Source of the DNA: a virus
Lineage: Duplodnaviria; Caudoviricetes
Strand: one strand, 5' to 3'
Length of the DNA stretch: 62,773 bases
IMG/VR virus record: IMGVR_UViG_3300011921_000007
Coordinates: 1-62,773 of that record
In this document: positions 1 through 62,773 of the stretch, in pieces
Position numbering within the stretch: the stretch's first letter is position 1
Layout of the letters: each line of letters opens with the position of its first letter
Notes under the pieces: generated by a model
Told to the model about the DNA's origin: nothing
Database searches by the model: none
The model's input: the letters and a program-made list of their open reading frames with translations, nothing else
Position numbers and translations under genes: made by a program

Positions 1-861
1 GATTGCTTCCTCTTCGTCCGCCACTGGTGCGGCTACTGGTTGAAAGCCCGATGCTTTTGGTTGCTCTACCGGAGCAGGTGCCGCCACAGGTGCCGCAATA
101 GCTGGAGCAGGTGCAGGAGCCGCTTTAGCCGCCGCGTCTGTTTGGTACGCATTCAAACCAATTGCTTGTTCAGCTTCAGGAGTATCTGATTGACGGTCTA
201 CGATAGCTTGCTCATTCTCTTCCAAGAAACGCACTGGTGAGAACACCAATTTAGGAGTAGAGGAATCTGTATCGAATTCCATTTTCGTTATCACTGAATC
301 AACACCCACACGGTTACCGTGCAACATACGTGCATAGGCTTCTAATGGTAGTTGTTGTGTGCCTTGACCGCGACCAAAGATAGATGTAGCAGGTAAGATA
401 ACTTGGTACACATCACCTGACATATCACCTTCAAGCACAACAGCTAGACGACGTTGGTAACGACACGCACGTGAATCATTGTTGCCGGAACCCGCGATGT
501 TTTGTGGGCATGTAGCGCATGATGCCGCTTGTGGCGATTTAGTACCTGGGTTAGGTCGCACACCGTCTGTTGATGAACATGTAGGGGCTGACGCTTGACC
601 ACGGACATACGGTACTGATGGGTCGTAGAATATACGACTGTTCGCTGGTGCAGTGCTAACGATAGCTACATTCATTGAACGGTCTGTGTTCTTCGCAATC
701 TCTTTACCGCCAACCATCATGCGGAATACACCGCCTTCGATTGAGATACGTTTGGAAGTAGTACCTGTACCAGCCAGCGCTAAGGTTGCTTTACTTAACT
801 CACGGTTAGCGATGTGGGCGGGTACTGCATTACCACTGAATAATGTTAAATCTGTTGCCAT
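1..861 (-). CDS. Putative ssDNA-binding/recombination protein (3' end runs off window)
   Basis: Not in ORF track. ATG at 861 after AGGAG; open for 287 codons (MATDLTLFSGNAVPAHIANRELSK...CATCPQNIAGSG...ACRYQRRLAV...) with Ala/Pro-rich then acidic tail; sits in replication module. Confidence 0.6.
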   Translation of the reverse strand, partial: MATDLTLFSGNAVPAHIANRELSKATLALAGTGTTSKRISIEGGVFRMMVGGKEIAKNTDRSMNVAIVSTAPANSRIFYDPSVPYVRGQASAPTCSSTDGVRPNPGTKSPQAASCATCPQNIAGSGNNDSRACRYQRRLAVVLEGDMSGDVYQVILPATSIFGRGQGTQQLPLEAYARMLHGNRVGVDSVITKMEFDTDSSTPKLVFSPVRFLEENEQAIVDRQSDTPEAEQAIGLNAYQTDAAAKAAPAPAPAIAAPVAAPAPVEQPKASGFQPVAAPVADEEEAI

Positions 862-872
862 TTCATTCTCCT

Positions 873-1061
873 TTATTGACTAAGTTTAGATTCGATGTAG
901 GCATCTAAATCTGTCTTGCGGTACAACACACGAGCACCTAACTTAACATAGGCTGGGCCACTGTTATCTTTTCGCATACGGGCTAATGTAGCCGTACTTA
1001 ATTGGATGTACTTAGATGCCTGCTCAATATTTAACAACGGCGTTTCTTGAACGTCACTCAT
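873..1061 (-). CDS. Excisionase-like/MerR-type HTH DNA-binding protein
   Basis: LLNIEQASKYIQLSTATLARMR...GPAYVKLGARVLYRKTDLDAYI is the typical HTH_17/AlpA pattern. Confidence 0.8.
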   Translation of the reverse strand: MSDVQETPLLNIEQASKYIQLSTATLARMRKDNSGPAYVKLGARVLYRKTDLDAYIESKLSQ

Positions 1062-1457
1062 TTAAAGCTCCTTCTTTGTTGATGGTTTACGGATTGTAAT
1101 CCCATACTCTCGGTCGATGTTCAGACTAGGTGGGAAATCATTTGGGTGCGCGGCAATCCAATCACGCATGTTTGTTTCATGGATACGTTGTTGAAGTAAC
1201 CCGACCGCACCGTGCTCAATAATGTATTGATGCAATGCCGCCCAGTCATTCGACCAGTACCTATCTTTAACACCTTTTGTAACAGTTCCGCTGTCCGTAC
1301 GCACTGATTCTAGTTTTTGTTCCTTCATCATTTCTAAAATCGTATTACGTACTTCTTGGCGCTGTTCTTCTATTTCGTCTATCTTGGCTTGGTGTTCAGC
1401 CATCGCAATTTCCATCTTACGATGGATAGCGACTAATTGGTCAATCGTAACTGACAT
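1062..1457 (-). CDS. Hypothetical phage protein (N-terminal coiled coil)
   Basis: 131-aa ORF tightly packed in replication operon. Confidence 0.7.
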   Translation of the reverse strand: MSVTIDQLVAIHRKMEIAMAEHQAKIDEIEEQRQEVRNTILEMMKEQKLESVRTDSGTVTKGVKDRYWSNDWAALHQYIIEHGAVGLLQQRIHETNMRDWIAAHPNDFPPSLNIDREYGITIRKPSTKKEL

Positions 1458-1460
1458 AGC

Positions 1461-1685
1461 TTACCCCTTACTCATCTGAGAACGCATGACACTTAATACA
1501 GCATTCGAAAAATGGAAGTTGTATTGAAGTTGCGGCCCGATGGCAGTCATAATATCTGAAGCAATTCCAGCCTGTTCACCACTATGTAGTACCCTGCGGA
1601 GCGCTTCAAACACACGGTTATCTATTTCTTTTTCTAACAACAATGCAGCGTTGGCACTGTCTTGGTCTATCCCATTAACTGACAT
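1461..1685 (-). CDS. Hypothetical protein
   Basis: AAGGAG RBS; first gene after promoter at 1716-1744. Confidence 0.65.
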   Translation of the reverse strand: MSVNGIDQDSANAALLLEKEIDNRVFEALRRVLHSGEQAGIASDIMTAIGPQLQYNFHFSNAVLSVMRSQMSKG

Positions 1686-1715
1686 ATCATTCTCCTTATA
1701 TAAACAGCAGTAACT

Positions 1716-1744
1716 ATTGTACAGACATCATACAGAGTCGTCAA
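1716..1744 (-). promoter_or_regulatory. Sigma70-type promoter
   Basis: Minus strand TTGACG-17 nt-TACAAT. Confidence 0.7.
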
Positions 1745-1749
1745 CTGTT

Positions 1750-3315
1750 TTATTCGGTCTTGTCAGTTAATATGTTGTTATATAAATCAATCAGTTGGTT
1801 GTGGGAGTCAACCTTGCCGTTCAGCATGGTATACATATGGCTCTCCGCAGGGCTACCTTGAATCATTATTACAGTAACCTTATGGTCTTGCCCTTTACGA
1901 TGTGCACGTGCATTAGCCTGTAGGTAGGTCTCAACGCTTGACGTCGGTCCAAACCATACGACCGTATTCGCCGCAGTTAAAGTAATGCCATGTGCCGCCG
2001 CCTGTGGTTGGATAATCAGTACACGTGGGTCAGGCAGTTCTTGGAAGTTCTGTATGTGCGTAGCGCGTTTGTTAGCCGATACTGCTCCGTTAATTACCGC
2101 ATTGGTTATTTTCTTTTTAGTTAGATACTGCTCAATCACTTCAATCGTATGGGTAAACGGTGCGAACACAATGACCTTCTTAAGGCTCTCGTCAATCACA
2201 GCTTCCAGTTCTGCCAATCGATTGCTGATGTCAAAGTAAAGCGGAGCGCCATCGTCTGAGTACACTGCACCGCATGAAATCTGTAGTAGTTTGTTTAGCT
2301 TAGCCGCCGCATTGACAGCACTGACTGATTCACCCGCCGCTTCAATAAGTAACTGCTTCCTCAAAACATCGTAGTACTTAGATTGTTGCGGGGTCATCGG
2401 CACCTCACGGGTTTCGTATGTGATGTCGGGTAGGTCTAAGCATTCTTCTTTGGTAAAACGGATAGCCGGTTGCAGTGCCTTGAATACAATGTCTTTTGCG
2501 CGTGGGCGTGGTATCCATTTGAACGTACTAATCTTCTGCATGACTAGGTCTTTCCATCCGCTCATGAAGGCTGGCACGTTGTGTGGGCTGACTAACTTAG
2601 CCAAGCCGTAGGCGTCTTCGGGGGATTGTGCCGCTGGCGTACCTGTCATTAAGACTAGGCGGGTTTCGGGTTTGACCAGTTGTTTAAACGCTTTCCATCT
2701 ACGGGTCTGTGTGGACTTCAACGCATTCGCTTCGTCGACAATGATGCAGTCAAAGTTAGCATCTTTTAATTCTTGTAGTACGATTTCAATCCCGTCAAAG
2801 TTTAGTATTACAAACTCGTAATTACCTTCAATGATTGAACGTCGTGACTTGGGGGTACCGTGGGCAATGCCTACTGAACGATGGGGTAGCACAGAAAACA
2901 AATCACGTTGCCATGCTGCTTTCATAATAGACAATGGGCAGACGACTAACACTCTTTTGACCTTACCTTTGGCCATCAAGTAGTCTACTGCCCATGCCGC
3001 GCTTGCTGTCTTACCGACACCTTGTTCGTTGAAAACAAAGCACTTGTGATTGTTAACTATAAAACCAGCGGTCTCTTTTTGGTGAGCCATTGGTTTGAAC
3101 TTGCCTGCCCATCTGTATACTTTATCAATAACGGACGGTACTTTTTTTAACCCTAGTTTAGTTAGGGCACAGGCATTATCAAAATCCCACTTAACCATTA
3201 GTTCGTATATACCTTCGGACACTTCGCCTAGGTTCACGCTATTTGGCATTACATCAGTAAAACGTTTGGGGTTCCTTACAGTTACAAGAAGCGCCTTGTT
3301 GTCTACTATCTCCAT
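1750..3315 (-). CDS. SNF2-family (SF2) helicase
   Basis: Walker A EQGVGKT, DEAN box, MTGTP, HGITL...QANARAHRKGQ motif VI. Confidence 0.92.
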   Translation of the reverse strand: MEIVDNKALLVTVRNPKRFTDVMPNSVNLGEVSEGIYELMVKWDFDNACALTKLGLKKVPSVIDKVYRWAGKFKPMAHQKETAGFIVNNHKCFVFNEQGVGKTASAAWAVDYLMAKGKVKRVLVVCPLSIMKAAWQRDLFSVLPHRSVGIAHGTPKSRRSIIEGNYEFVILNFDGIEIVLQELKDANFDCIIVDEANALKSTQTRRWKAFKQLVKPETRLVLMTGTPAAQSPEDAYGLAKLVSPHNVPAFMSGWKDLVMQKISTFKWIPRPRAKDIVFKALQPAIRFTKEECLDLPDITYETREVPMTPQQSKYYDVLRKQLLIEAAGESVSAVNAAAKLNKLLQISCGAVYSDDGAPLYFDISNRLAELEAVIDESLKKVIVFAPFTHTIEVIEQYLTKKKITNAVINGAVSANKRATHIQNFQELPDPRVLIIQPQAAAHGITLTAANTVVWFGPTSSVETYLQANARAHRKGQDHKVTVIMIQGSPAESHMYTMLNGKVDSHNQLIDLYNNILTDKTE

Positions 3316-3590
3316 TACTTCCCTTTCTTTTCTCCTTTTTTATGGAGATTTTTCTTTTCGTTTGCATTAACTGAAGTTAACTTCAGGTTACTTCGTGTGG
3401 ATGTACCACCACTTTCAAGTGGTTTTACGTGGTCTATCTGTTTACCTTTACGGTCGATTCCAAGTTTATCATACATTCGTCTTGCTTTGGCACGTTCGGT
3501 GTTCTTTTTATTTTCACCTGTGCGCTTTTGGTATTCCCATTCGCGTTTCCATTCCGGGTCACCTTTGGGTAGGTTTGCTTTTCTAGGCAT
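3315..3590 (-). CDS. Small HNH-like endonuclease
   Basis: IDHVKPLESGG...SNL...NEKKN beta-beta-alpha-Me pattern. Confidence 0.7.
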   Translation of the reverse strand: MPRKANLPKGDPEWKREWEYQKRTGENKKNTERAKARRMYDKLGIDRKGKQIDHVKPLESGGTSTRSNLKLTSVNANEKKNLHKKGEKKGK

Positions 3591-4263
3591 ATTTTGATTT
3601 CCTTATTCGTCTATCTTTAGTGTTATGAGGGCATGTTGTTACTTCACACCATCCACATAGCCCAGTCGGATTTTCATGGTACATGTTCATAGCGGCGGCT
3701 TGTTCCATTGTTTCTACTTTAGCCAGCCACTGTTTCCATTTAGGCTTCGCGTCTTTTTTGTGGTATTCAGCAGTCACTACTTTATCATGAACGATGAATA
3801 ATAGGGCGGCTTTTACGTGCTCCACTTCGGGGAAGTATCTGAATATCATCAGTGCCATAAGCTCCAGCTGGTCAGTGTCGGGGTACTTCGCACTGCCTGT
3901 TTTATAGTCACCTATGTACGCACGTTTCTTCTCTTTGTCTACCACCACAATGTCAGCGATACCACGTATGAAAACATCCTCACCTAAGAACTCACACGGA
4001 TTAAGGTTATCGTCCAACGCCATTTCAAACTCAGTTAGCTTCTCACCTTCCAAAGCTAGGATTGAATCGGCAATGGGTTGGAACCTAGTATGCGGACCTA
4101 ACGGCTTGTTCTCGCCAATATAATCTTCAAGCGCCTTATGCACATCCTTGCCGTACATGATGGCTTCCGTTTCGGGAAACGGCCAGTTCTTTAGTATCCG
4201 TGTTTCGTAATACTGACGTTGGCAGTTCTTGAATGCTTTTATTGCCGAGTAACTATATGCCAT
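3583..4263 (-). CDS. PD-(D/E)XK (Cas4/RecB-like) exonuclease
   Basis: SYS...C N-terminus, RGIAD, DYKTG, QLELMA, C-terminal CGWC...C. Confidence 0.88.
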   Translation of the reverse strand: MAYSYSAIKAFKNCQRQYYETRILKNWPFPETEAIMYGKDVHKALEDYIGENKPLGPHTRFQPIADSILALEGEKLTEFEMALDDNLNPCEFLGEDVFIRGIADIVVVDKEKKRAYIGDYKTGSAKYPDTDQLELMALMIFRYFPEVEHVKAALLFIVHDKVVTAEYHKKDAKPKWKQWLAKVETMEQAAAMNMYHENPTGLCGWCEVTTCPHNTKDRRIRKSKYA

Positions 4264-4271
4264 AGACTTCC

Positions 4272-6131
4272 TTATTTAGCGCTTCCGTACCGTTTACCCG
4301 AACCGACTTCACAATCAAGTGGTAGGTCAGGAGCCCACGCTGGCGGGGTTCTCATCATTTTAGTGATATATGCCTTTGCTTCTTCCACTTCACCGTCGGG
4401 TACCACACATATTACCTCATCGTGCACTAACCCCGCAACCTGATACCGCTTGTTAATGTTGATGGTATGCTCAGCCATTATGTCCCGTGCTAGGCTTTGG
4501 GTAACGCGCTGAAACACCTTCGAGCCATAGACCTTGTCCTTCATCGTTGCACGACCACGACGTACATCGTAGTGCCACTCACTGCCTTTAGCACCGAAGC
4601 TCTCAGTCAAGTTAGGATAGGGTAACGTCAAGCCATTAGGTTTAACAATCCCAGCAGACCCAAGCACAGGCAAGAAGCCATACACAGTATGCGACTCGTT
4701 GTTCTTAATCCAATCCAGTACATGCCCACCTTCGCGCCACGCATCAGCGACGTTAGTGTTCTTCTCACGGTACAAAGACTTCAAGCGTTCTGCTTCCACC
4801 TCGGATACGGTAGTCTTGCCCTTGCTTTGTATACGGATAGTTTCACGTAGCTTCAATGCACCTGTACCGTAGATTAGTGATAGGCAACATACCTTTGCAA
4901 TGAACCGCTCGTTGCTGTCCTTCCCAATCTTTTTGTAGTCCAAGTTAAACGCTTCTGATGCAAACACACGGTACAAGTCCATGCCCTGTTTAATCTGCTC
5001 TACTGCATCGTGCTGACCTGCCAACCACATACCCAAACGTAGCTCAATGTTGCTTAAGTCGGCTACTACTAACTGATACCCATCGGGCGCCATAATAGCT
5101 TTACGTAAGGTTGAACCACGTGGTAAGTTCTGTGGGTTGGTGTCATAGCCCGACCAGCGGTGTGTAATCATCGCACCCGAATACTTCAACGAGAATGGGT
5201 AGGTACCACGCCCAGCGATATCGGCATAGGCTTCTGTTCTTGTCTCACCAATGGTCGACTTGTTAGCCAAGCGCGTTGCTACTAATGTAGCAATCAAAGG
5301 GTCTTCGCTGTCCATAAGGTCTGTGAACTCCTCGTCGGTCTTAGCAAATGCCCATGCTTCTTTACCTGTCTTGTCACTCACCTTGGTAGGCGGCTCAACA
5401 CCACGCGACTTAAGTAACTCTGCAAACTTGTCGTTGCTCATCAGTTGCTTCTTAAGGTCGTCTTCATTCTTAACCCCAAGCAAGTGCATCAGTGTCACCA
5501 ATGAACCGCGTTTGTCCGCACGTATCTGCATCAAGTCTTCCACCAATAGTCTTTCGTCTAGCTCTAGGGTAGGCTCGGCAAACATACGGATAGTCAAGTC
5601 AACCACACGTAGCTCGCCCTTGGGGAAGTTAGGTAGCATTTTGTTAAAGATGTTATAGCACAGCTCCACGTCGTGTGAGCAGTAGGTGCCGTAGTCTTCA
5701 AGCTCTAGGGGCGAGAAGTCTTTGCGATGGTAGCCGATGTACTGCTTGACCTGTTCACCCTTGTCCACCTCGTTGTATAGCTTGGCTAGGTTAGCTAGGC
5801 TGACCGACTGTTCTAACCCGTGCATAGCCATAGCCATACTCATGGTATCCAAGTAGCCTGCGGGTTTAATTCCGAATCGCCAGTTGAGGATAGCCGCATC
5901 GAATGCAGTGTTCTGTGCGAGCAGTAAGTGGTCATCCCAAGGCAATGAATCCAAGTGCGCCTTAAGTTCTTTGTATGTACCCGTCACCCATACAATCGGG
6001 CCATCGTCTACCTTGGTGGATACACCAATCACTTCAAACTGTTTACCGCGTATGTATTCTTCTGTTGTAATCTTTGAAAGGCTAAAGTCTTTATCGTAGT
6101 ACGTTTCAAAATCCAGCGTTATGTATTTCAT
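4272..6131 (-). CDS. polA: Family A DNA polymerase with 3'-5' exonuclease
   Basis: ExoI DFET, NPQNLP, motif A DLSNIELR, motif B KVCCLSLIYG, motif C VHDE. Confidence 0.95.
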   Translation of the reverse strand: MKYITLDFETYYDKDFSLSKITTEEYIRGKQFEVIGVSTKVDDGPIVWVTGTYKELKAHLDSLPWDDHLLLAQNTAFDAAILNWRFGIKPAGYLDTMSMAMAMHGLEQSVSLANLAKLYNEVDKGEQVKQYIGYHRKDFSPLELEDYGTYCSHDVELCYNIFNKMLPNFPKGELRVVDLTIRMFAEPTLELDERLLVEDLMQIRADKRGSLVTLMHLLGVKNEDDLKKQLMSNDKFAELLKSRGVEPPTKVSDKTGKEAWAFAKTDEEFTDLMDSEDPLIATLVATRLANKSTIGETRTEAYADIAGRGTYPFSLKYSGAMITHRWSGYDTNPQNLPRGSTLRKAIMAPDGYQLVVADLSNIELRLGMWLAGQHDAVEQIKQGMDLYRVFASEAFNLDYKKIGKDSNERFIAKVCCLSLIYGTGALKLRETIRIQSKGKTTVSEVEAERLKSLYREKNTNVADAWREGGHVLDWIKNNESHTVYGFLPVLGSAGIVKPNGLTLPYPNLTESFGAKGSEWHYDVRRGRATMKDKVYGSKVFQRVTQSLARDIMAEHTININKRYQVAGLVHDEVICVVPDGEVEEAKAYITKMMRTPPAWAPDLPLDCEVGSGKRYGSAK

Positions 6132-6520
6132 TTTCTAGCCTGCCCTGCATTGTATTTAGCCATTTCTGCTTTCATCTCTTTAATATCACGTTCACTGAGT
6201 GTTTCCTTACCTATTGCTAACGAAGCGGATGTAAGTTGACGAGCGGTAGCACTAGCATAAGCGCTATTATCCAAAGCAATACTGTACCCGTCTGTCATTT
6301 TGCCTGTGATAAGTACTTCGTGGAAGCGGTCATCCCACATCCTCAATAGTTCTTCTTGTTGGGTTTCTTTGAACGCTGAATTAAGGTGCGCTTTTTGTTC
6401 ATCAGTAAGTAAACCTACTTCATTTATTAGGGCAGTGCGTAATCTATCCCAATAGTGCTGGTGTTCGGGCTTCTCGCGACGCATTTGAATAAGCGCGTCG
6501 ATACGTTGTTGCATTTCCAT
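6128..6520 (-). CDS. Hypothetical protein
   Basis: AGGAG RBS; stop overlaps polA start. Confidence 0.65.
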   Translation of the reverse strand: MEMQQRIDALIQMRREKPEHQHYWDRLRTALINEVGLLTDEQKAHLNSAFKETQQEELLRMWDDRFHEVLITGKMTDGYSIALDNSAYASATARQLTSASLAIGKETLSERDIKEMKAEMAKYNAGQARK

Positions 6521-6529
6521 ATCATTCTC

Positions 6530-6754
6530 CTAGATAATCCAAAATATGTTTTCACCGATTCGCACCCCAAGCTCCTCGGTAATTGATTGGTCGTTCTTAC
6601 TTGTCCACATTAGTTGCTTTACTTTATTGCGTAGGTCAACAGGCATCCCTTCTAAACTTTTATAATATGTGGGCTTACCTATGTTGCCTATTGTGTCGGT
6701 ACTTTCGACTTTGTACTTGTGGTCGTCTATCTTGTACACCACTTGACTAAACAT
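6530..6754 (-). CDS. Hypothetical protein
   Basis: In-operon ORF with GGAGAAGG RBS. Confidence 0.6.
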   Translation of the reverse strand: MFSQVVYKIDDHKYKVESTDTIGNIGKPTYYKSLEGMPVDLRNKVKQLMWTSKNDQSITEELGVRIGENIFWII

Positions 6755-6949
6755 CTACCTTCTCCTTCTTAATTCCCAGTCCTCTTGACAGTCTTTATTG
6801 CACCAGCGTTTGCTAATGTCCAACGGCTCATAGCAGTTTAAACATTCACCTGTAGCCTCTGCTTCTAACATGGGTTTCTTAGTATACTTGCGACGGATGA
6901 CTTCGTCCAGCTCTGATTGCGCTTGTGCTAAATCTGCATCGTCACTCAT
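6755..6949 (-). CDS. DksA/TraR-like C4 zinc-finger protein
   Basis: MSDDADLAQ N-terminus and CLNC...WCNKDCQ; start moved to ATG 6949. Confidence 0.65.
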   Translation of the reverse strand: MSDDADLAQAQSELDEVIRRKYTKKPMLEAEATGECLNCYEPLDISKRWCNKDCQEDWELRRRR

Positions 6950-7187
6950 TGTAGTGTAGCCCCTCATTACCGTTCTGCCCTATGGTATCGAGCCTTGATT
7001 CATCCCAGTTAAGCGGGCAGCTCGTCCATGCGCATTCCTTAGTGCCAGCTAAGCTCTTACCACACACGTTACACAGTGGGTCTTTTGTTTTCTTACCAAA
7101 GATTAAATCGAAGTTGTCCTCAGCTTCTTTACTGAATACACCTTTTGTTTGTATCTTATCGCCTGTTACGTCGTTACGACTTGCCAT
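6942..7187 (-). CDS. Hypothetical protein with CxxC...C...C
   Basis: MASRNDVTGDKIQTK...CNVCG...CAWTSC; overlaps next gene. Confidence 0.6.
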   Translation of the reverse strand: MASRNDVTGDKIQTKGVFSKEAEDNFDLIFGKKTKDPLCNVCGKSLAGTKECAWTSCPLNWDESRLDTIGQNGNEGLHYNE

Positions 7188-7225
7188 ATATTGCCCTTAT
7201 AAAAATGCCATGCGAAAGTATATAG

Positions 7226-7522
7226 CTAATCAATGATTGCATCTAGTACCGTCCTAACTACTTGGATGTTGTCTTCGTTTATAACCATAGTCCGACCACC
7301 AGCCGATTCAATCTTTTCTAACTCACGGTCTTGCAGTGCAGTCGTTGTGTTCTTACCAGCCTTACACTCAATGCCTATGAAGTGCCCTTTGAAGCACGCG
7401 ACGATGTCAGGCACCCCACTGCGGCCGAAGCCGCCCGTGGCGGGGTAAAAATAATACACGTTGTAAGCGTCCAGTATCTTAGCTACTTCGCGCTTAACTT
7501 TCTTTTCAGGTGTTGCCGCCAT
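7226..7522 (-). CDS. VRR-NUC domain nuclease (resolvase-like)
   Basis: TPEKKVK...GVPDI...IECKAG...LQ pattern; start moved to ATG 7522. Confidence 0.85.
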   Translation of the reverse strand: MAATPEKKVKREVAKILDAYNVYYFYPATGGFGRSGVPDIVACFKGHFIGIECKAGKNTTTALQDRELEKIESAGGRTMVINEDNIQVVRTVLDAIID

Positions 7523-7523
7523 A

Positions 7524-7700
7524 CTAATTCGCCACCTCTTCGCCATGTAGGTCAAGCTCGTCGATGTCTATCTCTGATTCATTACCGCTAGGTAGCTTAC
7601 CTATAATGGTGGTTGGGAAATGCCCTGTCTTAAGTACTTCAACAACACATTCGCCTTTCTTCCACCATACCCACTTAGGCATCGTACGTTTACTTTTCAT
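7524..7700 (-). CDS. Hypothetical protein (58 aa)
   Basis: Not in track; MKSKRTMPKWVWWRKGECVVEVLKTGHFP..., AAGGA RBS, fills operon gap. Confidence 0.55.
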   Translation of the reverse strand: MKSKRTMPKWVWWKKGECVVEVLKTGHFPTTIIGKLPSGNESEIDIDELDLHGEEVAN

Positions 7701-7701
7701 A

Positions 7702-7872
7702 TTAGTGTCCTTTAGGTTGTCTGAATCCGTTTGGTACTTGCCCAGCGGTTAGGTCTTGCATCACTAGCAACAGCTTCTCAAGTACCTTTTCGTGGTCGTC
7801 AAGCCTAGCTTGCATGTTTACCAGCCCTACATGCATAGCCTTCAATGCTTCTTCTATTTGTTCTTGTGTCAT
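7702..7872 (-). CDS. Hypothetical coiled-coil protein (56 aa)
   Basis: Not in track; MTQEQIEEALKAMHVGLVNMQARLDDHEK..., AAGGGG RBS. Confidence 0.55.
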   Translation of the reverse strand: MTQEQIEEALKAMHVGLVNMQARLDDHEKVLEKLLLVMQDLTAGQVPNGFRQPKGH

Positions 7873-7884
7873 GGTTGTTGCCCC

Positions 7885-8079
7885 TTATAGTTTCTGTAGT
7901 CGTTCAAGTTCAGCTTTCGCATAGAACAGTATCTTTTTAATACCGCGTATCTCATCGCTATGCGATGCTTGTCCGTACCGGTAGCACTCACGGAATACCT
8001 CACCGATTTGTGCGTTAAGGTCTAGGTCGCTTATAAGATGTTGTAATTCTGTGTTGTTGCTGTCTATCTTGTGTTGCAT
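7885..8079 (-). CDS. DUF3310/SaV-like protein, downstream copy
   Basis: ELQHLIS...NAQIGEVFRECYRYG...KKILFYAKAELERL; paralogous to 8436-8816. Confidence 0.6.
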   Translation of the reverse strand: MQHKIDSNNTELQHLISDLDLNAQIGEVFRECYRYGQASHSDEIRGIKKILFYAKAELERLQKL

Positions 8080-8482
8080 ATGTTTTTTCCCTATGGCAAT
8101 TAGCGCAAAGTAACTCGCATTTATTTATTTCGTATAGTATTGCTTTCTTACTATACCCCATCATTTTTGCAATACACATAGTCTTAGTACTTGGGTCTAT
8201 GTGGTCAAAGTCCGTCACATAGTAGGGGTAATGCACACCACATTTTGCGCATGGCGTTTTGTTTTTTAACTCTTGGTACCAAACCCTGTTACCAGCTCGA
8301 TGGTTTCTATTCCTATCCAAGTAGTAGGTTGTATTGTTTGCGTATTGTATTTTTTGCTTTTTATTTAAGCATACTTTACAAGCCGCTTGTTTTTTTCCTA
8401 GCCTATTTCCATATTGCTCCTCTGATTTTATTTCTTTACATTGGGTACATTGCTTCAAGCCGTTTTCGTTCGTATTCTGCAT
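8015..8482 (-). CDS. HNH homing endonuclease
   Basis: CTQC...CKVC finger, CAKCG...DFDHIDP...KCELLCANCHR; start moved to ATG 8482. Confidence 0.85.
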   Translation of the reverse strand: MQNTNENGLKQCTQCKEIKSEEQYGNRLGKKQAACKVCLNKKQKIQYANNTTYYLDRNRNHRAGNRVWYQELKNKTPCAKCGVHYPYYVTDFDHIDPSTKTMCIAKMMGYSKKAILYEINKCELLCANCHREKTYATQDRQQQHRITTSYKRPRP

Positions 8483-8816
8483 GTTTAATAATACCTTTAA
8501 CAATATTAATTCGTGACTGCACGCTTTGTGCTTCACCATGCTCACAGCATAACACAAATATACTACCCACACTATAGTTCATGTTCTTTGCGCTAATCAA
8601 GTCTTGCAACTCGCTAGCATTGTTTGGTAGTTCATAGTACGATGCAGTAGACCCATCACTGCGTACCTGCTTCTTAAGTGCTTCATCCCTCGCGTCCATC
8701 TGTGCATACACACCTGCCTTTAATGAGGGGTTATTTAATATCTGTTCCCCGTAAAGACCGTTGCGGATTCTATCATCATGCTCTTCTTTTATCATGTCGC
8801 TCATTCCGTCGCTCAT
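8436..8816 (-). CDS. DUF3310/SaV-like protein, upstream copy
   Basis: KKQVRSDGSTASYYELP...ELQDLISAKNMN; AGGAG RBS. Confidence 0.6.
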   Translation of the reverse strand: MSDGMSDMIKEEHDDRIRNGLYGEQILNNPSLKAGVYAQMDARDEALKKQVRSDGSTASYYELPNNASELQDLISAKNMNYSVGSIFVLCCEHGEAQSVQSRINIVKGIIKHAEYERKRLEAMYPM

Positions 8817-8884
8817 TCCATTCTCCTAATAAAAACATACATATCATACCCAACCCGAAGGCTTGCCAGTAGCACTGAACGTAC

Positions 8885-9073
8885 TCAATCACTAAGTTTA
8901 CCATTGGCTCTGTCCCTCGCATCTCGTTCGGATTCTAATTGAAAGCGTAGGTATACATTCTCAACCAACTGACCTAAGTTATTGTTCGTCGTATTGGGTA
9001 CACTCAATACTATCCTACGCACTGCTTCCCCAAAGCTCTCACAGTTTTTTGTATCCAGCTTATCCATCACCAA
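8885..9073 (-). CDS. Hypothetical protein
   Basis: In-operon ORF with GGAG RBS. Confidence 0.55.
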   Translation of the reverse strand: MVMDKLDTKNCESFGEAVRRIVLSVPNTTNNNLGQLVENVYLRFQLESERDARDRANGKLSD

Positions 9074-9525
9074 CTCCCAAATGAATTGATGCTACTCTGC
9101 ATACTGCCATACCCTGTGTATGCCTTGTTCGTCCGCTCTGTTTTGTGTTTTGGTGCTTGCTCGCGGTCCATCAGTCTGAATACCCTAGTAACGCTTTGCA
9201 CAAGTTTGTCATTGTTTGTAGGCGTCGCAACAGGTAGGTCAGATACAGGTTTTACATAGGGTATTGCCGCGTTGTATACATACTGCCGCTTACTATCAAC
9301 TGTGCGTTTCATACGGACTAAGTGCCCATTCAGCGTTAGCCATTCCAAGTATCGCTTACCCTTTTCAAATAACTGTAGGTCGGTTACGCAAACGCTACCT
9401 AAAACATCTTTACGTGCGGCAACATAGTTATACACAATCTCTCTGTTGGCATTTACTTCGGCGTCAATCTCGGCTTTCTTTCTAGCTGACCGCTGTCTTT
9501 CTTGTTCGTCGTGGTGTTTACTCAT
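9067..9525 (-). CDS. Hypothetical protein (possible winged helix)
   Basis: 152-aa ORF, overlapping start/stop junctions; YLEWLTLNGHLVR...YVY segment. Confidence 0.6.
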   Translation of the reverse strand: MSKHHDEQERQRSARKKAEIDAEVNANREIVYNYVAARKDVLGSVCVTDLQLFEKGKRYLEWLTLNGHLVRMKRTVDSKRQYVYNAAIPYVKPVSDLPVATPTNNDKLVQSVTRVFRLMDREQAPKHKTERTNKAYTGYGSMQSSINSFGSW

Positions 9526-10013
9526 AGTATCTCCAGTAATAAGTCGTCGTAACTAAAGGCGTCTTTGTCTTCACCGAACTCAATGGTCAGCAACATCCTA
9601 GGTTGTTCAAAGTTCAGCACCATGTGATTAACCTGTGTATTAAACACATAGTAAGTGTCGGGTTGATATTGTAGCTCAGTAAACTCCCCTACCACAACAT
9701 CTTTGTCGGGGGTGAATATGCAGTGGCTCAGTCCGTCCTGTGGGTTCAACACCATGTTAATACTTACACCCCTACGAGTATCTGTATGCCAGTTATAAAA
9801 CGTATGGGGTGGTAGCATCACCACCCCACCAATCAACGGATGCCTACTGCCTATGTCTGCTATCACAGGGTCAAGGGCTAGTATGTGGTTGGGCACTTGC
9901 GTTGCATCAAAGTTAAAGTACTTCACCCACTTGGCATCGCTACGCATAGCTTCCTGTATTACCGCATTACCTATGACTGACTTAGTTTTTATTTCGTGGT
10001 ACGGTAGCATCAC
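9522..10013 (-). CDS. Cupin/2OG-Fe(II) oxygenase-like protein
   Basis: YNWHTD (HxD) ... FNTQVNHMV ... R double-stranded beta-helix pattern. Confidence 0.6.
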   Translation of the reverse strand: MMLPYHEIKTKSVIGNAVIQEAMRSDAKWVKYFNFDATQVPNHILALDPVIADIGSRHPLIGGVVMLPPHTFYNWHTDTRRGVSINMVLNPQDGLSHCIFTPDKDVVVGEFTELQYQPDTYYVFNTQVNHMVLNFEQPRMLLTIEFGEDKDAFSYDDLLLEIL

Positions 10014-10164
10014 GCTTCTCCTTTTCTTTTATCATTTCATCCGCAATCTCGTAGCTACATCTTGCTACGTCAGCATATGATGCGTCTGTATCTATCTTTG
10101 AATTGGCTAACTGTCCGCACATAGCAAGCATAGCGAATAGGTCTCTTACATTAAGGTCGTCCAT
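9982..10164 (-). CDS. Small phage protein (RDLFAM...YEIADEM type)
   Basis: GGAG RBS; motif resembles common small phage proteins. Confidence 0.6.
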   Translation of the reverse strand: MDDLNVRDLFAMLAMCGQLANSKIDTDASYADVARCSYEIADEMIKEKEKRDATVPRNKN

Positions 10165-10333
10165 TCAATCTCTCCACAGGCTTAGCCAGTAAATATTTAT
10201 CACCCATACTATCAATCACAGCTTGCACTCGGCTCGCACGGTTAGGGTCGGGTTCAACCTTTAGTCCGTACATACTTTTTACTATGAGCCCATGACCGTA
10301 CTCGTCAAATATTCTTTCTATGTAATCAAACAT
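10151..10333 (-). CDS. Hypothetical protein
   Basis: AAGGAGAAGG RBS. Confidence 0.6.
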   Translation of the reverse strand: MFDYIERIFDEYGHGLIVKSMYGLKVEPDPNRASRVQAVIDSMGDKYLLAKPVERLNGRP

Positions 10334-10434
10334 AATCCTTCTCCTTTAGTTTACTTTTTGTCTTGAATCTATACTATGAGTTTAGTTTTGTGTGTAATTT
10401 TAAACCGTTTATTCAACACAAACTATTTATAGGG

Positions 10435-10485
10435 TGGGGTACTCGCCGACTTAACGCGAGTCGTGTGCGTGTCAGTTTTCCCCCA
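10435..10485 (-). ncRNA. Candidate structured RNA hairpin with loop E (GAA/AGUA) motif
   Basis: UGGGG-GAA-AA-CUGAC-ACGC-loop-GCGU-UAA-GUCGG-CG-AGUA-CCCCA. Confidence 0.5.
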
Positions 10486-10588
10486 GATGAAACCATATTT
10501 CTAAAATTAGAAAAAATATAAAGCCAAGCCACCAAAATGTAGGTGCTTGATTAGCCCAAAGAATAAACGATGTCATGAAGTAAATCAT
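10472..10588 (-). CDS. Small hydrophobic membrane peptide (38 aa)
   Basis: Not in track; MIYFMTSFILWANQAPTFWWLGFIFFLILEIWFHLGEN; ATGA overlap with upstream gene. Confidence 0.5.
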   Translation of the reverse strand: MIYFMTSFILWANQAPTFWWLGFIFFLILEIWFHLGEN

Positions 10589-10812
10589 ACACTTCGCCCA
10601 ATGTAGGTTGCCTTAACATTATCCTTGAATTGCAAAGTCACCGCGCACTCTTGCCCTTTGTTTCCATGCATTAGTTTGTATAGCCCAAATCCAATGGAAA
10701 CAATACAGATAAGTAGTAACGTTACTACCACTACGGTGGCTCGGTCTACGCTTGAATCTTTCTTGCAGTCGCAGTTACGACCTTGGTTACAGTTCTGATT
10801 ACACGGCATCAT
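10585..10812 (-). CDS. Cys-rich membrane protein
   Basis: CNQNCNQGRNCDC followed by one TM helix. Confidence 0.6.
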   Translation of the reverse strand: MMPCNQNCNQGRNCDCKKDSSVDRATVVVVTLLLICIVSIGFGLYKLMHGNKGQECAVTLQFKDNVKATYIGRSV

Positions 10813-11002
10813 CTTCTCCTGTAAAGTATTCTATTACTGTATCCAATGCCCCTATTACTTTGGTGTCGTACTCCACGTCGTCGGGGTGGGTTGAGTGCCA
10901 GTCAACAATCTGCTTCCTACTTGACTTCAAGTGTGCACCTACGATTGCATCCAGTATCTCGGCTAACTGCGTTGAGTCCGTTAAGTCTAATGTAATTTTC
11001 AT
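10799..11002 (-). CDS. Hypothetical protein
   Basis: ATGA overlap, GAGG RBS. Confidence 0.6.
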   Translation of the reverse strand: MKITLDLTDSTQLAEILDAIVGAHLKSSRKQIVDWHSTHPDDVEYDTKVIGALDTVIEYFTGEDDAV

Positions 11003-11244
11003 TCTAAGTCCTCTCTGAAGAATTCTTCTTCATCTATTATGATGCGGTGTGCATCGGCTTTCATTTGGTCAAGCACTTCAATGATACCCTCAAAGGTGTC
11101 GCTTGCTACTGTCGCATCGCAATACCCTTGGAGCGAGCCATCTCGGTCGTAGTACACTTCTTTAATTTCGTAATACGGTTCGTCAAACGCACCGCCAAAT
11201 TTAACCACGCGATAGTTCCATGACATGTCACTCGTTCCTTTCAA
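10999..11244 (-). CDS. Hypothetical phage protein (MSWNYRV type)
   Basis: MSWNYRVV...YEIKEVYY; true start probably the internal ATG. Confidence 0.6.
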   Translation of the reverse strand: MKGTSDMSWNYRVVKFGGAFDEPYYEIKEVYYDRDGSLQGYCDATVASDTFEGIIEVLDQMKADAHRIIIDEEEFFREDLE

Positions 11245-12422
11245 TTAGTTAGTGTACTTACTTGAACAGTTTGTCCGACTGGGATATTAGGAACTGGCCG
11301 ACTATTAACGACAAGCCAAAGTACAGGCAAATCACCCCAATCCCCAACACTATCCCCATAAAACTCTCCATCGGTAATAACGATTGCACATACGTATTCA
11401 TTTTTATTCTCCTTTATCCAATCAGTAATACATGATGGTGACGTACCACCACCGCCCACAGGCTTGACTGCGCTAGCCAGTGCATCCATAGCACCGCGCT
11501 CAAAACTATCCACGCCCACTACCTTACTACCCCACCATGCGATGTCTATGCCGTTCGGCTGTGTTTCGTTAGCTAGCTGTTGCATGTACCCCATGAACGT
11601 AGAAAGCAAGCCGTCATCAATCGAACCAGACGTATCGCCAGCAATCAACACACGACCAATGCTCTCGCTGTATGGTGCTGGGATATACAAGTCATATGCT
11701 ACGTAAGTACGGTGTGGTCTGCGCCATGTTTGTTTGTCATTACCTGCACACGCACTCTTAAAGAACTCAGCAAGCAATGTCTTCCAATCCACCTCGGGCA
11801 CTAGCATCGCAGACACGCTACGCGGCATACTCGCACCGATACTACCAGCTAACGCGGCTTGACGTAGTGCGTTGTCTACCTGTACCTCAATGTCCTTGGC
11901 TTCTTCCTCAGATATTTGGTCGGCTTCTTCCCAGTCATGGTCGTCGTGTCCGCTCTGCGGTACTTCCGTAGCGTTCTTGGCAAGGTCATCGTACACAGCC
12001 TTGACGTTCCACACATCCGCATCGCTGTACTGGGGCATGTACACACCACCCTCAACGAACTCAATGCCAGCCTTACCGTACAAGTACTGGGTGTTGATTA
12101 CCGCATCACATGCAATGTTGGCTAATTCGGGTGACTCTTTCCATAGTGACTGCCATACAAACAAGTGCCTAAACATCTTATGGAAGTTCTCATGCAACAC
12201 GATGAACTTAATCTGCGGCAAGGTAAGCCCCTCGATAAAGTCACGGTGGTACAATTCGTTCAAGCCATCGGTCGCGGCTGTCTGCACCTTGTGGTCACCA
12301 TCAACAATCCCACTGCTACCCATCATAACGATACCAGCCATCCATTTCCATTGGTCGTCGTTCATGATAGCAACTTTGGTTTTGCTAATCAACTGCTCTG
12401 CTGTTAATTCATCATGTCTCAT
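11241..12422 (-). CDS. Metallopeptidase + von Willebrand A domain protein (DUF2201-like)
   Basis: TAATDG, HENFH (HExxH), NIACD..IN; MIDAS DTSGS...GGGT...TDG. Confidence 0.88.
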   Translation of the reverse strand: MRHDELTAEQLISKTKVAIMNDDQWKWMAGIVMMGSSGIVDGDHKVQTAATDGLNELYHRDFIEGLTLPQIKFIVLHENFHKMFRHLFVWQSLWKESPELANIACDAVINTQYLYGKAGIEFVEGGVYMPQYSDADVWNVKAVYDDLAKNATEVPQSGHDDHDWEEADQISEEEAKDIEVQVDNALRQAALAGSIGASMPRSVSAMLVPEVDWKTLLAEFFKSACAGNDKQTWRRPHRTYVAYDLYIPAPYSESIGRVLIAGDTSGSIDDGLLSTFMGYMQQLANETQPNGIDIAWWGSKVVGVDSFERGAMDALASAVKPVGGGGTSPSCITDWIKENKNEYVCAIVITDGEFYGDSVGDWGDLPVLWLVVNSRPVPNIPVGQTVQVSTLTN

Positions 12423-12663
12423 TTATAAACTCCAATCCTTTATCGGTCAGTCTAAAGTGTAAGTATTCGCCCGGCTTTAGCTCGGGGTCGTTTTTGCGCT
12501 CGATGTAGCCTTCTTTTTCGGGGTAACCCAATCTAAACTTATCGTATATCTCATGAAAATTTACCCATCGTGTCCCATACATAACCAACCATTCAGTTAG
12601 TTGTGTGCGGCAGTTAGAACCAATCAGCGATGACGACATCGACTTTGTGTTTGATTTCATCAC
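12412..12663 (-). CDS. Small winged-helix-like protein
   Basis: LTEWL...FRLTDKGLEFINE wing motif; start uncertain. Confidence 0.55.
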   Translation of the reverse strand: MMKSNTKSMSSSLIGSNCRTQLTEWLVMYGTRWVNFHEIYDKFRLGYPEKEGYIERKNDPELKPGEYLHFRLTDKGLEFINET

Positions 12664-13459
12664 GTGCTCCCTCTAATCTAATCTCGCTGGCATCCACACC
12701 CAATAAGGCTGACTCCAATGAACTCCTAGCCTTCTCCAACTTAGGGTCATTCGTTACGTTCAATCTCTTTAGCATGTCGCACAATTCTACAGCATTCTCT
12801 ACCATGCTGTCACGGAATATCTTAGCCTTGCCAGTACTATCATAGCCTAGCCTGTCGCTCATGTGTTTAAGCGTGTCGTGCAGTCTAATCCATAGGTCTT
12901 GGTTCACCTGTGCAATGCGCTCGTTGTACATCGCTTCGTACTCCTTCTGCATGCTCTCTACTACTTCATTCGGTGCATCGATACGGAAGTCGCCTGTGCT
13001 TGGTAGGGGTAGGAAGCCCACCTTGAACCTAAACTTAGTAGCAATCTCCTCAACGTCGGGGAATTCGTTACGGTCAAACAACGCACCCAGCTGGAAGGCT
13101 TGCGCACTAATCAACGTAGGGTAGTCACGTAGGAACTCTGCCACTAGCTGATTGAACGTAGCTTCTTGGTCGTTAATCCATTGCTTCAACTCAAAGAACT
13201 GCATCATAGGTACCAAGCGTTGCCCACTGTCAGACCAAGGCAATGTCAAACGATAGAAGTCATTGCGCGTTAAAGCCACGAAGTCAGTCACACGTTTAAG
13301 GTTGTTCATACCAGCCAGTAGGTTCTTGTTAACGCGTGCCGCATCATCGCTGAACGCGCCCTTGTTTACCTTAACTTCTTTTGACGCAGTTTTGTCTAGC
13401 TTCCGCGCTGTCCATGTTGATACGTTTAGTTCTACTATTGCCGCATTTAATGTTGTCAT
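12614..13459 (-). CDS. Conserved protein of AAA/vWA module (DUF3150-like)
   Basis: W.ARKLD...K.LL...TLPW...G.RL; located between AAA ATPase and vWA genes. Confidence 0.6.
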   Translation of the reverse strand: MTTLNAAIVELNVSTWTARKLDKTASKEVKVNKGAFSDDAARVNKNLLAGMNNLKRVTDFVALTRNDFYRLTLPWSDSGQRLVPMMQFFELKQWINDQEATFNQLVAEFLRDYPTLISAQAFQLGALFDRNEFPDVEEIATKFRFKVGFLPLPSTGDFRIDAPNEVVESMQKEYEAMYNERIAQVNQDLWIRLHDTLKHMSDRLGYDSTGKAKIFRDSMVENAVELCDMLKRLNVTNDPKLEKARSSLESALLGVDASEIRLEGARDEIKHKVDVVIADWF

Positions 13460-13668
13460 TTCTGATTCTCCTGTAAATATCTTATACCTTCTTTAGTAAG
13501 CTTCATCATCATAGGCATACCGACTGATACGTCCACTAGATACCCAAGCCGCATCGCCTTTATCAGCATTGTTATGGGTATCGTTGACGACCTGTTAATA
13601 TCCACTATGTTAGTCCCATGTGTAATCAGCCACTCGGTTAGAAACGGTATCATCTGCTTCTTACTCAT
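13456..13668 (-). CDS. Small winged-helix-like protein
   Basis: LTEWL...KLTKEGIRYLQE. Confidence 0.55.
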   Translation of the reverse strand: MSKKQMIPFLTEWLITHGTNIVDINRSSTIPITMLIKAMRLGYLVDVSVGMPMMMKLTKEGIRYLQENQK

Positions 13669-13889
13669 ACCAAATCCTTATGCTCGTTGATAAACGCGTG
13701 CCCTTGTTTAGTCAGCACTATTTCATAATGCCGTTTATTACCCTCTTGCCATTTAACAAGCCCGTTATATATCAAACGATATAGCTTTACATTATCCACA
13801 AGGTTGTATGTGTCAATGGACTTGGTAATAAGCACTTGCACTAAAAAGTCACGCATATCAATACGCTTTTGTTTAGCTAAAGTATCCAT
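13665..13889 (-). CDS. Small winged-helix-like protein
   Basis: GLVKW...VLTKQGHAFINE. Confidence 0.55.
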   Translation of the reverse strand: MDTLAKQKRIDMRDFLVQVLITKSIDTYNLVDNVKLYRLIYNGLVKWQEGNKRHYEIVLTKQGHAFINEHKDLV

Positions 13890-14980
13890 GAGTTAGCTAT
13901 TGCAAACGTTTTAATCTGCTGGTTGCTAAGCGCAATGCTCTTTACCGATGGTGTAGATACTATGGTTTTAATCCACGTACTCATCACCTCTTTAGGCAAG
14001 CGTTGGAAGTACGTAGCAAACGCATCCACGTTATCCGCCTTAAGGTATTGCAATGACTTAAACGCTAGCATCAGCTGTGCTGGTGCGCTCTTTGGTACTC
14101 GCGCATTATCGGGTTGCTTCACGATATCATCCAGTGTGGGTAGGTCACCGCCCAACGCAAACATTGCGCTCATATCCAATGCCGCTTTCATACCTACCGT
14201 ACCAATCAGTGCCTTGGTCATTAGTGCTTCGCCTGTTGTGTCCATGTTATATATCTGATGGCTAGCTAGCTCTAAGGTACGTGGGCACACGTACTGCTGG
14301 TTGTTGTGTTGTGGGTGGAATATATAATGGAATATCCCTTGCCCGTCCTTGTGCGCTCTAGCATCAAACTCTGTGTCCTTATACGAATGAAAGATAGCAG
14401 GGTTCTGTTTAGCCCACGTGATAACAAGCTCATGGATAGCATTGTTAATTGCCCACGCTTGCCACTCATCACCCATCGGCTTACGCATTGGCACACGAAC
14501 TACACGGCTGTTGCTATGGGCATTGGTTCTGTCACCCACACCATCAGTCGCAAAGTTCGTTGTGCCGAATACGATACTGCCCTCGGGTAACTTGTAGTCA
14601 CCCACCATCTGCTCAAGCAATAGGCGGTTCATCATTAGCTTAACAAAGTCCGTACCCTTAAACACCTCATCAAGTAAGATGACTTTAGGTTTGCTCTTGT
14701 CCGTGCCTAGCCATATCTCGTTTACGAACGCTCGCGTGACCTTAGCTTCGTGGTCGGGCATTGAAAGCGCAATGTCGGGAATGTCTTTTAACGGCACGTC
14801 GACGTAGACAAAGTCGTAGTCACTCGTTCCCATTTGTTCCTTAAGGGATTTCAAGATACTAGACTTGCCCACGCCGGGCTCACCCTCAAAAATGTACGAT
14901 ACTTTGTTACCATTTGTACGTACTAAAGTCGCCGCTTCGTGGTGATTAACTGCAAAATTGTACGCATTTGTTGTTGCCAT
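13877..14980 (-). CDS. AAA+ ATPase (MoxR/AAA_5-like)
   Basis: Walker A GEPGVGKS, Walker B ILLDE, sensor TTN, CPRT. Confidence 0.9.
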   Translation of the reverse strand: MATTNAYNFAVNHHEAATLVRTNGNKVSYIFEGEPGVGKSSILKSLKEQMGTSDYDFVYVDVPLKDIPDIALSMPDHEAKVTRAFVNEIWLGTDKSKPKVILLDEVFKGTDFVKLMMNRLLLEQMVGDYKLPEGSIVFGTTNFATDGVGDRTNAHSNSRVVRVPMRKPMGDEWQAWAINNAIHELVITWAKQNPAIFHSYKDTEFDARAHKDGQGIFHYIFHPQHNNQQYVCPRTLELASHQIYNMDTTGEALMTKALIGTVGMKAALDMSAMFALGGDLPTLDDIVKQPDNARVPKSAPAQLMLAFKSLQYLKADNVDAFATYFQRLPKEVMSTWIKTIVSTPSVKSIALSNQQIKTFAIANSWIL

Positions 14981-15001
14981 GATGTTCTCCTATTGTTTTA
15001 T

Positions 15002-15484
15002 TTATACTGCGTAAGACTTCAATGTCTTGATTGCGTCTAATAGTATGCTCGCTTCTGCTGGTGGTGCCGCATACAACGAACCTTGGTAGTCGAACTGTAC
15101 CAAAGTAGGCATCACTGTAACGTCTAGGTTGTCCACGTTCTTAACAGCGCGTTGCAATATCTCGCATGCTTCTTTAATTGATACAGTAGGGTGTACTGTC
15201 ATCGTAGTGTGTGCTGTCGTTGGTGCTTGTACTGGTGTTGCATTAGCGTTAGCGTTAGCCTTAGCCTGTGCCTTAGCGCGTGCCTTAGCACGAGCCTTGT
15301 GTTTCTTTTCCCAACGCATTTGATACACAAGCTGTGCATCGCAGTTAGCCCAGCGTGCTACCTCTGCTGGTTTCATGTCGGGGTACTTGTTAAAGATTGA
15401 TTTGATATGTGCGCGTTGCTTTGCGTACTTAGCTTTTACTGCTACTGCTGGTGATGCTGATGGTGAATCTGAAACTAATTGCAT
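15002..15484 (-). CDS. Putative HTH DNA-binding protein with Ala/Lys linker
   Basis: KYPDMKPAEVARWANCDAQLVYQMR HTH-like; (AKA)n repeat; ATG 15484 with AAGGAG. Confidence 0.6.
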   Translation of the reverse strand: MQLVSDSPSASPAVAVKAKYAKQRAHIKSIFNKYPDMKPAEVARWANCDAQLVYQMRWEKKHKARAKARAKAQAKANANANATPVQAPTTAHTTMTVHPTVSIKEACEILQRAVKNVDNLDVTVMPTLVQFDYQGSLYAAPPAEASILLDAIKTLKSYAV

Positions 15485-15512
15485 GTCGTTCTCCTTGGTT
15501 AAAAAGTCCACG

Positions 15513-15526
15513 CGGACAAATGTCCG
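15513..15526. promoter_or_regulatory. Palindromic operator-like box 1 CGGACAAATGTCCG
   Basis: Between promoter 15563-15590 and RBS of 15484; one of six copies. Confidence 0.75.
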
Positions 15527-15562
15527 AATGGGGTACTACACTTACTACTCACTAGGTCTACC

Positions 15563-15590
15563 ATTATACACCGTCTGAGTCTTATTGCAA
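15563..15590 (-). promoter_or_regulatory. Sigma70-type early promoter
   Basis: TTGCAA-16 nt-TATAAT on minus strand. Confidence 0.6.
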
Positions 15591-15605
15591 GCGTGTGATA
15601 TTGTA

Positions 15606-15827
15606 TTACCACAACATCCTGTCCAATTCATCTTGGTACTTAGGTAGTACGGTTACTTCTCTGCCATCAAAGCACGCTTCCAAGTAATCACGCACAAAGT
15701 TAGTCAGCTGTGATGGGGGTACGGTCGGCTCATCAAATTCATGTATGCCGCGCCTGTTCCAATTAGTCCCGTGTCTTAGTGTTGCCATCTTTTTTATCCT
15801 TATCAAATAGTCCATTCTTTTCTGCAA
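15606..15827 (-). CDS. Hypothetical protein
   Basis: ORF in early operon; start probably internal MATLRHG. Confidence 0.5.
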   Translation of the reverse strand: MQKRMDYLIRIKKMATLRHGTNWNRRGIHEFDEPTVPPSQLTNFVRDYLEACFDGREVTVLPKYQDELDRMLW

Positions 15828-16017
15828 AGTGTATCGCTACCAACCTTGCCTGTGTACAACGTGCTCGCTCTTTGAGCAGGGCTACTGCTAGCCCCATCGC
15901 CACCGCCTGCCATGCTAGTGCGTAGTAGTTCTCTGTTAGAAACCCATACACAGCCAGCACAACAGACAACACAAGCAAGCCCACGTTATCCCATCTAATG
16001 CGTAGTATCGTAGCCAT
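15763..16017 (-). CDS. Membrane protein (2 TM)
   Basis: Two hydrophobic helices; start overlaps stop of peptidase gene. Confidence 0.6.
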   Translation of the reverse strand: MATILRIRWDNVGLLVLSVVLAVYGFLTENYYALAWQAVAMGLAVALLKERARCTQARLVAIHFAEKNGLFDKDKKDGNTKTRD

Positions 16018-17063
16018 TACATCATCCCCACTGCTAGATGGTCGCGGTCGTAGTCAGTGTACGCATCGGATAGCGCGTAGCTAGCTTCCTCAATCTGGTC
16101 GGCTAGGTCTTGCAACAGCATGGCTACGTCCTCGGGGTCTGCCTTGCTTACCCACTCGGCTACGCTACGTGTAGACACAGTCAACAGCTGATTAACCGAT
16201 GGTATCTCGTACGCATCTATGGCTGATGGTGTAGTGCCACGGTTAGTCTGCCATGAATTAAACCCGCCGTAGCTAGGGTAGCTAGTAGGCTGACGGTACT
16301 CACGCTTGGTCGGGTCACGCTCGGCAACAAGGGTAATGTTGTCCCAATCCAGTGCACATATAGCATCGCGCAACGCAAGGCAGTGGTTAGTGTCAAGCGA
16401 CTCAAAATGGCTGTGCTCGCTGTCGTACCCAATACTTATGTTGACGCACTCGGGTATGATGTCCATGTACTCTGCTGTATCGGTGTACACACCTGTCGGG
16501 TCTAGCACGTAGCCCAAGCCAAACAATTCAGCTAGCTGATTGCCTAACGCATCGCTACACGCACGCTCGCCACGCTGATGGGTAATGATACTGGTCGTAC
16601 CTCGCCTGTCAAAAGCAATAGCATGGGTAAACTCTGCCAGCCACGCACGATGATGGATAGCCATCTCGCCACTACCCCAGCAACCAATCTCCTCGCCGCG
16701 ATGGAATATGTACGTACCTGCAACACCACGCGCAATCATGTTGAACATAAGCCACATGCCAGCACCATCGTCAGCACCTAAGCAGTCTGCCTTGTCGGTA
16801 ACGAAAGCCATGCCGTCATCGGACACCCACACTTCTTGCGTGAGGACACCCTCGTTTGCTCCCTTGTCGCGGTGCATCGTGTCTACGTGAGCCGACCATA
16901 AAACCCCGTTACGCTTGACGTCTACAACGTAGGCGATGACTTGCCCATCTGCACCTAGCATGGGTGTTGGGTCTAACGGCAGTATGAACCGCTCAATGAA
17001 TGATGCTTCGCCGTCGCTGTCATGTTGGCGACGTGTTTCTAAAATACTAATAAGTTGTTCCAT
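16017..17063 (-). CDS. Zn-dependent peptidase (M28/M20-like)
   Basis: SAHVDT, LGADDGAG, GEEIG, AFDRRG, YTD, EH ligands; start moved to ATG 17063 (AGGAG). Confidence 0.85.
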   Translation of the reverse strand: MEQLISILETRRQHDSDGEASFIERFILPLDPTPMLGADGQVIAYVVDVKRNGVLWSAHVDTMHRDKGANEGVLTQEVWVSDDGMAFVTDKADCLGADDGAGMWLMFNMIARGVAGTYIFHRGEEIGCWGSGEMAIHHRAWLAEFTHAIAFDRRGTTSIITHQRGERACSDALGNQLAELFGLGYVLDPTGVYTDTAEYMDIIPECVNISIGYDSEHSHFESLDTNHCLALRDAICALDWDNITLVAERDPTKREYRQPTSYPSYGGFNSWQTNRGTTPSAIDAYEIPSVNQLLTVSTRSVAEWVSKADPEDVAMLLQDLADQIEEASYALSDAYTDYDRDHLAVGMM

Positions 17064-17091
17064 TGTAATTCTCCTAATAGGTTGTGCCACT

Positions 17092-17105
17092 CGGACAAAT
17101 GTCCG
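17092..17105. promoter_or_regulatory. Palindromic operator-like box 2 CGGACAAATGTCCG
   Basis: Exact copy in short intergenic gap upstream of peptidase RBS. Confidence 0.75.
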
Positions 17106-17111
17106 CATGGG

Positions 17112-18776
17112 TTATGCTTGCAATGCTTCTTCCATCTCGGCATCAATCTCAGCTTGATACTCGTCAGCTTGGTCTATATGGCATGTCGTATCATCTGATA
17201 GTATGTGCACTTTGTCTTGGTGTACGTAGTCATTGCCATCAACATCGGGGTGACCTACGCATACAACATAGTCATTGTGATACAAGCCATCAACGGTCTG
17301 TGTCATGTCGTCCATGTGGTAGTACTCGCCATCGTGCTCGCATCGATAGATGTCATGGTGGTCAAGTGTTTCTGTCCAGTACCAATCATCGCCAACACGT
17401 ACGCATTCGTCCTCGGGGAAATAGTCCTCGTGTCTACGTCCATACGCATAGGTATAGTTTTGGTCACGGCAATACTCGCACACGTTGTTACCATCGTGCT
17501 CTATGTAGTTAAGTTCGTCCTCGCTATAACTATCACCGCAACAATCGCATGAGCATGAATTGTCCTCGCAGTAGCCATTGGTGTTGGTCGCGTTCATCTC
17601 GCCATCGCCCGCTCTGAGGTACGTCTTGCCGTTTACATTGGTCGTGCCTACTGTCTGCGAGCCATTGTCCCCGCTGTCTAGGTATGGACAAACGATACTG
17701 CCGTTGCTGGTTGTGATGTACTGGAGTAGTACACCGTCCAAGTTAATACGGTTCTCGTAGCCATTAGCCTTGAGGTTGTCCAGCAGATAGCGTCCCTCTG
17801 CACTGCCATTGGGGTCGGGGTACACACGTAGCCAGCCTTTGTCATCGTCATCACGCACAATACACCTAGCTGTAATACGGTCGCCAGCTTGCACATACGC
17901 TAGGCGCAGTACGCTTTTCTCATGGGCATACACACGGATAGCAGACTCATTCTGCATACAGCTAGACACGTACTCACTGCCATACACATCAAGCCAGCCT
18001 TGCACGTCATCGTGCTCTTTGAATGATACTGTCCAGCCACCACGCGACTGCATATTGCTAGCGTGTTTCTCGGCTATGCTCTTGACTTCTAGGTCAGACA
18101 GGGCTAGGGCATGTTGGTACTTGGTTAGGTAGCGACCAAGGCGGGTGCGCACCTCGCGCCCATCACGCATATGCTTGAGCGTTGGGTAGTATGCTATCTG
18201 ATTGATGTCCTCGGTGGACACGTGTACGCGGTGCAAGGCATTAAATGTATGAAACGCTGACCATGACGCTTCGTACCGCTCGCGCTGTTCGGGTGTACTG
18301 TCGGTGCTTGCGTGGTATGGGGTATGTGGGTGCAGTGAGCGCATGACGTCTATGGCTTCCCATGTGCCGTTGGTAAAGTTCTCCATGGCTGTGAATATGG
18401 CTGGCTCTATGGATTTGGCGACCTTGCGACTTATGTTGTCCATGTGGTGTATATAGTGGGCAAGTTTGGTCGCGTCCTGTATGGTGGTCACATCGCGCGT
18501 CGCAAGTGGTTTGGCTGTGGCTATGTATTTGGCTGTGGAATGCCCAGCGGTTTGGTATGCCTTGTGGTCGCCGTTACGATACTTGCGTCCGTTGTGCCAG
18601 TGGTCGTAGTTCTCTTGCTTGTATTGCGAACCCATGAACTCACGCACGCGGTTGGATACGAATAACTTATCGCTCTCGTTTTTCCAGCCCGCCCACGTAG
18701 CGAGGAGTGGTGTTGCGGGTACAGTTACTAATGGTGCTGATACTTCTACTTCTGTGCTGTTGCATTTGTTACACAT
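17112..18776 (-). CDS. Large early protein with Cys/His/Asp-rich C-terminal repeats
   Basis: SCM, ARC, RVY, PYLD motifs then CDCC/CEYC acidic repeats; start moved to ATG 18776 (GGAG). Confidence 0.7.
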   Translation of the reverse strand: MCNKCNSTEVEVSAPLVTVPATPLLATWAGWKNESDKLFVSNRVREFMGSQYKQENYDHWHNGRKYRNGDHKAYQTAGHSTAKYIATAKPLATRDVTTIQDATKLAHYIHHMDNISRKVAKSIEPAIFTAMENFTNGTWEAIDVMRSLHPHTPYHASTDSTPEQRERYEASWSAFHTFNALHRVHVSTEDINQIAYYPTLKHMRDGREVRTRLGRYLTKYQHALALSDLEVKSIAEKHASNMQSRGGWTVSFKEHDDVQGWLDVYGSEYVSSCMQNESAIRVYAHEKSVLRLAYVQAGDRITARCIVRDDDDKGWLRVYPDPNGSAEGRYLLDNLKANGYENRINLDGVLLQYITTSNGSIVCPYLDSGDNGSQTVGTTNVNGKTYLRAGDGEMNATNTNGYCEDNSCSCDCCGDSYSEDELNYIEHDGNNVCEYCRDQNYTYAYGRRHEDYFPEDECVRVGDDWYWTETLDHHDIYRCEHDGEYYHMDDMTQTVDGLYHNDYVVCVGHPDVDGNDYVHQDKVHILSDDTTCHIDQADEYQAEIDAEMEEALQA

Positions 18777-18808
18777 GATAGTCATCTCCATAAAAACTAA
18801 ATAAAAAA

Positions 18809-18834
18809 GACATTCGGACAAATGTCCGAATGTC
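18809..18834. promoter_or_regulatory. Palindromic operator-like box 3 (extended 26 bp)
   Basis: GACATTCGGACA-AA-TGTCCGAATGTC between promoter and RBS. Confidence 0.8.
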
Positions 18835-18872
18835 CTACCAAACAAACTGTGTTCATCAACTGAACATCTATA

Positions 18873-18901
18873 ATTATACGCCTGTTGAGGTCTTAAGTCA
18901 A
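18873..18901 (-). promoter_or_regulatory. Sigma70-type early promoter
   Basis: TTGACT-17 nt-TATAAT on minus strand. Confidence 0.75.
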
Positions 18902-18922
18902 GCTATGACGTTTTGTGATTGG

Positions 18923-19447
18923 CTATTCCCATTCGGCTAGCAGTGCTTCACGTTTCGCTATTTGGTCTGCTGTCAAGTGCTCGGGTTGTATCGGTGTCTC
19001 ATCGGGGTTGTAATACTCAAGCGTAGCCATGTCAGCCACCATAGGGCTAGCTTCGCGCTCTGCATACAATCTATTCTTATGACGAACGAGTGCTAACTTC
19101 ACTGCTTCGGGGTGCCAGTCCAGTTGTTCCCCTATCTGCTCGTATGAATGACCTAACGATACAAACTTCATTACCTCGCTGTCTACGTGTGCGCGCCCCT
19201 TTGCTGTAAACCCTTTTTGGTCTATCACGTCGGGGTCTTGGCTACGCACCAGTTCATGCAATATGTCAAATGCATAAAACCTATTGTATATACGATAGTA
19301 GCGAGCCGTTGTCTTTCGCTTTGGGTTGGGGTATGCAATAGCCACTGGTTGGTTCACTTTAAAGTTCGCGCGGTGGACTCTGCGCTTGTAGACTAGGAAG
19401 CTATTTGTTGCGTCAAAACCCAAAATACTAAGTAAAAATTCACCCAT
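18923..19447 (-). CDS. Putative DNA-binding protein with sigma-r4/LuxR-like HTH
   Basis: VMKFVSLGHSYEQIGEQLDWHPEAVKLALVRHKNRL; ATG 19447 with AAGGAG. Confidence 0.65.
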   Translation of the reverse strand: MGEFLLSILGFDATNSFLVYKRRVHRANFKVNQPVAIAYPNPKRKTTARYYRIYNRFYAFDILHELVRSQDPDVIDQKGFTAKGRAHVDSEVMKFVSLGHSYEQIGEQLDWHPEAVKLALVRHKNRLYAEREASPMVADMATLEYYNPDETPIQPEHLTADQIAKREALLAEWE

Positions 19448-19460
19448 CTTAAATCTCCTT

Positions 19461-20047
19461 TGTTCACAGTTACAGTTACATGTAACGAAAATGTTCACAG
19501 TTACATGTAATCAGCATAGGTTTTTGGGGTTGAGTTGTCAAGCAGACTGTAACATGTAACTGATATTTTGTTCACCCATGTTCACAGGTAATGTTCACAG
19601 TTACAGGCTGTTACGCTAGTTTTTAGGGGTTTTGTGGCACTGGTTAGCTGTAACTGCTAATGGAAGCGTGCCGCGCTGTATGCCTAGAGCCATGCGGTGT
19701 TACAGGTAAAAAAAGGGTCATTTTCCGCGTGACACTCAAAAAACATTATAGCTGGCACACTTGCTAACCTGTGAACACAGGGACAGCCAAAATATCAAAG
19801 TTACATGTTACAGGTTATATACTTTTTCCTTTCTATTAAATTATATATACCGCGTATTTGAGTAAATAAAAAACCTGCTAATCCGCACTGCCATTGGGTT
19901 TGCTGGCGGCACGCTTGCATTATCAGTTACAGGTAACTTGTTACCGTGCGCCTGTAACAACGCGTATGAATTAGTATGAACGAATACCATTAGCTGTAAC
20001 AACCTGTAACGTATTGATTTCATTGGGTTACGTGTTACCTGTAACAC
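19461..20047. repeat. Field of ~20 GTTAC/GTAAC and ~6 TGTTCAC repeats around an AT-rich core (origin-like)
   Basis: Direct count in non-coding DNA; AT-rich stretch ~19815-19875. Confidence 0.7.
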
Positions 20048-20065
20048 CTTTTTTACCTTCCCACG

Positions 20066-20079
20066 CGGACATTTGTCCG
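20066..20079. promoter_or_regulatory. Palindromic operator-like box 4 CGGACATTTGTCCG
   Basis: Copy of 14-bp box. Confidence 0.75.
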
Positions 20080-20112
20080 ACTGTCCTACTATCTTATGGA
20101 ACGAGTGACGCG

Positions 20113-20126
20113 CGGACATATGTCCG
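20113..20126. promoter_or_regulatory. Palindromic operator-like box 5 CGGACATATGTCCG
   Basis: Perfect palindrome, 47 bp from box 4. Confidence 0.75.
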
Positions 20127-20266
20127 AGTGTCCAAAAGGGGAATTCCCTTATGTCAAGGGGGTGGCGTTTGCGCGGTTGGCATGGCGCGTTGTTGGTCGC
20201 ATACTGGTCGGTCGCAGGCTGACTAGCTCGCTGGCTCGCTTACTGATTGTCACTCGTTCCTGGCAT

Positions 20267-20297
20267 AAAAAAACCCCACTCATTTCTGAGCGGGGTT
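20267..20297 (-). terminator. Rho-independent terminator
   Basis: ACCCCGCUCA-GAAA-UGAGUGGGGU followed by U-run on minus strand. Confidence 0.85.
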
Positions 20298-20366
20298 CGG
20301 GTTATTTATAAAGCTGGGTTTTTAATTTTCGCTTCATCATTTGAAAACACGCGTATTGCCACATGA

Positions 20367-20621
20367 TTAAAACTCTGCCATTTCTGCTGGTGTCGCTGGT
20401 TTAAATAAGTTTATGTATGATACTGACGATATCGGGTTGTAATCATGGGCGATACATATGTCATCATAATTTAACGTGATAGCAAGGTAATCATAATCAC
20501 GTATTGAAAAGTAGCCGCCGCCGTCAATTCTAAAATCTTTACCCGCTAACCAGTCCGCAATAAGCGCTTCGTGATTATCGTATTCTCTGCCGTATGCTGG
20601 AATTGCTTTTAGTGTATTCAT
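20367..20621 (-). CDS. Hypothetical early protein
   Basis: PAYGREY...DW..GKDF...Y.SIRD pattern. Confidence 0.65.
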   Translation of the reverse strand: MNTLKAIPAYGREYDNHEALIADWLAGKDFRIDGGGYFSIRDYDYLAITLNYDDICIAHDYNPISSVSYINLFKPATPAEMAEF

Positions 20622-20663
20622 GATTTTAGCAAGGCGGCTTGCGCCGCCTTGTTTCCTGTTAGT

Positions 20664-21215
20664 TTATTTTAAGATGAGTTCAAGTGTTTGAATGAATGCC
20701 GCGTATGCTTGCTCAAACTCTTTAATTTTACCGCTTGGAATGATGTTGATAAAATCATCAAGGTTTTTCTTTTCTTTCGCGATTAGCGCGTCCCGCACTT
20801 TTTCAATGCTGGTTACAGTCGCTTTCGGTGCCGCTGGTGCCGCCGCTGGTGCCGCTACTTTACCAGCACGAGCCGCGCGTTTTTTTGCCGCCGCCGCTGT
20901 TTTACTTACCAGCCATTTGAATTTAGGATTGCCGCTTAAGGTTTTAACATTGCGCTGCACCCATTTGGTCGCGCTGTCATAAGCAAACAGTTTGCCGTTT
21001 AGGTGAGACATTAGCAATTGGTATGCTTTAGCCAATTCTTTTTTGCTTTTGTCTTGCTCAGTCTTGTTAGTCGCTTGCGCTATGAATTTTGCGGCGATAA
21101 CAAAATTCTCTTTTATTGCAATGCCATTGGTCGCAATACCAGCTAATGCTTCGTTGAATTGCTCAGGTGATACAGTGATAACAACAACAGGTGATGATTT
21201 AGTTTTGTTTGACAT
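20664..21215 (-). CDS. First early protein, Lys/Ala-rich
   Basis: GAGGA RBS, downstream of promoter 21266-21293. Confidence 0.7.
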   Translation of the reverse strand: MSNKTKSSPVVVITVSPEQFNEALAGIATNGIAIKENFVIAAKFIAQATNKTEQDKSKKELAKAYQLLMSHLNGKLFAYDSATKWVQRNVKTLSGNPKFKWLVSKTAAAAKKRAARAGKVAAPAAAPAAPKATVTSIEKVRDALIAKEKKNLDDFINIIPSGKIKEFEQAYAAFIQTLELILK

Positions 21216-21265
21216 GATAAGTCCTCTATTAAGTTAAAGTAATTGTCGCTTTCGCAACAGTTCCT

Positions 21266-21293
21266 ATTCTACACTGATATCATTTGTTGTCAA
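21266..21293 (-). promoter_or_regulatory. Sigma70-type early promoter
   Basis: TTGACA-16 nt-TAGAAT followed by 5' hairpin with GAAA loop (21241-21262). Confidence 0.7.
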
Positions 21294-21310
21294 TAGGTAT
21301 CATACCCATT

Positions 21311-21324
21311 CAGACATATGTCCG
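21311..21324. promoter_or_regulatory. Palindromic operator-like box 6 CAGACATATGTCCG
   Basis: One mismatch to consensus; preceded by CCCATT as for box 1. Confidence 0.65.
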
Positions 21325-21493
21325 CCCGTCCCAGCACCCCCTACCCCCGTTTTTTCTGGAATTGACGCCCTCCCCTCCCCTCTCTGTTTTGGACAAGCAT
21401 CTTTCTATTTTCATATCATGACACCCCCTGACTTAATATGATGACCCCTAAAAATTTTTATTATAAAATTTTACAGGTTCGAGCCCCGCGACG

Positions 21494-21523
21494 TTGACAA
21501 GTTAATGATTTATAAGGTAGATT
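21494..21523 (+). promoter_or_regulatory. Promoter for packaging/structural arm
   Basis: TTGACA-18 nt-TAGATT. Confidence 0.5.
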
Positions 21524-21530
21524 ACGCCCC

Positions 21531-22223
21531 ATGGCTTCGCAGAGAATACAACTATATGATTTGCTTGAAGGAGTGGTTCCATACGAACCCCATTTAATAC
21601 GTACACCAATGCGTACTGAGGACTTAATGCCAGAACAAATCGTAAGTGCCGCTGCCAAAACAGCGAAAGATATACTCCGTAGGAGTGGTGCGCCCGACAT
21701 AGAGGTCACCGATGAGGATGCAGCCAATGCTGAAACAGCGTTCCAAGCCTATGTGGACGGGAATAAATCCGCCCTAACCCATACAAAACTGCAAAAACCC
21801 GAATCCATTATCAAATTAGAAGCGCTAGTATCGGAATACGACTGGCGAGTCATCCAGCATACGGACCAAATTCGTATGATAGTCACGAACAAACTGCTAA
21901 ACCTGTCCGATAACAAGGACCCGAAGGTACAACTCAAGGCTGTGGAGCTGCTAGGCAAGCTGGCAGACGTAGGAATGTTCGTTGAGAAGCAAGAAATCAC
22001 ATATAAGCAACGTACTGACGACGAAATCGACGCGGCACTGAACGAAAAACTGGGAATGCTGATAGAAGGAAGCTTTACTTCAGCTGCCGAAACCGCCCCA
22101 GTACCATTAGTGAACGCTACTAAACCTAAAACCGTGGACATACTAGTCCAAACTGACCCACTTGCTGTGTCACCACTGCCGTCCATGCCTAAAATTGACA
22201 TCGGAGCGCTATTAGGTGAGTAG
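21531..22223 (+). CDS. Probable terminase small subunit
   Basis: Immediately upstream of and overlapping TerL; LKAVELLGK...GMF helix. Confidence 0.65.
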   Translation: MASQRIQLYDLLEGVVPYEPHLIRTPMRTEDLMPEQIVSAAAKTAKDILRRSGAPDIEVTDEDAANAETAFQAYVDGNKSALTHTKLQKPESIIKLEALVSEYDWRVIQHTDQIRMIVTNKLLNLSDNKDPKVQLKAVELLGKLADVGMFVEKQEITYKQRTDDEIDAALNEKLGMLIEGSFTSAAETAPVPLVNATKPKTVDILVQTDPLAVSPLPSMPKIDIGALLGE

Positions 22224-23760
22224 CCTGAAGGAATATATTGCCACCTTGCCGATTGAGCAGGGTATAAATGTCTTGACAAACCTGAAAAAGATGCCTGAAA
22301 GGGAACAGCAGGAGTTTTTAGACCTTATTGAAGAGAAAATGAGTCGTATAAAACGAAATGCGGCTCAAGGCGGACTGCTTGACTTCGTAAAAGCGGTGTA
22401 TCCGAACTACATGGTGGGTGCTCACCACAAAAGACTGGCTAAATTACTGGAGGAGGCGATTGATGGTGATAAAAAACGTATTATTGTTAACATTGCTCCT
22501 CGTATGGGTAAGTCTGAGCTTGTGTCTTATCTGTTCCCTGCTTGGTTTTTGGGACACCACCCAGATAAAAAGATTATTATGGCCACGCATACCGCTGACT
22601 TGTCTACTACTTTCGGTCGTAGGGTGCGAGATTTGGTTGGTAGTAAAGAGTATCGAGGTGTATTCCCAAATGTATCCCTAAATCAGGATGCAAAAGCGGC
22701 CGGGCAGTGGAACACTAGCGACGGCGGTCAGTATTATGCGGCTGGTGTGGGCGGTGCGTTGGCTGGTCGTGGTGCCGATGTGTTTGTGATTGATGACCCG
22801 CACTCAGAACAGGAAGCGAAAACAGGTAACCCGTCGGTGTTCTTATCCGCATGGGAGTGGTTCCAGTCAGGCCCGTTACAACGGTTGATGCCTAATGGGG
22901 TTATTATAGTGGTGATGACACGCTGGTCGATGATGGACCTGACAGGTCAGTTGGTTAACCACATGATAAAGAACCCGGATGCCGACCAGTGGGAGGTCGT
23001 TGAGTTTCCAGCCATACTAGATGAAGGTACCGATGATGAAAGGTCGCTATGGCCAGAGTTCTGGCCCCTTGAAGAGCTCAAGAAGAAACGCGCTGGTATG
23101 GATACACGGTACTGGTCGAGTCAGTATTTGCAGAATCCAACTGCAGAAGGAGCGCAACTCATTAAGAAAGAGTGGTGGTCGCACTGGGAGGGAGAGTCGC
23201 CACCGGTATGTGAATATACGATTATGTCTTTGGACGCGGCTCAGGAGTCTCACAACAGGGCTGACTATAATGCAGTTACACTCTGGGGCATATTTTTTAA
23301 TGAAGAGACCAATCAGAATAATATAATCCTGCTCAATGCGTGGAAAGAGCGGATGGAGTTCCCTGAACTCAAACGACGCATGATTGCCGAATACAAGGAA
23401 TGGGAACCTGATACGTTCTTGGTGGAGAAGAAGTCTAACGGCGCAGCGCTATACCAAGAGCTACGGTCCATGGGCATGCCTGTTTCGGAGTACACCCCGG
23501 TAAAAGATAAAGTGTCAAGGGTTAACTCGGTCACAGACTTGTTTGCATCAGGGATGGTGTGGGCACCGACAGACAGACGTTGGGCGAATGAGGTGATAAC
23601 AGAATGTGCCGAATTCCCAGTAGGTACACACGATGACTTTGTGGATAGCTGCACACAGGCGTTAATCCGATTTAGAAAAGGTGGCTTTATTAAGTTACCT
23701 AGCGACGAAGCTGATGATGATGTATTATATCGGTATCAACGTAAAGCAGCCTATTACTAA
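22216..23760 (+). CDS. terL: Terminase large subunit
   Basis: APRMGKS Walker A, GRGAD..IDDP Walker B, VMTRW, nuclease D...HDDFVD. Confidence 0.95.
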   Translation: MSSLKEYIATLPIEQGINVLTNLKKMPEREQQEFLDLIEEKMSRIKRNAAQGGLLDFVKAVYPNYMVGAHHKRLAKLLEEAIDGDKKRIIVNIAPRMGKSELVSYLFPAWFLGHHPDKKIIMATHTADLSTTFGRRVRDLVGSKEYRGVFPNVSLNQDAKAAGQWNTSDGGQYYAAGVGGALAGRGADVFVIDDPHSEQEAKTGNPSVFLSAWEWFQSGPLQRLMPNGVIIVVMTRWSMMDLTGQLVNHMIKNPDADQWEVVEFPAILDEGTDDERSLWPEFWPLEELKKKRAGMDTRYWSSQYLQNPTAEGAQLIKKEWWSHWEGESPPVCEYTIMSLDAAQESHNRADYNAVTLWGIFFNEETNQNNIILLNAWKERMEFPELKRRMIAEYKEWEPDTFLVEKKSNGAALYQELRSMGMPVSEYTPVKDKVSRVNSVTDLFASGMVWAPTDRRWANEVITECAEFPVGTHDDFVDSCTQALIRFRKGGFIKLPSDEADDDVLYRYQRKAAYY

Positions 23761-23769
23761 GGAATTACT

Positions 23770-26262
23770 ATGGCCATTGAAAAGAGTTTATACGCAGCCC
23801 CGCAAGGGATTATCCCAGATGATGATACCATCGAACCGATTGAGATAGAAATAGAAGACCCTGAATCCGTTGCGATTCATATGGGTGACCTTGATATCCT
23901 GTTGGAGCCTGAAGACCCAATGGACGATGAGTTCAATGATAACCTAGCTGAATACATAAGTGAAGGTGCATTGGCAGAATTGGCCTCCGATTTGATTTCG
24001 GACTTCGATGATGACATCAGCTCGCGTAAAGACTGGATGCAAACCTACGTAGATGGCCTAGAGCTGCTAGGTATGAAGATTGAAGAGCGTACAGAACCGT
24101 GGGACGGTGCCTGTGGCGTTTACCACCCATTGCTGTCAGAAGCCTTAGTTAAGTTCCAAGCAGAGACCATGATGTCTATGTTCCCAGGTGCGGGTCCAGT
24201 TAAGACACAAATCATCGGTAAGGAAACACAGGATAAGAAAGAAGCAGCAGCACGCGTCCAAGACGATATGAACTATCAATTGATGGATGTGATGCAGGAG
24301 TACCGCCCAGAGCACGAACGCATGCTGTGGGGCCTAGGATTGAGCGGTAACGCCTTTAAGAAGGTGTACTTTGACCCGCACTTAGACCGTCAGGTATCCA
24401 TATTCGTCCCAGCTGAAGACATGGTAGTACCATACGGTGCGTCAAACCTTGAGTCAGCAGAGCGCGTTACCCATGTAATGCGTAAGACAGAGAATGAACT
24501 ACGCCGCTTGCAAGTGGCCGGCTTCTACTTAGACGTGGACTTAGGTACACCAGCTAACACCCTTGATGAGGTGGAGAAGAAGATTGCTGAGAAGATGGGC
24601 TTCCGTGCGTCAACGGATGACCGCTATAAGCTATTGGAGATGCACGTTGACTTAGACTTGCCGGGGTATGAGGACAAGGATGAGGGCGGCAACCTTACAG
24701 GCGTAGCCTTACCATACGTAGTAACCTTGGAAAAAGGCAGCACAACCATATTGGCTATCCGCCGCAACTGGGACCCAAACGATGAAACCAAACAAAAACG
24801 CCAGCACTTCGTCCATTACGGTTATGTTCCGGGTTTCGGCTTTTATTATTTTGGGCTTATTCATCTGGTCGGTGCTTTTGCTAAGTCGGGTACTTCTCTT
24901 ATTCGTCAACTTGTTGATGCGGGTACGCTCAGCAATCTACCGGGTGGTTTTAAAACTCGCGGCCTTCGTGTCAAGGGTGATGACACACCGATAGCTCCAG
25001 GTGAGTTCCGTGATGTGGATGTACCAAGCGGTGCGTTAAAAGACAACATCATGCCATTGCCATACAAAGAGCCGTCACAAGTTCTTATGTCATTGCTTGG
25101 CCAAATCGTTGATGAAGGCCGTCGCTTCGCTAATACTGCTGACCTACAAATCAGTGACATGTCTGCGAACAGCCCAGTTGGCACTACACTGGCAATCCTT
25201 GAGCGTACATTGAAGGTGATGAGTGCTGTACAGGCTCGTATCCACTATTCAATGAAACAAGAGTTAGGCTTATTAAAAGGCATCATTGCTGCCTATACGC
25301 CAGAAGAGTATAACTACGACCCTGTAGAAGGTGACCGTAGGGCTAAGAAATCAGACTACGATAACGTTACAGTTATCCCTGTATCAGACCCTAATGCCTC
25401 CACAATGGCGCAGAAGATTGTGCAATATCAAGCAGTTATGCAACTTGCGCAACAATCACCACAGATATATAACATGCCTTTACTACACCGTCAGATGTTA
25501 GAAGTGTTAGGTATTAAGGAAGCCGCTAAGTTAGTGCCGATGGACGATGACCAGAAGCCGACTGACCCAGTGACTGAGAACCAAAACATCCTGATGATGA
25601 AACCAGTAAAAGCCTTCATCATGCAAGACCATCAAGCGCATATCACCGTGCACATGGCTGCTATGCAAGACCCTAAAATCCAACAAATGCTTCAAGGTAA
25701 CCCAGCGGCACAACAGATGCAGGCTGCGATGATGGCTCACATCAACGAGCACATGGGCTTTGAATACCGTAAACAGATGGAGATGCAGTTGGGTATGGCC
25801 TTACCACCTCAGAAAGATGAGATGGGTGATGATGTTCACATGGACCCAGAAATGGAAGCGCAGTTGGCTCCTATGTTGGCTCAAGCGGCTCAACAACTAT
25901 TGCAGTCTAACCAAGCGCAAGTTGCACAACAGCAAGCGGCGCAGCAACAACAAGACCCAATGATTCAGATGCAGCAGCAAGAGCTACAGTTGAAAACAGC
26001 GGAGCAAGCACGTAAAGAGAAGAAAGACCAAACTGATGCTGTATTCAAAGCAGAGCAATTGAAAATTGAAGCTGCACGTGTACTAGGTCAGCAAGAGACA
26101 ACCAAAGGCCAACAAAAGAACGACCTACTTAAAACCGTTGCTCAGCTACAAGCGACTAAGCAACAACATGCAATTGACAAGGGCGTTGACGTGATGAAAC
26201 AAATATCACAACAACAGTTCCAATCGAAGCAACAAACCAATAAACCGACAAAAGGTGAATAA
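23770..26262 (+). CDS. Portal protein (P22-like, Gln-rich C-terminal barrel)
   Basis: 830 aa directly after TerL; HPLLSEA..FQA, G..FKKVY, long Q-rich helix. Confidence 0.88.
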   Translation: MAIEKSLYAAPQGIIPDDDTIEPIEIEIEDPESVAIHMGDLDILLEPEDPMDDEFNDNLAEYISEGALAELASDLISDFDDDISSRKDWMQTYVDGLELLGMKIEERTEPWDGACGVYHPLLSEALVKFQAETMMSMFPGAGPVKTQIIGKETQDKKEAAARVQDDMNYQLMDVMQEYRPEHERMLWGLGLSGNAFKKVYFDPHLDRQVSIFVPAEDMVVPYGASNLESAERVTHVMRKTENELRRLQVAGFYLDVDLGTPANTLDEVEKKIAEKMGFRASTDDRYKLLEMHVDLDLPGYEDKDEGGNLTGVALPYVVTLEKGSTTILAIRRNWDPNDETKQKRQHFVHYGYVPGFGFYYFGLIHLVGAFAKSGTSLIRQLVDAGTLSNLPGGFKTRGLRVKGDDTPIAPGEFRDVDVPSGALKDNIMPLPYKEPSQVLMSLLGQIVDEGRRFANTADLQISDMSANSPVGTTLAILERTLKVMSAVQARIHYSMKQELGLLKGIIAAYTPEEYNYDPVEGDRRAKKSDYDNVTVIPVSDPNASTMAQKIVQYQAVMQLAQQSPQIYNMPLLHRQMLEVLGIKEAAKLVPMDDDQKPTDPVTENQNILMMKPVKAFIMQDHQAHITVHMAAMQDPKIQQMLQGNPAAQQMQAAMMAHINEHMGFEYRKQMEMQLGMALPPQKDEMGDDVHMDPEMEAQLAPMLAQAAQQLLQSNQAQVAQQQAAQQQQDPMIQMQQQELQLKTAEQARKEKKDQTDAVFKAEQLKIEAARVLGQQETTKGQQKNDLLKTVAQLQATKQQHAIDKGVDVMKQISQQQFQSKQQTNKPTKGE

Positions 26263-26264
26263 CC

Positions 26265-26462
26265 ATGGATTCAAACTTATTTGATGTTCTTCTTAAAGAG
26301 TACAGGGACCGTATGGCCATGCTTACAGATGCAATGGCACGCGGTAGTTGCGCTTCATTTGAGGAATACAAGTACACAAGCGGTCAGTTACGAGGACTTG
26401 AAGCCGCCTGTTCCATAATTACAGACCTCAAAAAACGATTGGAAAACGCAGATGACGAGTAA
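26265..26462 (+). CDS. Small head-module protein
   Basis: EEYKY..GQLRGL pattern between portal and GroES. Confidence 0.7.
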   Translation: MDSNLFDVLLKEYRDRMAMLTDAMARGSCASFEEYKYTSGQLRGLEAACSIITDLKKRLENADDE

Positions 26463-26910
26463 CATAAATTTAGCTCAAGCACTAGATTTATCAAAACTGG
26501 CCGAAAACGCCAAAAAAGAAGCACAAGAAGAAGCAGAAATACGAGCAATCGTAGGTGACGCAACAGATGTAGAAAAGGCAGCTCAAGTGCCACGACCCTC
26601 AGGCTACCATATCCTATGCGCTATTCCGGCAAAAGATAAGGAATACGACAGCGGGATTGTTAAAGCAGATGAGACACTTAGAATGGAAGAAGCATTGACC
26701 ACAGTATTATTCGTGGTTGCTTTAGGCCCAGATTGCTATAAGGATGAAAAACGATTCCCTAGCGGTCCGTGGTGTAAAGAAGGCGACTTTGTTTTGGTGC
26801 GCCCACACTCTGGTAGTAGGTTGGTAATTCACGGTCGTGAATTCCGTTTAATCAATGATGATACTGTTGAAGCCGTTGTAGACGAGCCACGCGGTATTAT
26901 TCGCAAATAA
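26452..26910 (+). CDS. groES: GroES-like co-chaperonin
   Basis: P.GYHIL...SGIV...VVALGPD...WCKEGDFV...RLINDD.V.AVV. Confidence 0.85.
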   Translation: MTSNINLAQALDLSKLAENAKKEAQEEAEIRAIVGDATDVEKAAQVPRPSGYHILCAIPAKDKEYDSGIVKADETLRMEEALTTVLFVVALGPDCYKDEKRFPSGPWCKEGDFVLVRPHSGSRLVIHGREFRLINDDTVEAVVDEPRGIIRK

Positions 26911-26920
26911 GGAGGACAAG

Positions 26921-27871
26921 ATGCCTGAATTTGACAAAGAAGAATTTACATTTCCCGATGAGCAAGTTGAAAAGGAAAGTGCGTCAGAAGTAGAATTTGA
27001 AATAGTAGACGACACGCCTGAAGAAGACCGCAATCGTGAACCTATGCCGAAAGCCATCGTGGAGGAGTTAGAGCAAGACGACCTATCCAAGTACGATGAA
27101 GCGACTAAGCAAAAACTTAAACAAATGCGTAAGGTATGGCATGATGAACGTCGCGCCAAGGAGTCTGCATACAGGGAGCAGCAAGAAGCCGTTGAGCTTG
27201 CACGCCGTGTTGTAGAAGAGAACCGACGCCTAAAACACACATTAGCTTCTGGTGAGAAGGAGTTCGTATCATCCATCCAAGCAACAGCCAACTTAGAACT
27301 TGAAATGGCTAAGCGTGCTTACAAAGATGCGTACGACAATGGTGACAGTGACCGCTTGGTCGAAGCCCAACAAGCTATGCAAGAAGCAAGCATTAAGATT
27401 GCACAAGCTAAGAGCTTTAAGTTACCCCCTTTACAAGACAATGATAATGATGTACAAAGTCATCAAGAACAGTATCGACAACCCGCGGCAACTCAGCCGG
27501 ACGCTCGAGCGCAATCATGGCGAGATAAAAATGATTGGTTTGGAGCAGACGAAGAGATGACCGCTGCAGCGTTAGGTTTACATGAAAAACTTAAACGTAA
27601 TGGTGTCGTTGTTGGTTCTGATGATTACTATTCTACGTTGGACAAAACAATGCGGAAGAGATTTTCTGAGTATTTTGAGGATTCTGAACCAGAGGATTCA
27701 AAAAGCAAAGTGGAAAGTACTCCTACAAAATTGAGTACTGTTGTTGCTCCAGCTACGCGTAGTACGTCTTCAAACAAGATTAAACTAACGCAAAGGCAAG
27801 CTGCCCTAGCTAAAAAGATAGGCATCACTAACGAGCAATACGCAATTGCAATGAGAAAACTGGAGGCATAA
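26921..27871 (+). CDS. Capsid scaffolding protein
   Basis: Acidic N-terminus, coiled coil, N.WFG, C-terminal KLT..Q..LAKK.G...EQYA. Confidence 0.75.
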   Translation: MPEFDKEEFTFPDEQVEKESASEVEFEIVDDTPEEDRNREPMPKAIVEELEQDDLSKYDEATKQKLKQMRKVWHDERRAKESAYREQQEAVELARRVVEENRRLKHTLASGEKEFVSSIQATANLELEMAKRAYKDAYDNGDSDRLVEAQQAMQEASIKIAQAKSFKLPPLQDNDNDVQSHQEQYRQPAATQPDARAQSWRDKNDWFGADEEMTAAALGLHEKLKRNGVVVGSDDYYSTLDKTMRKRFSEYFEDSEPEDSKSKVESTPTKLSTVVAPATRSTSSNKIKLTQRQAALAKKIGITNEQYAIAMRKLEA

Positions 27872-27872
27872 T

Positions 27873-28322
27873 ATGACCGATACAAGAATCACTCGTAATA
27901 TAGATACTCGCGCAGTAACAGAACGTCCTAAACAGTGGCAGCAACCCGAACTATTGCCAGAGCCCGATAAGCAAGAAGGTTATTCTTATCGCTGGATTCG
28001 AGTCGCTACGTTAAACGCTGCGGACCCACGCAACTTATCTGCCAAGCTCAGAGAAGGTTGGGAAGCCGTTAAGCTAGAAGAACAACCACAGTTAGCAGTA
28101 TTGGCCGACCCCGATAGTCGTTACAAAGACAACATCGAAATCGGTGGATTATTACTATGCAAGACTCCAAGTGAGTTTGTACAACAACGAAATGAGCATT
28201 TCGACAACTTGTCCAAATCACAAACCGAGTCTGTAGATAATAACATAATGCGTCAAAGCGATGCCCGTATGCCTATGTTCTCTGAGCGTAAGTCAACGAC
28301 ATCATTTGGCAAAGGTAATTAA
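27873..28322 (+). CDS. Head-module protein
   Basis: GYSYRWIR...EGWE...GGLLLCK. Confidence 0.7.
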   Translation: MTDTRITRNIDTRAVTERPKQWQQPELLPEPDKQEGYSYRWIRVATLNAADPRNLSAKLREGWEAVKLEEQPQLAVLADPDSRYKDNIEIGGLLLCKTPSEFVQQRNEHFDNLSKSQTESVDNNIMRQSDARMPMFSERKSTTSFGKGN

Positions 28323-28350
28323 TTTAATTTAATTTTATTAGGAGTAATCT

Positions 28351-28941
28351 ATGGCTTATCCAACCGTATCCGCTCCCTATGGCTTTAAACCGATTAACCG
28401 TTTAGATGGCTTACCATACGCAGGTGCTGTTCGTCAGTACCCTGTAACATCAGGTCAAGCAATCTACAATGGTCAACCAGTTCAATTAGTTATAGGCGGC
28501 ACAGTATCAGCAGACGCTGATTTAACACAAGGCGCTATTCTTGGCGTTGCAGTGGGTGTTCAATACACAAACTCATCTGGTCAAACAGTACAAGCGCAAT
28601 ACGCACCAGCTTCAGGCGTAACTAACGTTATCGCTTATGTTGTTGATGACCCATTTGCGTTATACAAAGTGGCTCTTACAGGTAACAACTCAACCATTAC
28701 AGCTGCAGGCAAAAACATCGTCGGCACAAACGTAACAGGTATCGTTGGTACTCCTGATGCAAATACTGGTAACGCGACTTCATCTATATTTGGTGGTTCA
28801 GCTGCTGTTACAGCAACTTTCCCATTCCGTGTAGTAAGCGTAGTTCCAGAGACAGCGACAGGTGCAGATGCATTCGTAGAGTGTATTGTTAAACTTAACT
28901 TGTCACAACTTCTATCAACCACTGGCTTAGCTGCCGCTTAA
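28351..28941 (+). CDS. Capsid decoration/cement protein
   Basis: APYGFKP start, beta-rich, precedes MCP. Confidence 0.65.
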   Translation: MAYPTVSAPYGFKPINRLDGLPYAGAVRQYPVTSGQAIYNGQPVQLVIGGTVSADADLTQGAILGVAVGVQYTNSSGQTVQAQYAPASGVTNVIAYVVDDPFALYKVALTGNNSTITAAGKNIVGTNVTGIVGTPDANTGNATSSIFGGSAAVTATFPFRVVSVVPETATGADAFVECIVKLNLSQLLSTTGLAAA

Positions 28942-28956
28942 TTAAGGAGATAATAT

Positions 28957-29865
28957 ATGGCTATTTCACGCGCACAGCTCCTTAAAGAGCTACTACCAGG
29001 TCTTAATGCATTATTCGGTTTAGAGTATGCACGATATGGTGAAGAACACACTGAAATCTACGAAACAGAGACTTCAGAGCGTTCATTCGAAGAAGAAACA
29101 AAATTGTCTGGCTTCTCAGCTGCACCTGTTAAAAACGAGGGCTCTGCCATCGCTTACGACAATGCTCAAGAGGCATGGACTGCTCGATACAACCACGAAA
29201 CAATCGCTTATGGCTTCAGCTTAACTGAAGAAGCTATCGAAGATAACTTGTATGACTCATTGTCTGCTCGTTATACTAAAGCATTGGCTCGTGCTATGGC
29301 TTACACGAAACAAGTGAAAGCTGCAGCTGTATTGAACAACGGCTTTAACGCTTCATACGTAGGTGGTGACGGTACTTCATTGTTCTCAACTACCCACAAC
29401 TTAGTGTCTGGTGGCACCAACAGTAACCGCCCAGCAGTTGCAGCGGACTTGAACGAAACTTCATTGGAAAATGCAGTTATTCAAATCGCAGCTTGGACTG
29501 ACGAACGTGGTCTATTGATTGCAGCTAAACCTAAGAAACTTATCGTTCCACCAGCATTGCAATTCGTTGCAACACGTTTGTTGGAAACTAAGTTACGCGT
29601 AGGTACTGCTGACAATGACATCAACGCCATTGAAAACAACGGTTCAATCCCAGAAGGTTACACAATTAACCACTTCTTGACCGACAACAATGCTTGGTTC
29701 TTGACTACAGACGTGCCAAACGGTATGAAACACTTTGTTCGTACGCCATTGCAAAATAGCATGGACGGTGATTTCGATACAGGTAACGTACGTTACAAAT
29801 CTCGTGAGCGTTATAGCTTCGGTTATTCTGACCCACTAGGTATGTACGGTTCTCCAGGCGCTTAA
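28957..29865 (+). CDS. Major capsid protein
   Basis: MAISRAQLLKELLPGLNALFG...K.EG.AI.YD...RERYSFG.SD; strong codon bias; followed by terminator. Confidence 0.9.
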   Translation: MAISRAQLLKELLPGLNALFGLEYARYGEEHTEIYETETSERSFEEETKLSGFSAAPVKNEGSAIAYDNAQEAWTARYNHETIAYGFSLTEEAIEDNLYDSLSARYTKALARAMAYTKQVKAAAVLNNGFNASYVGGDGTSLFSTTHNLVSGGTNSNRPAVAADLNETSLENAVIQIAAWTDERGLLIAAKPKKLIVPPALQFVATRLLETKLRVGTADNDINAIENNGSIPEGYTINHFLTDNNAWFLTTDVPNGMKHFVRTPLQNSMDGDFDTGNVRYKSRERYSFGYSDPLGMYGSPGA

Positions 29866-29887
29866 TTTGGCTTGGTAGTGTTATCCC

Positions 29888-29941
29888 CCTGATGGTTTCG
29901 ACTGTCAGGTGCAAGGGCCCTTCGGGGCCCTTTGCTTTTTT
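29888..29941 (+). terminator. Tandem UUCG hairpins, second one an intrinsic terminator
   Basis: CCTGATGGT-TTCG-ACTGTCAGG then AAGGGCCC-TTCG-GGGCCCTT-TGCTTTTTT. Confidence 0.85.
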
Positions 29942-29955
29942 AATGGTTTTCCGTA

Positions 29956-29983
29956 TTGCAACGTGTTTATAAAAGCGCAGAAT
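29956..29983 (+). promoter_or_regulatory. Putative pqqA promoter
   Basis: TTGCAA-16 nt-CAGAAT followed by hairpin TGTGCACA-TCGA-TGTGTACA (29991-30010). Confidence 0.45.
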
Positions 29984-30035
29984 GTGTACATGTGCACATC
30001 GATGTGTACACTCAATCGACTTAAGGAGATATACT

Positions 30036-30107
30036 ATGTGGACAACACCAGCAGCTACTGAAATGCGTTTTGGCTTTGAAGTTACTATGTACGTAATGAA
30101 TAAATAA
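30036..30107 (+). CDS. pqqA: Coenzyme PQQ precursor peptide PqqA (23 aa)
   Basis: MWTTPAATEMRFGFEVTMYVMNK with ExxxY; RBS TAAGGAG; below ORF-track size cutoff. Confidence 0.95.
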   Translation: MWTTPAATEMRFGFEVTMYVMNK

Positions 30108-30226
30108 GGTATAATAAATGTAATACGCACAACACCTCTGCGAAAGTACGTGTTGTCTATTATACCCCGCACGCCTATGCCGCCCTCATTCATCCGAGCA
30201 AGCGCCACGCGCAACCTTGCGGGGTT

Positions 30227-30598
30227 TTATTTTTCTGTGAGTTGACCTGACTTAAGTTGCCGTTCTTCGTGGTGATGTTTACGATGGCAGTTGGCGCATA
30301 GGACTATGCATTTGGCTTCTATTTCTTCACGGGCTATTTTATAAGCTCCGTTCTGTACTAATTCACTTATCTTTCTGTTGGCTGGGTCGGGTACTACGTG
30401 GTGGAAGTCTAATGCTGATGGGTGGTTTTCACCACAGTTGGCGCAAGCAAGTGTTGCTTTAAATGCTTCCCATTGAATGCGTTTCTTTATCTTTCCTAAT
30501 CGAACACGCTCAATCTGTGCGGGCTTGTTGCCTTCATAATGTTTCTTCGAATATAACTTTGCTTTTGCCTTGCGAACTGCGGGGTCTTTGTATGGCAT
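30227..30598 (-). CDS. HNH endonuclease, antisense in structural arm
   Basis: MPYKD..., CANCG...LDFHH...KCIVLCANCHR; start moved to ATG 30598. Confidence 0.85.
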   Translation of the reverse strand: MPYKDPAVRKAKAKLYSKKHYEGNKPAQIERVRLGKIKKRIQWEAFKATLACANCGENHPSALDFHHVVPDPANRKISELVQNGAYKIAREEIEAKCIVLCANCHRKHHHEERQLKSGQLTEK

Positions 30599-30616
30599 AG
30601 TTAACCTAATAAAACA

Positions 30617-30645
30617 TTGACATACGAACAATAACATAGTATAAA
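30617..30645 (+). promoter_or_regulatory. Sigma70-type promoter
   Basis: TTGACA-17 nt-TATAAA. Confidence 0.75.
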
Positions 30646-30656
30646 TCAGTTATCAA

Positions 30657-30729
30657 CCGGGAAAAATCCGGCCTACTAGACTGTCCCGGCAGACGCATAC
30701 AAGACTATTAGGCTTTACTTTGTATGGAG
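30657..30729 (+). ncRNA. Candidate pseudoknotted 5' leader RNA
   Basis: Three interleaved helices: CCGGGA/TCCCGG, GCCTA-c-TAG/CTA-t-TAGGC, CATACAA/TTGTATG (last touches GGAG). Confidence 0.55.
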
Positions 30730-30737
30730 ATATTCAC

Positions 30738-31193
30738 ATGGCTAACACCACATTCAGCGGCCCAATACGTGCCGGTAACATCGCTAACACAACAGGTACC
30801 ACATTAGGTACTAACGTTGCCAACATCGGCCAAGTAGTAATGGCACAATCATCACCAATCACACAAGCTTCAGCTGCAACAACTATCGTAATCCCAGCAA
30901 ACAGCCAAATCGTTGAAATCAACGTATGGGTTTCAGCTGTATGGTCAGGCGTAGCAACTACATTTGGTGTAGGTACAACAGTATTGGCTACTAGATTCAC
31001 AGCCGCAGGTGCAGTTGATGGCGCAGCAATTGGTGTGTTGTCAGTTACTCCAGGTACAGATGCTACACGTACAGGCGCTTTCATTGATGTAGGTACTACA
31101 GACGTTAAGATTGCTGTTACTTCTACAAACACAGGTACAGGCGCTGGTGTAATCACCGTTCGTTACGTTCAAGCTAATAACTTAACTGCTTAA
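30738..31193 (+). CDS. Virion structural protein (minor capsid-like)
   Basis: MANTTFSGPIRAG...IPANSQI; start moved to ATG 30738 (GGAG). Confidence 0.75.
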   Translation: MANTTFSGPIRAGNIANTTGTTLGTNVANIGQVVMAQSSPITQASAATTIVIPANSQIVEINVWVSAVWSGVATTFGVGTTVLATRFTAAGAVDGAAIGVLSVTPGTDATRTGAFIDVGTTDVKIAVTSTNTGTGAGVITVRYVQANNLTA

Positions 31194-31201
31194 TTAATCT
31201 A

Positions 31202-31221
31202 GGGGCTTCGGCCCCGCTTTC
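31202..31221 (+). terminator. Short UUCG hairpin / weak terminator
   Basis: GGGGC-TTCG-GCCCC-GCTTT. Confidence 0.55.
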
Positions 31222-31239
31222 AATCTAAGGAGATTAATT

Positions 31240-31716
31240 ATGGCAATGCAATATGATGTAAAATCAAAACATGCTTCCTCAAGCGGCCTTATGGTTAATG
31301 GTAGGACTAGAGTAAAGGGCGCAGTAGTATTTCCTTTTACTGGTGCAACAGGGTACATTGCGTTTGTAGATAACGTAAGCATCACAGGCACATACGCAAG
31401 GTCAACGACAACTGCTACCATCACAGCTGTAAATCATGGATTATCGGTTGGCGACTGGACCTATTTAGACTGGGACTTAACTGATAACCCATACCAAGTC
31501 CAAACAGTTGCGGATGCAAATACATTTACAGTAACGGTTGCAAATAGTGGCGGAACTAGCGGAGCAGTTGTTGTTTACAACGACGTTCTGTTACAAGCCG
31601 ACGCATCTGACCCTATCCCATACAATATTGTTGTTCCAGGTGAAGGTATTCTTGCGCATGTCGGTATTAGAGTGTTTCTTCCCGCTAATATGCATACAAC
31701 ACTATTCTACGGCTAA
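31240..31716 (+). CDS. Virion protein with inserted beta-sandwich
   Basis: MQYDVKS...PGEGIL...FYG frame interrupted by TITAVNHGLSVGD...NTFTVT module. Confidence 0.7.
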   Translation: MAMQYDVKSKHASSSGLMVNGRTRVKGAVVFPFTGATGYIAFVDNVSITGTYARSTTTATITAVNHGLSVGDWTYLDWDLTDNPYQVQTVADANTFTVTVANSGGTSGAVVVYNDVLLQADASDPIPYNIVVPGEGILAHVGIRVFLPANMHTTLFYG

Positions 31717-31724
31717 GGTGACCT

Positions 31725-31952
31725 ATGAGCGTAGAACGAGAGCTAGCGGTGCATGAAACTGAGATTAAACATCTACAAGCTGATATGGATAAGCTGGTCC
31801 AGGACATGGAATCAGTTAAAACAATGCTTAACGATATTAACACAACCCTTGCGGAAGCTCGTGGGGGCTGGAGAGTCTTAATGATGGTGGGGGGTGCCGG
31901 TGGAGCTCTTGGCGCTGTAGTTACTCAATTTGCACATAAAGTATTTGGATAG
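31725..31952 (+). CDS. Coiled-coil + TM protein (holin/XhlA-like)
   Basis: LAVHE coiled coil, GGW and C-terminal hydrophobic helix. Confidence 0.6.
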   Translation: MSVERELAVHETEIKHLQADMDKLVQDMESVKTMLNDINTTLAEARGGWRVLMMVGGAGGALGAVVTQFAHKVFG

Positions 31953-31960
31953 GAGCTAAC

Positions 31961-32089
31961 ATGATAGTAAACGAAAATGGACAGGGTGGCAAAAAAGAGC
32001 CTAAGAAAGAAACTAAAGAAGTAAAAGCAAAAGAAGACAAACAGTCTTTCTTCTCTGTGAAAGCTAAGAAAAATGCCGAGCAAGAGTAA
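31961..32089 (+). CDS. Small Lys/Glu-rich peptide (42 aa)
   Basis: Not in track; AGGAG RBS; MIVNENGQGGKKEPKKETK... Confidence 0.5.
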   Translation: MIVNENGQGGKKEPKKETKEVKAKEDKQSFFSVKAKKNAEQE

Positions 32090-32456
32090 ACCACAAGCAA
32101 AACTAATGGCAGCTGCGGCGCATAATCCTAAATTCGCTAAGAAGGTAGGTATCCCCACTAAAGTAGCCAAAGAGTTTAATGATGCTGACAAGGGCAAGAC
32201 TTTTAAAAAAGGCGGTGTATCATTAGCCGTTGGTCGTGGTGAGAAACTAGCTACCGATAAAGGTGCTGGACTTACAGCCAAAGGTCGTGCAAAGTATAAC
32301 GCAGCAACAGGGTCTAACTTAAAAGCCCCTCAGCCAGAAGGTGGCCCACGTAAGAAATCGTTTTGTGCCCGTATGTCAGGTATGCCAGGCCCAATGAAAG
32401 ACGAGAATGGCAAACCTACTCGTAAAGCAGCGTCATTAAGACGTTGGAAATGTTAA
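32073..32456 (+). CDS. Basic protein (DUF6321-like C-terminus)
   Basis: MPSKSKPQAKLMAAAAHNP + FKKGG + KSFCARM...SLRRWKC. Confidence 0.7.
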   Translation: MPSKSKPQAKLMAAAAHNPKFAKKVGIPTKVAKEFNDADKGKTFKKGGVSLAVGRGEKLATDKGAGLTAKGRAKYNAATGSNLKAPQPEGGPRKKSFCARMSGMPGPMKDENGKPTRKAASLRRWKC

Positions 32457-32469
32457 TAAAGGAATCATT

Positions 32470-32685
32470 ATGAAACACGAAGACATTAAGATGGACAAAA
32501 AGATGGCTAAAAAAGCTATCGGCATGCATGAGTCACAACTACACGGTGGTAAAAAGTCAGACCTAACTAAACTTAAATCTGGCGGTTCAGCTTCAGCCCG
32601 TGCAGATGGTTGTGCTACTAAAGGTAAGACAAAAGGTAAGATGATTGCCATGTGTGGTGGCGGTATGTATAAAAAGGGTAAATAA
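32470..32685 (+). CDS. Small basic protein
   Basis: LKSGGSASARADGCATKGKTKGKMI. Confidence 0.7.
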   Translation: MKHEDIKMDKKMAKKAIGMHESQLHGGKKSDLTKLKSGGSASARADGCATKGKTKGKMIAMCGGGMYKKGK

Positions 32686-32687
32686 TT

Positions 32688-32960
32688 ATGGCTAAGAAAA
32701 TAGAAGCATGGGAAGCAGAAGTAGACAACGGGTCTGCAACACCAACACCCCCAAAAAAATCTGCACCTCCGCCACCCCCTCCAGCTCCAAAGGCTAAGGT
32801 TAAACCTAAACAAAAAACATATCCTATTGGGCAAACTGAAGACGACATGAGCATTAACATGAAAAGCGGCGGTTGCGCTAAGATGTCTAAAGGTGGTTCA
32901 GCTTCTAGTCGTGCTGATGGTTGCGCTCAACGTGGTAAAACACGCGGTAAGATGGTGTAA
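32688..32960 (+). CDS. Small basic Pro-rich protein
   Basis: MSKGGSASSRADGCAQRGKTRGKMV, paralogous tail to 32470. Confidence 0.7.
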   Translation: MAKKIEAWEAEVDNGSATPTPPKKSAPPPPPPAPKAKVKPKQKTYPIGQTEDDMSINMKSGGCAKMSKGGSASSRADGCAQRGKTRGKMV

Positions 32961-32962
32961 TC

Positions 32963-33262
32963 ATGAGACCGTCTCGTGGTATGGGTGATATAGCCCCAAG
33001 CAAAATGCCTAAGAAAAAGATTATCACCCGCAAGGATGACCCTAATAAGGTTGAGCTGTTTAAAGAGGGTGGTAAAGTGGGCCTTCCTGCGAGTAAAAAT
33101 GTCAACGCTGCTGGTAACTACACAAAGCCTGAACTAAGGAAGCGTATAGTATCGCAAGTTAAGTCAGCTGCAACACACGGTACAGGCGCAGGTCAATGGT
33201 CAGCTCGTAAGGCACAGCTAGTAGCTAAGAAGTATAAAGCCGCAGGTGGTGGTTATAAGTGA
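32963..33262 (+). CDS. Basic protein (DUF5872-like)
   Basis: MRPSRGMG...FKEGG...NYTKPELR...GQWSARKAQ...GGGY. Confidence 0.7.
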   Translation: MRPSRGMGDIAPSKMPKKKIITRKDDPNKVELFKEGGKVGLPASKNVNAAGNYTKPELRKRIVSQVKSAATHGTGAGQWSARKAQLVAKKYKAAGGGYK

Positions 33263-33510
33263 GTGCGTTAGCTAAAAGCCAAAAGTCTTTAAAAGCTTGG
33301 GGCGACCAGAAATGGACAACCAAGTCCGGTAAGAAATCATCTGAAACAGGTGAGCGTTACTTGCCAGAGAAAGCAATAAAGGCATTGACCCCTGCAGAGT
33401 ATGCAGCGACAACCAAAGCGAAGCGTAAAGGCAAAGCAAGCGGCAAGCAGTTCGTAGCCCAGCCTGATAAGATTAAAAGCAAAGTTAAGCCATATAGGAA
33501 GGTAACATAA
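33259..33510 (+). CDS. Basic protein
   Basis: SQKSLKAW.DQKW.T...ERYLP; overlapping junctions. Confidence 0.7.
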   Translation: MSALAKSQKSLKAWGDQKWTTKSGKKSSETGERYLPEKAIKALTPAEYAATTKAKRKGKASGKQFVAQPDKIKSKVKPYRKVT

Positions 33511-33632
33511 TGCATCTGTTCAGTGTTGGAATGATATGCGGGTTCGCAATAGGTGTCCAATACGAACTAATCGAAAACGATAATTATGTTATTATAAGTT
33601 TAGGCATAATTGACATAGTAATTATTTGGTAA
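33510..33632 (+). CDS. Small hydrophobic peptide (40 aa)
   Basis: Not in track; TAATG coupling, ends 6 nt before next gene. Confidence 0.45.
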   Translation: MHLFSVGMICGFAIGVQYELIENDNYVIISLGIIDIVIIW

Positions 33633-33638
33633 AAACAT

Positions 33639-34568
33639 ATGGCAACCACCGGTGTATCATCATTCAATTTAGACTTAAATGACCTCATAGAAGAGGCATT
33701 TGAGCGTTGTGGTAAAGAGCTTCGTACTGGTTACGACTTCCGCACCGCCCGTCGTAGCATCAACTTGATGACTATTGAGTGGGCCAACCGCGGCATCAAC
33801 CTATGGACTATTGAGCAGGGTCAAATCCCAATCAACATAAACGGCGGTCAGATTAGCTATCCATTGCCTATTGACACCATTGACTTGTTGGATACTGTTA
33901 TTCGTACTGGCTCAGCGCAAAACCAAACCGATATCAACATCAACCGCATATCCGAGACTACATACAGCACGATACCAAACAAGAATGCCACAGGCCGTCC
34001 TATTCAGGTGTGGATAGACCGTCAGTCAGGCAATGTAAATACGTCAGCTACAACCACACTGTCAGCCGCTATATCGGCAACAGACACAACCATTAACGTG
34101 GTAAATGCGGATAACTTAGCTACTCAAGGGTACATTAACATTGATTCAGAAACTATCCTGTATCAGAACGTGAGCGGTAACCAACTACTAAACTGCTACC
34201 GTGGACAAAACGGTACTACTGCAGCATCACATATAATCAGTTCAAGCGTAACGGTTACTAGACTACCTAACGTAAACATCTGGCCTACAGGCGTTTCCGG
34301 TACACAGTACACTCTTATCTACTACCGCCTACGTCGTTTAAACAATGCAGGCGACGGTGTTAACACACAGGACATTCCATTCCGCTTTATACCGTGTATG
34401 GTGGCTGGCTTAGCTTACTACCTGTCAATCAAACTTGAAGGGGTCCCATTAGACCGTATCATGGGTTTAAAAGCCGATTACGCTGAGCAGTTTGATTTAG
34501 CGGCACAAGAGGACCGTGAGAAAGCATCAATTCGTTTCGTGCCCCGCAACATGTCTTATACGAGGTAG
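33639..34568 (+). CDS. Head-tail adaptor protein with inserted domain
   Basis: IEEAFERCG...ARRS.NL...W.NRG.NLW...P.RF.PC..AGLAYY. Confidence 0.75.
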   Translation: MATTGVSSFNLDLNDLIEEAFERCGKELRTGYDFRTARRSINLMTIEWANRGINLWTIEQGQIPININGGQISYPLPIDTIDLLDTVIRTGSAQNQTDININRISETTYSTIPNKNATGRPIQVWIDRQSGNVNTSATTTLSAAISATDTTINVVNADNLATQGYINIDSETILYQNVSGNQLLNCYRGQNGTTAASHIISSSVTVTRLPNVNIWPTGVSGTQYTLIYYRLRRLNNAGDGVNTQDIPFRFIPCMVAGLAYYLSIKLEGVPLDRIMGLKADYAEQFDLAAQEDREKASIRFVPRNMSYTR

Positions 34569-34569
34569 T

Positions 34570-35097
34570 ATGAAGGTAATCGGAAGAAGCGAAGCTATGA
34601 AAATAGCGCTGACTCATTACTATACTGGGAAGCCATGTACACATGGGCATTTAGCTACCCGCAGGGTTAACGACAGGGTATGTATGGATTGCGATAAGGC
34701 AACCAAAAGAAGGGCGGCTATTGAAAACGCTGAGCACTCCAAAGCAAAAAAACAAGCTTCATACGAACGAAACAAGCACCACATCCTTGCGCAAAAACGG
34801 GTGTACAGACAAAATAATAAAGGGCTAGTAAACGCTTTAGTGGCGGGCCGTAAGAAACATATTAAAGTAGCTACACCTAAATGGGTTGATTCAGAAGAGC
34901 TATGGTTAATTAAAGAAGCGTATGCACTAGCTGCACTTAGAACAAAGCAGTTTGGGTTTAGCTGGCACGTGGACCATATAATACCTTTACAAGGCAAGTT
35001 AGTTAGCGGGTTACATGTAATTAGCAACATGCGAGTGATACCTGGAATAACCAACATTCAAAAAAAGAATCGATATGAGGTAGAATATGCCTACTAA
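34570..35097 (+). CDS. HNH homing endonuclease
   Basis: YYTGKPC.HGH...CMDC; ATPKW; HVDHIIPL.G..VSGLHV..N...N..K.N; start moved to ATG 34570. Confidence 0.88.
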   Translation: MKVIGRSEAMKIALTHYYTGKPCTHGHLATRRVNDRVCMDCDKATKRRAAIENAEHSKAKKQASYERNKHHILAQKRVYRQNNKGLVNALVAGRKKHIKVATPKWVDSEELWLIKEAYALAALRTKQFGFSWHVDHIIPLQGKLVSGLHVISNMRVIPGITNIQKKNRYEVEYAY

Positions 35098-35476
35098 GTT
35101 TGCTAGCGGAAAGCATGCCATAGCGGAATGCGATGTTTGTGGGGAGCGATACAAACTAAAAGAATTAAAAAGACTGGTCATCAAGACGAAAACAGTGAAC
35201 ATATTGGCTTGCCCAGAGTGTTGGAACCCAGACCAGCCACAGCTTCATTTGGGTATGTACCCAGTGAATGACCCACAAGCAATCAGAGACCCACGACCTG
35301 ATACAAGTTATTATGCTTCAGGCTTAAGTGCTGACGGGTCAGTGTCAGAAGGTAGTCGTATATTTCAATGGGGTTGGAACCCTGTTGGAGGTGCAAGTAG
35401 TTTCGATACCCCGCTAACACCAAATGATTTGATTGCAGTGGGACAAGTAGGTATAGTGACGGTAACAACAACTTAA
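35087..35476 (+). CDS. CxxC zinc-binding tail-module protein
   Basis: ASGK.A...CDVCG...CPECW..DQPQ...DPQA..PRPD. Confidence 0.7.
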   Translation: MPTKFASGKHAIAECDVCGERYKLKELKRLVIKTKTVNILACPECWNPDQPQLHLGMYPVNDPQAIRDPRPDTSYYASGLSADGSVSEGSRIFQWGWNPVGGASSFDTPLTPNDLIAVGQVGIVTVTTT

Positions 35477-35488
35477 AGGAGTTTTAAA

Positions 35489-35668
35489 ATGGCTTATAAA
35501 TCAGGCGCCGATGGCGTAACAAAAAAAGGTAAAACAAAAGGCAAGAACTTAGGTGATTCAGGCCCTACCGTAGGTAAACAAGCAGGCGGTAAAAAATCAA
35601 GCGGTGTTACATCCGAGGCAATGAAAGCAATGGGTCGTAACTTAGCTCGCGTTAAAAATCAAGGATAA
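35489..35668 (+). CDS. Small basic protein (59 aa)
   Basis: Not in track; AAGGAG RBS; MAYKSGADGVTKKGKTKGKNLG... Confidence 0.7.
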   Translation: MAYKSGADGVTKKGKTKGKNLGDSGPTVGKQAGGKKSSGVTSEAMKAMGRNLARVKNQG

Positions 35669-35672
35669 CATC

Positions 35673-36020
35673 ATGGCTAAAAATGATTTTGTAAAAGAAA
35701 CACCAGCAGATTCATACCCGTTAGGTCATGCTCGTGAGAACAAAGATGCTAGTGCATACACTGGCTTTAAATACCCATCAGGCGGTGGTAACGATATCGG
35801 TGTATACAAGCAACCAATGAGCAATACTAACACCGCAGACATCGCGTTTAAACCCAACCCAAATACGCTTAAAGGCGTAGATGTGAACCCAACTACTGCA
35901 GCTATGTCTGTAAGCGTTGGTGATAGCGGTGCTAAACGAGTTAATCCATATGGCGCTGGCGAAATGCGTGGTTATGGTGCAGCTACTAAAGGCCGTAAAA
36001 TTAGCGGAAAAATGGGCTAA
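35673..36020 (+). CDS. Small virion-associated protein
   Basis: C-terminal MRGYGAATKGRK. Confidence 0.65.
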   Translation: MAKNDFVKETPADSYPLGHARENKDASAYTGFKYPSGGGNDIGVYKQPMSNTNTADIAFKPNPNTLKGVDVNPTTAAMSVSVGDSGAKRVNPYGAGEMRGYGAATKGRKISGKMG

Positions 36021-36937
36021 TGAACTACATAGAGCTTAGTCAAGCAATCCAATCATACTCGGAAAACACGGAGTCTCTGTTCGTGGAGAACATTCCTACG
36101 TTCGTGCAAGAAGCGGAAAGACGTATATTTAACACCGTTCAACTACCCTCACTACGTAAAAACGTAACAGGTACAATGACATTGGGTAATAAATACGTCG
36201 CGCTTCCTAATGATTGGCTAGCTAACTTTTCTCTAGCTGTTATTGATGCAGCAGGTGCTTATAGTTACCTTTTAAATAAAGACGTTAACTTTATTCGTGA
36301 AGCGTATCCTAATCCTACATCAACCGGACAACCTAAGTATTACGCAGTGTTTGGCCCTCGTATAGATGATGCAAACGAGCTATCGTTAATTCTTGGCCCT
36401 TCCCCTGACTTTGCTTATGGTATGGAGTTGCATTACTTTTACTATCCAGTATCTATAGTTCAAAGTGTTATAACCTCGTTGGGTACAATTACAGGTGGGT
36501 CTGGGTATGTGAATGGCACTTACTTTAATGTTCCACTAACAGGCGGTTCAGGTACTTCTGCGTATGGTACAATTACGATATCAGGTGGCGCAGTTACTGC
36601 AGTTACAATAGTAACTGGGGGGTCATTTTATGTTATTGGCGATGTACTAACTACTGCTAACACAAACATTGGTGGGACAGGCACTGGGTTTTCAGTTCCA
36701 GTAACTAACGTAGCAAACACCGCAGGCACTAGCTGGTTAGGTGATAACTATGACCCTGTGTTGTTTTATGGTGCTATGAGGGAAGCAGTCATTTTTATGA
36801 AAGGTGAACAGGATATGGTCACTTATTATGAGAAGATGTTCCAAGATGCTTTAGGTCAATTGAAACGCCTAGGTGATGGTTTAGAACGCGGTGATGCATA
36901 CCGTGACGGGCAAACAAAACTTAAAGTAAATACTTAA
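36020..36937 (+). CDS. Tail adaptor/tubular protein with inserted Gly/Thr-rich domain
   Basis: MNY.EL...F...AE.RI...G.PKYY...P.PD..Y...SWL.DN...YG...EA..FMKG. Confidence 0.75.
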   Translation: MNYIELSQAIQSYSENTESLFVENIPTFVQEAERRIFNTVQLPSLRKNVTGTMTLGNKYVALPNDWLANFSLAVIDAAGAYSYLLNKDVNFIREAYPNPTSTGQPKYYAVFGPRIDDANELSLILGPSPDFAYGMELHYFYYPVSIVQSVITSLGTITGGSGYVNGTYFNVPLTGGSGTSAYGTITISGGAVTAVTIVTGGSFYVIGDVLTTANTNIGGTGTGFSVPVTNVANTAGTSWLGDNYDPVLFYGAMREAVIFMKGEQDMVTYYEKMFQDALGQLKRLGDGLERGDAYRDGQTKLKVNT

Positions 36938-36951
36938 TTTAGGAGTAAGAC

Positions 36952-37386
36952 ATGGCAATTTCACAGGCAATGTGCACAAGCTTTAAAGTTCAGTTATTGA
37001 GCGGCGCACAAAATTTTAATACAGGTACAACAAAGGTTTATAAAATTGCTTTGTATACCTCAGCAGCGACATTAGGCGCGAGCACTACAAACTACAGTTC
37101 TACTACAAACGAAGTGGCTTCAGGTGGTGGATACACAACAGGCGGTAATACGCTTACAGTATCACAAGTGCCAACTTCATCAGGCACTACAGCGTTTATT
37201 GACTTTGCAGATACTACTTGGTCAAACGCAACTATTACAGCTCGTGGCGCGTTGATTTATAACAGTACTGATGACACTGCAGTTGCTGCATTAGATTTTG
37301 GTTCAGATAAGACATCAACTTCTGGTGATTTTACAATCATATTCCCAACAGCGAACGCAACAGACGCAATTATTCGTATAGCTTAG
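36952..37386 (+). CDS. Tail structural protein
   Basis: MAISQAMCTSFK...KIALYT...TARGALIYN...LDFG.DK...FP. Confidence 0.75.
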   Translation: MAISQAMCTSFKVQLLSGAQNFNTGTTKVYKIALYTSAATLGASTTNYSSTTNEVASGGGYTTGGNTLTVSQVPTSSGTTAFIDFADTTWSNATITARGALIYNSTDDTAVAALDFGSDKTSTSGDFTIIFPTANATDAIIRIA

Positions 37387-37400
37387 AATAGGAGTCACAA

Positions 37401-40400
37401 ATGGCTCTAGTTCTTAAAGACCGGGTTAAAGAGACCTCAGTATCGACTGGTACTGGGGCAATTACGCTTGATGGCGCTACAGGTGCTTACCAGGCATTTA
37501 GTACGATTGGTAACGGCAATACGACCTACTACTGTATAGCGGGTCAAACCACTAATGAATGGGAAGTGGGCATTGGTACTTACACCACGTCTACTGATAC
37601 CTTATCTCGTGACACCATCCTTGCATCGTCTAACAGCGGTTCTATTGTTACTTTTTCTGCTGGTACTAAAGACGTATTCATAACCTATCCGTCTGAGAAA
37701 GGCGTGTGGACTGATGCCAGTGGTAGCTCTAATTATGCTGCAACGGTAGGTACAACACCTGTAAGACTAGGCGCCACAACGCTTACACTAGCGGGACTTG
37801 ATTCAGTAACTCTAACGCAAGACCCATCAACTGCCCTGCAAGCGGCAACTAAACAGTATGTTGATACACTTGTTTCTTCTGGTATTACCTACCACGCTCC
37901 AGTTAAATACGAAGTACCTAATAGTACAGGCAACCTAAATGCTACCTATAACAACGGAACAGCAGGGGTAGGTGCTACGCTTACTAATGCAGGCACTCAA
38001 GTAGCCTTTACACCAGATGGCGTTGTTGCGTCTGTAAACGACAGAATTTTGGTTTATAACCAAACTAACGCAGCACAAAACGGTGTTTATACGGTTACTA
38101 CCGTGGGTAGTGGCTCTACTAATTGGGTATTGACTCGTGCTACTGATGCGAATAGTTATGGACTAAAAAGCCCTACCGCACTTGGTGAAGGTGACGCTTT
38201 CTTTATTACAAGCGGCAATACCGGTGCGGGTGAGACATATGTATGTAATACTGTAGGTGTAATTACGTTTGGCACAACCAACATTACGTTTACTCAGATT
38301 AGCGCTACTCAGATTTATTCTGCTGGTACAGGGCTAACACTATCTGGCACACAATTTAGCATAACAAACACCGCAGTTACAGCCGCATCATATGGCGCTG
38401 CTAACAAAACACTAACTGCAACAGTCAATGCACAAGGCCAGTTAACCGCCCTAGCAGACACCAATATCGCTATTCCAATGAGCCAAGTAACAAGTGGTGT
38501 ACTAGGTGCAACCCAAGGCGGTACAGGCCAAAGCTCCTATTCGATTGGTGACATCCTTTATGCGGACACTACGACTTCTTTAGCTAGACTAGCTGACGTT
38601 GCTGTAGGCAATGCTCTAATATCAGGCGGACTATCAGCAGCTCCGGCTTGGGGTAAAATAGCCCTTGCTTCTGCTGTGTCAGGCACACTACCTGTTGCTA
38701 ATGGTGGTACAGGCGTAACTACAAGTACAGGTTCAGGCAATGTGGTGTTGTCTACGAGTCCAACACTTGTAACTCCGATATTAGGCACTCCGCAATCTGG
38801 TGACTTTAGTACTGGTACATTTACGTGGCCTACATTTAACCAAAACACAACAGGCACTGCGGGTAACGTATCAGGCGTGGTAGCAATAGCCAACGGCGGT
38901 ACAGGCGCAACAACTCGTCAAGATGCAATGGACGTACTAGCTGGTGCCACAACTGCAGGTCAATACTTACGCGGTAACGGTACTGATGTTGTGATGGCAA
39001 ACATTGTAGCTGGCGATGTTCCTACGCTAAACCAAAACACGACAGGTACAGCTGGTGGATTATCTGGTTCTCCTAGTATATCAGTAGGAACTGTAACTAC
39101 CACTGCTGGCTCCGCCGCTATCCCTGCAATCACAACTACTGGCGATACTAACACAGGTATATTCTTCCCCGCAGCCGATACTATAGCCTTTACTGAAGGC
39201 GGTGTTGAAGGTATGAGGATTAATTCTAGTGGTAATGTAGGCATTGGTACTACTACACCTGTAAATGCTACTGGTTATACTATATTAACTCTAAATAATG
39301 CTACTAATGGTGGCAATATACAGTTTCAAAATAACGGAACTCAAAAAGGCACAATCTATAACACTTCAAGTGGCTTATTCATATTTACAGCATCGGCAAC
39401 ACCTTTAGTATTCCAAACTGGTGGCGGTGAAACAATGCGCCTAGATGCTTCAGGAAATTTAGCTTTAGGTGTAGCAACTGCTGCTGCTAAATTTGATGTT
39501 GCCTTTAGTGATAACAGTAGGTTCTTATTAGGTTTTGGTGCAAATTTAGACAATTATTATACGTCTGGCACTAGTGGCGCACAGATATTTAGGACAGGTA
39601 CTACAGAGCGGATGCGCCTAGACTCATCAGGCAGATTAGGGCTTGGAACATCTTCCCCAAGACAAACATTGTCAATTGGTTCTACCTTAGACATATATTC
39701 AGGCGGAAATAATTCACCTACAGTTGCAAGTATTCGCGCAACAAATAACTTAGTACTTAATGGGGTTAGTACAGGAGCAGTATTTTTAAACTTTGATACC
39801 GGTACTGGCGGAGTTAACTTCTGTAATGGTGGAGGCACAGTAACCGCTTCAATGAGCAGTGCAGGGGGACTTTCTGCTACAACAGGTTCATTCAGCACTA
39901 ATTTACTAGTAGGCTCAGGCACTGCATTAGCTCCAGGTTCGGTATCAGGTTTTGGAGCAGGCGTAATTACAGAGCCTGCAACTGGATATTCAGCAGCGGG
40001 TATGGTAATTGGTAATACCGCAGGTCAACACGGCTCAATTGTTTATGGTTCTAATACTATGTATTTTGGAACGGAAAATGGTTCAGCGTCAACGATGGGT
40101 GTTAAGGCTACCTTAACAAGCGCAGGTAACTTTAATGCTACTGGAACAATTTCAGGCACAAATATCACATCAGGCGGTAACGTAACAGGTTCATCAACAT
40201 CATGTTCAGGCAACGCGGCAACGGCTACAACAGCTACAACAGCAACATATTGGGGAAATACAGGATTTCCAACAGGTAACGGTCAAGATTTTAATAGTGT
40301 TACATTAGGCGGTATTTATAATATAGTTTGGGGTAATTATTCAGGAACATTAAATACACCCCCCGCAGCTAATAGTTATGGGACACTAGAAGTTCAAGCA

Positions 40401-41669
40401 GGCCTTAATTTTATTACGCAGATTTTTTACCCACACAGCACTAATACATCGCCTTGTATTAGAATTTATTACAATGGCAGTTGGCTTCCTTGGATTGTTT
40501 CTTTAACTTCCGCAAATTACACCGCCTACGCTCCATCATTAACAGGTTCAGGCGCATCAGGCACTTGGGGTATTAGTGTAACAGGTAACTCAGCGACAAC
40601 AACCCGTTTAGCAGGGGATATATACATATCGCCATCAAACACTAATACCTTGAACGGTGCATTTGGCATTGCCTCTGATGTAGGTGATATGTGGATTAAT
40701 TATCGTGGATATAATGATGGTTTTTCTTACTTTAGGACTTTTAGAGTAGGTAACGGTAAGGGAGGGCAAATTGCTACGTTTACTGGTTCTACTGGAGCAC
40801 TAGATGTAACAGGGAACATAACAGTTGGCTCGGTATCATCAACAGGCTCTAATAATGTATCTGCTTTAAATTCAAGTGGTCAAGCTTATTTTGGCGTACA
40901 AGAAATTAATGCGTATGGAGCTATAGCTCCTGGTGATGCTTTTGTTTACACGACTAAACACGTTGTTTTAGTTTCAGATAGTGGTAGTGGTGCTATTAAG
41001 TTTGCTACTGGTAGTGCTACAGAACGGATGCGACTTGATAACAGCGGTAACTTCTTTATTGGGAAAACCGTTGTTAATTATAGAACGCCTGGCCTCCAAA
41101 CTGAAAATAATGGTAGGTCACTAGGGCTGTGTTCAAATATTAATGCGGTAATGTTTTTTTGTGACAGAGAAAACGTTTATGGGGATTTTCACACTTTTTA
41201 CTATAACGGAAACTATGTAGGTAATATTGCTACAAGTAATGGGGTTACTACTGGCTACCTTTCAGCGTCTGACTACCGTTTAAAAGAAAACATTGTGCCA
41301 ATGACAGGCGCGTTAGCTAAAGTAGCCTTGTTAAAACCTGTTACTTACACTTGGAAGGCTGACGGTTCTGATGGTCAAGGCTTTATTGCACATGAACTAG
41401 CTGAAGTAGTGCCTGATTGTGTTATAGGTGAAAAGGATGGCACTCGTGAAGAAGACTACGAAGTCACTCCAGCTATACCTGCTGTACTAGACGAAGAAGG
41501 CAACGAGGTTACTCCAGCAGTAGAAGCAGTAATGGGTACGCGTACAGTTCCAGTCTACCAAGGTATGGATACATCATTCTTAGTGGCTACATTAACCGCT
41601 GCAATACAAGAGCAACAAGCAATGATTAACGAATTAAAGGCTAAAGTAGCTGCCTTAGAAGCTGCTTAA
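37401..41669 (+). CDS. Long tail fibre with C-terminal peptidase S74 chaperone
   Basis: DRVKET N-terminus, P..NGGTG and ERMR.D.SG repeats, SDYRLKENI...GFIAHE...AIQE. Confidence 0.9.
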   Translation: MALVLKDRVKETSVSTGTGAITLDGATGAYQAFSTIGNGNTTYYCIAGQTTNEWEVGIGTYTTSTDTLSRDTILASSNSGSIVTFSAGTKDVFITYPSEKGVWTDASGSSNYAATVGTTPVRLGATTLTLAGLDSVTLTQDPSTALQAATKQYVDTLVSSGITYHAPVKYEVPNSTGNLNATYNNGTAGVGATLTNAGTQVAFTPDGVVASVNDRILVYNQTNAAQNGVYTVTTVGSGSTNWVLTRATDANSYGLKSPTALGEGDAFFITSGNTGAGETYVCNTVGVITFGTTNITFTQISATQIYSAGTGLTLSGTQFSITNTAVTAASYGAANKTLTATVNAQGQLTALADTNIAIPMSQVTSGVLGATQGGTGQSSYSIGDILYADTTTSLARLADVAVGNALISGGLSAAPAWGKIALASAVSGTLPVANGGTGVTTSTGSGNVVLSTSPTLVTPILGTPQSGDFSTGTFTWPTFNQNTTGTAGNVSGVVAIANGGTGATTRQDAMDVLAGATTAGQYLRGNGTDVVMANIVAGDVPTLNQNTTGTAGGLSGSPSISVGTVTTTAGSAAIPAITTTGDTNTGIFFPAADTIAFTEGGVEGMRINSSGNVGIGTTTPVNATGYTILTLNNATNGGNIQFQNNGTQKGTIYNTSSGLFIFTASATPLVFQTGGGETMRLDASGNLALGVATAAAKFDVAFSDNSRFLLGFGANLDNYYTSGTSGAQIFRTGTTERMRLDSSGRLGLGTSSPRQTLSIGSTLDIYSGGNNSPTVASIRATNNLVLNGVSTGAVFLNFDTGTGGVNFCNGGGTVTASMSSAGGLSATTGSFSTNLLVGSGTALAPGSVSGFGAGVITEPATGYSAAGMVIGNTAGQHGSIVYGSNTMYFGTENGSASTMGVKATLTSAGNFNATGTISGTNITSGGNVTGSSTSCSGNAATATTATTATYWGNTGFPTGNGQDFNSVTLGGIYNIVWGNYSGTLNTPPAANSYGTLEVQAGLNFITQIFYPHSTNTSPCIRIYYNGSWLPWIVSLTSANYTAYAPSLTGSGASGTWGISVTGNSATTTRLAGDIYISPSNTNTLNGAFGIASDVGDMWINYRGYNDGFSYFRTFRVGNGKGGQIATFTGSTGALDVTGNITVGSVSSTGSNNVSALNSSGQAYFGVQEINAYGAIAPGDAFVYTTKHVVLVSDSGSGAIKFATGSATERMRLDNSGNFFIGKTVVNYRTPGLQTENNGRSLGLCSNINAVMFFCDRENVYGDFHTFYYNGNYVGNIATSNGVTTGYLSASDYRLKENIVPMTGALAKVALLKPVTYTWKADGSDGQGFIAHELAEVVPDCVIGEKDGTREEDYEVTPAIPAVLDEEGNEVTPAVEAVMGTRTVPVYQGMDTSFLVATLTAAIQEQQAMINELKAKVAALEAA

Positions 41670-41686
41670 ATTAAAGGAAACACGAA

Positions 41687-41899
41687 ATGGCAAAAAATAA
41701 AGAGCCCCAAATCGTAACAGTAGATGGCGTAGAGTACGATGCTAATGATTTTACGGAAGAGCAAAGATTGCTATTTAATCACTGCGTGGATTTAGACCGT
41801 AAGATTGCAAGCACCAACTTTCAACTGCAACAACTTAATGTAGGTAAAGACTCATTTATTAAGTTACTTAAAACAGCGTTAGAACCTAAAGAGGAATAA
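41687..41899 (+). CDS. Small tail-associated protein
   Basis: VTVDGVEY...DLDRK; follows fibre. Confidence 0.65.
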   Translation: MAKNKEPQIVTVDGVEYDANDFTEEQRLLFNHCVDLDRKIASTNFQLQQLNVGKDSFIKLLKTALEPKEE

Positions 41900-41907
41900 T
41901 CACTTAG

Positions 41908-42672
41908 ATGTTTGGGTTTAGCGCATTTGCAGAAGCACCCTTTGCTGACTTAAGTGGGTCAACCACTAGTACAGTCTTTGCGCTGGGTGTTGAGGGTACA
42001 ACTGCATTAGGCGCGGTCACTACAGTAGCAAAAGCAAACGTACCCACAACAGGGTTATTTGCCGTAAACGAACTAGGTGTAATAACGGTATACCCAATAG
42101 TAAATGTACTACCAGCAGGACTGCAAGCGCAGGCATTACTAAACAGCGTAACAACAAGAGCCGCAGCAAATACATCGGTAATAGGTATTCTAGGCACAAC
42201 GGCATTAGGTAGTGTCACAATCACTGCATCTGGTAATGTATTTGCAACGGGCGTATACGGTGAAGGCTTTATAGGCAATGTATCTGTCACCGGTAAGGCT
42301 AACGTAACGCTTACTGGGGTATTGGGGACAACGCAGTTAGGTGATGTAATAGCAAGGGCGTCGGCAACTGCAATAGTATCAGGCGTACAAGCTTTAACGT
42401 TTTTAGGCAACGTAACAGTAACAAGTGCAGCTAATGTGTTCCCGATAGGGGTTCGGGCAATAGGCTATGTAGGAAGTGCGTTAGTATGGGGCTTAGTAGA
42501 CGACTCACAAAATGCTAACTGGGCTAATATAAACAATGCGCAGACTACAACTTGGGCTGCTATAAACAATTCGCAAACGATAACATGGACTAATATAAAC
42601 AACGCTCAATCAACAACTTGGTCAGACGTTAATAACACGCAATCAACTACATGGACAGGAATAGAAACATGA
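41908..42672 (+). CDS. Tail protein with beta-repeat body and Trp-repeat tail
   Basis: MFGFSAFAEAPFA start; ~19-aa repeats; (W..INN.Q.T)x4-5. Confidence 0.7.
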   Translation: MFGFSAFAEAPFADLSGSTTSTVFALGVEGTTALGAVTTVAKANVPTTGLFAVNELGVITVYPIVNVLPAGLQAQALLNSVTTRAAANTSVIGILGTTALGSVTITASGNVFATGVYGEGFIGNVSVTGKANVTLTGVLGTTQLGDVIARASATAIVSGVQALTFLGNVTVTSAANVFPIGVRAIGYVGSALVWGLVDDSQNANWANINNAQTTTWAAINNSQTITWTNINNAQSTTWSDVNNTQSTTWTGIET

Positions 42673-42818
42673 CAGACACAACAAACATTACACCAAATAA
42701 TGAAGATGCGGTAAAATGCGATAAAGAAGCACAAGCAAACGAGGCCCCAAAGCAAGAATCGCAAAGCGTTACAGTGACGGTTACTGGGTTTTCCTTGTTT
42801 GCTACTACACTAAAATAA
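42669..42818 (+). CDS. Hypothetical peptide (49 aa)
   Basis: Not in track; ATGA overlap with upstream gene. Confidence 0.4.
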   Translation: MTDTTNITPNNEDAVKCDKEAQANEAPKQESQSVTVTVTGFSLFATTLK

Positions 42819-42829
42819 AGGATTAAATC

Positions 42830-44569
42830 ATGGCAAGCACCTATTCACCTAGTTTAAAGCTAGAACTTATTGGTAACGGCGACCAGTCGGGTACGTGGGG
42901 CACTACTACAAACACAAACCTAGGCACCTTGCTAGAGCAAGCCATTACTGGCGTTCAGGCTATTACGATGACCAACGCTGACTACACGCTATCGAATTTA
43001 AACGGTGCGGCAGATGAGGCTAGGAATGCGGTGCTTGTAGTTGGTGGTACTAATGCGGCAATTAGAAACGTCATAGCCCCTGCGGTAGAAAAACTATATG
43101 TTATTAGAAATAATACGGTAGGTGGGTTTGCGATAGTAATAAAAACAAGTGCCAGTACCGGTGTGTCTATTGCTAACGGCACGACAGCTTATGTGTACTG
43201 CGATGGCAGTGAGTTTTATTTAGCCGTACCACCTTACGCTTCAACAAACACAGCGAGTACTTTAGTATTCCGTGATGGGTCAGGTAACTTTGCAGCTGGA
43301 ACAATAACAGCAAACTTGAATGGTAATGCAAGCACTGTAACAACCAATGCTAACTTAACGGGTGCTGTAACTTCTGTAGGCAATGCCACTTCACTAGGTT
43401 CATTTACTTCAGCTAACTTAGCTGCTGCTTTAACAGACGAAACAGGTACAGGCGCGAACGTATTTGCTAACACTCCAACGCTGGTTACTCCTGTTTTAGG
43501 CACTCCGACTTCAGGTACATTGACTAACTGTACTGGCTACACATACGCTAACTTGGCTGGAACTGTTCCAACGTGGAATCAAAATACATCAGGTAACGCA
43601 GCGACAGCTACAGTCTTGCAGACAGCCCGTAATATTGGTGGAGTGTCATTCAATGGCTCTGCGGATATTAACCTACCCGGCGTCAATACTGCAGGTAATC
43701 AGAACACTTCTGGAAATGCGGCAACGGCTACAACAGCTACTAGCGCTACAACAGCAACTAACCAATCAGGCGGCACGGTAGCAGCAACTACTGGTTCATT
43801 TAGTGGTGTAGCTACGTTCTCAGCAGGTTCAGCAGGCGCCCCAGCTATTACTACGTCAGGCGATACTAATACTGGTATGTTTTTTCCCGCTGCGGATACC
43901 ATTGCGTTTGGTGAAGGCGGCACAGAAGCGATGCGTATTGATTCTTCTGGCAATGTTGGTATCGGCACAACTAGCCCAGGCTACCGATTACACGTTAACG
44001 GGGGCGATGCTAGGGTTTCAAATACAGCAGACGCAGTATTATCCTTAGCTGGTGGTTCGGCTAATTTAAATATAACTTCTACAAACTCAGATTATGCGAC
44101 ATTTGTTTCTGGAGGAAATAGCCTAGGAGTTGGTATAACTTATGGAAGCGGAGTATGCGCCTTTGAAAATTCAACTGGTAGAGTAGGTATTGGAACGACT
44201 TCTCCGAGTTCAACGCTACAAGTAGTTGGAACAGTACCAGCCACAACATTTGTTGGTAATTTATCAGGCAACGCAACTACGGCATCTAATGCAATAGGTA
44301 CAGGTCAAACTTGGCAAGACTTGTCAGGTAGTCGTAGCTCTGGAACTACTTACACAAATAGTACAGGCCGTTCTATTTTTATATCTGTTAAATGGGATAG
44401 AGATGATGGCACCCTTTCAATAACAGTAGACGGCCTTGAAATTGGAAAAACTGGTACTACAGCCGGGCCACAATTCTATACTTTAACTGCAATTGTTCCA
44501 GCAGGGTCAACTTATAGTGCAACTGCATCTGGCGGTGGCGGCACATTATCTTGGTATGAGCTACGTTAA
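42830..44569 (+). CDS. Second tail fibre/spike
   Basis: MASTYS..L.LELI..G.QSGTWG.TTN.N; GNAATAT repeats; GQTWQD...TYTNSTGR.I tip. Confidence 0.85.
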   Translation: MASTYSPSLKLELIGNGDQSGTWGTTTNTNLGTLLEQAITGVQAITMTNADYTLSNLNGAADEARNAVLVVGGTNAAIRNVIAPAVEKLYVIRNNTVGGFAIVIKTSASTGVSIANGTTAYVYCDGSEFYLAVPPYASTNTASTLVFRDGSGNFAAGTITANLNGNASTVTTNANLTGAVTSVGNATSLGSFTSANLAAALTDETGTGANVFANTPTLVTPVLGTPTSGTLTNCTGYTYANLAGTVPTWNQNTSGNAATATVLQTARNIGGVSFNGSADINLPGVNTAGNQNTSGNAATATTATSATTATNQSGGTVAATTGSFSGVATFSAGSAGAPAITTSGDTNTGMFFPAADTIAFGEGGTEAMRIDSSGNVGIGTTSPGYRLHVNGGDARVSNTADAVLSLAGGSANLNITSTNSDYATFVSGGNSLGVGITYGSGVCAFENSTGRVGIGTTSPSSTLQVVGTVPATTFVGNLSGNATTASNAIGTGQTWQDLSGSRSSGTTYTNSTGRSIFISVKWDRDDGTLSITVDGLEIGKTGTTAGPQFYTLTAIVPAGSTYSATASGGGGTLSWYELR

Positions 44570-44570
44570 T

Positions 44571-45008
44571 ATGAAACTATCAGAAAACTTTGATTTAGAT
44601 GAATTTACCGCATCAGAGACAGCAGTCCGCAAAGGAATCGACAACACCCCATCCCCTGCGGTCACGGAAAAACTTCGTATGTTGGCTGCTACGCTGGAGC
44701 AAGTTCGTAGCCTTTTGGGCAATAATCCCATTCGTATATCTAGTGGTTTTCGTTGCCTTGCTCTTAATCGTGCTATTGGAAGCGGTGATTTATCTGCGCA
44801 CGTACTGGGTTATGCCGTTGATTTCACATGTCCTAAATTTGGTACGCCGAAAGAAGTAGCTAACAAGATTGCACAGTCACCAATTAAATTCGACCAGCTA
44901 ATCTATGAAGGCACTTGGATACACCTAAGCATAGACCCACGTAACAGACGCGAAGTACTGACTGCTACCTTTAAAAACGGTAAGGCTAGCTACTCAAAAG
45001 GAATCTAA
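44571..45008 (+). CDS. Endolysin, peptidase M15A
   Basis: LSENF.L.EF..S, SSGFRC..LN..IG, SAH..G.AVD, WIH; start moved to ATG 44571. Confidence 0.9.
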   Translation: MKLSENFDLDEFTASETAVRKGIDNTPSPAVTEKLRMLAATLEQVRSLLGNNPIRISSGFRCLALNRAIGSGDLSAHVLGYAVDFTCPKFGTPKEVANKIAQSPIKFDQLIYEGTWIHLSIDPRNRREVLTATFKNGKASYSKGI

Positions 45009-45010
45009 TT

Positions 45011-45277
45011 ATGGAACCAGGCAAAATTATTCCAATGATATTCCCAGTATTGGTTGCAGCAGTTGGATGGATGATTTCAAGTGTTAATAGCATGCAAAAT
45101 GATTTGGTAGATATTCGCTCTAAAATGCCAGCTTTAATAACCGCGCAAGGTGTGCCTACGGATAGCCCGTTATCTGCCGAAGCTCGTAACAAGTTAAAAG
45201 AAGAATTAAACACCAAGATAGGCGAGCTTAATGTTCGCATCCGAATCCTAGAAGAACACGATAAGGACAGAAAATGA
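45011..45277 (+). CDS. Lysis-cassette membrane protein
   Basis: N-terminal TM and coiled coil. Confidence 0.55.
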   Translation: MEPGKIIPMIFPVLVAAVGWMISSVNSMQNDLVDIRSKMPALITAQGVPTDSPLSAEARNKLKEELNTKIGELNVRIRILEEHDKDRK

Positions 45278-45471
45278 ACTTTGATAGCGTAGGCGGTAGA
45301 CGTTTTTTATTTGCGGTAGGACTGACTCTTGTCTCTGCCGGTTTGTTGCTTTCAGGCAAGTTAGCTAGTAGTGACTTTACTAGCATAGTAAACTTTAATG
45401 TAATTGCATTAGTAGCCGGACACACAGCCGATAAGTTTGCAGGGAAAAAGAATGATTCCGCTTCCGCCTAA
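45274..45471 (+). CDS. Putative holin
   Basis: GGRRF + two TM helices + basic tail. Confidence 0.65.
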   Translation: MNFDSVGGRRFLFAVGLTLVSAGLLLSGKLASSDFTSIVNFNVIALVAGHTADKFAGKKNDSASA

Positions 45472-45937
45472 TGTTAAACTGATTGCTGTAGGTGTAGTCC
45501 TTGCCGTGACTTTTGTTGCTGGCTGGACCGTTAATGGCTGGCGTCATGATGGCGCTATGAAAAAAGCACTACAAGAAAAGATAGAGTTGCAACAGGCTTA
45601 CGACGACTATGCTAGGGAAGTAGCTACTAAGTTTCAAAACCAACAAGCTGAACAAGCTATTGTATATAGAAATTTAAAAAGGAAGATACAAGATGTTACG
45701 GATGATAGGATATGTTTTGCTGACGGCAATGCTCTCAGCGTGTGGAACAGCGCTCTTACAGGGGACGTGCCCAAAGCCGCCACAAGAACTACTAAAGAGA
45801 CCCCCAGCACCGATACCGTTACAGACGAACAAGTCCTTACCAACGTCGTAGAAAACTTTGAGCAGGCCAAATCCATACGCGACCAGCTTAATGCACTTAT
45901 TGACTGGTATGAGACCAATGAAACAATAGGTAAGTAA
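45452..45937 (+). CDS. Rz-like spanin
   Basis: N-terminal TM (AGWTVNGWR), coiled coil, Cys; start moved to ATG 45452. Confidence 0.7.
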   Translation: MIPLPPNVKLIAVGVVLAVTFVAGWTVNGWRHDGAMKKALQEKIELQQAYDDYAREVATKFQNQQAEQAIVYRNLKRKIQDVTDDRICFADGNALSVWNSALTGDVPKAATRTTKETPSTDTVTDEQVLTNVVENFEQAKSIRDQLNALIDWYETNETIGK

Positions 45938-45938
45938 T

Positions 45939-47864
45939 ATGCCATTAAAGAAACTAGAATTTAGACCGGGGTTGAACCGTGAAGGTACAGACTATGCCAA
46001 TGAAGGCGGTTGGTACGACGGCGACAAGATACGGTTTCGCTCTGGTTTTCCTGAAAAGATTGGCGGCTGGTCACGTCTATCAAACAATACATACTTAGGT
46101 GTCGCTCGTTCCTTGTGGAATTGGGTTGACTTATCTGGTTCAAACTACCTAGGTATAGGCACTAACATTAAGTACTACATTGAACAAGGCGGTACTTACT
46201 ATGACATTACTCCCTTTAGTACTATTACATCCCCAGACAACGCATTTGCTGCAACTAACGGCTCAAGTACAATTACTGTAACAGACGGGACATATAACCC
46301 TTCAGTAGGAGACTACGTTGTATTTAGCGCAGCGGTATCATTAGGCGGAAACATCACTGCGGCAGTGCTAAATCAAGAATACGAAGTACTTACAGTACCC
46401 TCATCTACAACCTATACTATATCAGCAAGAAGCCCAACAACAGGATTGCCTGTATTAGCTAACGCATCGGATAGTGGTAATGGCGGTACAGCTACCGTCG
46501 CATCTTATGAAGTGCCTATAGGCTTAAACGTATACACTATCGGTACTGGCTGGGGTGCTGGTCCTTGGGGTAGGTTGGGCTGGGGGTCTGGGTATACATC
46601 AGGTATAGGTCAACAACTTCGCTTATGGTCTAATGATAACTTTGGCCAAGACCTTGTAATCGCGCCTCGTGGTGGTGGTATATATTACTGGAAAGACTCA
46701 ACAGGAGTTAATGCTAGAGCGGTATCCTTAAATACACTTTCTACTAATGAAGGCTTTGCTGGTACCTACGTACCGAATACAACTAACCAAGTTGTGGCAT
46801 CTGCCATTCAGAAGTTTGTTATTGCTATGGGGGCTAACCCCTATGAGTCAGGCACTCCTAATACTGATTTTAATCCGATGCTTGTTCGTTGGTCAGACCA
46901 ACTTAATCCATATGAGTGGGTTCCGGCTATTACAAATCAGGCTGGTGAATTCGCACTAACTAGCGGGTCATTTATTGTAGGGGCTAAAGCTACACGCCAA
47001 GAAATTTTGATTTGGACTGATGCAGCGTTATATTCCATGCAGTACCTAGGTGCGCCTTACGTATGGGGTTTTAATATCTTGATGGATAATATTTCTATCA
47101 TGTCTCCTAACGCAATGATAACTGTAAACAACGTAACCTACTGGATGGGTGGGGACAAGTTCTATATGTATTCCGGTCGTGTAGAAACTTTACCGTGTGC
47201 ATTACGTCAGTATGTCTTTAACGATATAAACAAAGACCAATCCTTCCAAGTATTTGCAGGTGGTAACGAAGGCTACAACGAAGTCTGGTGGTTCTACGTA
47301 AGTAACTCAAGTGGCGGAACTACGGTTGATAAGTATGTAATTTATAACTATGTTGACCGTGTTTGGTACTATGGTTCTATGTCACGCAGTGCTTGGTTAG
47401 ATTCAGGCATTCGTCAGTTCCCTATGGCGGCGGACTACAACAACCGTGTCTTATTCCATGAGTCTTCCGTTGACGATAATGCTGGCGAGACTACTTTACC
47501 TATTGTTGCTTATGTGCAGTCTTCTGACTTTGATATTGGTGACGGACATAACTTTGGCTTTGTGTGGCGTATACTGCCTGACGTAAACTTTAATGGCTCT
47601 AATGTAAACCAACCATCGGTAACTATGACTGTTAAACCACGGGTCAACTCAGGAACCCCTTACGGAGCGGCTAACAATCCGTTAGTACGAAGTGCGGACA
47701 ACTTTAGTGTAGGACAGGTATACAACGTGCAGGAATTTACAGGTCAGGTATACACTCGCATTCGTGGTCGTCAGATGGCGTTTAGGATTGAGTCCACAGA
47801 CCTTGGAGTGTCATGGCAGTTGGGTATGCCTCGTATTGATATTAGACCTGATGGGCGTAGATAA
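45939..47864 (+). CDS. Tail nozzle/DNA stabilisation protein (gp10-like)
   Basis: PG.N.E.T...RFR.G.PEKIGGW; WS.DNFG.DL; RWSDQ; PDGRR end. Confidence 0.8.
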   Translation: MPLKKLEFRPGLNREGTDYANEGGWYDGDKIRFRSGFPEKIGGWSRLSNNTYLGVARSLWNWVDLSGSNYLGIGTNIKYYIEQGGTYYDITPFSTITSPDNAFAATNGSSTITVTDGTYNPSVGDYVVFSAAVSLGGNITAAVLNQEYEVLTVPSSTTYTISARSPTTGLPVLANASDSGNGGTATVASYEVPIGLNVYTIGTGWGAGPWGRLGWGSGYTSGIGQQLRLWSNDNFGQDLVIAPRGGGIYYWKDSTGVNARAVSLNTLSTNEGFAGTYVPNTTNQVVASAIQKFVIAMGANPYESGTPNTDFNPMLVRWSDQLNPYEWVPAITNQAGEFALTSGSFIVGAKATRQEILIWTDAALYSMQYLGAPYVWGFNILMDNISIMSPNAMITVNNVTYWMGGDKFYMYSGRVETLPCALRQYVFNDINKDQSFQVFAGGNEGYNEVWWFYVSNSSGGTTVDKYVIYNYVDRVWYYGSMSRSAWLDSGIRQFPMAADYNNRVLFHESSVDDNAGETTLPIVAYVQSSDFDIGDGHNFGFVWRILPDVNFNGSNVNQPSVTMTVKPRVNSGTPYGAANNPLVRSADNFSVGQVYNVQEFTGQVYTRIRGRQMAFRIESTDLGVSWQLGMPRIDIRPDGRR

Positions 47865-48175
47865 TGGCTTATAACACCCCGTTAAAGAATACGCAGCTAC
47901 GTGCACCGAAGGCACCGAACTTACCCATTGCGCCAGTTGAGTATAGCCAGCAGTATGTAGACCAACTAACCAATGCGTTACGACTTTACTTTGGGCAAGT
48001 TGATAATATAACACAAGCGTTAACAATACCTGATTCAGGTGTAACAGCAGACAGACCTATAAGCACTACGTTTGTTAAGCTACAGATAGGTCAATACTAT
48101 TTTGATACTACCATAGGAAGACCTATATGGTGGAACGGTACTAACTGGATAAACGCTAGTGGTACTGTGGTTTAA
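47864..48175 (+). CDS. Tail-associated protein
   Basis: P.LP.AP.EY...LRLYF; G.T..RP...G..YFDTT.G.PIWW.G..W. Confidence 0.7.
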   Translation: MAYNTPLKNTQLRAPKAPNLPIAPVEYSQQYVDQLTNALRLYFGQVDNITQALTIPDSGVTADRPISTTFVKLQIGQYYFDTTIGRPIWWNGTNWINASGTVV

Positions 48176-48215
48176 TACATGATATTATTCGCTTAAATAA
48201 ACAAGGAATTGCAAT

Positions 48216-49874
48216 ATGTTCAACAACAAATTCAGTAGACTTTTACCCCATCCCGGCTATAACATAGGCGGTGGTATTGGCGAAGCCGCTCTTCTTGGTG
48301 CGGCATTTGGCGGTGCTAAAGGGTTAGTTACTGGTGAAAACATATTAGAAAGTGCCTTGGTGGGTGGTGCTACTAGTGCGCTTACTGGTGGTATATTTGG
48401 TGGTTCAGCTGATGTTGCCGCTACTACGGTCGCTGATGAAGCTCAAAAACAAGCCGCTGAAGCAGCAATGACAGGTGGTGTTGGTATAGGTAACTTCGGT
48501 ATAAATGAAGGTGTTAAACAATCCTTAACGGATTTTGGTGCGTATGGTGCTAAAGACTTTATGTCCGCCGTGGACCCAGGTGGTTTAAACGCCGCGTTGA
48601 ACGTTGCCCCACAAACTGCCCAGTCTGCAGGTCTTGCAGCAATTAACCCTAACGCCACAAGCATGATGCAGAATCTTGGTACCACTGCCGTACCAGTCAC
48701 AGAAGCCATTCAAGCTCCAATAGAGTTAGGTACAGAAGTATTTAACCCTGCTCTTGCACAACAAGAATTACTGAAACAATCAGTTTACAACCCAACGCAA
48801 ACCACGGGAATTAGGGGCATGTTAAACGTTAAACCCGGCAGCATGACTTCAAATGCATTAGACTACTGGGATAAACAAGACACGCTAGGTAAAGCGGGCA
48901 TTTCCGCTTTAGGCGGCGCTGCATATGGTGCATTAACTGCACCAATGCCTGAAGTAGAACCACTTAAGAAACAAGAAAGCAAGCTAGCTGGTTTTGATGC
49001 ACAACGCTTTACCCCATACATGCCAACACAACCTAACCCATATTATCGTGCTCAATACGCTGCTCAAGGTGGTGTAATGAACGCTTACGCACAAGGTGGT
49101 ATTGCTGCTTTAGCAGGGGGTAGTTATCCAATGGGTAGACAAGATAACACTCAATTTGCAACGCCCACCCAAATGCCTACAAGTGCAGAATTAATTCGCT
49201 CAGACTACGAACCGGTTGAAATGGCTGATGGTGGTATGACAGGATTAGGTGACCGAATAGATGCACGAGGGAATTATAATCCTAATATTGGGCTTGGGAT
49301 GCGTAAATTTTGGGATGGTGGCGGTCGACCAGACTCAGAACCGGCACCGCATAACCCGTTAGCTAACTTTGTCGTATCGCAGGCATCGCCTAATGTATAC
49401 CGACAAATAGCACAAGTAGCAACCAACCCTGCCGTACAACAAGCGGTTCTAGGCGGGTCGCAGAATTATTCTTTAGCTGACTCCTTACCTTTACTACAAG
49501 CATCAAACCCTAGTATCGCGGCTATGTACGCATCGCCAAGCACCTCAAGCGCTCCAGTTGAAGGAAAAGCACAGGGTGGTATCGCTGGATATAATTTAGG
49601 TGGCTATGCTGCTGGTGGTAATCCTCGTTTGCTTAAAGGTCCTGGTGACGGTATGAGTGACGATATTCCTGCTACGATTGGTAATAGACAGCCAGCCCGT
49701 CTTGCTGATGGTGAGTTTGTAGTGCCAGCTGATGTGGTAAGTCACTTAGGTAATGGTTCGACTGATGCAGGTGCTAAACACTTATACCGCATGATGGACA
49801 AAGTTCGTAAGGCTCGCACCGGTAGTAAGAAACAAGGTAAGCAAATTAAACCTGCTAAGTACATGCCTGCATGA
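48216..49874 (+). CDS. Internal virion/ejection protein
   Basis: Gly/Ala-rich TM-like N-terminus; C-terminal GPGDG.SD.IPA...LADGEFV domain. Confidence 0.7.
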   Translation: MFNNKFSRLLPHPGYNIGGGIGEAALLGAAFGGAKGLVTGENILESALVGGATSALTGGIFGGSADVAATTVADEAQKQAAEAAMTGGVGIGNFGINEGVKQSLTDFGAYGAKDFMSAVDPGGLNAALNVAPQTAQSAGLAAINPNATSMMQNLGTTAVPVTEAIQAPIELGTEVFNPALAQQELLKQSVYNPTQTTGIRGMLNVKPGSMTSNALDYWDKQDTLGKAGISALGGAAYGALTAPMPEVEPLKKQESKLAGFDAQRFTPYMPTQPNPYYRAQYAAQGGVMNAYAQGGIAALAGGSYPMGRQDNTQFATPTQMPTSAELIRSDYEPVEMADGGMTGLGDRIDARGNYNPNIGLGMRKFWDGGGRPDSEPAPHNPLANFVVSQASPNVYRQIAQVATNPAVQQAVLGGSQNYSLADSLPLLQASNPSIAAMYASPSTSSAPVEGKAQGGIAGYNLGGYAAGGNPRLLKGPGDGMSDDIPATIGNRQPARLADGEFVVPADVVSHLGNGSTDAGAKHLYRMMDKVRKARTGSKKQGKQIKPAKYMPA

Positions 49875-50284
49875 TAATTCAATCTGTTAATCCAACGCAT
49901 ATCCATCAGTTGTGGGGTAAAGTTGGTCCGATGTTAGAATCAGCATGTGATGTAGCATTAGGTGATTTAGATTGCACGATTGACCAGTTAAAGCTTCAGC
50001 TAGTAGGCGGAGCGCAAACGCTATTGGTAGCGGTAGAAGACGGTGATATTAAAGGCGCCGCATCCATTTCGGTGGTATCATTACCGAATCATAGGGTTGC
50101 AATATTAACAGCCACTGGGGGCAGAGGTATTACAAACCCAGACGTTATGAATCAAGTAGTTGCATGGGCCAAATCTCAAGGCGCTACGAAATTAAGGGCG
50201 CATGCCTCGGGTGCACGCATTCGATTGTACCGACAACAACTTGGACTAATTGCTACTGAAACAGTAGTGGAGAAATTGATATGA
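49871..50284 (+). CDS. GNAT-like acetyltransferase-fold protein
   Basis: GG.G...WAK..G...R.Y..LG pattern among ejection genes. Confidence 0.55.
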   Translation: MIIQSVNPTHIHQLWGKVGPMLESACDVALGDLDCTIDQLKLQLVGGAQTLLVAVEDGDIKGAASISVVSLPNHRVAILTATGGRGITNPDVMNQVVAWAKSQGATKLRAHASGARIRLYRQQLGLIATETVVEKLI

Positions 50285-52077
50285 AATTACTAGACGGCGG
50301 TTTTTGGGATTTTATTAGCCCATCAAAAGTTGTGGAAATGCTTACATTTTATGTAGGTGGTGGCAGTGCTCCTGCCCAAACAACTTCAACTGTTAACCAA
50401 TCCAACTTACCTGAGTATGTTCAGCCGTATGTTGAGTCAATGCTGGGTGCTGCTCAAAAACAAGTCTACACTATGGGTACCGACGCTGAAGGTAGGGATA
50501 CGGTTACTGGTTTTCAAAAGTACACACCATACAGCACCAACATGAATGACTACCAAGCTGGGTTTTCACCCATGCAACAACAATCATTCCAAGGCGCAGC
50601 TAACTTACAAACCCCCGGTCAATTTGGTGCTGGTTCACAACTAGCAGGTGCATCAGGTTTAGGCTCATTAGGTATAGCTGGTCAAGCTGCTAATCTAGGA
50701 CAACAAGCTACTAACGTAGGTATGGGTGGTTTAGGCTATGGGGCATTAGGTGCAGGCTACGGGGCATTAGGTGCAGGGGCTGGTCAGAACGCGGCTGATA
50801 TAGGTAGTTTAGGTACAAGCTTAGGATTACAAGCCGCTCGTCAAGCTTCTCGACAAGGCGCTAACGTAGCTAATCAAGCTATGGGTTACGGCGCATTAGG
50901 TTCTCAAGCAGGTCAACAAGCCGCTGGGTACGGTCAGTTAGGTTCTCAAGCAGGTCAACAAGCTGCAGGTTACGGCGCAATGGGTGCAGGGTATGGTGCT
51001 CAAGCAGGTCAGGCAGGGGCTAACTTTGCACAGCAAGCTACAAACCCCAATGCGGTTCAAGCATATATGAACCCATACTTACAGGCTTCGCTTAACCCGC
51101 AACTTGATGAGATGCGTCGTCAGTATGGTATACAACAAACCAATCAGATGAGCAACGCGACTAAGCAAGGTGCATTTGGTGGCTCACGCGAAGCGTTAAT
51201 GGCAGCTGAAAACCAACGTAATATGAATGAAGCCATGAACGATGCTATTGCTAGAGGATACAGCACAGCGTTTGAAAAAGCCCAACAGCAACAACAGTTC
51301 GGTGCTAATTTAGGTTTACAAGGTCAGCAAGCCGCTATGCAAGGCGCTGGCTTAGGTATTACAGGTCAAAACGCTGCTATGCAGGGTGCTCAAACAGGTA
51401 TTAGTGGTCAACAAGCCGCTATGCAAGGTGCTCAAACAGGTCTATCAGGTTTAGGTCAAGCACTGTCCGGTTATGGTCTAGGATTACAAGGTGCGCAGAC
51501 TGGGCTTCAAGGTGTAGGTCAGGGCATTTCAGGTGAGCAAGCTGCTATGCAAGGTGCAGGTCTTGGTATGCAAGGTGCAGGTATGGGCTTACAAGGCATT
51601 GGTACCGCTCTGCAAGGGTTTGGTCAAGGTCAACAAGGGTTTGGTACAGCACTTCAAGGTTACGGTCAAACGGGTCAAGCCGCTGGTACATTAGGTCAAC
51701 TAGGTACACAACAACTTGCCGCACAGCAAGGTATCTTAGGCACACAAAACCAATTCGGTGGTCAACAACAAGCCCAAGAACAAGCTAAGATTAACCAAGC
51801 AATCCAAAACTACGCAACAGAACAGCAGTTCCCAATGCTACAATTGGGCAATATCAGCAGCTTGTTACGTGGTTTACCAATGCAGTCAACTACAACACAG
51901 ACATACCAAGCACAGCCGGGTCTTGCTTCTCAGATTGGTGCGTTGGGTACAGGTGCAATTGGTCTATCTAAACTAGCAGGTGCTAAGGCTGGTGGCAGTG
52001 CAAAAGATATTAGTAAACGCGGTGGTACAGGCATTGATGAAATGCACTTACATGAATTGTTGAGCTATAAGGAATAA
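50281..52077 (+). CDS. DNA transfer/ejection protein
   Basis: GGG...TTS, YMNPY, GAFGGSR, long G/Q/A heptad repeats. Confidence 0.75.
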   Translation: MKLLDGGFWDFISPSKVVEMLTFYVGGGSAPAQTTSTVNQSNLPEYVQPYVESMLGAAQKQVYTMGTDAEGRDTVTGFQKYTPYSTNMNDYQAGFSPMQQQSFQGAANLQTPGQFGAGSQLAGASGLGSLGIAGQAANLGQQATNVGMGGLGYGALGAGYGALGAGAGQNAADIGSLGTSLGLQAARQASRQGANVANQAMGYGALGSQAGQQAAGYGQLGSQAGQQAAGYGAMGAGYGAQAGQAGANFAQQATNPNAVQAYMNPYLQASLNPQLDEMRRQYGIQQTNQMSNATKQGAFGGSREALMAAENQRNMNEAMNDAIARGYSTAFEKAQQQQQFGANLGLQGQQAAMQGAGLGITGQNAAMQGAQTGISGQQAAMQGAQTGLSGLGQALSGYGLGLQGAQTGLQGVGQGISGEQAAMQGAGLGMQGAGMGLQGIGTALQGFGQGQQGFGTALQGYGQTGQAAGTLGQLGTQQLAAQQGILGTQNQFGGQQQAQEQAKINQAIQNYATEQQFPMLQLGNISSLLRGLPMQSTTTQTYQAQPGLASQIGALGTGAIGLSKLAGAKAGGSAKDISKRGGTGIDEMHLHELLSYKE

Positions 52078-52079
52078 GT

Positions 52080-53750
52080 ATGAATAACCCAATGAGCCAA
52101 ATGGCGGACGCACAAAAGCTAACAATTACACAGCTACAACAATCACTGCGCAACGGTACGATAGACCCACAAGTGGGTCAGATTGTTTTGGCTTCTAAGA
52201 TTAAACAAGCTAAAGAGGCTAAGGCAGCCATGGCCGCTCAAATGCCTAAACAACCACCAGTCGCACAACAAAACCTAGCGTATAACCAAGGCGTGGATGC
52301 ACTGCCTACTAACTTACCTGCTCAAGGCATGGCTGAGGGTGGCATCATTTCGTTTGCTGGTGGTGATTTAGTCAGGTCTGCTGCAGGTATATCACCTTTT
52401 GGTACAGCTGCTAACACGTTAGGTAATGTTATGGATATCGCTTCAGGCCCTGCCGCTGCTGATATTGCCGGTGTGATTAGAAAAGTAGGTGAAGTAGAAG
52501 CCGATTACTTACGTCGTGTGTCTGCTACTACAGGCATTCCTCTTGCTACGCTGATGGCTAGCAAAGACCAAACTCGCCCTATGGCTCCAAAAGGTACTCC
52601 ACAAGGCGGCCCAATGGGTGTCCCCGGTAGTGACTTTGCTGAAAGACAAAAACAATTCTTTGCAAACTACAAAGGTAGTTACCAACCACAAGTTGAAGGT
52701 GCTGCTGGTATCGATGCGGGTGCGGGTGCTGGTGCGGGTGCTGGTGCGGGTGCTGGTGGCGCTCGTGGGGCAGGTACTCAAGGCATTGCTGGTGGGTATA
52801 AAATTAAACCATACGATGATTCAGAATTAAAAGCCATGTTAGCGGAAGAATTGAACCCTGCTACTGGCAAGCGTTGGACGTATGAAGAGAAAGCCGCTGA
52901 AAACCGTAAGCAAGGTGAATCTGCTGGCATTGACTACGATGTGTATAAATCGCAACGTGAAGAACTTAATAAGCTTAAAGAGAAGTCTGACAAGCGTTCT
53001 AAACTAGACGAAGCTATGCCTTGGTTTGCGGCGTCAGAAGCATTTGCTCGTCAGCCTAAAGCTGGTGAAGCCCCTCAATCAAACATCGGTGCTATTACTA
53101 GCGCATTAGGTGCATACGGTAAATCAGCTACAGAACTTGATGAAAAAGAACTAGCCCGTCAAGATAAGATTCGTGCCGAAGGCAATGCATTAGCCCTAGC
53201 GCAAAACGCTTTTGCACAAGCACAGTTCTCCGGCAACAAGGCTGACGTAAAAGAATCGCAAAATGCGATAAAAGCTATACGTACTAACTTGGCTAACCTA
53301 GGGGTTGAGTCCACTAAAGCACAAAACAAAGTTGCTGAAGACGTGTACAAAGCTGAAACAGATATGGCTAGGACTCAAGTGTCTGCGGCAGCGTCTAAGT
53401 ATGCAGCTGATAAAGCACAAAACACAATCAGTGGTATTGTTGCTACGCTTATGAATGATGACCCTAGCCTAACTAAATCAGAAGCTACAAAACGAGCCTA
53501 TGAAATTAGTAACCCCGGCTTTGGTTCTATCGCTCAACGTGATGTGGCTTCACAACGCGCTGCTATCAATGCACAAATCGTTAAGCTACAAGGTACACCA
53601 GCATACTCTACTACAGATAAAGCGGCGAAAGACAAACAACTAGCCGCACTTCAACAGCAGTTAATGGCAATAGGAACTGGTGCGGGTGCTGATATTACTG
53701 GAGCTCCAAGCGCAAATACGGTATCATTTAGCCAATTGAATCCTGGTTAG
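52080..53750 (+). CDS. Ejection protein
   Basis: MAEGGIISFAGG, helical/coiled; position in ejection cluster. Confidence 0.65.
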   Translation: MNNPMSQMADAQKLTITQLQQSLRNGTIDPQVGQIVLASKIKQAKEAKAAMAAQMPKQPPVAQQNLAYNQGVDALPTNLPAQGMAEGGIISFAGGDLVRSAAGISPFGTAANTLGNVMDIASGPAAADIAGVIRKVGEVEADYLRRVSATTGIPLATLMASKDQTRPMAPKGTPQGGPMGVPGSDFAERQKQFFANYKGSYQPQVEGAAGIDAGAGAGAGAGAGAGGARGAGTQGIAGGYKIKPYDDSELKAMLAEELNPATGKRWTYEEKAAENRKQGESAGIDYDVYKSQREELNKLKEKSDKRSKLDEAMPWFAASEAFARQPKAGEAPQSNIGAITSALGAYGKSATELDEKELARQDKIRAEGNALALAQNAFAQAQFSGNKADVKESQNAIKAIRTNLANLGVESTKAQNKVAEDVYKAETDMARTQVSAAASKYAADKAQNTISGIVATLMNDDPSLTKSEATKRAYEISNPGFGSIAQRDVASQRAAINAQIVKLQGTPAYSTTDKAAKDKQLAALQQQLMAIGTGAGADITGAPSANTVSFSQLNPG

Positions 53751-53758
53751 GAATTAGC

Positions 53759-56700
53759 ATGAACGTACAGATGCCTGACGGAACAATCGTAACTGATGTT
53801 CCTGAAAACATTACGCAGAAAGAATTACTAGCTAGATACAACAAGTTTAACGCTCCAAAGATTGAAACTGCTGGTATTGGTGAAGCCCTTAAAGGCGGAG
53901 CTAAGCGTATGTTGGGCTCATTAGAGACAGCTATAACAAGCCCGTTCGGTGCAGAAGAAGCAGCCAAGCAAGGGTTGGCACGTCAAGAAGCTATCACAGA
54001 AAGACCCGGTGCAAGCCTAGAAAAAGTTAAACAAGTCTACGGTGAAAGAGGTTTTCTACCTGCCGCCCGTGAAGTAGTCAGTCAAGTCCCATCTGCAATC
54101 GCAGAACAGTTCCCTAATCTAGCCGCCACTATAGGTGGTGCACGGCTTGGCGCTATGGCTGGGTCTACTTTTGGTCCTGCTGGTACTGTCATTGGTGGTA
54201 TCGGCGGTGCATTTGTCCCATCACTACTACAACAAACCGGTTCAAACTTAGAACGTCAAGCACAAGAAGGTGCCCCTATTTCAGGTAGTGGTGCTTTAGG
54301 CGCTGCTGTACCGCAAGCCGCTTTGGATGTATTCACTGACAGGTTGCTATTTAGTAGGTTAATGGGTGTGCCTGCTAAGACACTAGGCCGTGCAGATGCC
54401 GATGCTGTTGTAGCCAAATCAATTAAACGTACACTTGCAGAAGGTACCGCCAAAGGTGTGGTAGCCGAAGTGCCTACCGAAGTAGCACAACAAATGCTTG
54501 AGCGTTATCAAGCTGGTCTATCCTTAACCGATGAAGATGCTCGTAAAGAATATGCAGACACTGCATATCAAGTTGCCTTATTAGGTCCATTGGGTGCGGT
54601 AGGTAAGTTACAAGAACGTGGTGAAGCAAGGGGTGTAATCGCTCAAGACGTAGCCGCACAACAAGCAGCTGCCCAACAAGCACAGCGCCAAGCTACTGGG
54701 GTAATGGAGCAACAACCGCTATTCGCTCCGCAGGAGATGCCTATCCCTGAGCCTACCCTAGAACCTGCACCGATATCAACAATCGCTCCTGAAGAAGCTG
54801 TAGCTGAAGAGCCAGTACCGGAAGGCCAAGGCGAGTTGTTCACTAAGAAAGGTGCTCCGACTAAAGAAGCTAAGGCATCCGTTGAGGCCGCTCGTTTACA
54901 AGGTCTACCAGCACAGATAGCAGAACTAAACCAAACACCTGAAGGCCGTGCACAATTAGCCGGTGACATGAAAACATATTTCCCTGACTTAACTGTACAG
55001 GAACGCAATAGACTACGCCCACAGATTCAAGCTGGTACTTATGGTGTAGAACCTGTAGCCCCAGTAGAAGGCACCCTAACCCCTGAAGTATTGCAGTCGT
55101 TTGACATTACTCCACGTAGCAAACAGTATAAAGCATTAGCAGGTGCTAGCTTAGCTGACCCAACCACCTATAACTTACTTACTACAGCGGCGGCCACTAA
55201 CACTGACTTCGGAGTTAAAGCCAACCGTATATTGGATGCCTTCCCACACTACAACCCTGCTGCGGTTCAACCTGATTTATTTGGAGCCCCTTATGCCCCG
55301 CAAACCGAAACCCAAGCAGAACCTGTACAACCAGACCTCTTTGGTGTTCCAGCGGTCGGAACTCCTCCTATCGAGCCAAGAGCTCAGCAAGGCATGGGAC
55401 AGCCTGTACAACAACAAGAAGCCGCGCCTACACAAGCTGAAGAACCTGTCGGAGGAGGAGTGGCTGTACCTAGCGGAGCTCCTGACGGAAACCTTGGACA
55501 ACCTGCAGCAGGCGCAGATGTCCAACCAAGTGCACTAGCCCCTATACCTAAAGGCGAAGCAAGGAAAGCCGCAGCCGCCCTTAAGAAAGAACCCGTTGCC
55601 GTTACTTGGAATTACTTTAGTGATACACCGTACGCTAAACTATCTAAAGTAAGCAAAGACCGTGTAAAAGATGCTCACGCACAAGGGTATTTAACCCAAG
55701 CGCTTGCAGATGAGATTGACCGTATTGAAGCGGGTAACGCCCGTGCTGCTGCTGCCGCAAGCGCTACAAATAAACCTGAAGCCTTGTTAGACGAAACGCC
55801 AACTCAGGCACCTATAACTCCAGTACAACAAGCTCCAGTACAACAAGCTCCAGTACAACAAGCTCCAGCAACAGAACCAACCCTTACAGAAGAAGCAGCT
55901 GCGTTGCCGGACATCCCTGTGTCTGAATCAGACCGTGATGAAATGGACACTTTGTATAAAGCATTGAAAGGGAAGTCCCTCATTAAGGCTACTGAATGGT
56001 TAGCAGAGAACTCACCAAGTAAATCCCATCGAATCATTGCACGGATAATGGCAAATCGATTCAAAATGCTTACGGATAATGGTGTAAAGTTTGAGTTTGT
56101 TATCACTGAACCAGGTGGTACTGGGTACGCCGCTGTACGTCGTAAAGGTAACCCAGGGTCTACTAGAACAAGATTCCAAGGGCCTAAAGGCGAAGTTATA
56201 GTCATGATTCAGGGCACGATGATGGGACCTGATTATACTGGGCTTAATTACCCAACCATCCTACACGAGCTACTACATGCCGCAACTGCTGCTACAGTAT
56301 TTTCAGTAGACGTAGCTAGACGCAAAGGTGTCAGACTTCCTTCCTACGCTAAGCACGTAGATGAGCTTGATAATTTAGTTACGCTTATTCAAAAAACGGT
56401 TAAGCAACGGGTAAAAGATGGCATAGCGTCTGACATTGAAGAGGCTTGGGTTGAGGGTCGCACCAATGTATTTAAAGACGCTGATGAATTAATAGCGTGG
56501 GGGCTAACTCAACCTGAAGCACAAGCGGTACTAGAGTCAATTAAACTTGGCAATAATAAAACACTTTGGTCTGAATTTACTACAGTTATCCGTAACTTAT
56601 TAGGTATCCCTGCATCCGAGAACACTGCCTTATCTGCTATATTAGAAGCTAGTCATGGTTTGTTAGGTGCCTCATACAAAGAAGTTAGCGAAACCATAAA

Positions 56701-59374
56701 TGCTGGGTTTGGTAAGGAGTTATATAAAGAGTCTAATCAAATAGACGCTAGAGCACAAGCTCAGGCACAGCAAGCAATTGCAAGCATGTCAGGTATGTAT
56801 GCGCAATCCAACCCACAGCCTGTACAGACTGGCGCACAAGTAGCCGCTAACATCGGTAACTTAGTTAGGACTAACCCAAGCGGTGCGATGGAAATGATGG
56901 AGCGTAAGATTAACGCATTCCGTAATAAGGTCGTATGGCGTGGTGCTACACTTGCAGATGATATCCAGCGTGCTAATGACAACGCGTTCAGAGATGCTTA
57001 CGGTAACGTTCGTGCCGACATCCTAATGAGCCAAGCCGAGAATACACAGAACATTACCGAGTCTGTATTTACGTTTGGTGGTGTTGAAATTTCACCTGAC
57101 GGTTCTGTGCACGCCAAGGTTGCTGACCATAGTATTGATGGGGTATTCCGCCAAGCTAAAACATTAGCTGACCGTATCGGTGCTGACACAGCCCGTGAAT
57201 TAATTACCAAAACATTCTACGCATGGCGTGCAAAAGCATTACTAACTTTACCTAAGAATGAATGGCCTATCAACTGGCAACAGAACCCAACCCTTATCCC
57301 TACCCAAGCACAAATAAACGCTGGTATGGCTGCTTTTAATCAGTTCCCTGAACTCCAAGCAATGAAGACTGAGTTCATCGGTGCTAAAAACGAAGCCGTT
57401 AAGTTCTTACGTCAAGCTGACTTCCTAACCGAGGAGAAAGCAAAAGCCTTCTTAGCCGATGATTCCTACGCCCCATGGTTCCGATTGAAAGAGTACGACG
57501 ATACATTGCCCGGCCTAGGTAACATGGGTCGTATGGTTGACTTGAAACAGATGCAAGCCCTTAAAGGTGGTAGTGAAGAAGTTAACGACATGCTTGAGAA
57601 CATGGCACAGGTTGTTTCATGGTTCGTGCGTTCAGGTGTTTCTAACCATACAGCTAACCGAGCATTGAATACAATGCAGGAAATGGGCACTGCTACACCA
57701 CAACGTAGCCGCCCTACTGGTACAAACCCTGACAACATTGTAATGACCTATGTAGACGGTAAACGCATGTTCTGGACTGTGTCTGACCCATTACAACTAC
57801 AGGCATTCCAATCAGTTAAAGCAATCAACAGCCCTGTAATTAAAGCGATGAGCAAAGGGTTGGGTACACTGCGTGCTGGTATTGTGTTGTTCCCCGCCTT
57901 CCCTGTTCGCCAAGTAATAATGGATACATACCGTGCATACGCACAATCAGGTGTAGAGCAACCAGCCAAACTGGTTGGTAAAGTATTCAAGTCATTCCTA
58001 TCAGGTGAAGCATACAAAGCCATGAGCGATGACATCCTTGAGATGAAGAAGTACGGTGTTGTAGGTTCTGCTGACTTTAACTTAAGTGACTCCACACGTG
58101 GTAGGGCAGAAGCATACGGCCTACAAGGTCCTGAAAAAGGTATCACTGCAACATGGCTACGTAGTCCTGTGTATAAAGCACTCCATAACTTCGCATACAG
58201 TGCCGACCTAGCAGTGCGTTTAGGTGTGTACCGTCAGACTATGGAAGAGACAGGCGACAAAGAGCTAGCCATTGCTCGTGCTCGTGAGATTATCAACTTC
58301 CAAAAATCAGGCAACAGTGAACTAATGCTTACCCTCAAGCAGTTAATTCCGTTTATGGGTGCGTACTTACAGGGTACCGACGTTAACTATCGCAGTATGA
58401 TTGGTCGTGGTAACTCAATGAAGTCTCGTAAGGCAGCTGCCGCGGCTTTTTGGGGGAACATGACAACGCTTGCCGCATTGACCGTAGCTTACACAATGAG
58501 CATGTCAGGTGACGATGAGTACGAAGAACAAAAAGGTTTTATTACCGACCGTAACTTTATTATTCCTGGTGTAGGTTTGTTACCAGTGCCACCCGATATT
58601 GGTTTCTTGTCTAAAGTTATTCCTGAACGCATTACGGATTACATACTGCAAGAAGGCACTGACAATCCTGAATCTGTATCACGCTTGGTTGACGGTATTA
58701 GGGGTGCGGCAGGTGCTGCCTATCTACCCCCAGCGGCAGTGTATGGTATCACTCCTGCTATTGAATTAGGGCTTAATAAGAGCTTCTTCACGGACATACC
58801 TATTGTCGGTCAGCATATGCAAGGGTTAGAACCATTCCAACAGTACACATCAAGCACAAGTGAACTTGCTAAAACTGCAGGTGGTATAGCTAACATGTCC
58901 CCAATGCAGATTGATTACTTACTTAAAGCTATTGGTGGTACTGCAGGTGGAGCCTTGGTACAGATGTTTGATGTGATTGCATCTGACGGTAAGATTGCCC
59001 GTGAAAAGAACATTATCCTTGGCACGTTCCAGAAAAAAGAAGTGGGTGGTCGTTACACAGAAGAGTTCTATGAGACCCGTGAATTGATTGACAGAACCTA
59101 CAATACCGTCAAAGCATTGGATGAATTAGGTGACCAAGCCGCAGTAGATGCATACCTATCCCGTCCTGAAATACAACAACGTATGGGCGCACGTCCGATG
59201 ATTGAGCAGATGAATACAATGCTACAAGAAGTGCGTAAGGCTCGTGCTGGTATTGAAAACGACCCATCATTGACCCCTGATGAGAAACGCCAAGCGGTGA
59301 ATGAGCTACAGGCTGGTGTAGAGCAGGCCCTAAAAGAAGCCGGCATACGCAAAGTACGTAGCGAGATAGAATAA
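53759..59374 (+). CDS. Large polyvalent/ejection protein with zincin HExxH and LPD38-like C-terminus
   Basis: HELLH at 56264-56278; C-terminal INF...IPF..A..QG, N.SFF...PIV, SP..IDY. Confidence 0.8.
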   Translation: MNVQMPDGTIVTDVPENITQKELLARYNKFNAPKIETAGIGEALKGGAKRMLGSLETAITSPFGAEEAAKQGLARQEAITERPGASLEKVKQVYGERGFLPAAREVVSQVPSAIAEQFPNLAATIGGARLGAMAGSTFGPAGTVIGGIGGAFVPSLLQQTGSNLERQAQEGAPISGSGALGAAVPQAALDVFTDRLLFSRLMGVPAKTLGRADADAVVAKSIKRTLAEGTAKGVVAEVPTEVAQQMLERYQAGLSLTDEDARKEYADTAYQVALLGPLGAVGKLQERGEARGVIAQDVAAQQAAAQQAQRQATGVMEQQPLFAPQEMPIPEPTLEPAPISTIAPEEAVAEEPVPEGQGELFTKKGAPTKEAKASVEAARLQGLPAQIAELNQTPEGRAQLAGDMKTYFPDLTVQERNRLRPQIQAGTYGVEPVAPVEGTLTPEVLQSFDITPRSKQYKALAGASLADPTTYNLLTTAAATNTDFGVKANRILDAFPHYNPAAVQPDLFGAPYAPQTETQAEPVQPDLFGVPAVGTPPIEPRAQQGMGQPVQQQEAAPTQAEEPVGGGVAVPSGAPDGNLGQPAAGADVQPSALAPIPKGEARKAAAALKKEPVAVTWNYFSDTPYAKLSKVSKDRVKDAHAQGYLTQALADEIDRIEAGNARAAAAASATNKPEALLDETPTQAPITPVQQAPVQQAPVQQAPATEPTLTEEAAALPDIPVSESDRDEMDTLYKALKGKSLIKATEWLAENSPSKSHRIIARIMANRFKMLTDNGVKFEFVITEPGGTGYAAVRRKGNPGSTRTRFQGPKGEVIVMIQGTMMGPDYTGLNYPTILHELLHAATAATVFSVDVARRKGVRLPSYAKHVDELDNLVTLIQKTVKQRVKDGIASDIEEAWVEGRTNVFKDADELIAWGLTQPEAQAVLESIKLGNNKTLWSEFTTVIRNLLGIPASENTALSAILEASHGLLGASYKEVSETINAGFGKELYKESNQIDARAQAQAQQAIASMSGMYAQSNPQPVQTGAQVAANIGNLVRTNPSGAMEMMERKINAFRNKVVWRGATLADDIQRANDNAFRDAYGNVRADILMSQAENTQNITESVFTFGGVEISPDGSVHAKVADHSIDGVFRQAKTLADRIGADTARELITKTFYAWRAKALLTLPKNEWPINWQQNPTLIPTQAQINAGMAAFNQFPELQAMKTEFIGAKNEAVKFLRQADFLTEEKAKAFLADDSYAPWFRLKEYDDTLPGLGNMGRMVDLKQMQALKGGSEEVNDMLENMAQVVSWFVRSGVSNHTANRALNTMQEMGTATPQRSRPTGTNPDNIVMTYVDGKRMFWTVSDPLQLQAFQSVKAINSPVIKAMSKGLGTLRAGIVLFPAFPVRQVIMDTYRAYAQSGVEQPAKLVGKVFKSFLSGEAYKAMSDDILEMKKYGVVGSADFNLSDSTRGRAEAYGLQGPEKGITATWLRSPVYKALHNFAYSADLAVRLGVYRQTMEETGDKELAIARAREIINFQKSGNSELMLTLKQLIPFMGAYLQGTDVNYRSMIGRGNSMKSRKAAAAAFWGNMTTLAALTVAYTMSMSGDDEYEEQKGFITDRNFIIPGVGLLPVPPDIGFLSKVIPERITDYILQEGTDNPESVSRLVDGIRGAAGAAYLPPAAVYGITPAIELGLNKSFFTDIPIVGQHMQGLEPFQQYTSSTSELAKTAGGIANMSPMQIDYLLKAIGGTAGGALVQMFDVIASDGKIAREKNIILGTFQKKEVGGRYTEEFYETRELIDRTYNTVKALDELGDQAAVDAYLSRPEIQQRMGARPMIEQMNTMLQEVRKARAGIENDPSLTPDEKRQAVNELQAGVEQALKEAGIRKVRSEIE

Positions 59375-59400
59375 AAAAGAACCCCAGCCGAAGCTGGGGT
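59373..59400 (-). terminator. Terminator between convergent arms
   Basis: Minus strand ACCCCAGC-TTCG-GCTGGGGT-TCTTTTTT. Confidence 0.85.
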
Positions 59401-59463
59401 AAGGGGTCATACCGGAGAATGACAGAATGCAACAACTGTCGAGTGCTAATATACAACAGAATT

Positions 59464-59492
59464 CAACACTTATCAACACTTACCAACACTTA
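59464..59492. repeat. Three direct repeats CAACACTTA, 10-bp period
   Basis: Copies at 59464, 59474, 59484. Confidence 0.8.
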
Positions 59493-59510
59493 TTTGGACA
59501 ACTTTGGCCT

Positions 59511-59717
59511 TTATTGGACTCTCCAAACCATCACACCCATGTAGCCGTCTTCAACCGTATTACGCATTTCAACTGCAAATTCCAGCTCTCTCGCAATCCG
59601 TCTTAACATTGAACGCAGCTCCACGGGCTTTAGTGTAGGGATGAAAACGCTATCTTTTACAACCATGTATTCGATAGGCACTTCCATCTCAACCCCATCA
59701 GGCAGTAGCAGTATCAT
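59511..59717 (-). CDS. Hypothetical protein
   Basis: SVFIP...G..VWR pattern; overlaps primase gene end. Confidence 0.65.
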   Translation of the reverse strand: MILLLPDGVEMEVPIEYMVVKDSVFIPTLKPVELRSMLRRIARELEFAVEMRNTVEDGYMGVMVWRVQ

Positions 59718-62622
59718 TCACTTCCGCTTCCATGTCATGCCACATACCCATGTCAATGTTCACCGTGTTGGTGTCAAACTCAACGCTTCGGGTATTACCG
59801 GCTACCACACCTGAGCCTGCTGACAGACGTTTAGGACCGAGGGTTGCATTGGCTAATGACACCAAGCTGTTGAATGAGAACTGCCTTTGTACGCAATAGT
59901 CACGCAACTGCTTAGCCGCAATAAATAACTTGCCAGTATCCGGCTCATATCGCGCTACGATTTTGTTGATGCTTCTGTTGCGGGGTAATGCTTGTAGTCC
60001 ATTAGAATCGGGTAAGCCGTCGACCACCAAGATGTAGCTGTGGTTTTCTACTAGGAAGTCTGATACCAATGCATCGAAGTGGGTAACACTTTGCTCTACG
60101 TCACCACGCATGCGGGTGATGTGCTTGACCATAGCTTCAATGTTTGAGTCAATATCAAAGGCATGTATGTTTAGTTGCTTAGCCACCAATGCGATTGTGT
60201 ATGCGCAGGCAATGCTTATAGACCAGTTACGTTCTTTGCTGGTGAACTTAAACTTCACGTCCATTTTACGTTGCACGCGTTCAACCATTTCTTTTAGCTT
60301 GTCTTCGTTTTCTACCAGCCATGACGCTAAGAAGTGCCCAGCTATACCGAAGTTAGTTTGAATCAATGGGAATGTAACGTCTGCTATCGCTTTTGGAATT
60401 ACAGGTGTACCACGCATATCAAATTCAAACAGACGCATGTTCTCACCCTCAGCTGATGCCTTTAATGAACCTAACTTATCACGTAAGGCGGCATTGGCTG
60501 TAGCAAATGAGTTCATGTTCCATGTGGTGTTGTTTGCCCGCTCTACGCCAGTAATAGTACTGCGGTTTTTACCACGACCCATAGTGGACATATACACAAG
60601 CTCACTGCACACTTCAGGGGTCTTGTTGGTGAACTCGTCTAAGAACAACGACATGCTATTAAACACACCCATACGGTTTACTGTGGCATTGATTGTATCG
60701 TGCGGCATTGAAAGCATTTCGCGTGGGTGACCCCATACGCTGTTACATACCATACCAAGGGTTGTTTTACCGATACCTGACTCGTCACTGATAAGTGTGG
60801 TCAACATGCCGGGGTGGTTCATTGCTTTTAGTAAGGGTGAGCTTAGCGCCAAGAAGAACACAAACTGGTGCACGTCAAACCCCGGTGCATTGTATATGTC
60901 CACGACCTTACGCCACTCTGACATCTCGCCTTCCATACGGAACATTGATTGGTAATTGGTTGTTGCGTTTGACGGTGGGCAGTTGCGGATACCGTTCTTG
61001 GAGTACTCACGTGCTCCTAATATAAACGACTTGTCATCTTGCCAACCCATTTGGGTCCTTGCTTGTTCTTCACGTTGCATTCTTGAAATCTCCTTAGTTA
61101 ATGCTATTAAATAAAGGCTTATCTCCGCTACCGTTTTGTCGGTTGCAGCTACGCCCTGACCACAAATAATCTCCCTCAGCTTGTCTCTCGAACCTACTGA
61201 TTTTAGTGGGATATTAAAGACGCGTACTCCGTCTAATGGCGTGTGTAGTCGACACGCTAATACTTGTTGTTCATCGGGGTCCCACAGCCGTGCATAAGCA
61301 TACAAGTCGTTCTCGTATATCAGTATGTCTTCTGTAGTACCATCTTCTAATTTAGTTTGTTTGTACAGCCCACCGTTTTGCCCACGTAGGTATGGCTTGG
61401 GTGGAACTGGGATAGTTACCTTGTCTTTGTTTTTGTAGAACAATGCTAGTGCCGCATCAATCTTTGCAGTGTCCACAGGTGCCGCGTCTTCCAACGCTGT
61501 TTCCATTTCGGCTTCAATCGTTTCTGTTTTGGCTACGACAGGTAGGGGGGCAGGTGCAGTTGATACAGTTATAGGAGCCGTAGTCGCTACCACTTCGTTG
61601 CCTAGTTGGATAGGGCTGGTTACCTTATTGAAGTGTGGGCATGACTGGCATACGTTACCGCGTAGTGAATCAAAGGTTGCACAGGTGTATGGGCCTTTTG
61701 TTTGTTCAGCCTTAGCCACCGTAGCATCGAAGTCGTAGTCGGGATGCTGGTTAGATACTAAATGAATGGATGTAGCACCATCACTACAATGCTGGGCTAC
61801 GGATAGCACGGCTCTCCAAAACGGTTCATCAATGGTTGTTTGTTCAGTAACCCCATGCAGTAGTTGTTCGCACCCAGTACCTGCACAGCTACGTTGCATG
61901 ATTTTCTTAAAGGACGAAGTCGTGTTGCCAATCAATGCCTTTGTGACCGCGCTCATTTCTTTCTTTGTAGGCGTGCCAGCAATCTTTAAGCTAGGCTTTA
62001 TATTTAGTGTCGCTAAACCCAGTTCTATCAACCCTTTGAACGCATCGACCATAACGGGATTGCCGTTCTTCATTACTTGGACTACTGATGGTGGGTCGAA
62101 TCGGTAGTTGTATGTTTCGGGTATACGCAAAATCCTAGCGCTGTCCGCTGTACATGCTGGGTCAATACGCAAGCCGTCATGCAAGCACAATGCTTTTAGT
62201 TTGTCGGCTATGGGTTGCCATTCGTCTTTGGTTATCTCGGTGTCTAAAATCCAATAGACATGCCAGCCATTCCCTGAATCGACAATGGTAGGACGAGGGA
62301 ACGAGTGACGAGAACAGAACTGTGAGATGGCAAGGATACCATCGTCTTTGTTGGCGTAGTCTTTAAGTGGGTCTTTGTTCTTGCAATCGACATCAAGCCA
62401 AAAAGCTTTTAGTCGTAGGACGTTATCCTGTGTACGTGTGCTTGCATCTTTGAACGATGCCATAGCATAGTATGCGTTTTTACCTTGCGCTGACGCATCA
62501 ATACCAGCGGCCACGAGTACGTCTACGTTGTCGTAGAATGTTTGTACAATCGCTTTACCTTGAATGGTAGTGAGGCAGTAGGTCCCAATAGAAGGCACCA
62601 CGCTATTGATAAGCGTTTTCAT
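59698..62622 (-). CDS. Primase (AEP/RepB-like) fused to DUF927-type helicase/ATPase
   Basis: WLDVD, SGNGWHVYW, D.ARILR.P; C...C..C finger; QMGW; ESGIGKTT, LDE. Confidence 0.85.
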   Translation of the reverse strand: MKTLINSVVPSIGTYCLTTIQGKAIVQTFYDNVDVLVAAGIDASAQGKNAYYAMASFKDASTRTQDNVLRLKAFWLDVDCKNKDPLKDYANKDDGILAISQFCSRHSFPRPTIVDSGNGWHVYWILDTEITKDEWQPIADKLKALCLHDGLRIDPACTADSARILRIPETYNYRFDPPSVVQVMKNGNPVMVDAFKGLIELGLATLNIKPSLKIAGTPTKKEMSAVTKALIGNTTSSFKKIMQRSCAGTGCEQLLHGVTEQTTIDEPFWRAVLSVAQHCSDGATSIHLVSNQHPDYDFDATVAKAEQTKGPYTCATFDSLRGNVCQSCPHFNKVTSPIQLGNEVVATTAPITVSTAPAPLPVVAKTETIEAEMETALEDAAPVDTAKIDAALALFYKNKDKVTIPVPPKPYLRGQNGGLYKQTKLEDGTTEDILIYENDLYAYARLWDPDEQQVLACRLHTPLDGVRVFNIPLKSVGSRDKLREIICGQGVAATDKTVAEISLYLIALTKEISRMQREEQARTQMGWQDDKSFILGAREYSKNGIRNCPPSNATTNYQSMFRMEGEMSEWRKVVDIYNAPGFDVHQFVFFLALSSPLLKAMNHPGMLTTLISDESGIGKTTLGMVCNSVWGHPREMLSMPHDTINATVNRMGVFNSMSLFLDEFTNKTPEVCSELVYMSTMGRGKNRSTITGVERANNTTWNMNSFATANAALRDKLGSLKASAEGENMRLFEFDMRGTPVIPKAIADVTFPLIQTNFGIAGHFLASWLVENEDKLKEMVERVQRKMDVKFKFTSKERNWSISIACAYTIALVAKQLNIHAFDIDSNIEAMVKHITRMRGDVEQSVTHFDALVSDFLVENHSYILVVDGLPDSNGLQALPRNRSINKIVARYEPDTGKLFIAAKQLRDYCVQRQFSFNSLVSLANATLGPKRLSAGSGVVAGNTRSVEFDTNTVNIDMGMWHDMEAEVNDTATA

Positions 62623-62634
62623 AGCATGCCTTTA

Positions 62635-62773
62635 TTAAAATAGTTCTAGTTGGACTGGTTGGTTAGGGTCTTGTCGTGAATATAATTCAGCGTTTAGTCG
62701 GGCAAGATAGGTTTTGTATTCTTCTATAACAAGCTTTATGTTTGTTATTGATTCGATAAGGTCTTCTTTTTTA
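62635..62773 (-). CDS. 3' end of a gene running in from window edge
   Basis: ...KEDLIESITNIKLVIEEYKTYLARLNAELYSRQDPNQPVQLELF*. Confidence 0.55.
   Translation of the reverse strand, partial: KKEDLIESITNIKLVIEEYKTYLARLNAELYSRQDPNQPVQLELF

Follow-up and report, generated by a model that had tools for sequence, protein, structure and literature searches.

The gene pqqA behind the capsid gene of this tailed phage raises the question of what a virus could gain from encoding the peptide precursor of the cofactor PQQ while none of the enzymes that act on this peptide are found in its genome. In PQQ synthesis PqqD binds the PqqA leader, PqqE cross-links a Glu to a Tyr (Glu15 and Tyr19 in the present peptide), and proteases, PqqB and PqqC finish the cofactor. 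One PqqA is consumed per PQQ, and one PQQ is needed per new methanol dehydrogenase. The DNA analysed here, called the window in the following, is the entire virus record of 62,773 bases with an estimated completeness of 99%. In our judgement this pqqA is probably a host-derived moron or auxiliary gene for PqqA, carried by a tailed phage of ~63 kb, whose host is most likely a methylotroph of the Methylophilaceae.

The pqqA reading frame

The gene and its ribosome-binding site were located as follows:

30036..30107, + strand: pqqA (translation, TIGR02107, PF08042, six-frame profile search)
30023..30028, + strand: Shine-Dalgarno sequence AAGGAG, 7 nt before the ATG; homology to host pqqA starts about here (30019-30025)

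The frame runs from ATG to TAA (23 codons plus TAA) and its translation is MWTTPAATEMRFGFEVTMYVMNK. The original prediction had given exactly this peptide, but for the range 29956..30107; the ORF starts at 30036, not at 29956, and that range takes in upstream DNA. The proposed identity as PqqA was confirmed by both curated models. A TIGR02107 search, which had been suggested as a check, was passed far above chance (NCBIfam, 38.8 bits against a cut-off of 20, E 5.6e-10), and Pfam PF08042 gave 40.3 bits with a cut-off of 21.1. The PqqA model scored 36.4 bits in a six-frame search of the record. The ribosome-binding site that had been postulated was also found, at the position listed above.

With 23 aa the peptide is within the ~20-40 aa of the family. 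It has the E-x3-Y motif (Glu15-Val-Thr-Met-Tyr19), whose Glu and Tyr are the two residues ending up in PQQ, and Trp2 and Pro5 of the W-x-x-P leader, by which PqqA is recognized by PqqD. A longer frame of 41 aa from the ATG at 29982 was rejected; it has no ribosome-binding site and is not conserved among related cassettes.

The phage genome and the search for PQQ enzymes

The main virion genes upstream of pqqA are:

22216-23760: large terminase (PHROGs/Pfam)
23770-26262: portal (PHROGs/Pfam)
28957..29865, + strand: major capsid protein gene, the upstream neighbour of pqqA (phrog_371 major head protein; PF25209)

PHROGs and Pfam further identified a helicase, an exonuclease, a DNA polymerase, a primase-like protein, an M15 peptidase, a spanin and tail-fibre-like proteins. 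The capsid protein has at most 71% amino acid identity to that of any GenBank phage (Planktothrix phage Pag-Yong1, Synechococcus phage MinM2). No tRNA genes were found in the record, along which the G+C content ranges from 0.41 to 0.51.

When all 62,773 bases were searched in six frames for PqqB, PqqD and PqqE, no match with E up to 0.1 was obtained, and Pfam scans of 51 ORFs revealed no PQQ enzyme, in agreement with the predicted absence of pqqBCDE from the window. The search for PqqC, which is the weakest of the four because it gave no signal in any control genome either, also yielded no match in the whole record with E up to 0.1. Hence pqqA is the sole PQQ or methanol gene found in the ~63-kb genome, and it is not adjacent to pqqBCDE. 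Such adjacency is no requirement for the PqqA family: a host copy (L166) likewise stands alone, and in Methylophilaceae a single pqqBCDEFG set is accompanied by 3-12 copies of pqqA (PMC4109929).

Two other regions of the window were noted in passing. The ORF at 26452-26910, between the portal and scaffold-like genes, matched a phage GroES-like co-chaperonin family (phrog_3188, E 3e-9) and had no Pfam match. The adjacent small basic ORFs 32470-32685 and 32688-32960, which come after the gene of a DUF6321 protein (32073-32456), have a common C-terminal motif, GGSAS.RADGCA..GKT.GKM, and look like paralogous small virion or internal proteins.

Host origin and host assignment

The region 29866-30240 was compared by BLAST with at least 125 genome loci that hold the core motif. 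Among the matches listed, homology to host loci was restricted to the ribosome-binding site and the ORF, from ~30019-30025 to 30107, with 88-95% nucleotide identity, and the best matches were labelled Methylotenera or Methylophilaceae. The sequence type had been regarded as characteristic of Methylophilaceae, and this is where it mainly occurs: 94 of the at least 125 genome loci listed carry the label of a Methylophilaceae or Methylophilales genus, 27 are assigned to a higher rank only, and 4, all of them metagenome bins, come from another family. The exact peptide of the window is the commonest variant among the matches listed, with at least 53 genome loci and at least 25 viral loci. The gene therefore has a close host homologue (up to 95% nucleotide identity), and with capsid and tail genes on its flanks it belongs to a genuine viral genome. 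Judged by the similarity to host loci, pqqA is host-derived.

A DNA search of window positions 30240-50000 against 301 genomes of the family found a related phage contig of 54,979 bases (G200:C13; capsid 90.7% and portal 74% identical, loci L339 and L340). This contig sits in a Methylophilaceae-family genome bin and is without pqqA; the bin has four pqqA copies on other contigs. Because bins can hold stray phage contigs, it lends the host assignment weak support. No CRISPR-like match to the 301 genomes was obtained with this part of the window, which is about one third of its length. Other short matches from this search were discarded, namely those of 31-32 nt, which reflect similarity to the tuf start region, and one of 41 nt, an alanine-rich repeat. 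Taking gene similarity and the one binned related contig together, the host is most likely a methylotroph of the Methylophilaceae.

The matches of 31-32 nt concern 35651-35681, the ribosome-binding site and start of ORF 35673-36020. Two Methylophilaceae-family genomes have DNA 94% identical to it, and in one of them (G075) the match is the start region of the EF-Tu gene (E ~2e-4 per genome). The stretch may mimic a strong host translation start, or the match may be due to chance.

The three host genomes checked contained 3, 6 and 5 pqqA copies. In two host bins (L174, L183) two pqqA genes were seen in tandem, 183 and 198 nt apart, and other host contigs had two within ~1 kb, some on opposite strands (L148/L149, L204/L205).

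Occurrence in other phages and earlier reports

A DNA search of GenBank phages gave ten records representing six phage types: nine cultured Methylophilaceae phages (P19250A, MEP401, MEP402, Venkman, MEP301 and four Melnitz isolates) and one uncultured podovirus. In IMG/VR at least 120 contigs have the core motif. That the gene is easily overlooked, as the original prediction had it, is also true for annotators: in the six GenBank phage records examined the ORF is intact but annotated in none, there being either no feature or an antisense "hypothetical protein".

Like the window, the cultured Methylophilaceae phages (P19250A, Venkman, MEP301, MEP401/402, Melnitz) have an ORF of 23-24 codons with its own ribosome-binding site. 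P19250A encodes the identical peptide, with 90.5% nucleotide identity over ~105 nt. The genomic positions differ. In Venkman and MEP301 pqqA is antisense among recombination genes and in Melnitz it is beside tRNA genes, whereas in the window it follows the capsid gene and has an HNH gene as its other neighbour.

Viral pqqA is already known, and the original prediction was right in citing a report from freshwater metagenomes. Coutinho et al. (2020) described PqqA in the Lake Baikal virus population VP_266 and proposed that it enhances methanol oxidation (PMC7678222). There, too, the virus that encodes the precursor peptide was assigned to Methylophilaceae; the representatives of VP_266 and VP_139 also encode methanol dehydrogenase, unlike this phage, and VP_139 has other metabolic genes as well, a comparison made by description (PMC7678222). 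Also by description, this phage, whose capsid protein is 64% identical to that of Pelagibacter phage HTVC023P, is set apart as a lineage other than that of VP_266. A 2026 paper places viral pqqA among phosphorus genes (PMC13188868). In the accessible text of the Melnitz paper PQQ is mentioned only as a medium supplement and no phage pqq gene is described (PMC9004378), and that of the MEP401 paper contains no PQQ term and no description of a phage pqq gene (PMC10580990). A full-text literature search, with most subscription journals outside its coverage, found no paper that describes pqqA across cultured methylophages. The only new element is thus the detail of the control region, which is presented below.

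Insertion site and coding constraint

As predicted, pqqA is placed behind the capsid terminator, and a second gene follows it:

29913..29941, + strand: terminator of the capsid gene, a G+C-rich stem of 8 bp (29913-29932) with a T-run behind it (terminator scan; inverted repeat)
30227..30637, - strand: HNH endonuclease gene, convergent with pqqA and in the same ~790-nt insert (phrog_2255, phrog_3106)

For comparison the best 80 of at least 601 IMG/VR matches to the capsid gene were used, which are 87-95% identical; 72 of them have at least 400 nt downstream. When the flanks of these 72 close relatives were fetched, pqqA was found behind the capsid gene in two and was absent from the other 70. 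In relatives with an empty site (L255, L268, L269, L288, L316, L326) the capsid stop is ~100-125 nt from the homologue of gene 30720-31193. This phage has ~790 nt at that site (29867 to ~30655), consisting of the capsid terminator region, the pqqA unit and the HNH gene. The HNH gene is absent from the empty-site relatives, in two relatives (L312, L327) there is an HNH homologue but no pqqA, and HNH homologues adjoin pqqA in L041, L076, L088 and L253. These comparisons show that the space behind the capsid gene, up to the gene that follows, is an insertion hot spot, which is either empty or occupied by the HNH gene only or by pqqA and the HNH gene. The HNH gene may help pqqA to move. A phage moron is an extra transcription unit inserted between conserved genes; pqqA, present or absent at one site among close relatives, is accessory here.

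Start, stop and the E-x3-Y motif were intact in seven of seven sequences, i. e. the window and six GenBank phage copies found by DNA similarity. Pooled, and with the Melnitz copy aligned without its extra codon, these sequences gave pS 0.537, pN 0.098 and a pN/pS of 0.18; the differences at codon positions 1, 2 and 3 numbered 50, 55 and 155. Between the pqqA genes of the window and P19250A there are four synonymous and no non-synonymous changes. Among the 72 columns of the cassette family 13 are variable, 11 of them third positions and 2 in codon 4 (ratio 0.046), a count which takes one contig twice (L088, L253) and in which part of the constraint signal is forced, as the core 11 codons of pattern-found loci are fixed by the search. 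Phage pqqA is intact and under peptide-level constraint. The constraint could also have acted in the hosts ahead of each capture.

These data bear on the possibility that pqqA is a neutral passenger, a tiny host gene brought into a capsid-side recombination hot spot, perhaps with an HNH homing endonuclease, and of no benefit to the phage. The changing content of the site and the presence of pqqA in just 2 of 72 close relatives would fit this well. Yet the gene turns up repeatedly, in six phage types that are cultured or in GenBank and on at least 120 viral contigs, and its genetic surroundings are of several unrelated kinds; start, stop and motif are intact and pN/pS is low, and a phage-type promoter spacing is common to unrelated phages (see next section). 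We consider a mere passenger unlikely.

Putative promoter region and palindrome

Upstream of host pqqA genes (loci L128-L252, genomes G001-G003) a palindrome was found, T[CA]ATGA-N3-TCAT[GT]A. To our knowledge it has not been described. As the control we used DNA that flanks the respective loci at a distance of 400-1800 nt from pqqA (193 kb host, 198 kb viral). The counts, all among the matches listed, were:

Host upstreams, 0 mismatches: site in 47 of 117; control 0 in 193 kb
Host upstreams, at most 1 mismatch: site in 67 of 117; control 3 in 193 kb
Host upstreams, at most 2 mismatches: site in 91 of 117; control 43 in 193 kb
Viral upstreams, 0 mismatches: site in 1 of 118; control 0 in 198 kb
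Viral upstreams, at most 1 mismatch: site in 17 of 118; control 4 in 198 kb
Viral upstreams, at most 2 mismatches: site in 54 of 118; control 68 in 198 kb (~8 expected for equal length)

The distance from the palindrome to the next -10-like hexamer was then compared, counted from the first base of the palindrome; a hexamer was accepted with at least five of six matches to TATAAT and with A2 and T6 present. Among the matches listed, the host box was at offset 60 or 61 in 25 of 66 cases. The viral box was at 37 or 38 in 17 of 46 (14 at 37 and 3 at 38) and at 60-62 in 8 of 46. The phage copies of the palindrome are degenerate, and their distance to the -10 box is 23 nt shorter than that of the host copies.

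In the window the corresponding elements are:

29941..29955, no strand: degenerate operator-like palindrome TAATGGTTTTCCGTA, 3 mismatches to T[CA]ATGA-N3-TCAT[GT]A, position as in other viral cassettes
29956..29961, + strand: weak -35-like hexamer TTGCAA, 16-nt spacer to CAGAAT, below the threshold of the sigma-70 scan
29978..29983, + strand: -10-like hexamer CAGAAT (A2 and T6 kept), nAnAAT in related cassettes

By itself TAATGGTTTTCCGTA is not significant, as the window has 93 such sites (~0.06 per 40 nt); a better copy is at the equivalent position in 46 other viral cassettes among the matches listed. The offset of CAGAAT is exactly 37, the modal viral spacing. TTGCAA, where the originally predicted range starts, is probably the promoter that was meant there. 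On the + strand near pqqA the sigma-70 scan gave no promoter. The putative promoter therefore derives from comparison with other cassettes and not from detection, and to this extent the idea that pqqA has a promoter of its own is backed.

The orphan chromosomal pqqA of Methylophilaceae (L166) is closely comparable. This gene likewise stands alone and possesses a control region, a 5' hairpin and a terminator of its own. Orphan host genes have the same peptide and the same kind of upstream palindrome, which in the window is degenerate, and their -10-like box is 60/61 nt from the palindrome, whereas in the phages including the window it is 37/38 nt away.

Three host genomes contain 11 perfect palindromes, of which 6 were located 113-136 nt upstream of pqqA and 4 inside ORFs; the remaining one was intergenic with no obvious gene. 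No wider palindrome regulon emerged from these 11 sites. Two forms of the host palindrome were observed, TCATGA-N3-TCATGA and CTAATGA-N3-TCATTAG, often with a third half-site ~6 nt further on. The sequence ATGTGYACA was considered as a phage-wide promoter motif and dismissed: it has six matches in the window, four of them within 29982-30010, and 3 of 100 shuffles reach six. It is a local hairpin sequence and no dispersed motif.

The relation between operator-like sites in phage cassettes and those of host pqqA genes could also be read as a regulatory decoy. The cassette would then titrate a host factor that binds the palindrome, or the peptide would tie up PqqD or PqqE, so that PQQ synthesis would be altered rather than fed. 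However, the peptide is the commonest host substrate among the matches listed and its codons are constrained, which fits use as a substrate, and the window's own site is degenerate with its 3 mismatches. A decoy seems to us distinctly improbable, even more so than a passenger.

Hairpins, terminator and mobility of the unit

Three RNA structures are predicted around the ORF:

29992..30009, + strand: 5'-UTR stem-loop, GTGCAC, 6-nt loop, GTGTAC (RNAalifold on 9 distinct cassettes)
30120..30163, + strand: 3' hairpin downstream of pqqA (MFE fold; inverted repeats; conserved in L038)
30164..30235, + strand: terminator-like long hairpin CCCCGCA...TGCGGGG (30164-30225), then TTTTATTTTT (MFE fold; inverted repeat)

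A hairpin at the 5' end had been anticipated, and inverted repeats are indeed seen there, with the stem 29992-29997/30004-30009 kept in nine related cassettes. RNAalifold on these nine gave six pairs; for four of these, at least one sequence has both bases exchanged and the pairing preserved. The median fold z of the region from -62 to -13 was -1.24 for viral loci versus -0.38 for the control region, and -1.15 versus -0.05 for host loci; the 5' region of the window itself had a z of -1.7. Support for the 5' stem-loop is moderate.

On the 3' side the MFE fold of 30108-30240 has two hairpins (-35.6 kcal/mol, z -2.1). The second one, with the TTTTATTTTT that follows it, was missed by the terminator scan, which takes loops of 3-8 only; it gives the unit a predicted terminator of its own, as expected of a moron. 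The 3' part of the unit is common to L038 at 92.6% identity, and L088 has a shorter form. An Rfam search of 29800-30300 gave two chance-level matches only (E 0.18 and 0.97), far below the gathering scores, and no riboswitch.

Similarity to the window extends past the ORF in eight viral loci. In four of them (L084, L065, L050, L046) the segment ~29935-30107 is shared at 81-87% identity, the DNA further out is unrelated, and the fetched flanks match none of nine window proteins tested. In L046 and L050 the pqqA unit is antisense among NinB-type recombination, HNH and nucleotide-kinase genes. As the unit is shared while the outer DNA and the flanking proteins are unrelated, a unit of ~170 nt has moved between unrelated phages. 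Single-linkage clustering of the viral contexts was too coarse for a lineage count, since it chained 63 loci into one group.

This mobility, together with the 3-12 dispersed targets that a host would offer, might suggest a role at the DNA level, in which the shared 85-90 nt would serve as recombination homology with host pqqA loci or other phages in the manner of an attachment site. Against this, no integrase was found among 46 ORFs (PHROGs) or 51 ORFs (Pfam), the 88-95% identity to host copies among the matches listed includes no long exact core, and the changes are concentrated at third codon positions. We regard such a role as very improbable. That host pqqA reads were misjoined into a phage contig can practically be dismissed: environmental RNA contigs do contain pqqA-like sequence in great abundance, but pqqA is behind a capsid gene 76-97% identical to the present one in at least 13 other IMG/VR loci found by the motif pattern, so that the junction recurs in independent assemblies from other metagenomes (L038, L041/L274, L060, L088/L253 and others), and most of the stretch is present in runs from more than one study.

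Expression and proposed function

Contigs of four freshwater metatranscriptome runs (at most three samples from two studies) were compared with 28300-31300, and the bin of the ORF was covered. The RNA contigs over the pqqA ORF diverge from the window at 30024-30036 and 30106-30107, and in the four runs none was found over 29916-30016 or 30118-30622. Since they leave the window at the edges of the ORF, these contigs come from other pqqA loci and are uninformative on the phage copy. Contigs at least 90% like the pqqA ORF, with other flanks, were seen at 30017-30117 in all four runs (X15-X18); they had the largest summed depth of the stretch, summed contig depth being a poor measure of level.

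For the function of pqqA as an auxiliary gene the following course of events is proposed. Host RNA polymerase would transcribe pqqA from the weak promoter with the -10 hexamer CAGAAT (29978-29983); the -35 position of this promoter is directly preceded by the degenerate host-type palindrome. With its start near 29990, the transcript would begin with the 5' stem-loop, and translation would proceed from the strong ribosome-binding site. Since pqqB-E are missing from the phage, processing of the peptide would fall to the enzymes of the host. With one peptide used per PQQ and one PQQ per dehydrogenase, extra pqqA would sustain the cofactor supply, and hence the supply of methanol-derived energy and carbon, during infection.

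In Gluconobacter, overexpression of pqqA alone reportedly gave no rise in PQQ. A high demand for PQQ in the hosts is plausible. In an OM43 strain xoxF is the most transcribed gene (PMC5120137), and in a PQQ-overproducing methylotroph two pqqA copies were up ~3.5- and 4.3-fold (PMC9851590). Most close relatives are without pqqA, and so is the related contig G200:C13; any benefit would therefore be conditional.

Phage pqqA may be compared with psbA of cyanophages, a host energy-pathway gene in a phage which presumably keeps energy flowing during infection. The comparison concerns only how the two might work. With psbA a whole protein is replaced, whereas pqqA provides a substrate that host enzymes must still convert.

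A more far-reaching interpretation is that the phage pqqA genes are compact self-contained units, each made up of operator, -10 box, 5' stem-loop, ribosome-binding site, ORF and terminator, which plug into a dedicated host circuit with a phage-specific geometry and spread from phage to phage. The palindrome would then belong to an undescribed regulator that coordinates the 3-12 pqqA copies of Methylophilaceae. We put this forward tentatively, as a possibility that goes well beyond the auxiliary gene proposed above and is less likely to be right than not to be.

Implications for methylotrophs and their phages

Methylophilaceae (OM43, LD28, Methylotenera) rank among the major methanol consumers of lakes and coastal seas and depend on PQQ for their methanol dehydrogenase. 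The recurrence of pqqA in methylophages points to cofactor supply as a weak point in infection. The gene could be a handy marker for assigning uncultured phages to Methylophilaceae hosts. Since pqqA escapes both gene callers and annotators, it is undercounted when viral metabolic genes are surveyed. Finally, the palindrome shared by host and phage genes offers a testable handle on how the many host pqqA copies are controlled and on how phages may make use of this control.

Follow-up and report, generated by a model that had tools for sequence, protein, structure and literature searches.

The locus and its cement gene

What does an intricately folded RNA do directly ahead of a phage structural gene, and does it belong to a known family? 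This question is raised by the window, the 62,773-nucleotide stretch of tailed phage DNA analysed here (IMG/VR record IMGVR_UViG_3300011921_000007), in which positions 30654-30737 are best explained as the structured 5' leader of a cement-protein mRNA. All features of this locus lie on the + strand. The major capsid gene (28957..29865) is Mu-gpT-like, with matches to the Pfam families Phage_capsid_4 (54.8 bits) and Mu-like_gpT (35.3 bits; cut-off 20.1). It is followed by a terminator-like hairpin (29913..29932) with an 8-bp stem, including six G-C pairs, and then a run of T. Between the capsid gene and the element lie 872 nt, which hold a pqqA-like ORF and an HNH gene. The sigma-70-type promoter (30617..30645), correctly announced as near-consensus in a preliminary description of this DNA, consists of TTGACA (30617-22), a 17-nt spacer and TATAAA (30640-45). 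It agrees with the consensus at 11 of 12 positions, and transcription would start near 30652. The downstream gene (30738..31193; ATG at 30738-40) translates into 151 amino acids with the N-terminus MANTTFSGP, and its Shine-Dalgarno sequence GGAG (30726..30729) lies 8 nt before the ATG.

The leader had been said to reach the ribosome-binding site of a virion gene. Consistent with this, the downstream gene encodes a cement (decoration) protein. The AlphaFold model (pLDDT 71.8) has a fold that resembles cement proteins: its best Foldseek matches in the PDB were the Pam1 capsid chain 7eel_H (E 4e-4), KHP30 7dn2_1, GP4 8h89_J and the KHP40 cement protein 7dou_4. Moreover, phage DSL-LC04 has a homologue annotated 'cement protein'. 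According to prediction the protein forms a trimer, and its N-terminal arm is conserved. A homotrimer model reached an ipSAE of 0.94, compared to 0.00 for the best control. Among proteins of solved structure, 20 of 30 that form same-chain pairs attained this mark, as did 1 of 23 solved as a single chain. Three homotrimer runs had at least 78% of contacts in common, with a partner pLDDT of at least 86, and this pass may simply reflect likeness to trimers already solved. According to passages of PMC9698820, cement proteins of the same fold are trimers, and an N-terminal loop anchors the cement protein of Pam1.

A kissing loop on three GAC triplets

Covariation among homologous leaders shows how the RNA folds: two hairpins, P1 and P3, have their loops joined by P2 into a kissing-loop or double pseudoknot, and the helices converge on a junction of three invariant GAC triplets. 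In P1, the 5' strand CCGGGA (30657..30662) pairs with TCCCGG (30684..30689). The 5' strand of P2, GCCTACTAG (30671..30679), lies within the P1 loop and its 3' strand, CTATTAGGC (30705..30713), within the P3 loop, with a single C.T mismatch (30676/30708). P3 joins CATACAA, plus a G that forms a G.U pair (30696..30703), to TTTGTATG (30719..30726). Its perfect core, read from the sequence, is CATACAA (30696-702) with TTGTATG (30720-26). The final G of P3 (30726) is the first G of the Shine-Dalgarno GGAG, as had been noted before. The preliminary description thus had the positions and the interleaved order of P1, P2 and P3 right, and the same fold recurs in 47 of 64 distinct leaders of the homologous gene.

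All three of these helices are real, but a fourth had been missed. The linkers, already known to repeat AGAC three times (30678-81, 30691-94 and 30702-05), are in fact the invariant junction, with GAC triplets at 30679-81, 30692-94 and 30703-05. The first triplet takes part in two helices: its G pairs with the C of the third triplet, which closes P2, and its C pairs with the second-triplet G, which closes a short clamp around the 3' strand of P1. This newly recognised helix of 3 bp, CUG (30681..30683) with CAG (30690..30692), holds the 3' strand of P1 as its loop and was paired in 92 of 92 cells. The A of the first triplet (30680) is unpaired and invariant in 46 class A and 119 class B leaders (these two classes are described below), although for class B this column was part of the pattern used to find the leaders. 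The A and C of the second triplet belong to the junction ACG (30693..30695), and this triplet is invariant as G38, A39 and C40, numbered on the first row of the alignment. The G and A of the third (30703..30704) correspond to the invariant positions G49 and A50, and G30703 may instead lengthen P3. Pairing of the second-triplet C with the third-triplet G is speculation, as both bases are invariant and lie outside the reach of covariation.

The proposed competing hairpin, CCGG-GAAAAAT-CCGG, exists. Here the CCGG at 30668..30671 replaces P1 as the partner of 30657-60, with -5.6 kcal/mol compared to -8.8 kcal/mol for P1. An equivalent was found in 13 of the 46 leaders resolved by stem search, as CTGG/CCAG in one clade, and is missing from the largest class A group.

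Covariation and shuffling tests

The covariation in homologous leaders by which the preliminary description had wished its fold to be judged is clearly present. When 46 leaders were simply aligned with MAFFT, 85.3% of the cells were paired versus 63.1 +/- 1.0% in shuffles, and 0 of 500 shuffles attained the observed level. The covariation score of these leaders was 0.560, compared to 0.050–0.139 when the partners were slid by 1–3 columns. P1 was paired in 88.2% and P2 in 94.8% of the cells, and changes on both sides were found in 5 of the 7 pairs of P1 and in all 8 of P2. The second pair of the clamp occurs as four pair types (GC 27, UA 13, UG 4, AU 2). Class A leaders have 10 distinct helix sequences for P1, 32 for P2 and 14 for P3. 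G.U pairs are frequent, which indicates that the folded strand is the + strand RNA.

In our own search for three interleaved perfect stems, the window scored 48 versus a maximum of 40 among dinucleotide shuffles (0 of 100 reached its score), and 45 of 48 leaders exceeded all 100 of their shuffles. A nested minimum-free-energy fold was no stabler than shuffles (z = +0.18) with a program that cannot score pseudoknots. P3 was only 67% (alignment A1) or 50% (A4) paired in MAFFT or model-fitted alignments. These low figures arise because the P3 3' strand is aligned by the Shine-Dalgarno sequence, with register shifts of at least one column between clades. The alignment counts for P3 were replaced by a per-sequence shuffle test, in which, for 44 of 46 leaders, no more than 50 of 1000 shuffles attained the observed P3. 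The window P3 alone was matched by 7 of 1000 shuffles of its 3' region. In a comparison of own and other clades' partners, which proved too noisy to serve as a test, the mean helix was 6.9 versus 4.7 bp for P3, 8.2 versus 4.8 bp for P2 and 6.2 versus 4.8 bp for P1, where 44, 75 and 57 of 90 cross pairs, respectively, reached the smallest own value.

A second class of the orphan motif Mu-gpT-DE

The 64 distinct leaders of the homologous gene fall without exception into two classes. Class A (47 leaders) has the interleaved order P1-P2-P1'-P3-P2'-P3' of the window, and class B (17 leaders) is the Rfam family Mu-gpT-DE (RF03012), an orphan motif typed 'Gene; sRNA'. Mu-gpT-DE stems from the 224-candidate survey of Weinberg et al. 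(2017), and is absent from the main text of that paper (PMC5737381). The window leader gave no match to RF03012 at E <= 10, in 29800-31300 or in 30640-30760 (gathering threshold 49 bits). Because RF03012 misses it, the window leader represents a new structural class of this known orphan motif. Among class A loci, RF03012 likewise matched 0 of 8, compared to 3 of 3 in class B and 20 of 20 in a further class B set, and the class A covariance model (R1) gave no match to class B leaders. Hence, the earlier term 'uncharacterised' fits the window form, which escapes RF03012, but not its sister form, which is already in Rfam.

The two classes have much in common. Both occupy the slot after a Mu-gpT-like capsid gene (ORF 28957-29865 in the window), directly before a gene whose protein begins with M[AG]x[ST]TFxG. 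Both have three GAC strands, followed by the Shine-Dalgarno sequence and start codon, with P2 closed by the first G and the third C, and a helix closed by the first C and the second G. In both, P3 extends into the translation start region. In contrast, P2 of Mu-gpT-DE is an invariant CCUG/CAGG outer helix around a local hairpin CAGnn...nnCUG, an arrangement absent from the window, where P2 is 9 bp long and free in sequence. The clamp holds the local hairpin in Mu-gpT-DE, whereas in the window its loop is 6 nt long and forms P1 with a stretch added at the 5' side, which creates a second pseudoknot; the window clamp CUG/CAG is the base of the Mu-gpT-DE hairpin. Furthermore, P3 lies on the start codon in Mu-gpT-DE and beside or on the Shine-Dalgarno sequence in the window, and the window form measures about 85 nt compared to 53 nt.

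Mu-gpT-DE has a pseudoknot pairing with the start codon, and the Rfam model cannot hold all of the pairing. In class B, P2 covers the Shine-Dalgarno AGG and P3 covers the start codon: a leader GCC occurs together with (A/U)UGGC in 86 of 86 cases, and CCC or ACC with AUGGG in 33 of 33. Alignment columns 41 and 67 pair as GC 86 times and as CG 21 times, and the 3' part covaries with the second codon of the downstream gene.

The invariant junction columns of the class A (A1) and class B (A5) alignments coincide, and from context and junction we infer common descent of the two classes. In a quick cement-protein tree, class B and the ACTATAC subgroup of class A (named after its P1 5' strand) each required at least 4 label changes on well-supported branches. 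Leaders L025 (class A) and L045 (class B) are sisters in this tree, and close relatives among the cement genes carry either class. The common slot, downstream gene and junction, and this interchange among close relatives, indicate that both classes play the same role.

According to the class A covariance model, the element occurs as one copy per locus, and as a single copy in a 99%-complete phage genome. Of 82 related loci, 72 have a homologue of the capsid gene upstream in the same orientation, and the other 10 include just 18–593 nt of upstream DNA. Spacers between capsid gene and element in other class A loci measure 434–880 nt, with the ACTATAC group at about 610–645 nt, and extend to 1,527 nt at most. 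The downstream protein shares its N-terminus in 113 of 117 pattern-found cases. Among isolates, the element is present in DSL-LC04 (class A) and in the Roseobacter phages CRP-901 and CRP-902 (class B); the second, more knotted class occurs in many aquatic phages. Our literature search found no functional study of Mu-gpT-DE or of pseudoknot repression of a cement gene, and supplementary lists (PMC5737381, PMC7657543, PMC10690425) may hold relevant entries. Possible prior listings are the Mu-gpT-DE pseudoknot and a nested class A model among 8,495 IMG/VR candidates (supplements of Weinberg 2017, Rivas 2020 and Fremin 2023).

Probable control of translation initiation

Where does the fold lie in its transcript? 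In the window and its group, 11 nt separate the -10 box from P1. The distance is 6 nt for a -10-like box in 25 of 45 class A leaders, and 79 of 115 class B leaders have such a box 8–9 nt ahead of their first helix. The predicted start is 0–5 nt ahead of the first helix in both classes. No + strand terminator is listed between 30586 and the ATG of the cement gene. Contigs of relatives from RNA libraries cover 30681-31242 (X2) and 30679-30726 (X4) in a comparison that used assembled contigs with word shares of 0.04–0.18, where start site, strand and level are beyond reach. An exact 192-nt contig covers 30522-30713, from a run whose RNA status is a guess.

Since the transcript appears to begin with the fold, whose other end abuts or enters the ribosome-binding site, the fold would set the ease with which the 30S subunit starts on the cement gene alone. 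It may also shield the 5' end of the mRNA from decay. We consider it fairly likely that the element is a leader acting in cis on the cement gene, where it governs how translation initiates and perhaps how stable the mRNA is, and the amount of cement protein is probably controlled in this way. A factor that stabilises the fold would then reduce translation. In the largest class A group, the leading AGG of AGGAGG is part of P3. In contrast, the window and the other class A leaders outside the ACTATAC group have their Shine-Dalgarno sequence immediately 3' of P3, with little or no sequestration, and simple occlusion therefore fails as a general mechanism. As for the functions proposed earlier, a riboswitch-like or protein-sensing translational switch that would set stoichiometry is plausible; nothing was found in support of the suggested virion-associated RNA.

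An alternative explanation might be a constitutive 5' element that needs no ligand. It would protect the mRNA from 5'-end-dependent decay, keep the ribosome-binding site and the P1 loop from misfolding, and ensure high output. High output would suit a protein made 1:1 with the capsid protein, the ratio given for phage GP4 in PMC9698820. This explanation also agrees with the predicted start just ahead of the first helix in both classes, with a Shine-Dalgarno sequence that is free in the window and, outside the ACTATAC group, in most of class A, and with a P1 loop rich in A and U that varies in length among class A leaders. However, an invariant three-strand junction with three interlocked helices is more than a simple stabiliser needs, as 5' hairpins are usually enough for mRNA stabilisation. 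Moreover, class B pairs both the Shine-Dalgarno sequence and the start codon, which should lower rather than raise initiation. A purely constitutive role seems possible, though rather unlikely.

Still less probable is a riboswitch, in which the GAC junction would form a pocket for a small molecule or ion that reports the state of the infected cell, and binding would shift the balance between two states, the knot and an accessible ribosome-binding site. Helices that covary around invariant nucleotides of a junction are typical riboswitch architecture, and small pseudoknot riboswitches of similar size exist. The competing hairpin of the P1 5' strand in 13 of 46 leaders, with one covarying change, points in the same direction, but the largest group does without it. 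Riboswitch classes usually govern several metabolic or transport genes, whereas this element is bound to one structural-protein gene in all 64 distinct leaders, with the same N-terminus in 113 of 117 cases. In addition, no Rfam riboswitch or aptamer model matches the leader.

The type and name given by Rfam would make the element a small RNA that acts in trans, or else a 'downstream element' belonging to the capsid gene, which it indeed always follows. We regard this as very unlikely: there is no terminator between the element and the coding sequence, the fold takes in the translation start of the following gene, with Shine-Dalgarno sequence and start codon, and covaries with the second codon of that gene, and two other genes within 872 nt part the window element from the capsid gene. 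A self-cleaving ribozyme is the least credible explanation. Small ribozymes do occur in phages, and the order of strands equals that of pistol (P1, a pseudoknot strand in the P1 loop, P1', P2, the pseudoknot partner, P2'), but the window lacks the P3 hairpin and cleavage-site context of pistol, cleavage at the 5' end of a leader is of no evident use, and the pistol, hammerhead, twister, HDV and hatchet models gave no match even in a 121-nt scan at E <= 10, in line with the earlier remark that the topology does not fit HDV, hammerhead or twister. The sole Rfam match of the leader at E <= 10 was RT-5 on the minus strand, with 13.2 bits compared to a gathering score of 45.7, and was attributed to chance.

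Possible feedback by the cement protein

If the element is a cis-acting regulator of the cement gene, which effector would it sense? By analogy, our favoured guess is that unassembled cement protein, presumably as a trimer, acts as repressor by stabilising the fold. Cement synthesis would then follow the capsid lattice that is free to absorb cement protein. Proposed parallels are S15 on the rpsO leader and gp32 on the leader of T4 gene 32. The rpsO leader folds as a pseudoknot or as hairpins, and S15 binds the pseudoknot and represses translation. This autogenous repression acts at a pseudoknot operator in E. coli (PMC3985624). As in rpsO, the translation start region is built into a pseudoknot, with the Shine-Dalgarno AGG and the start codon paired in class B, while P3 of the window takes only the first G of GGAG. 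It differs from rpsO in that there is no sequence or family relation and that the cement protein is not a known RNA binder. The cement protein matched no Pfam or PHROG family, hence no RNA-binding domain was found, and by our own reading its sequence has few basic residues. For T4 gene 32, PMC535899 and PMC3014915 describe autogenous translational repression through a 5' mRNA pseudoknot. The likeness lies in a 5' pseudoknot of a phage mRNA and a repressor that is otherwise titrated by a structural ligand. Conversely, the gene 32 pseudoknot is a simple H-type, lies far upstream of the ribosome-binding site and nucleates cooperative binding, and there is no homology.

Since close cement genes use either class, a protein effector would have to read the shared junction only. 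Just five unpaired nucleotides are invariant, a small surface for specific recognition, which speaks against a protein effector. A bolder and, in our view, improbable version of feedback exploits the pseudo-threefold character of the junction, in which each of three G-A-C strands closes one helix with its G, leaves its A unpaired and opens the next helix with its C. The cement homotrimer would read this junction via its three N-terminal arms (M-A-N-T-T-F-S-G-P-V/I-R), the same arms that would grip the capsid lattice, and shut off its own translation. Expanding capsids would absorb free trimer and relieve the block, which would fix the ratio of cement to capsid protein. If true, such assembly-coupled feedback would explain why the leader and the first dozen codons move as a module before otherwise unrelated decoration domains.

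So far, Mu-gpT-DE had only an sRNA label and a name taken from its upstream gene, and was an orphan among RNA motifs. Its function is now testable, given the start-codon pairing and second-codon covariation, a second class with the same job, and a cement protein as the product of the regulated gene. Should the element prove to be a feedback operator, it would add to the few documented cases in which a tailed phage adjusts the stoichiometry of capsid decoration at the level of translation. The kissing loop on a symmetric GAC three-way junction is also a target for RNA structure determination and a possible part for synthetic biology. The whole fold is compact, at about 70 nt.

Structure and conservation of the leader RNA

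Our results show that the gene for the cement protein is preceded by a conserved plus-strand RNA fold, which accompanies this one gene only and extends to the Shine-Dalgarno sequence or the start codon. The window, an entire virus record of 62,773 bases judged 99% complete, contains a single copy. Downstream of a plus-strand promoter (TTGACA at 30617-22, a 17-nt spacer and TATAAA at 30640-45), three helices interleave: P1 (30657-62 pairing with 30684-89), P2 (30671-79 with 30705-13, with a single C.U mismatch at 30676/30708) and P3 (30696-702 with 30720-26). AGAC occurs three times (30678-81, 30691-94 and 30702-05), and the Shine-Dalgarno sequence GGAG (30726-29) is followed by the ATG at 30738. 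The preliminary description, which proposed this knotted leader, placed all of these elements correctly. The CCGG hairpin that it named as a competitor of P1 also exists, at -5.6 kcal/mol versus -8.8 kcal/mol for P1; the energies of P3 and the P2 duplex are -5.3 and -7.5 kcal/mol.

A nested energy fold of the leader was no more stable than shuffled sequences (z = +0.18), in a program that is blind to crossing helices; P1 and P3 were both present in its minimum-energy structure. In a search for three interleaved perfect stems, the window scored 48, compared to a maximum of 40 among 100 dinucleotide shuffles, and its P3 alone was matched by only 7 of 1000 shuffles of its 3' region.

Related leaders were gathered by a protein-based scan of viral contigs, which yielded 80 loci. 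With the window included, 78 sequences had at least 95 nt upstream, representing 64 distinct leaders. All of these belonged to one of two classes: 47 shared the architecture of the window (class A) and 17 had a shorter form (class B; 16 by pattern, plus L045). All but one of the class A leaders resolved into perfect interleaved stems (46/47), the exception, L008, having one P1 mismatch. The linkers were constant, while class A contained 10 different helices for P1, 32 for P2 and 14 for P3. When 46 class A leaders were aligned plainly with MAFFT, 85.3% of the cells were paired versus 63.1 ± 1.0% after shuffling (0 of 500 reaching the observed value), and the covariation score was 0.560 versus 0.050–0.139 with the partners slid. 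Pairing reached 88.2% in P1 and 94.8% in P2, where all 8 pairs showed changes on both sides. P3 pairing is lower (67%, and 50% on a second alignment) because MAFFT anchors the 3' strand of this helix on the Shine-Dalgarno sequence and so puts it out of register. Per-sequence shuffle tests sidestep this problem: 45 of 48 leaders exceeded all 100 of their shuffles in the interleaved-stem search, and for P3 alone the observed helix was reached by at most 50 of 1000 shuffles in 44 of 46 class A leaders. These homologous leaders, a comparison suggested by the preliminary description, support a conserved and covarying three-helix fold. Near relatives show compensatory steps (e.g., CCTAG/CTAGG to CCTAA/TTAGG, and TTGCAG/CTGCAA to TTGTAG/CTACAA), and the frequent G.U pairs indicate that the folded strand is the plus-strand RNA.

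A fourth helix, missed by the preliminary description, is a 3-bp clamp in which CUG (30681-83) and CAG (30690-92) flank the 3' strand of P1. It was paired in 92 of 92 cells in 46 leaders; its outer pair was C-G throughout, and the next pair was GC in 27, UA in 13, UG in 4 and AU in 2 leaders. The three GAC triplets forming the junction strands are therefore interlocked. G30679-C30705 closes P2 and C30681-G30692 closes the clamp, while A30680, A30693, C30694, G30703 and A30704 are invariant and unpaired. The fold is that of two hairpins joined through their loops, with P1 sitting on the clamp as the first hairpin, P3 as the second and P2 as the loop-loop helix.

Relation to Mu-gpT-DE

The leader of the window had no match in Rfam, including a 121-nt scan at E ≤ 10, and neither did any of the eight class A loci scanned. 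Class B is RF03012 (Mu-gpT-DE), with matches in 3 of 3 and a further 20 of 20 loci at 51–72.5 bits (threshold 49). Thus, of the element that the preliminary description wished to compare with Rfam, the form in the window escapes the Rfam models, whereas its sister form is already listed. The Rfam structure consists of an outer helix CCUG/CAGG, equivalent to P2, enclosing a hairpin CAGnn...nnCUG, the base of which is equivalent to the clamp; the nucleotides left unpaired, A, AC and GA, do not differ between the classes. In contrast to Mu-gpT-DE, class A has longer P2 and P3 helices, and its upper hairpin stem is swapped for a loop pairing with a 5' extension (P1). The window leader is a real element and represents a new structural class of a motif that is already catalogued, though with no function assigned to it. 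A nested version of the class A element may be listed in a large survey of candidate RNAs in IMG/VR (PMC10690425), and PMC7657543 mentions Mu-gpT-DE only within a list of RNAs gaining covarying pairs.

A DNA pattern scan independent of the protein provided 119 distinct class B leaders. GCC ahead of the last GAC was matched by (A/U)UGGC downstream in 86 of 86 leaders, and CCC or ACC by AUGGG in 33 of 33. This matching indicates that P3 also exists in class B, where it takes in the start codon. Class B P3 was 88.2% paired on the alignment; the pair at columns 41-67 was GC in 86, CG in 21 and other in 11 leaders, the latter mostly due to a one-base register shift, and the G-C to C-G swap possibly reflects few independent events. 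The AGG within the class B Shine-Dalgarno sequence is taken up by P2, which is invariant in this set because the search pattern demanded it. Because the RF03012 model, typed as sRNA, stops at the AUG, it does not hold this P3 in full. The new helix and the reinterpretation as a 5' leader, rather than a downstream element, extend to the catalogued Mu-gpT-DE class.

Possible function

Of 45 class A leaders, 25 have a -10-like box that ends 6 nt ahead of P1; in the group of the window it ends 11 nt ahead, with a promoter that agrees with the consensus at 11 of 12 positions. Class B has such a box ending 8–9 nt upstream of its first helix in 79 of 115 cases, and a T-run terminator lies upstream in 110 of 118. 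From these boxes, transcription is predicted to start at the 5' end of the leader in both classes. In 72 of 82 loci, the capsid gene is found upstream in the same orientation; the remaining 10 contain too little upstream DNA. The distance from the capsid gene to the ATG is 109–160 nt in class B (85 nt in L045, a short-hairpin leader). In class A it is 111–181 nt in some loci, about 610–645 nt in the ACTATAC group (a subgroup named by its P1 5' strand) and 275–1,527 nt in the remaining loci, HNH and pqqA inserts included. This variable spacing implies that the element belongs to the downstream gene, not to the capsid gene.

We infer that the leader governs initiation and perhaps also decay, and it is probably a cis-acting translational control element answering to some factor. 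The favored candidate for this factor, though less likely than not, is cement protein that is not assembled, which would act autogenously as in the leaders of rpsO/S15 and T4 gene 32. Counting against a protein effector, no known RNA-binding family is matched by the cement protein, and its sequence seems to contain few basic residues. Simple occlusion is disfavored, as class A leaders outside the ACTATAC group, that of the window included, have a free Shine-Dalgarno sequence. A constitutive 5' stabilizer or enhancer is a less likely alternative to such a responsive element. A riboswitch seems improbable, a trans-acting sRNA very improbable and a ribozyme most unlikely. A downstream element of the capsid gene is at odds with the varying capsid spacer.

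Cement protein

The gene directly downstream of the leader (30738-31193) encodes a protein of 151 aa with no Pfam or PHROG match. The closest structures to its AlphaFold model (pLDDT 71.8) are capsid cement proteins, with Pam1 7eel_H (E 4e-4), KHP30 7dn2_1, GP4 8h89_J and KHP40 7dou_4 as best matches, and phage DSL-LC04 has a homologue that bears the annotation 'cement protein'. This agrees with the virion gene expected at this position by the preliminary description. A three-copy model reached an ipSAE of 0.94 versus 0.00 for the best control. Of proteins solved as same-chain pairs, 20 of 30 attained that mark, and of those solved as single chains, 1 of 23 did. Three trimer runs had at least 78% of contacts in common, with a partner pLDDT of at least 86. 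This pass may reflect only likeness to similar, already solved trimers. According to PMC9698820, cement proteins of this kind are trimers; in GP4 their ratio to the capsid protein is 1:1, and in Pam1 they grip the capsid by an N-terminal loop.

Behind the pattern-found class B leaders, 61 of 119 ORFs match the profile of the window's cement family and 58 do not. Yet, 113 of 117 ORFs (L083-L202) open with M[AG]x[ST]TFxG[PAV][VI][RK][SA], in proteins of about 70–295 aa that have only the first dozen residues in common. Hence, the leader and an N-terminal arm are conserved before varied bodies, which points to a conserved arm that binds the capsid and has exchangeable decoration domains fused to it. 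In a quick tree of the cement proteins, at least four label changes on well-supported branches are needed for class B and likewise for the ACTATAC subgroup of class A, and L025 (class A) and L045 (class B) are sisters; the two classes look interchangeable. Named isolates carrying the element are phage DSL-LC04 (class A) and Roseobacter phages CRP-901 and CRP-902 (class B).

Neighboring genes

The capsid protein ORF (28957-29865; Pfam Mu-like gpT match) is followed by a terminator-like hairpin (29913-32). Between this terminator and the leader promoter, a slot (29933-30616) carries variable cargo across loci: pqqA-like ORFs in L001, L005, L007, L010 and L034, two small ORFs (about 85–89 and 69–74 aa) in the ACTATAC group (L011, L016 and L028 checked), a 226-aa ORF in L043 and five tRNA genes in L065. 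In the window, a plus-strand ORF of 23 codons (MWTTPAATEMRFGFEVTMYVMNK; 30036-30107), with the Shine-Dalgarno sequence TAAGGAG at 30023-29, is, judged by its sequence, a phage-borne gene for the pyrroloquinoline-quinone precursor peptide, because its Pfam PqqA match (40.3 bits) lies above the cut-off (21.1). The pqqA stretch shares 78–90% identity with DNA from phages of Methylophilales (OM43/LD28). Contigs from RNA libraries, differing widely in their flanks, stack on this stretch (summed word depth ~30,000, from one metatranscriptome); this signal probably represents host pqqA mRNA and hints that the host is a methylotroph.

The minus-strand HNH endonuclease gene between the capsid gene and the leader (30227-30598; PHROG 2255, E 1.7e-20) looks like a homing-endonuclease insertion, with homologues that fill this slot in L001, L004 and L006 but not in 76 other loci. 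A minus-strand promoter-like site (30628-30656; TTGATA, 17 nt, TATTGT with TG) overlaps the plus-strand promoter and the leader start. From there it would drive the HNH gene, and the two promoters would be divergent as well as overlapping. Beyond the cement gene, four or five small, very lysine-rich plus-strand ORFs (32073-33510), one with DUF6321 (82.5 bits), may encode internal or ejection proteins.
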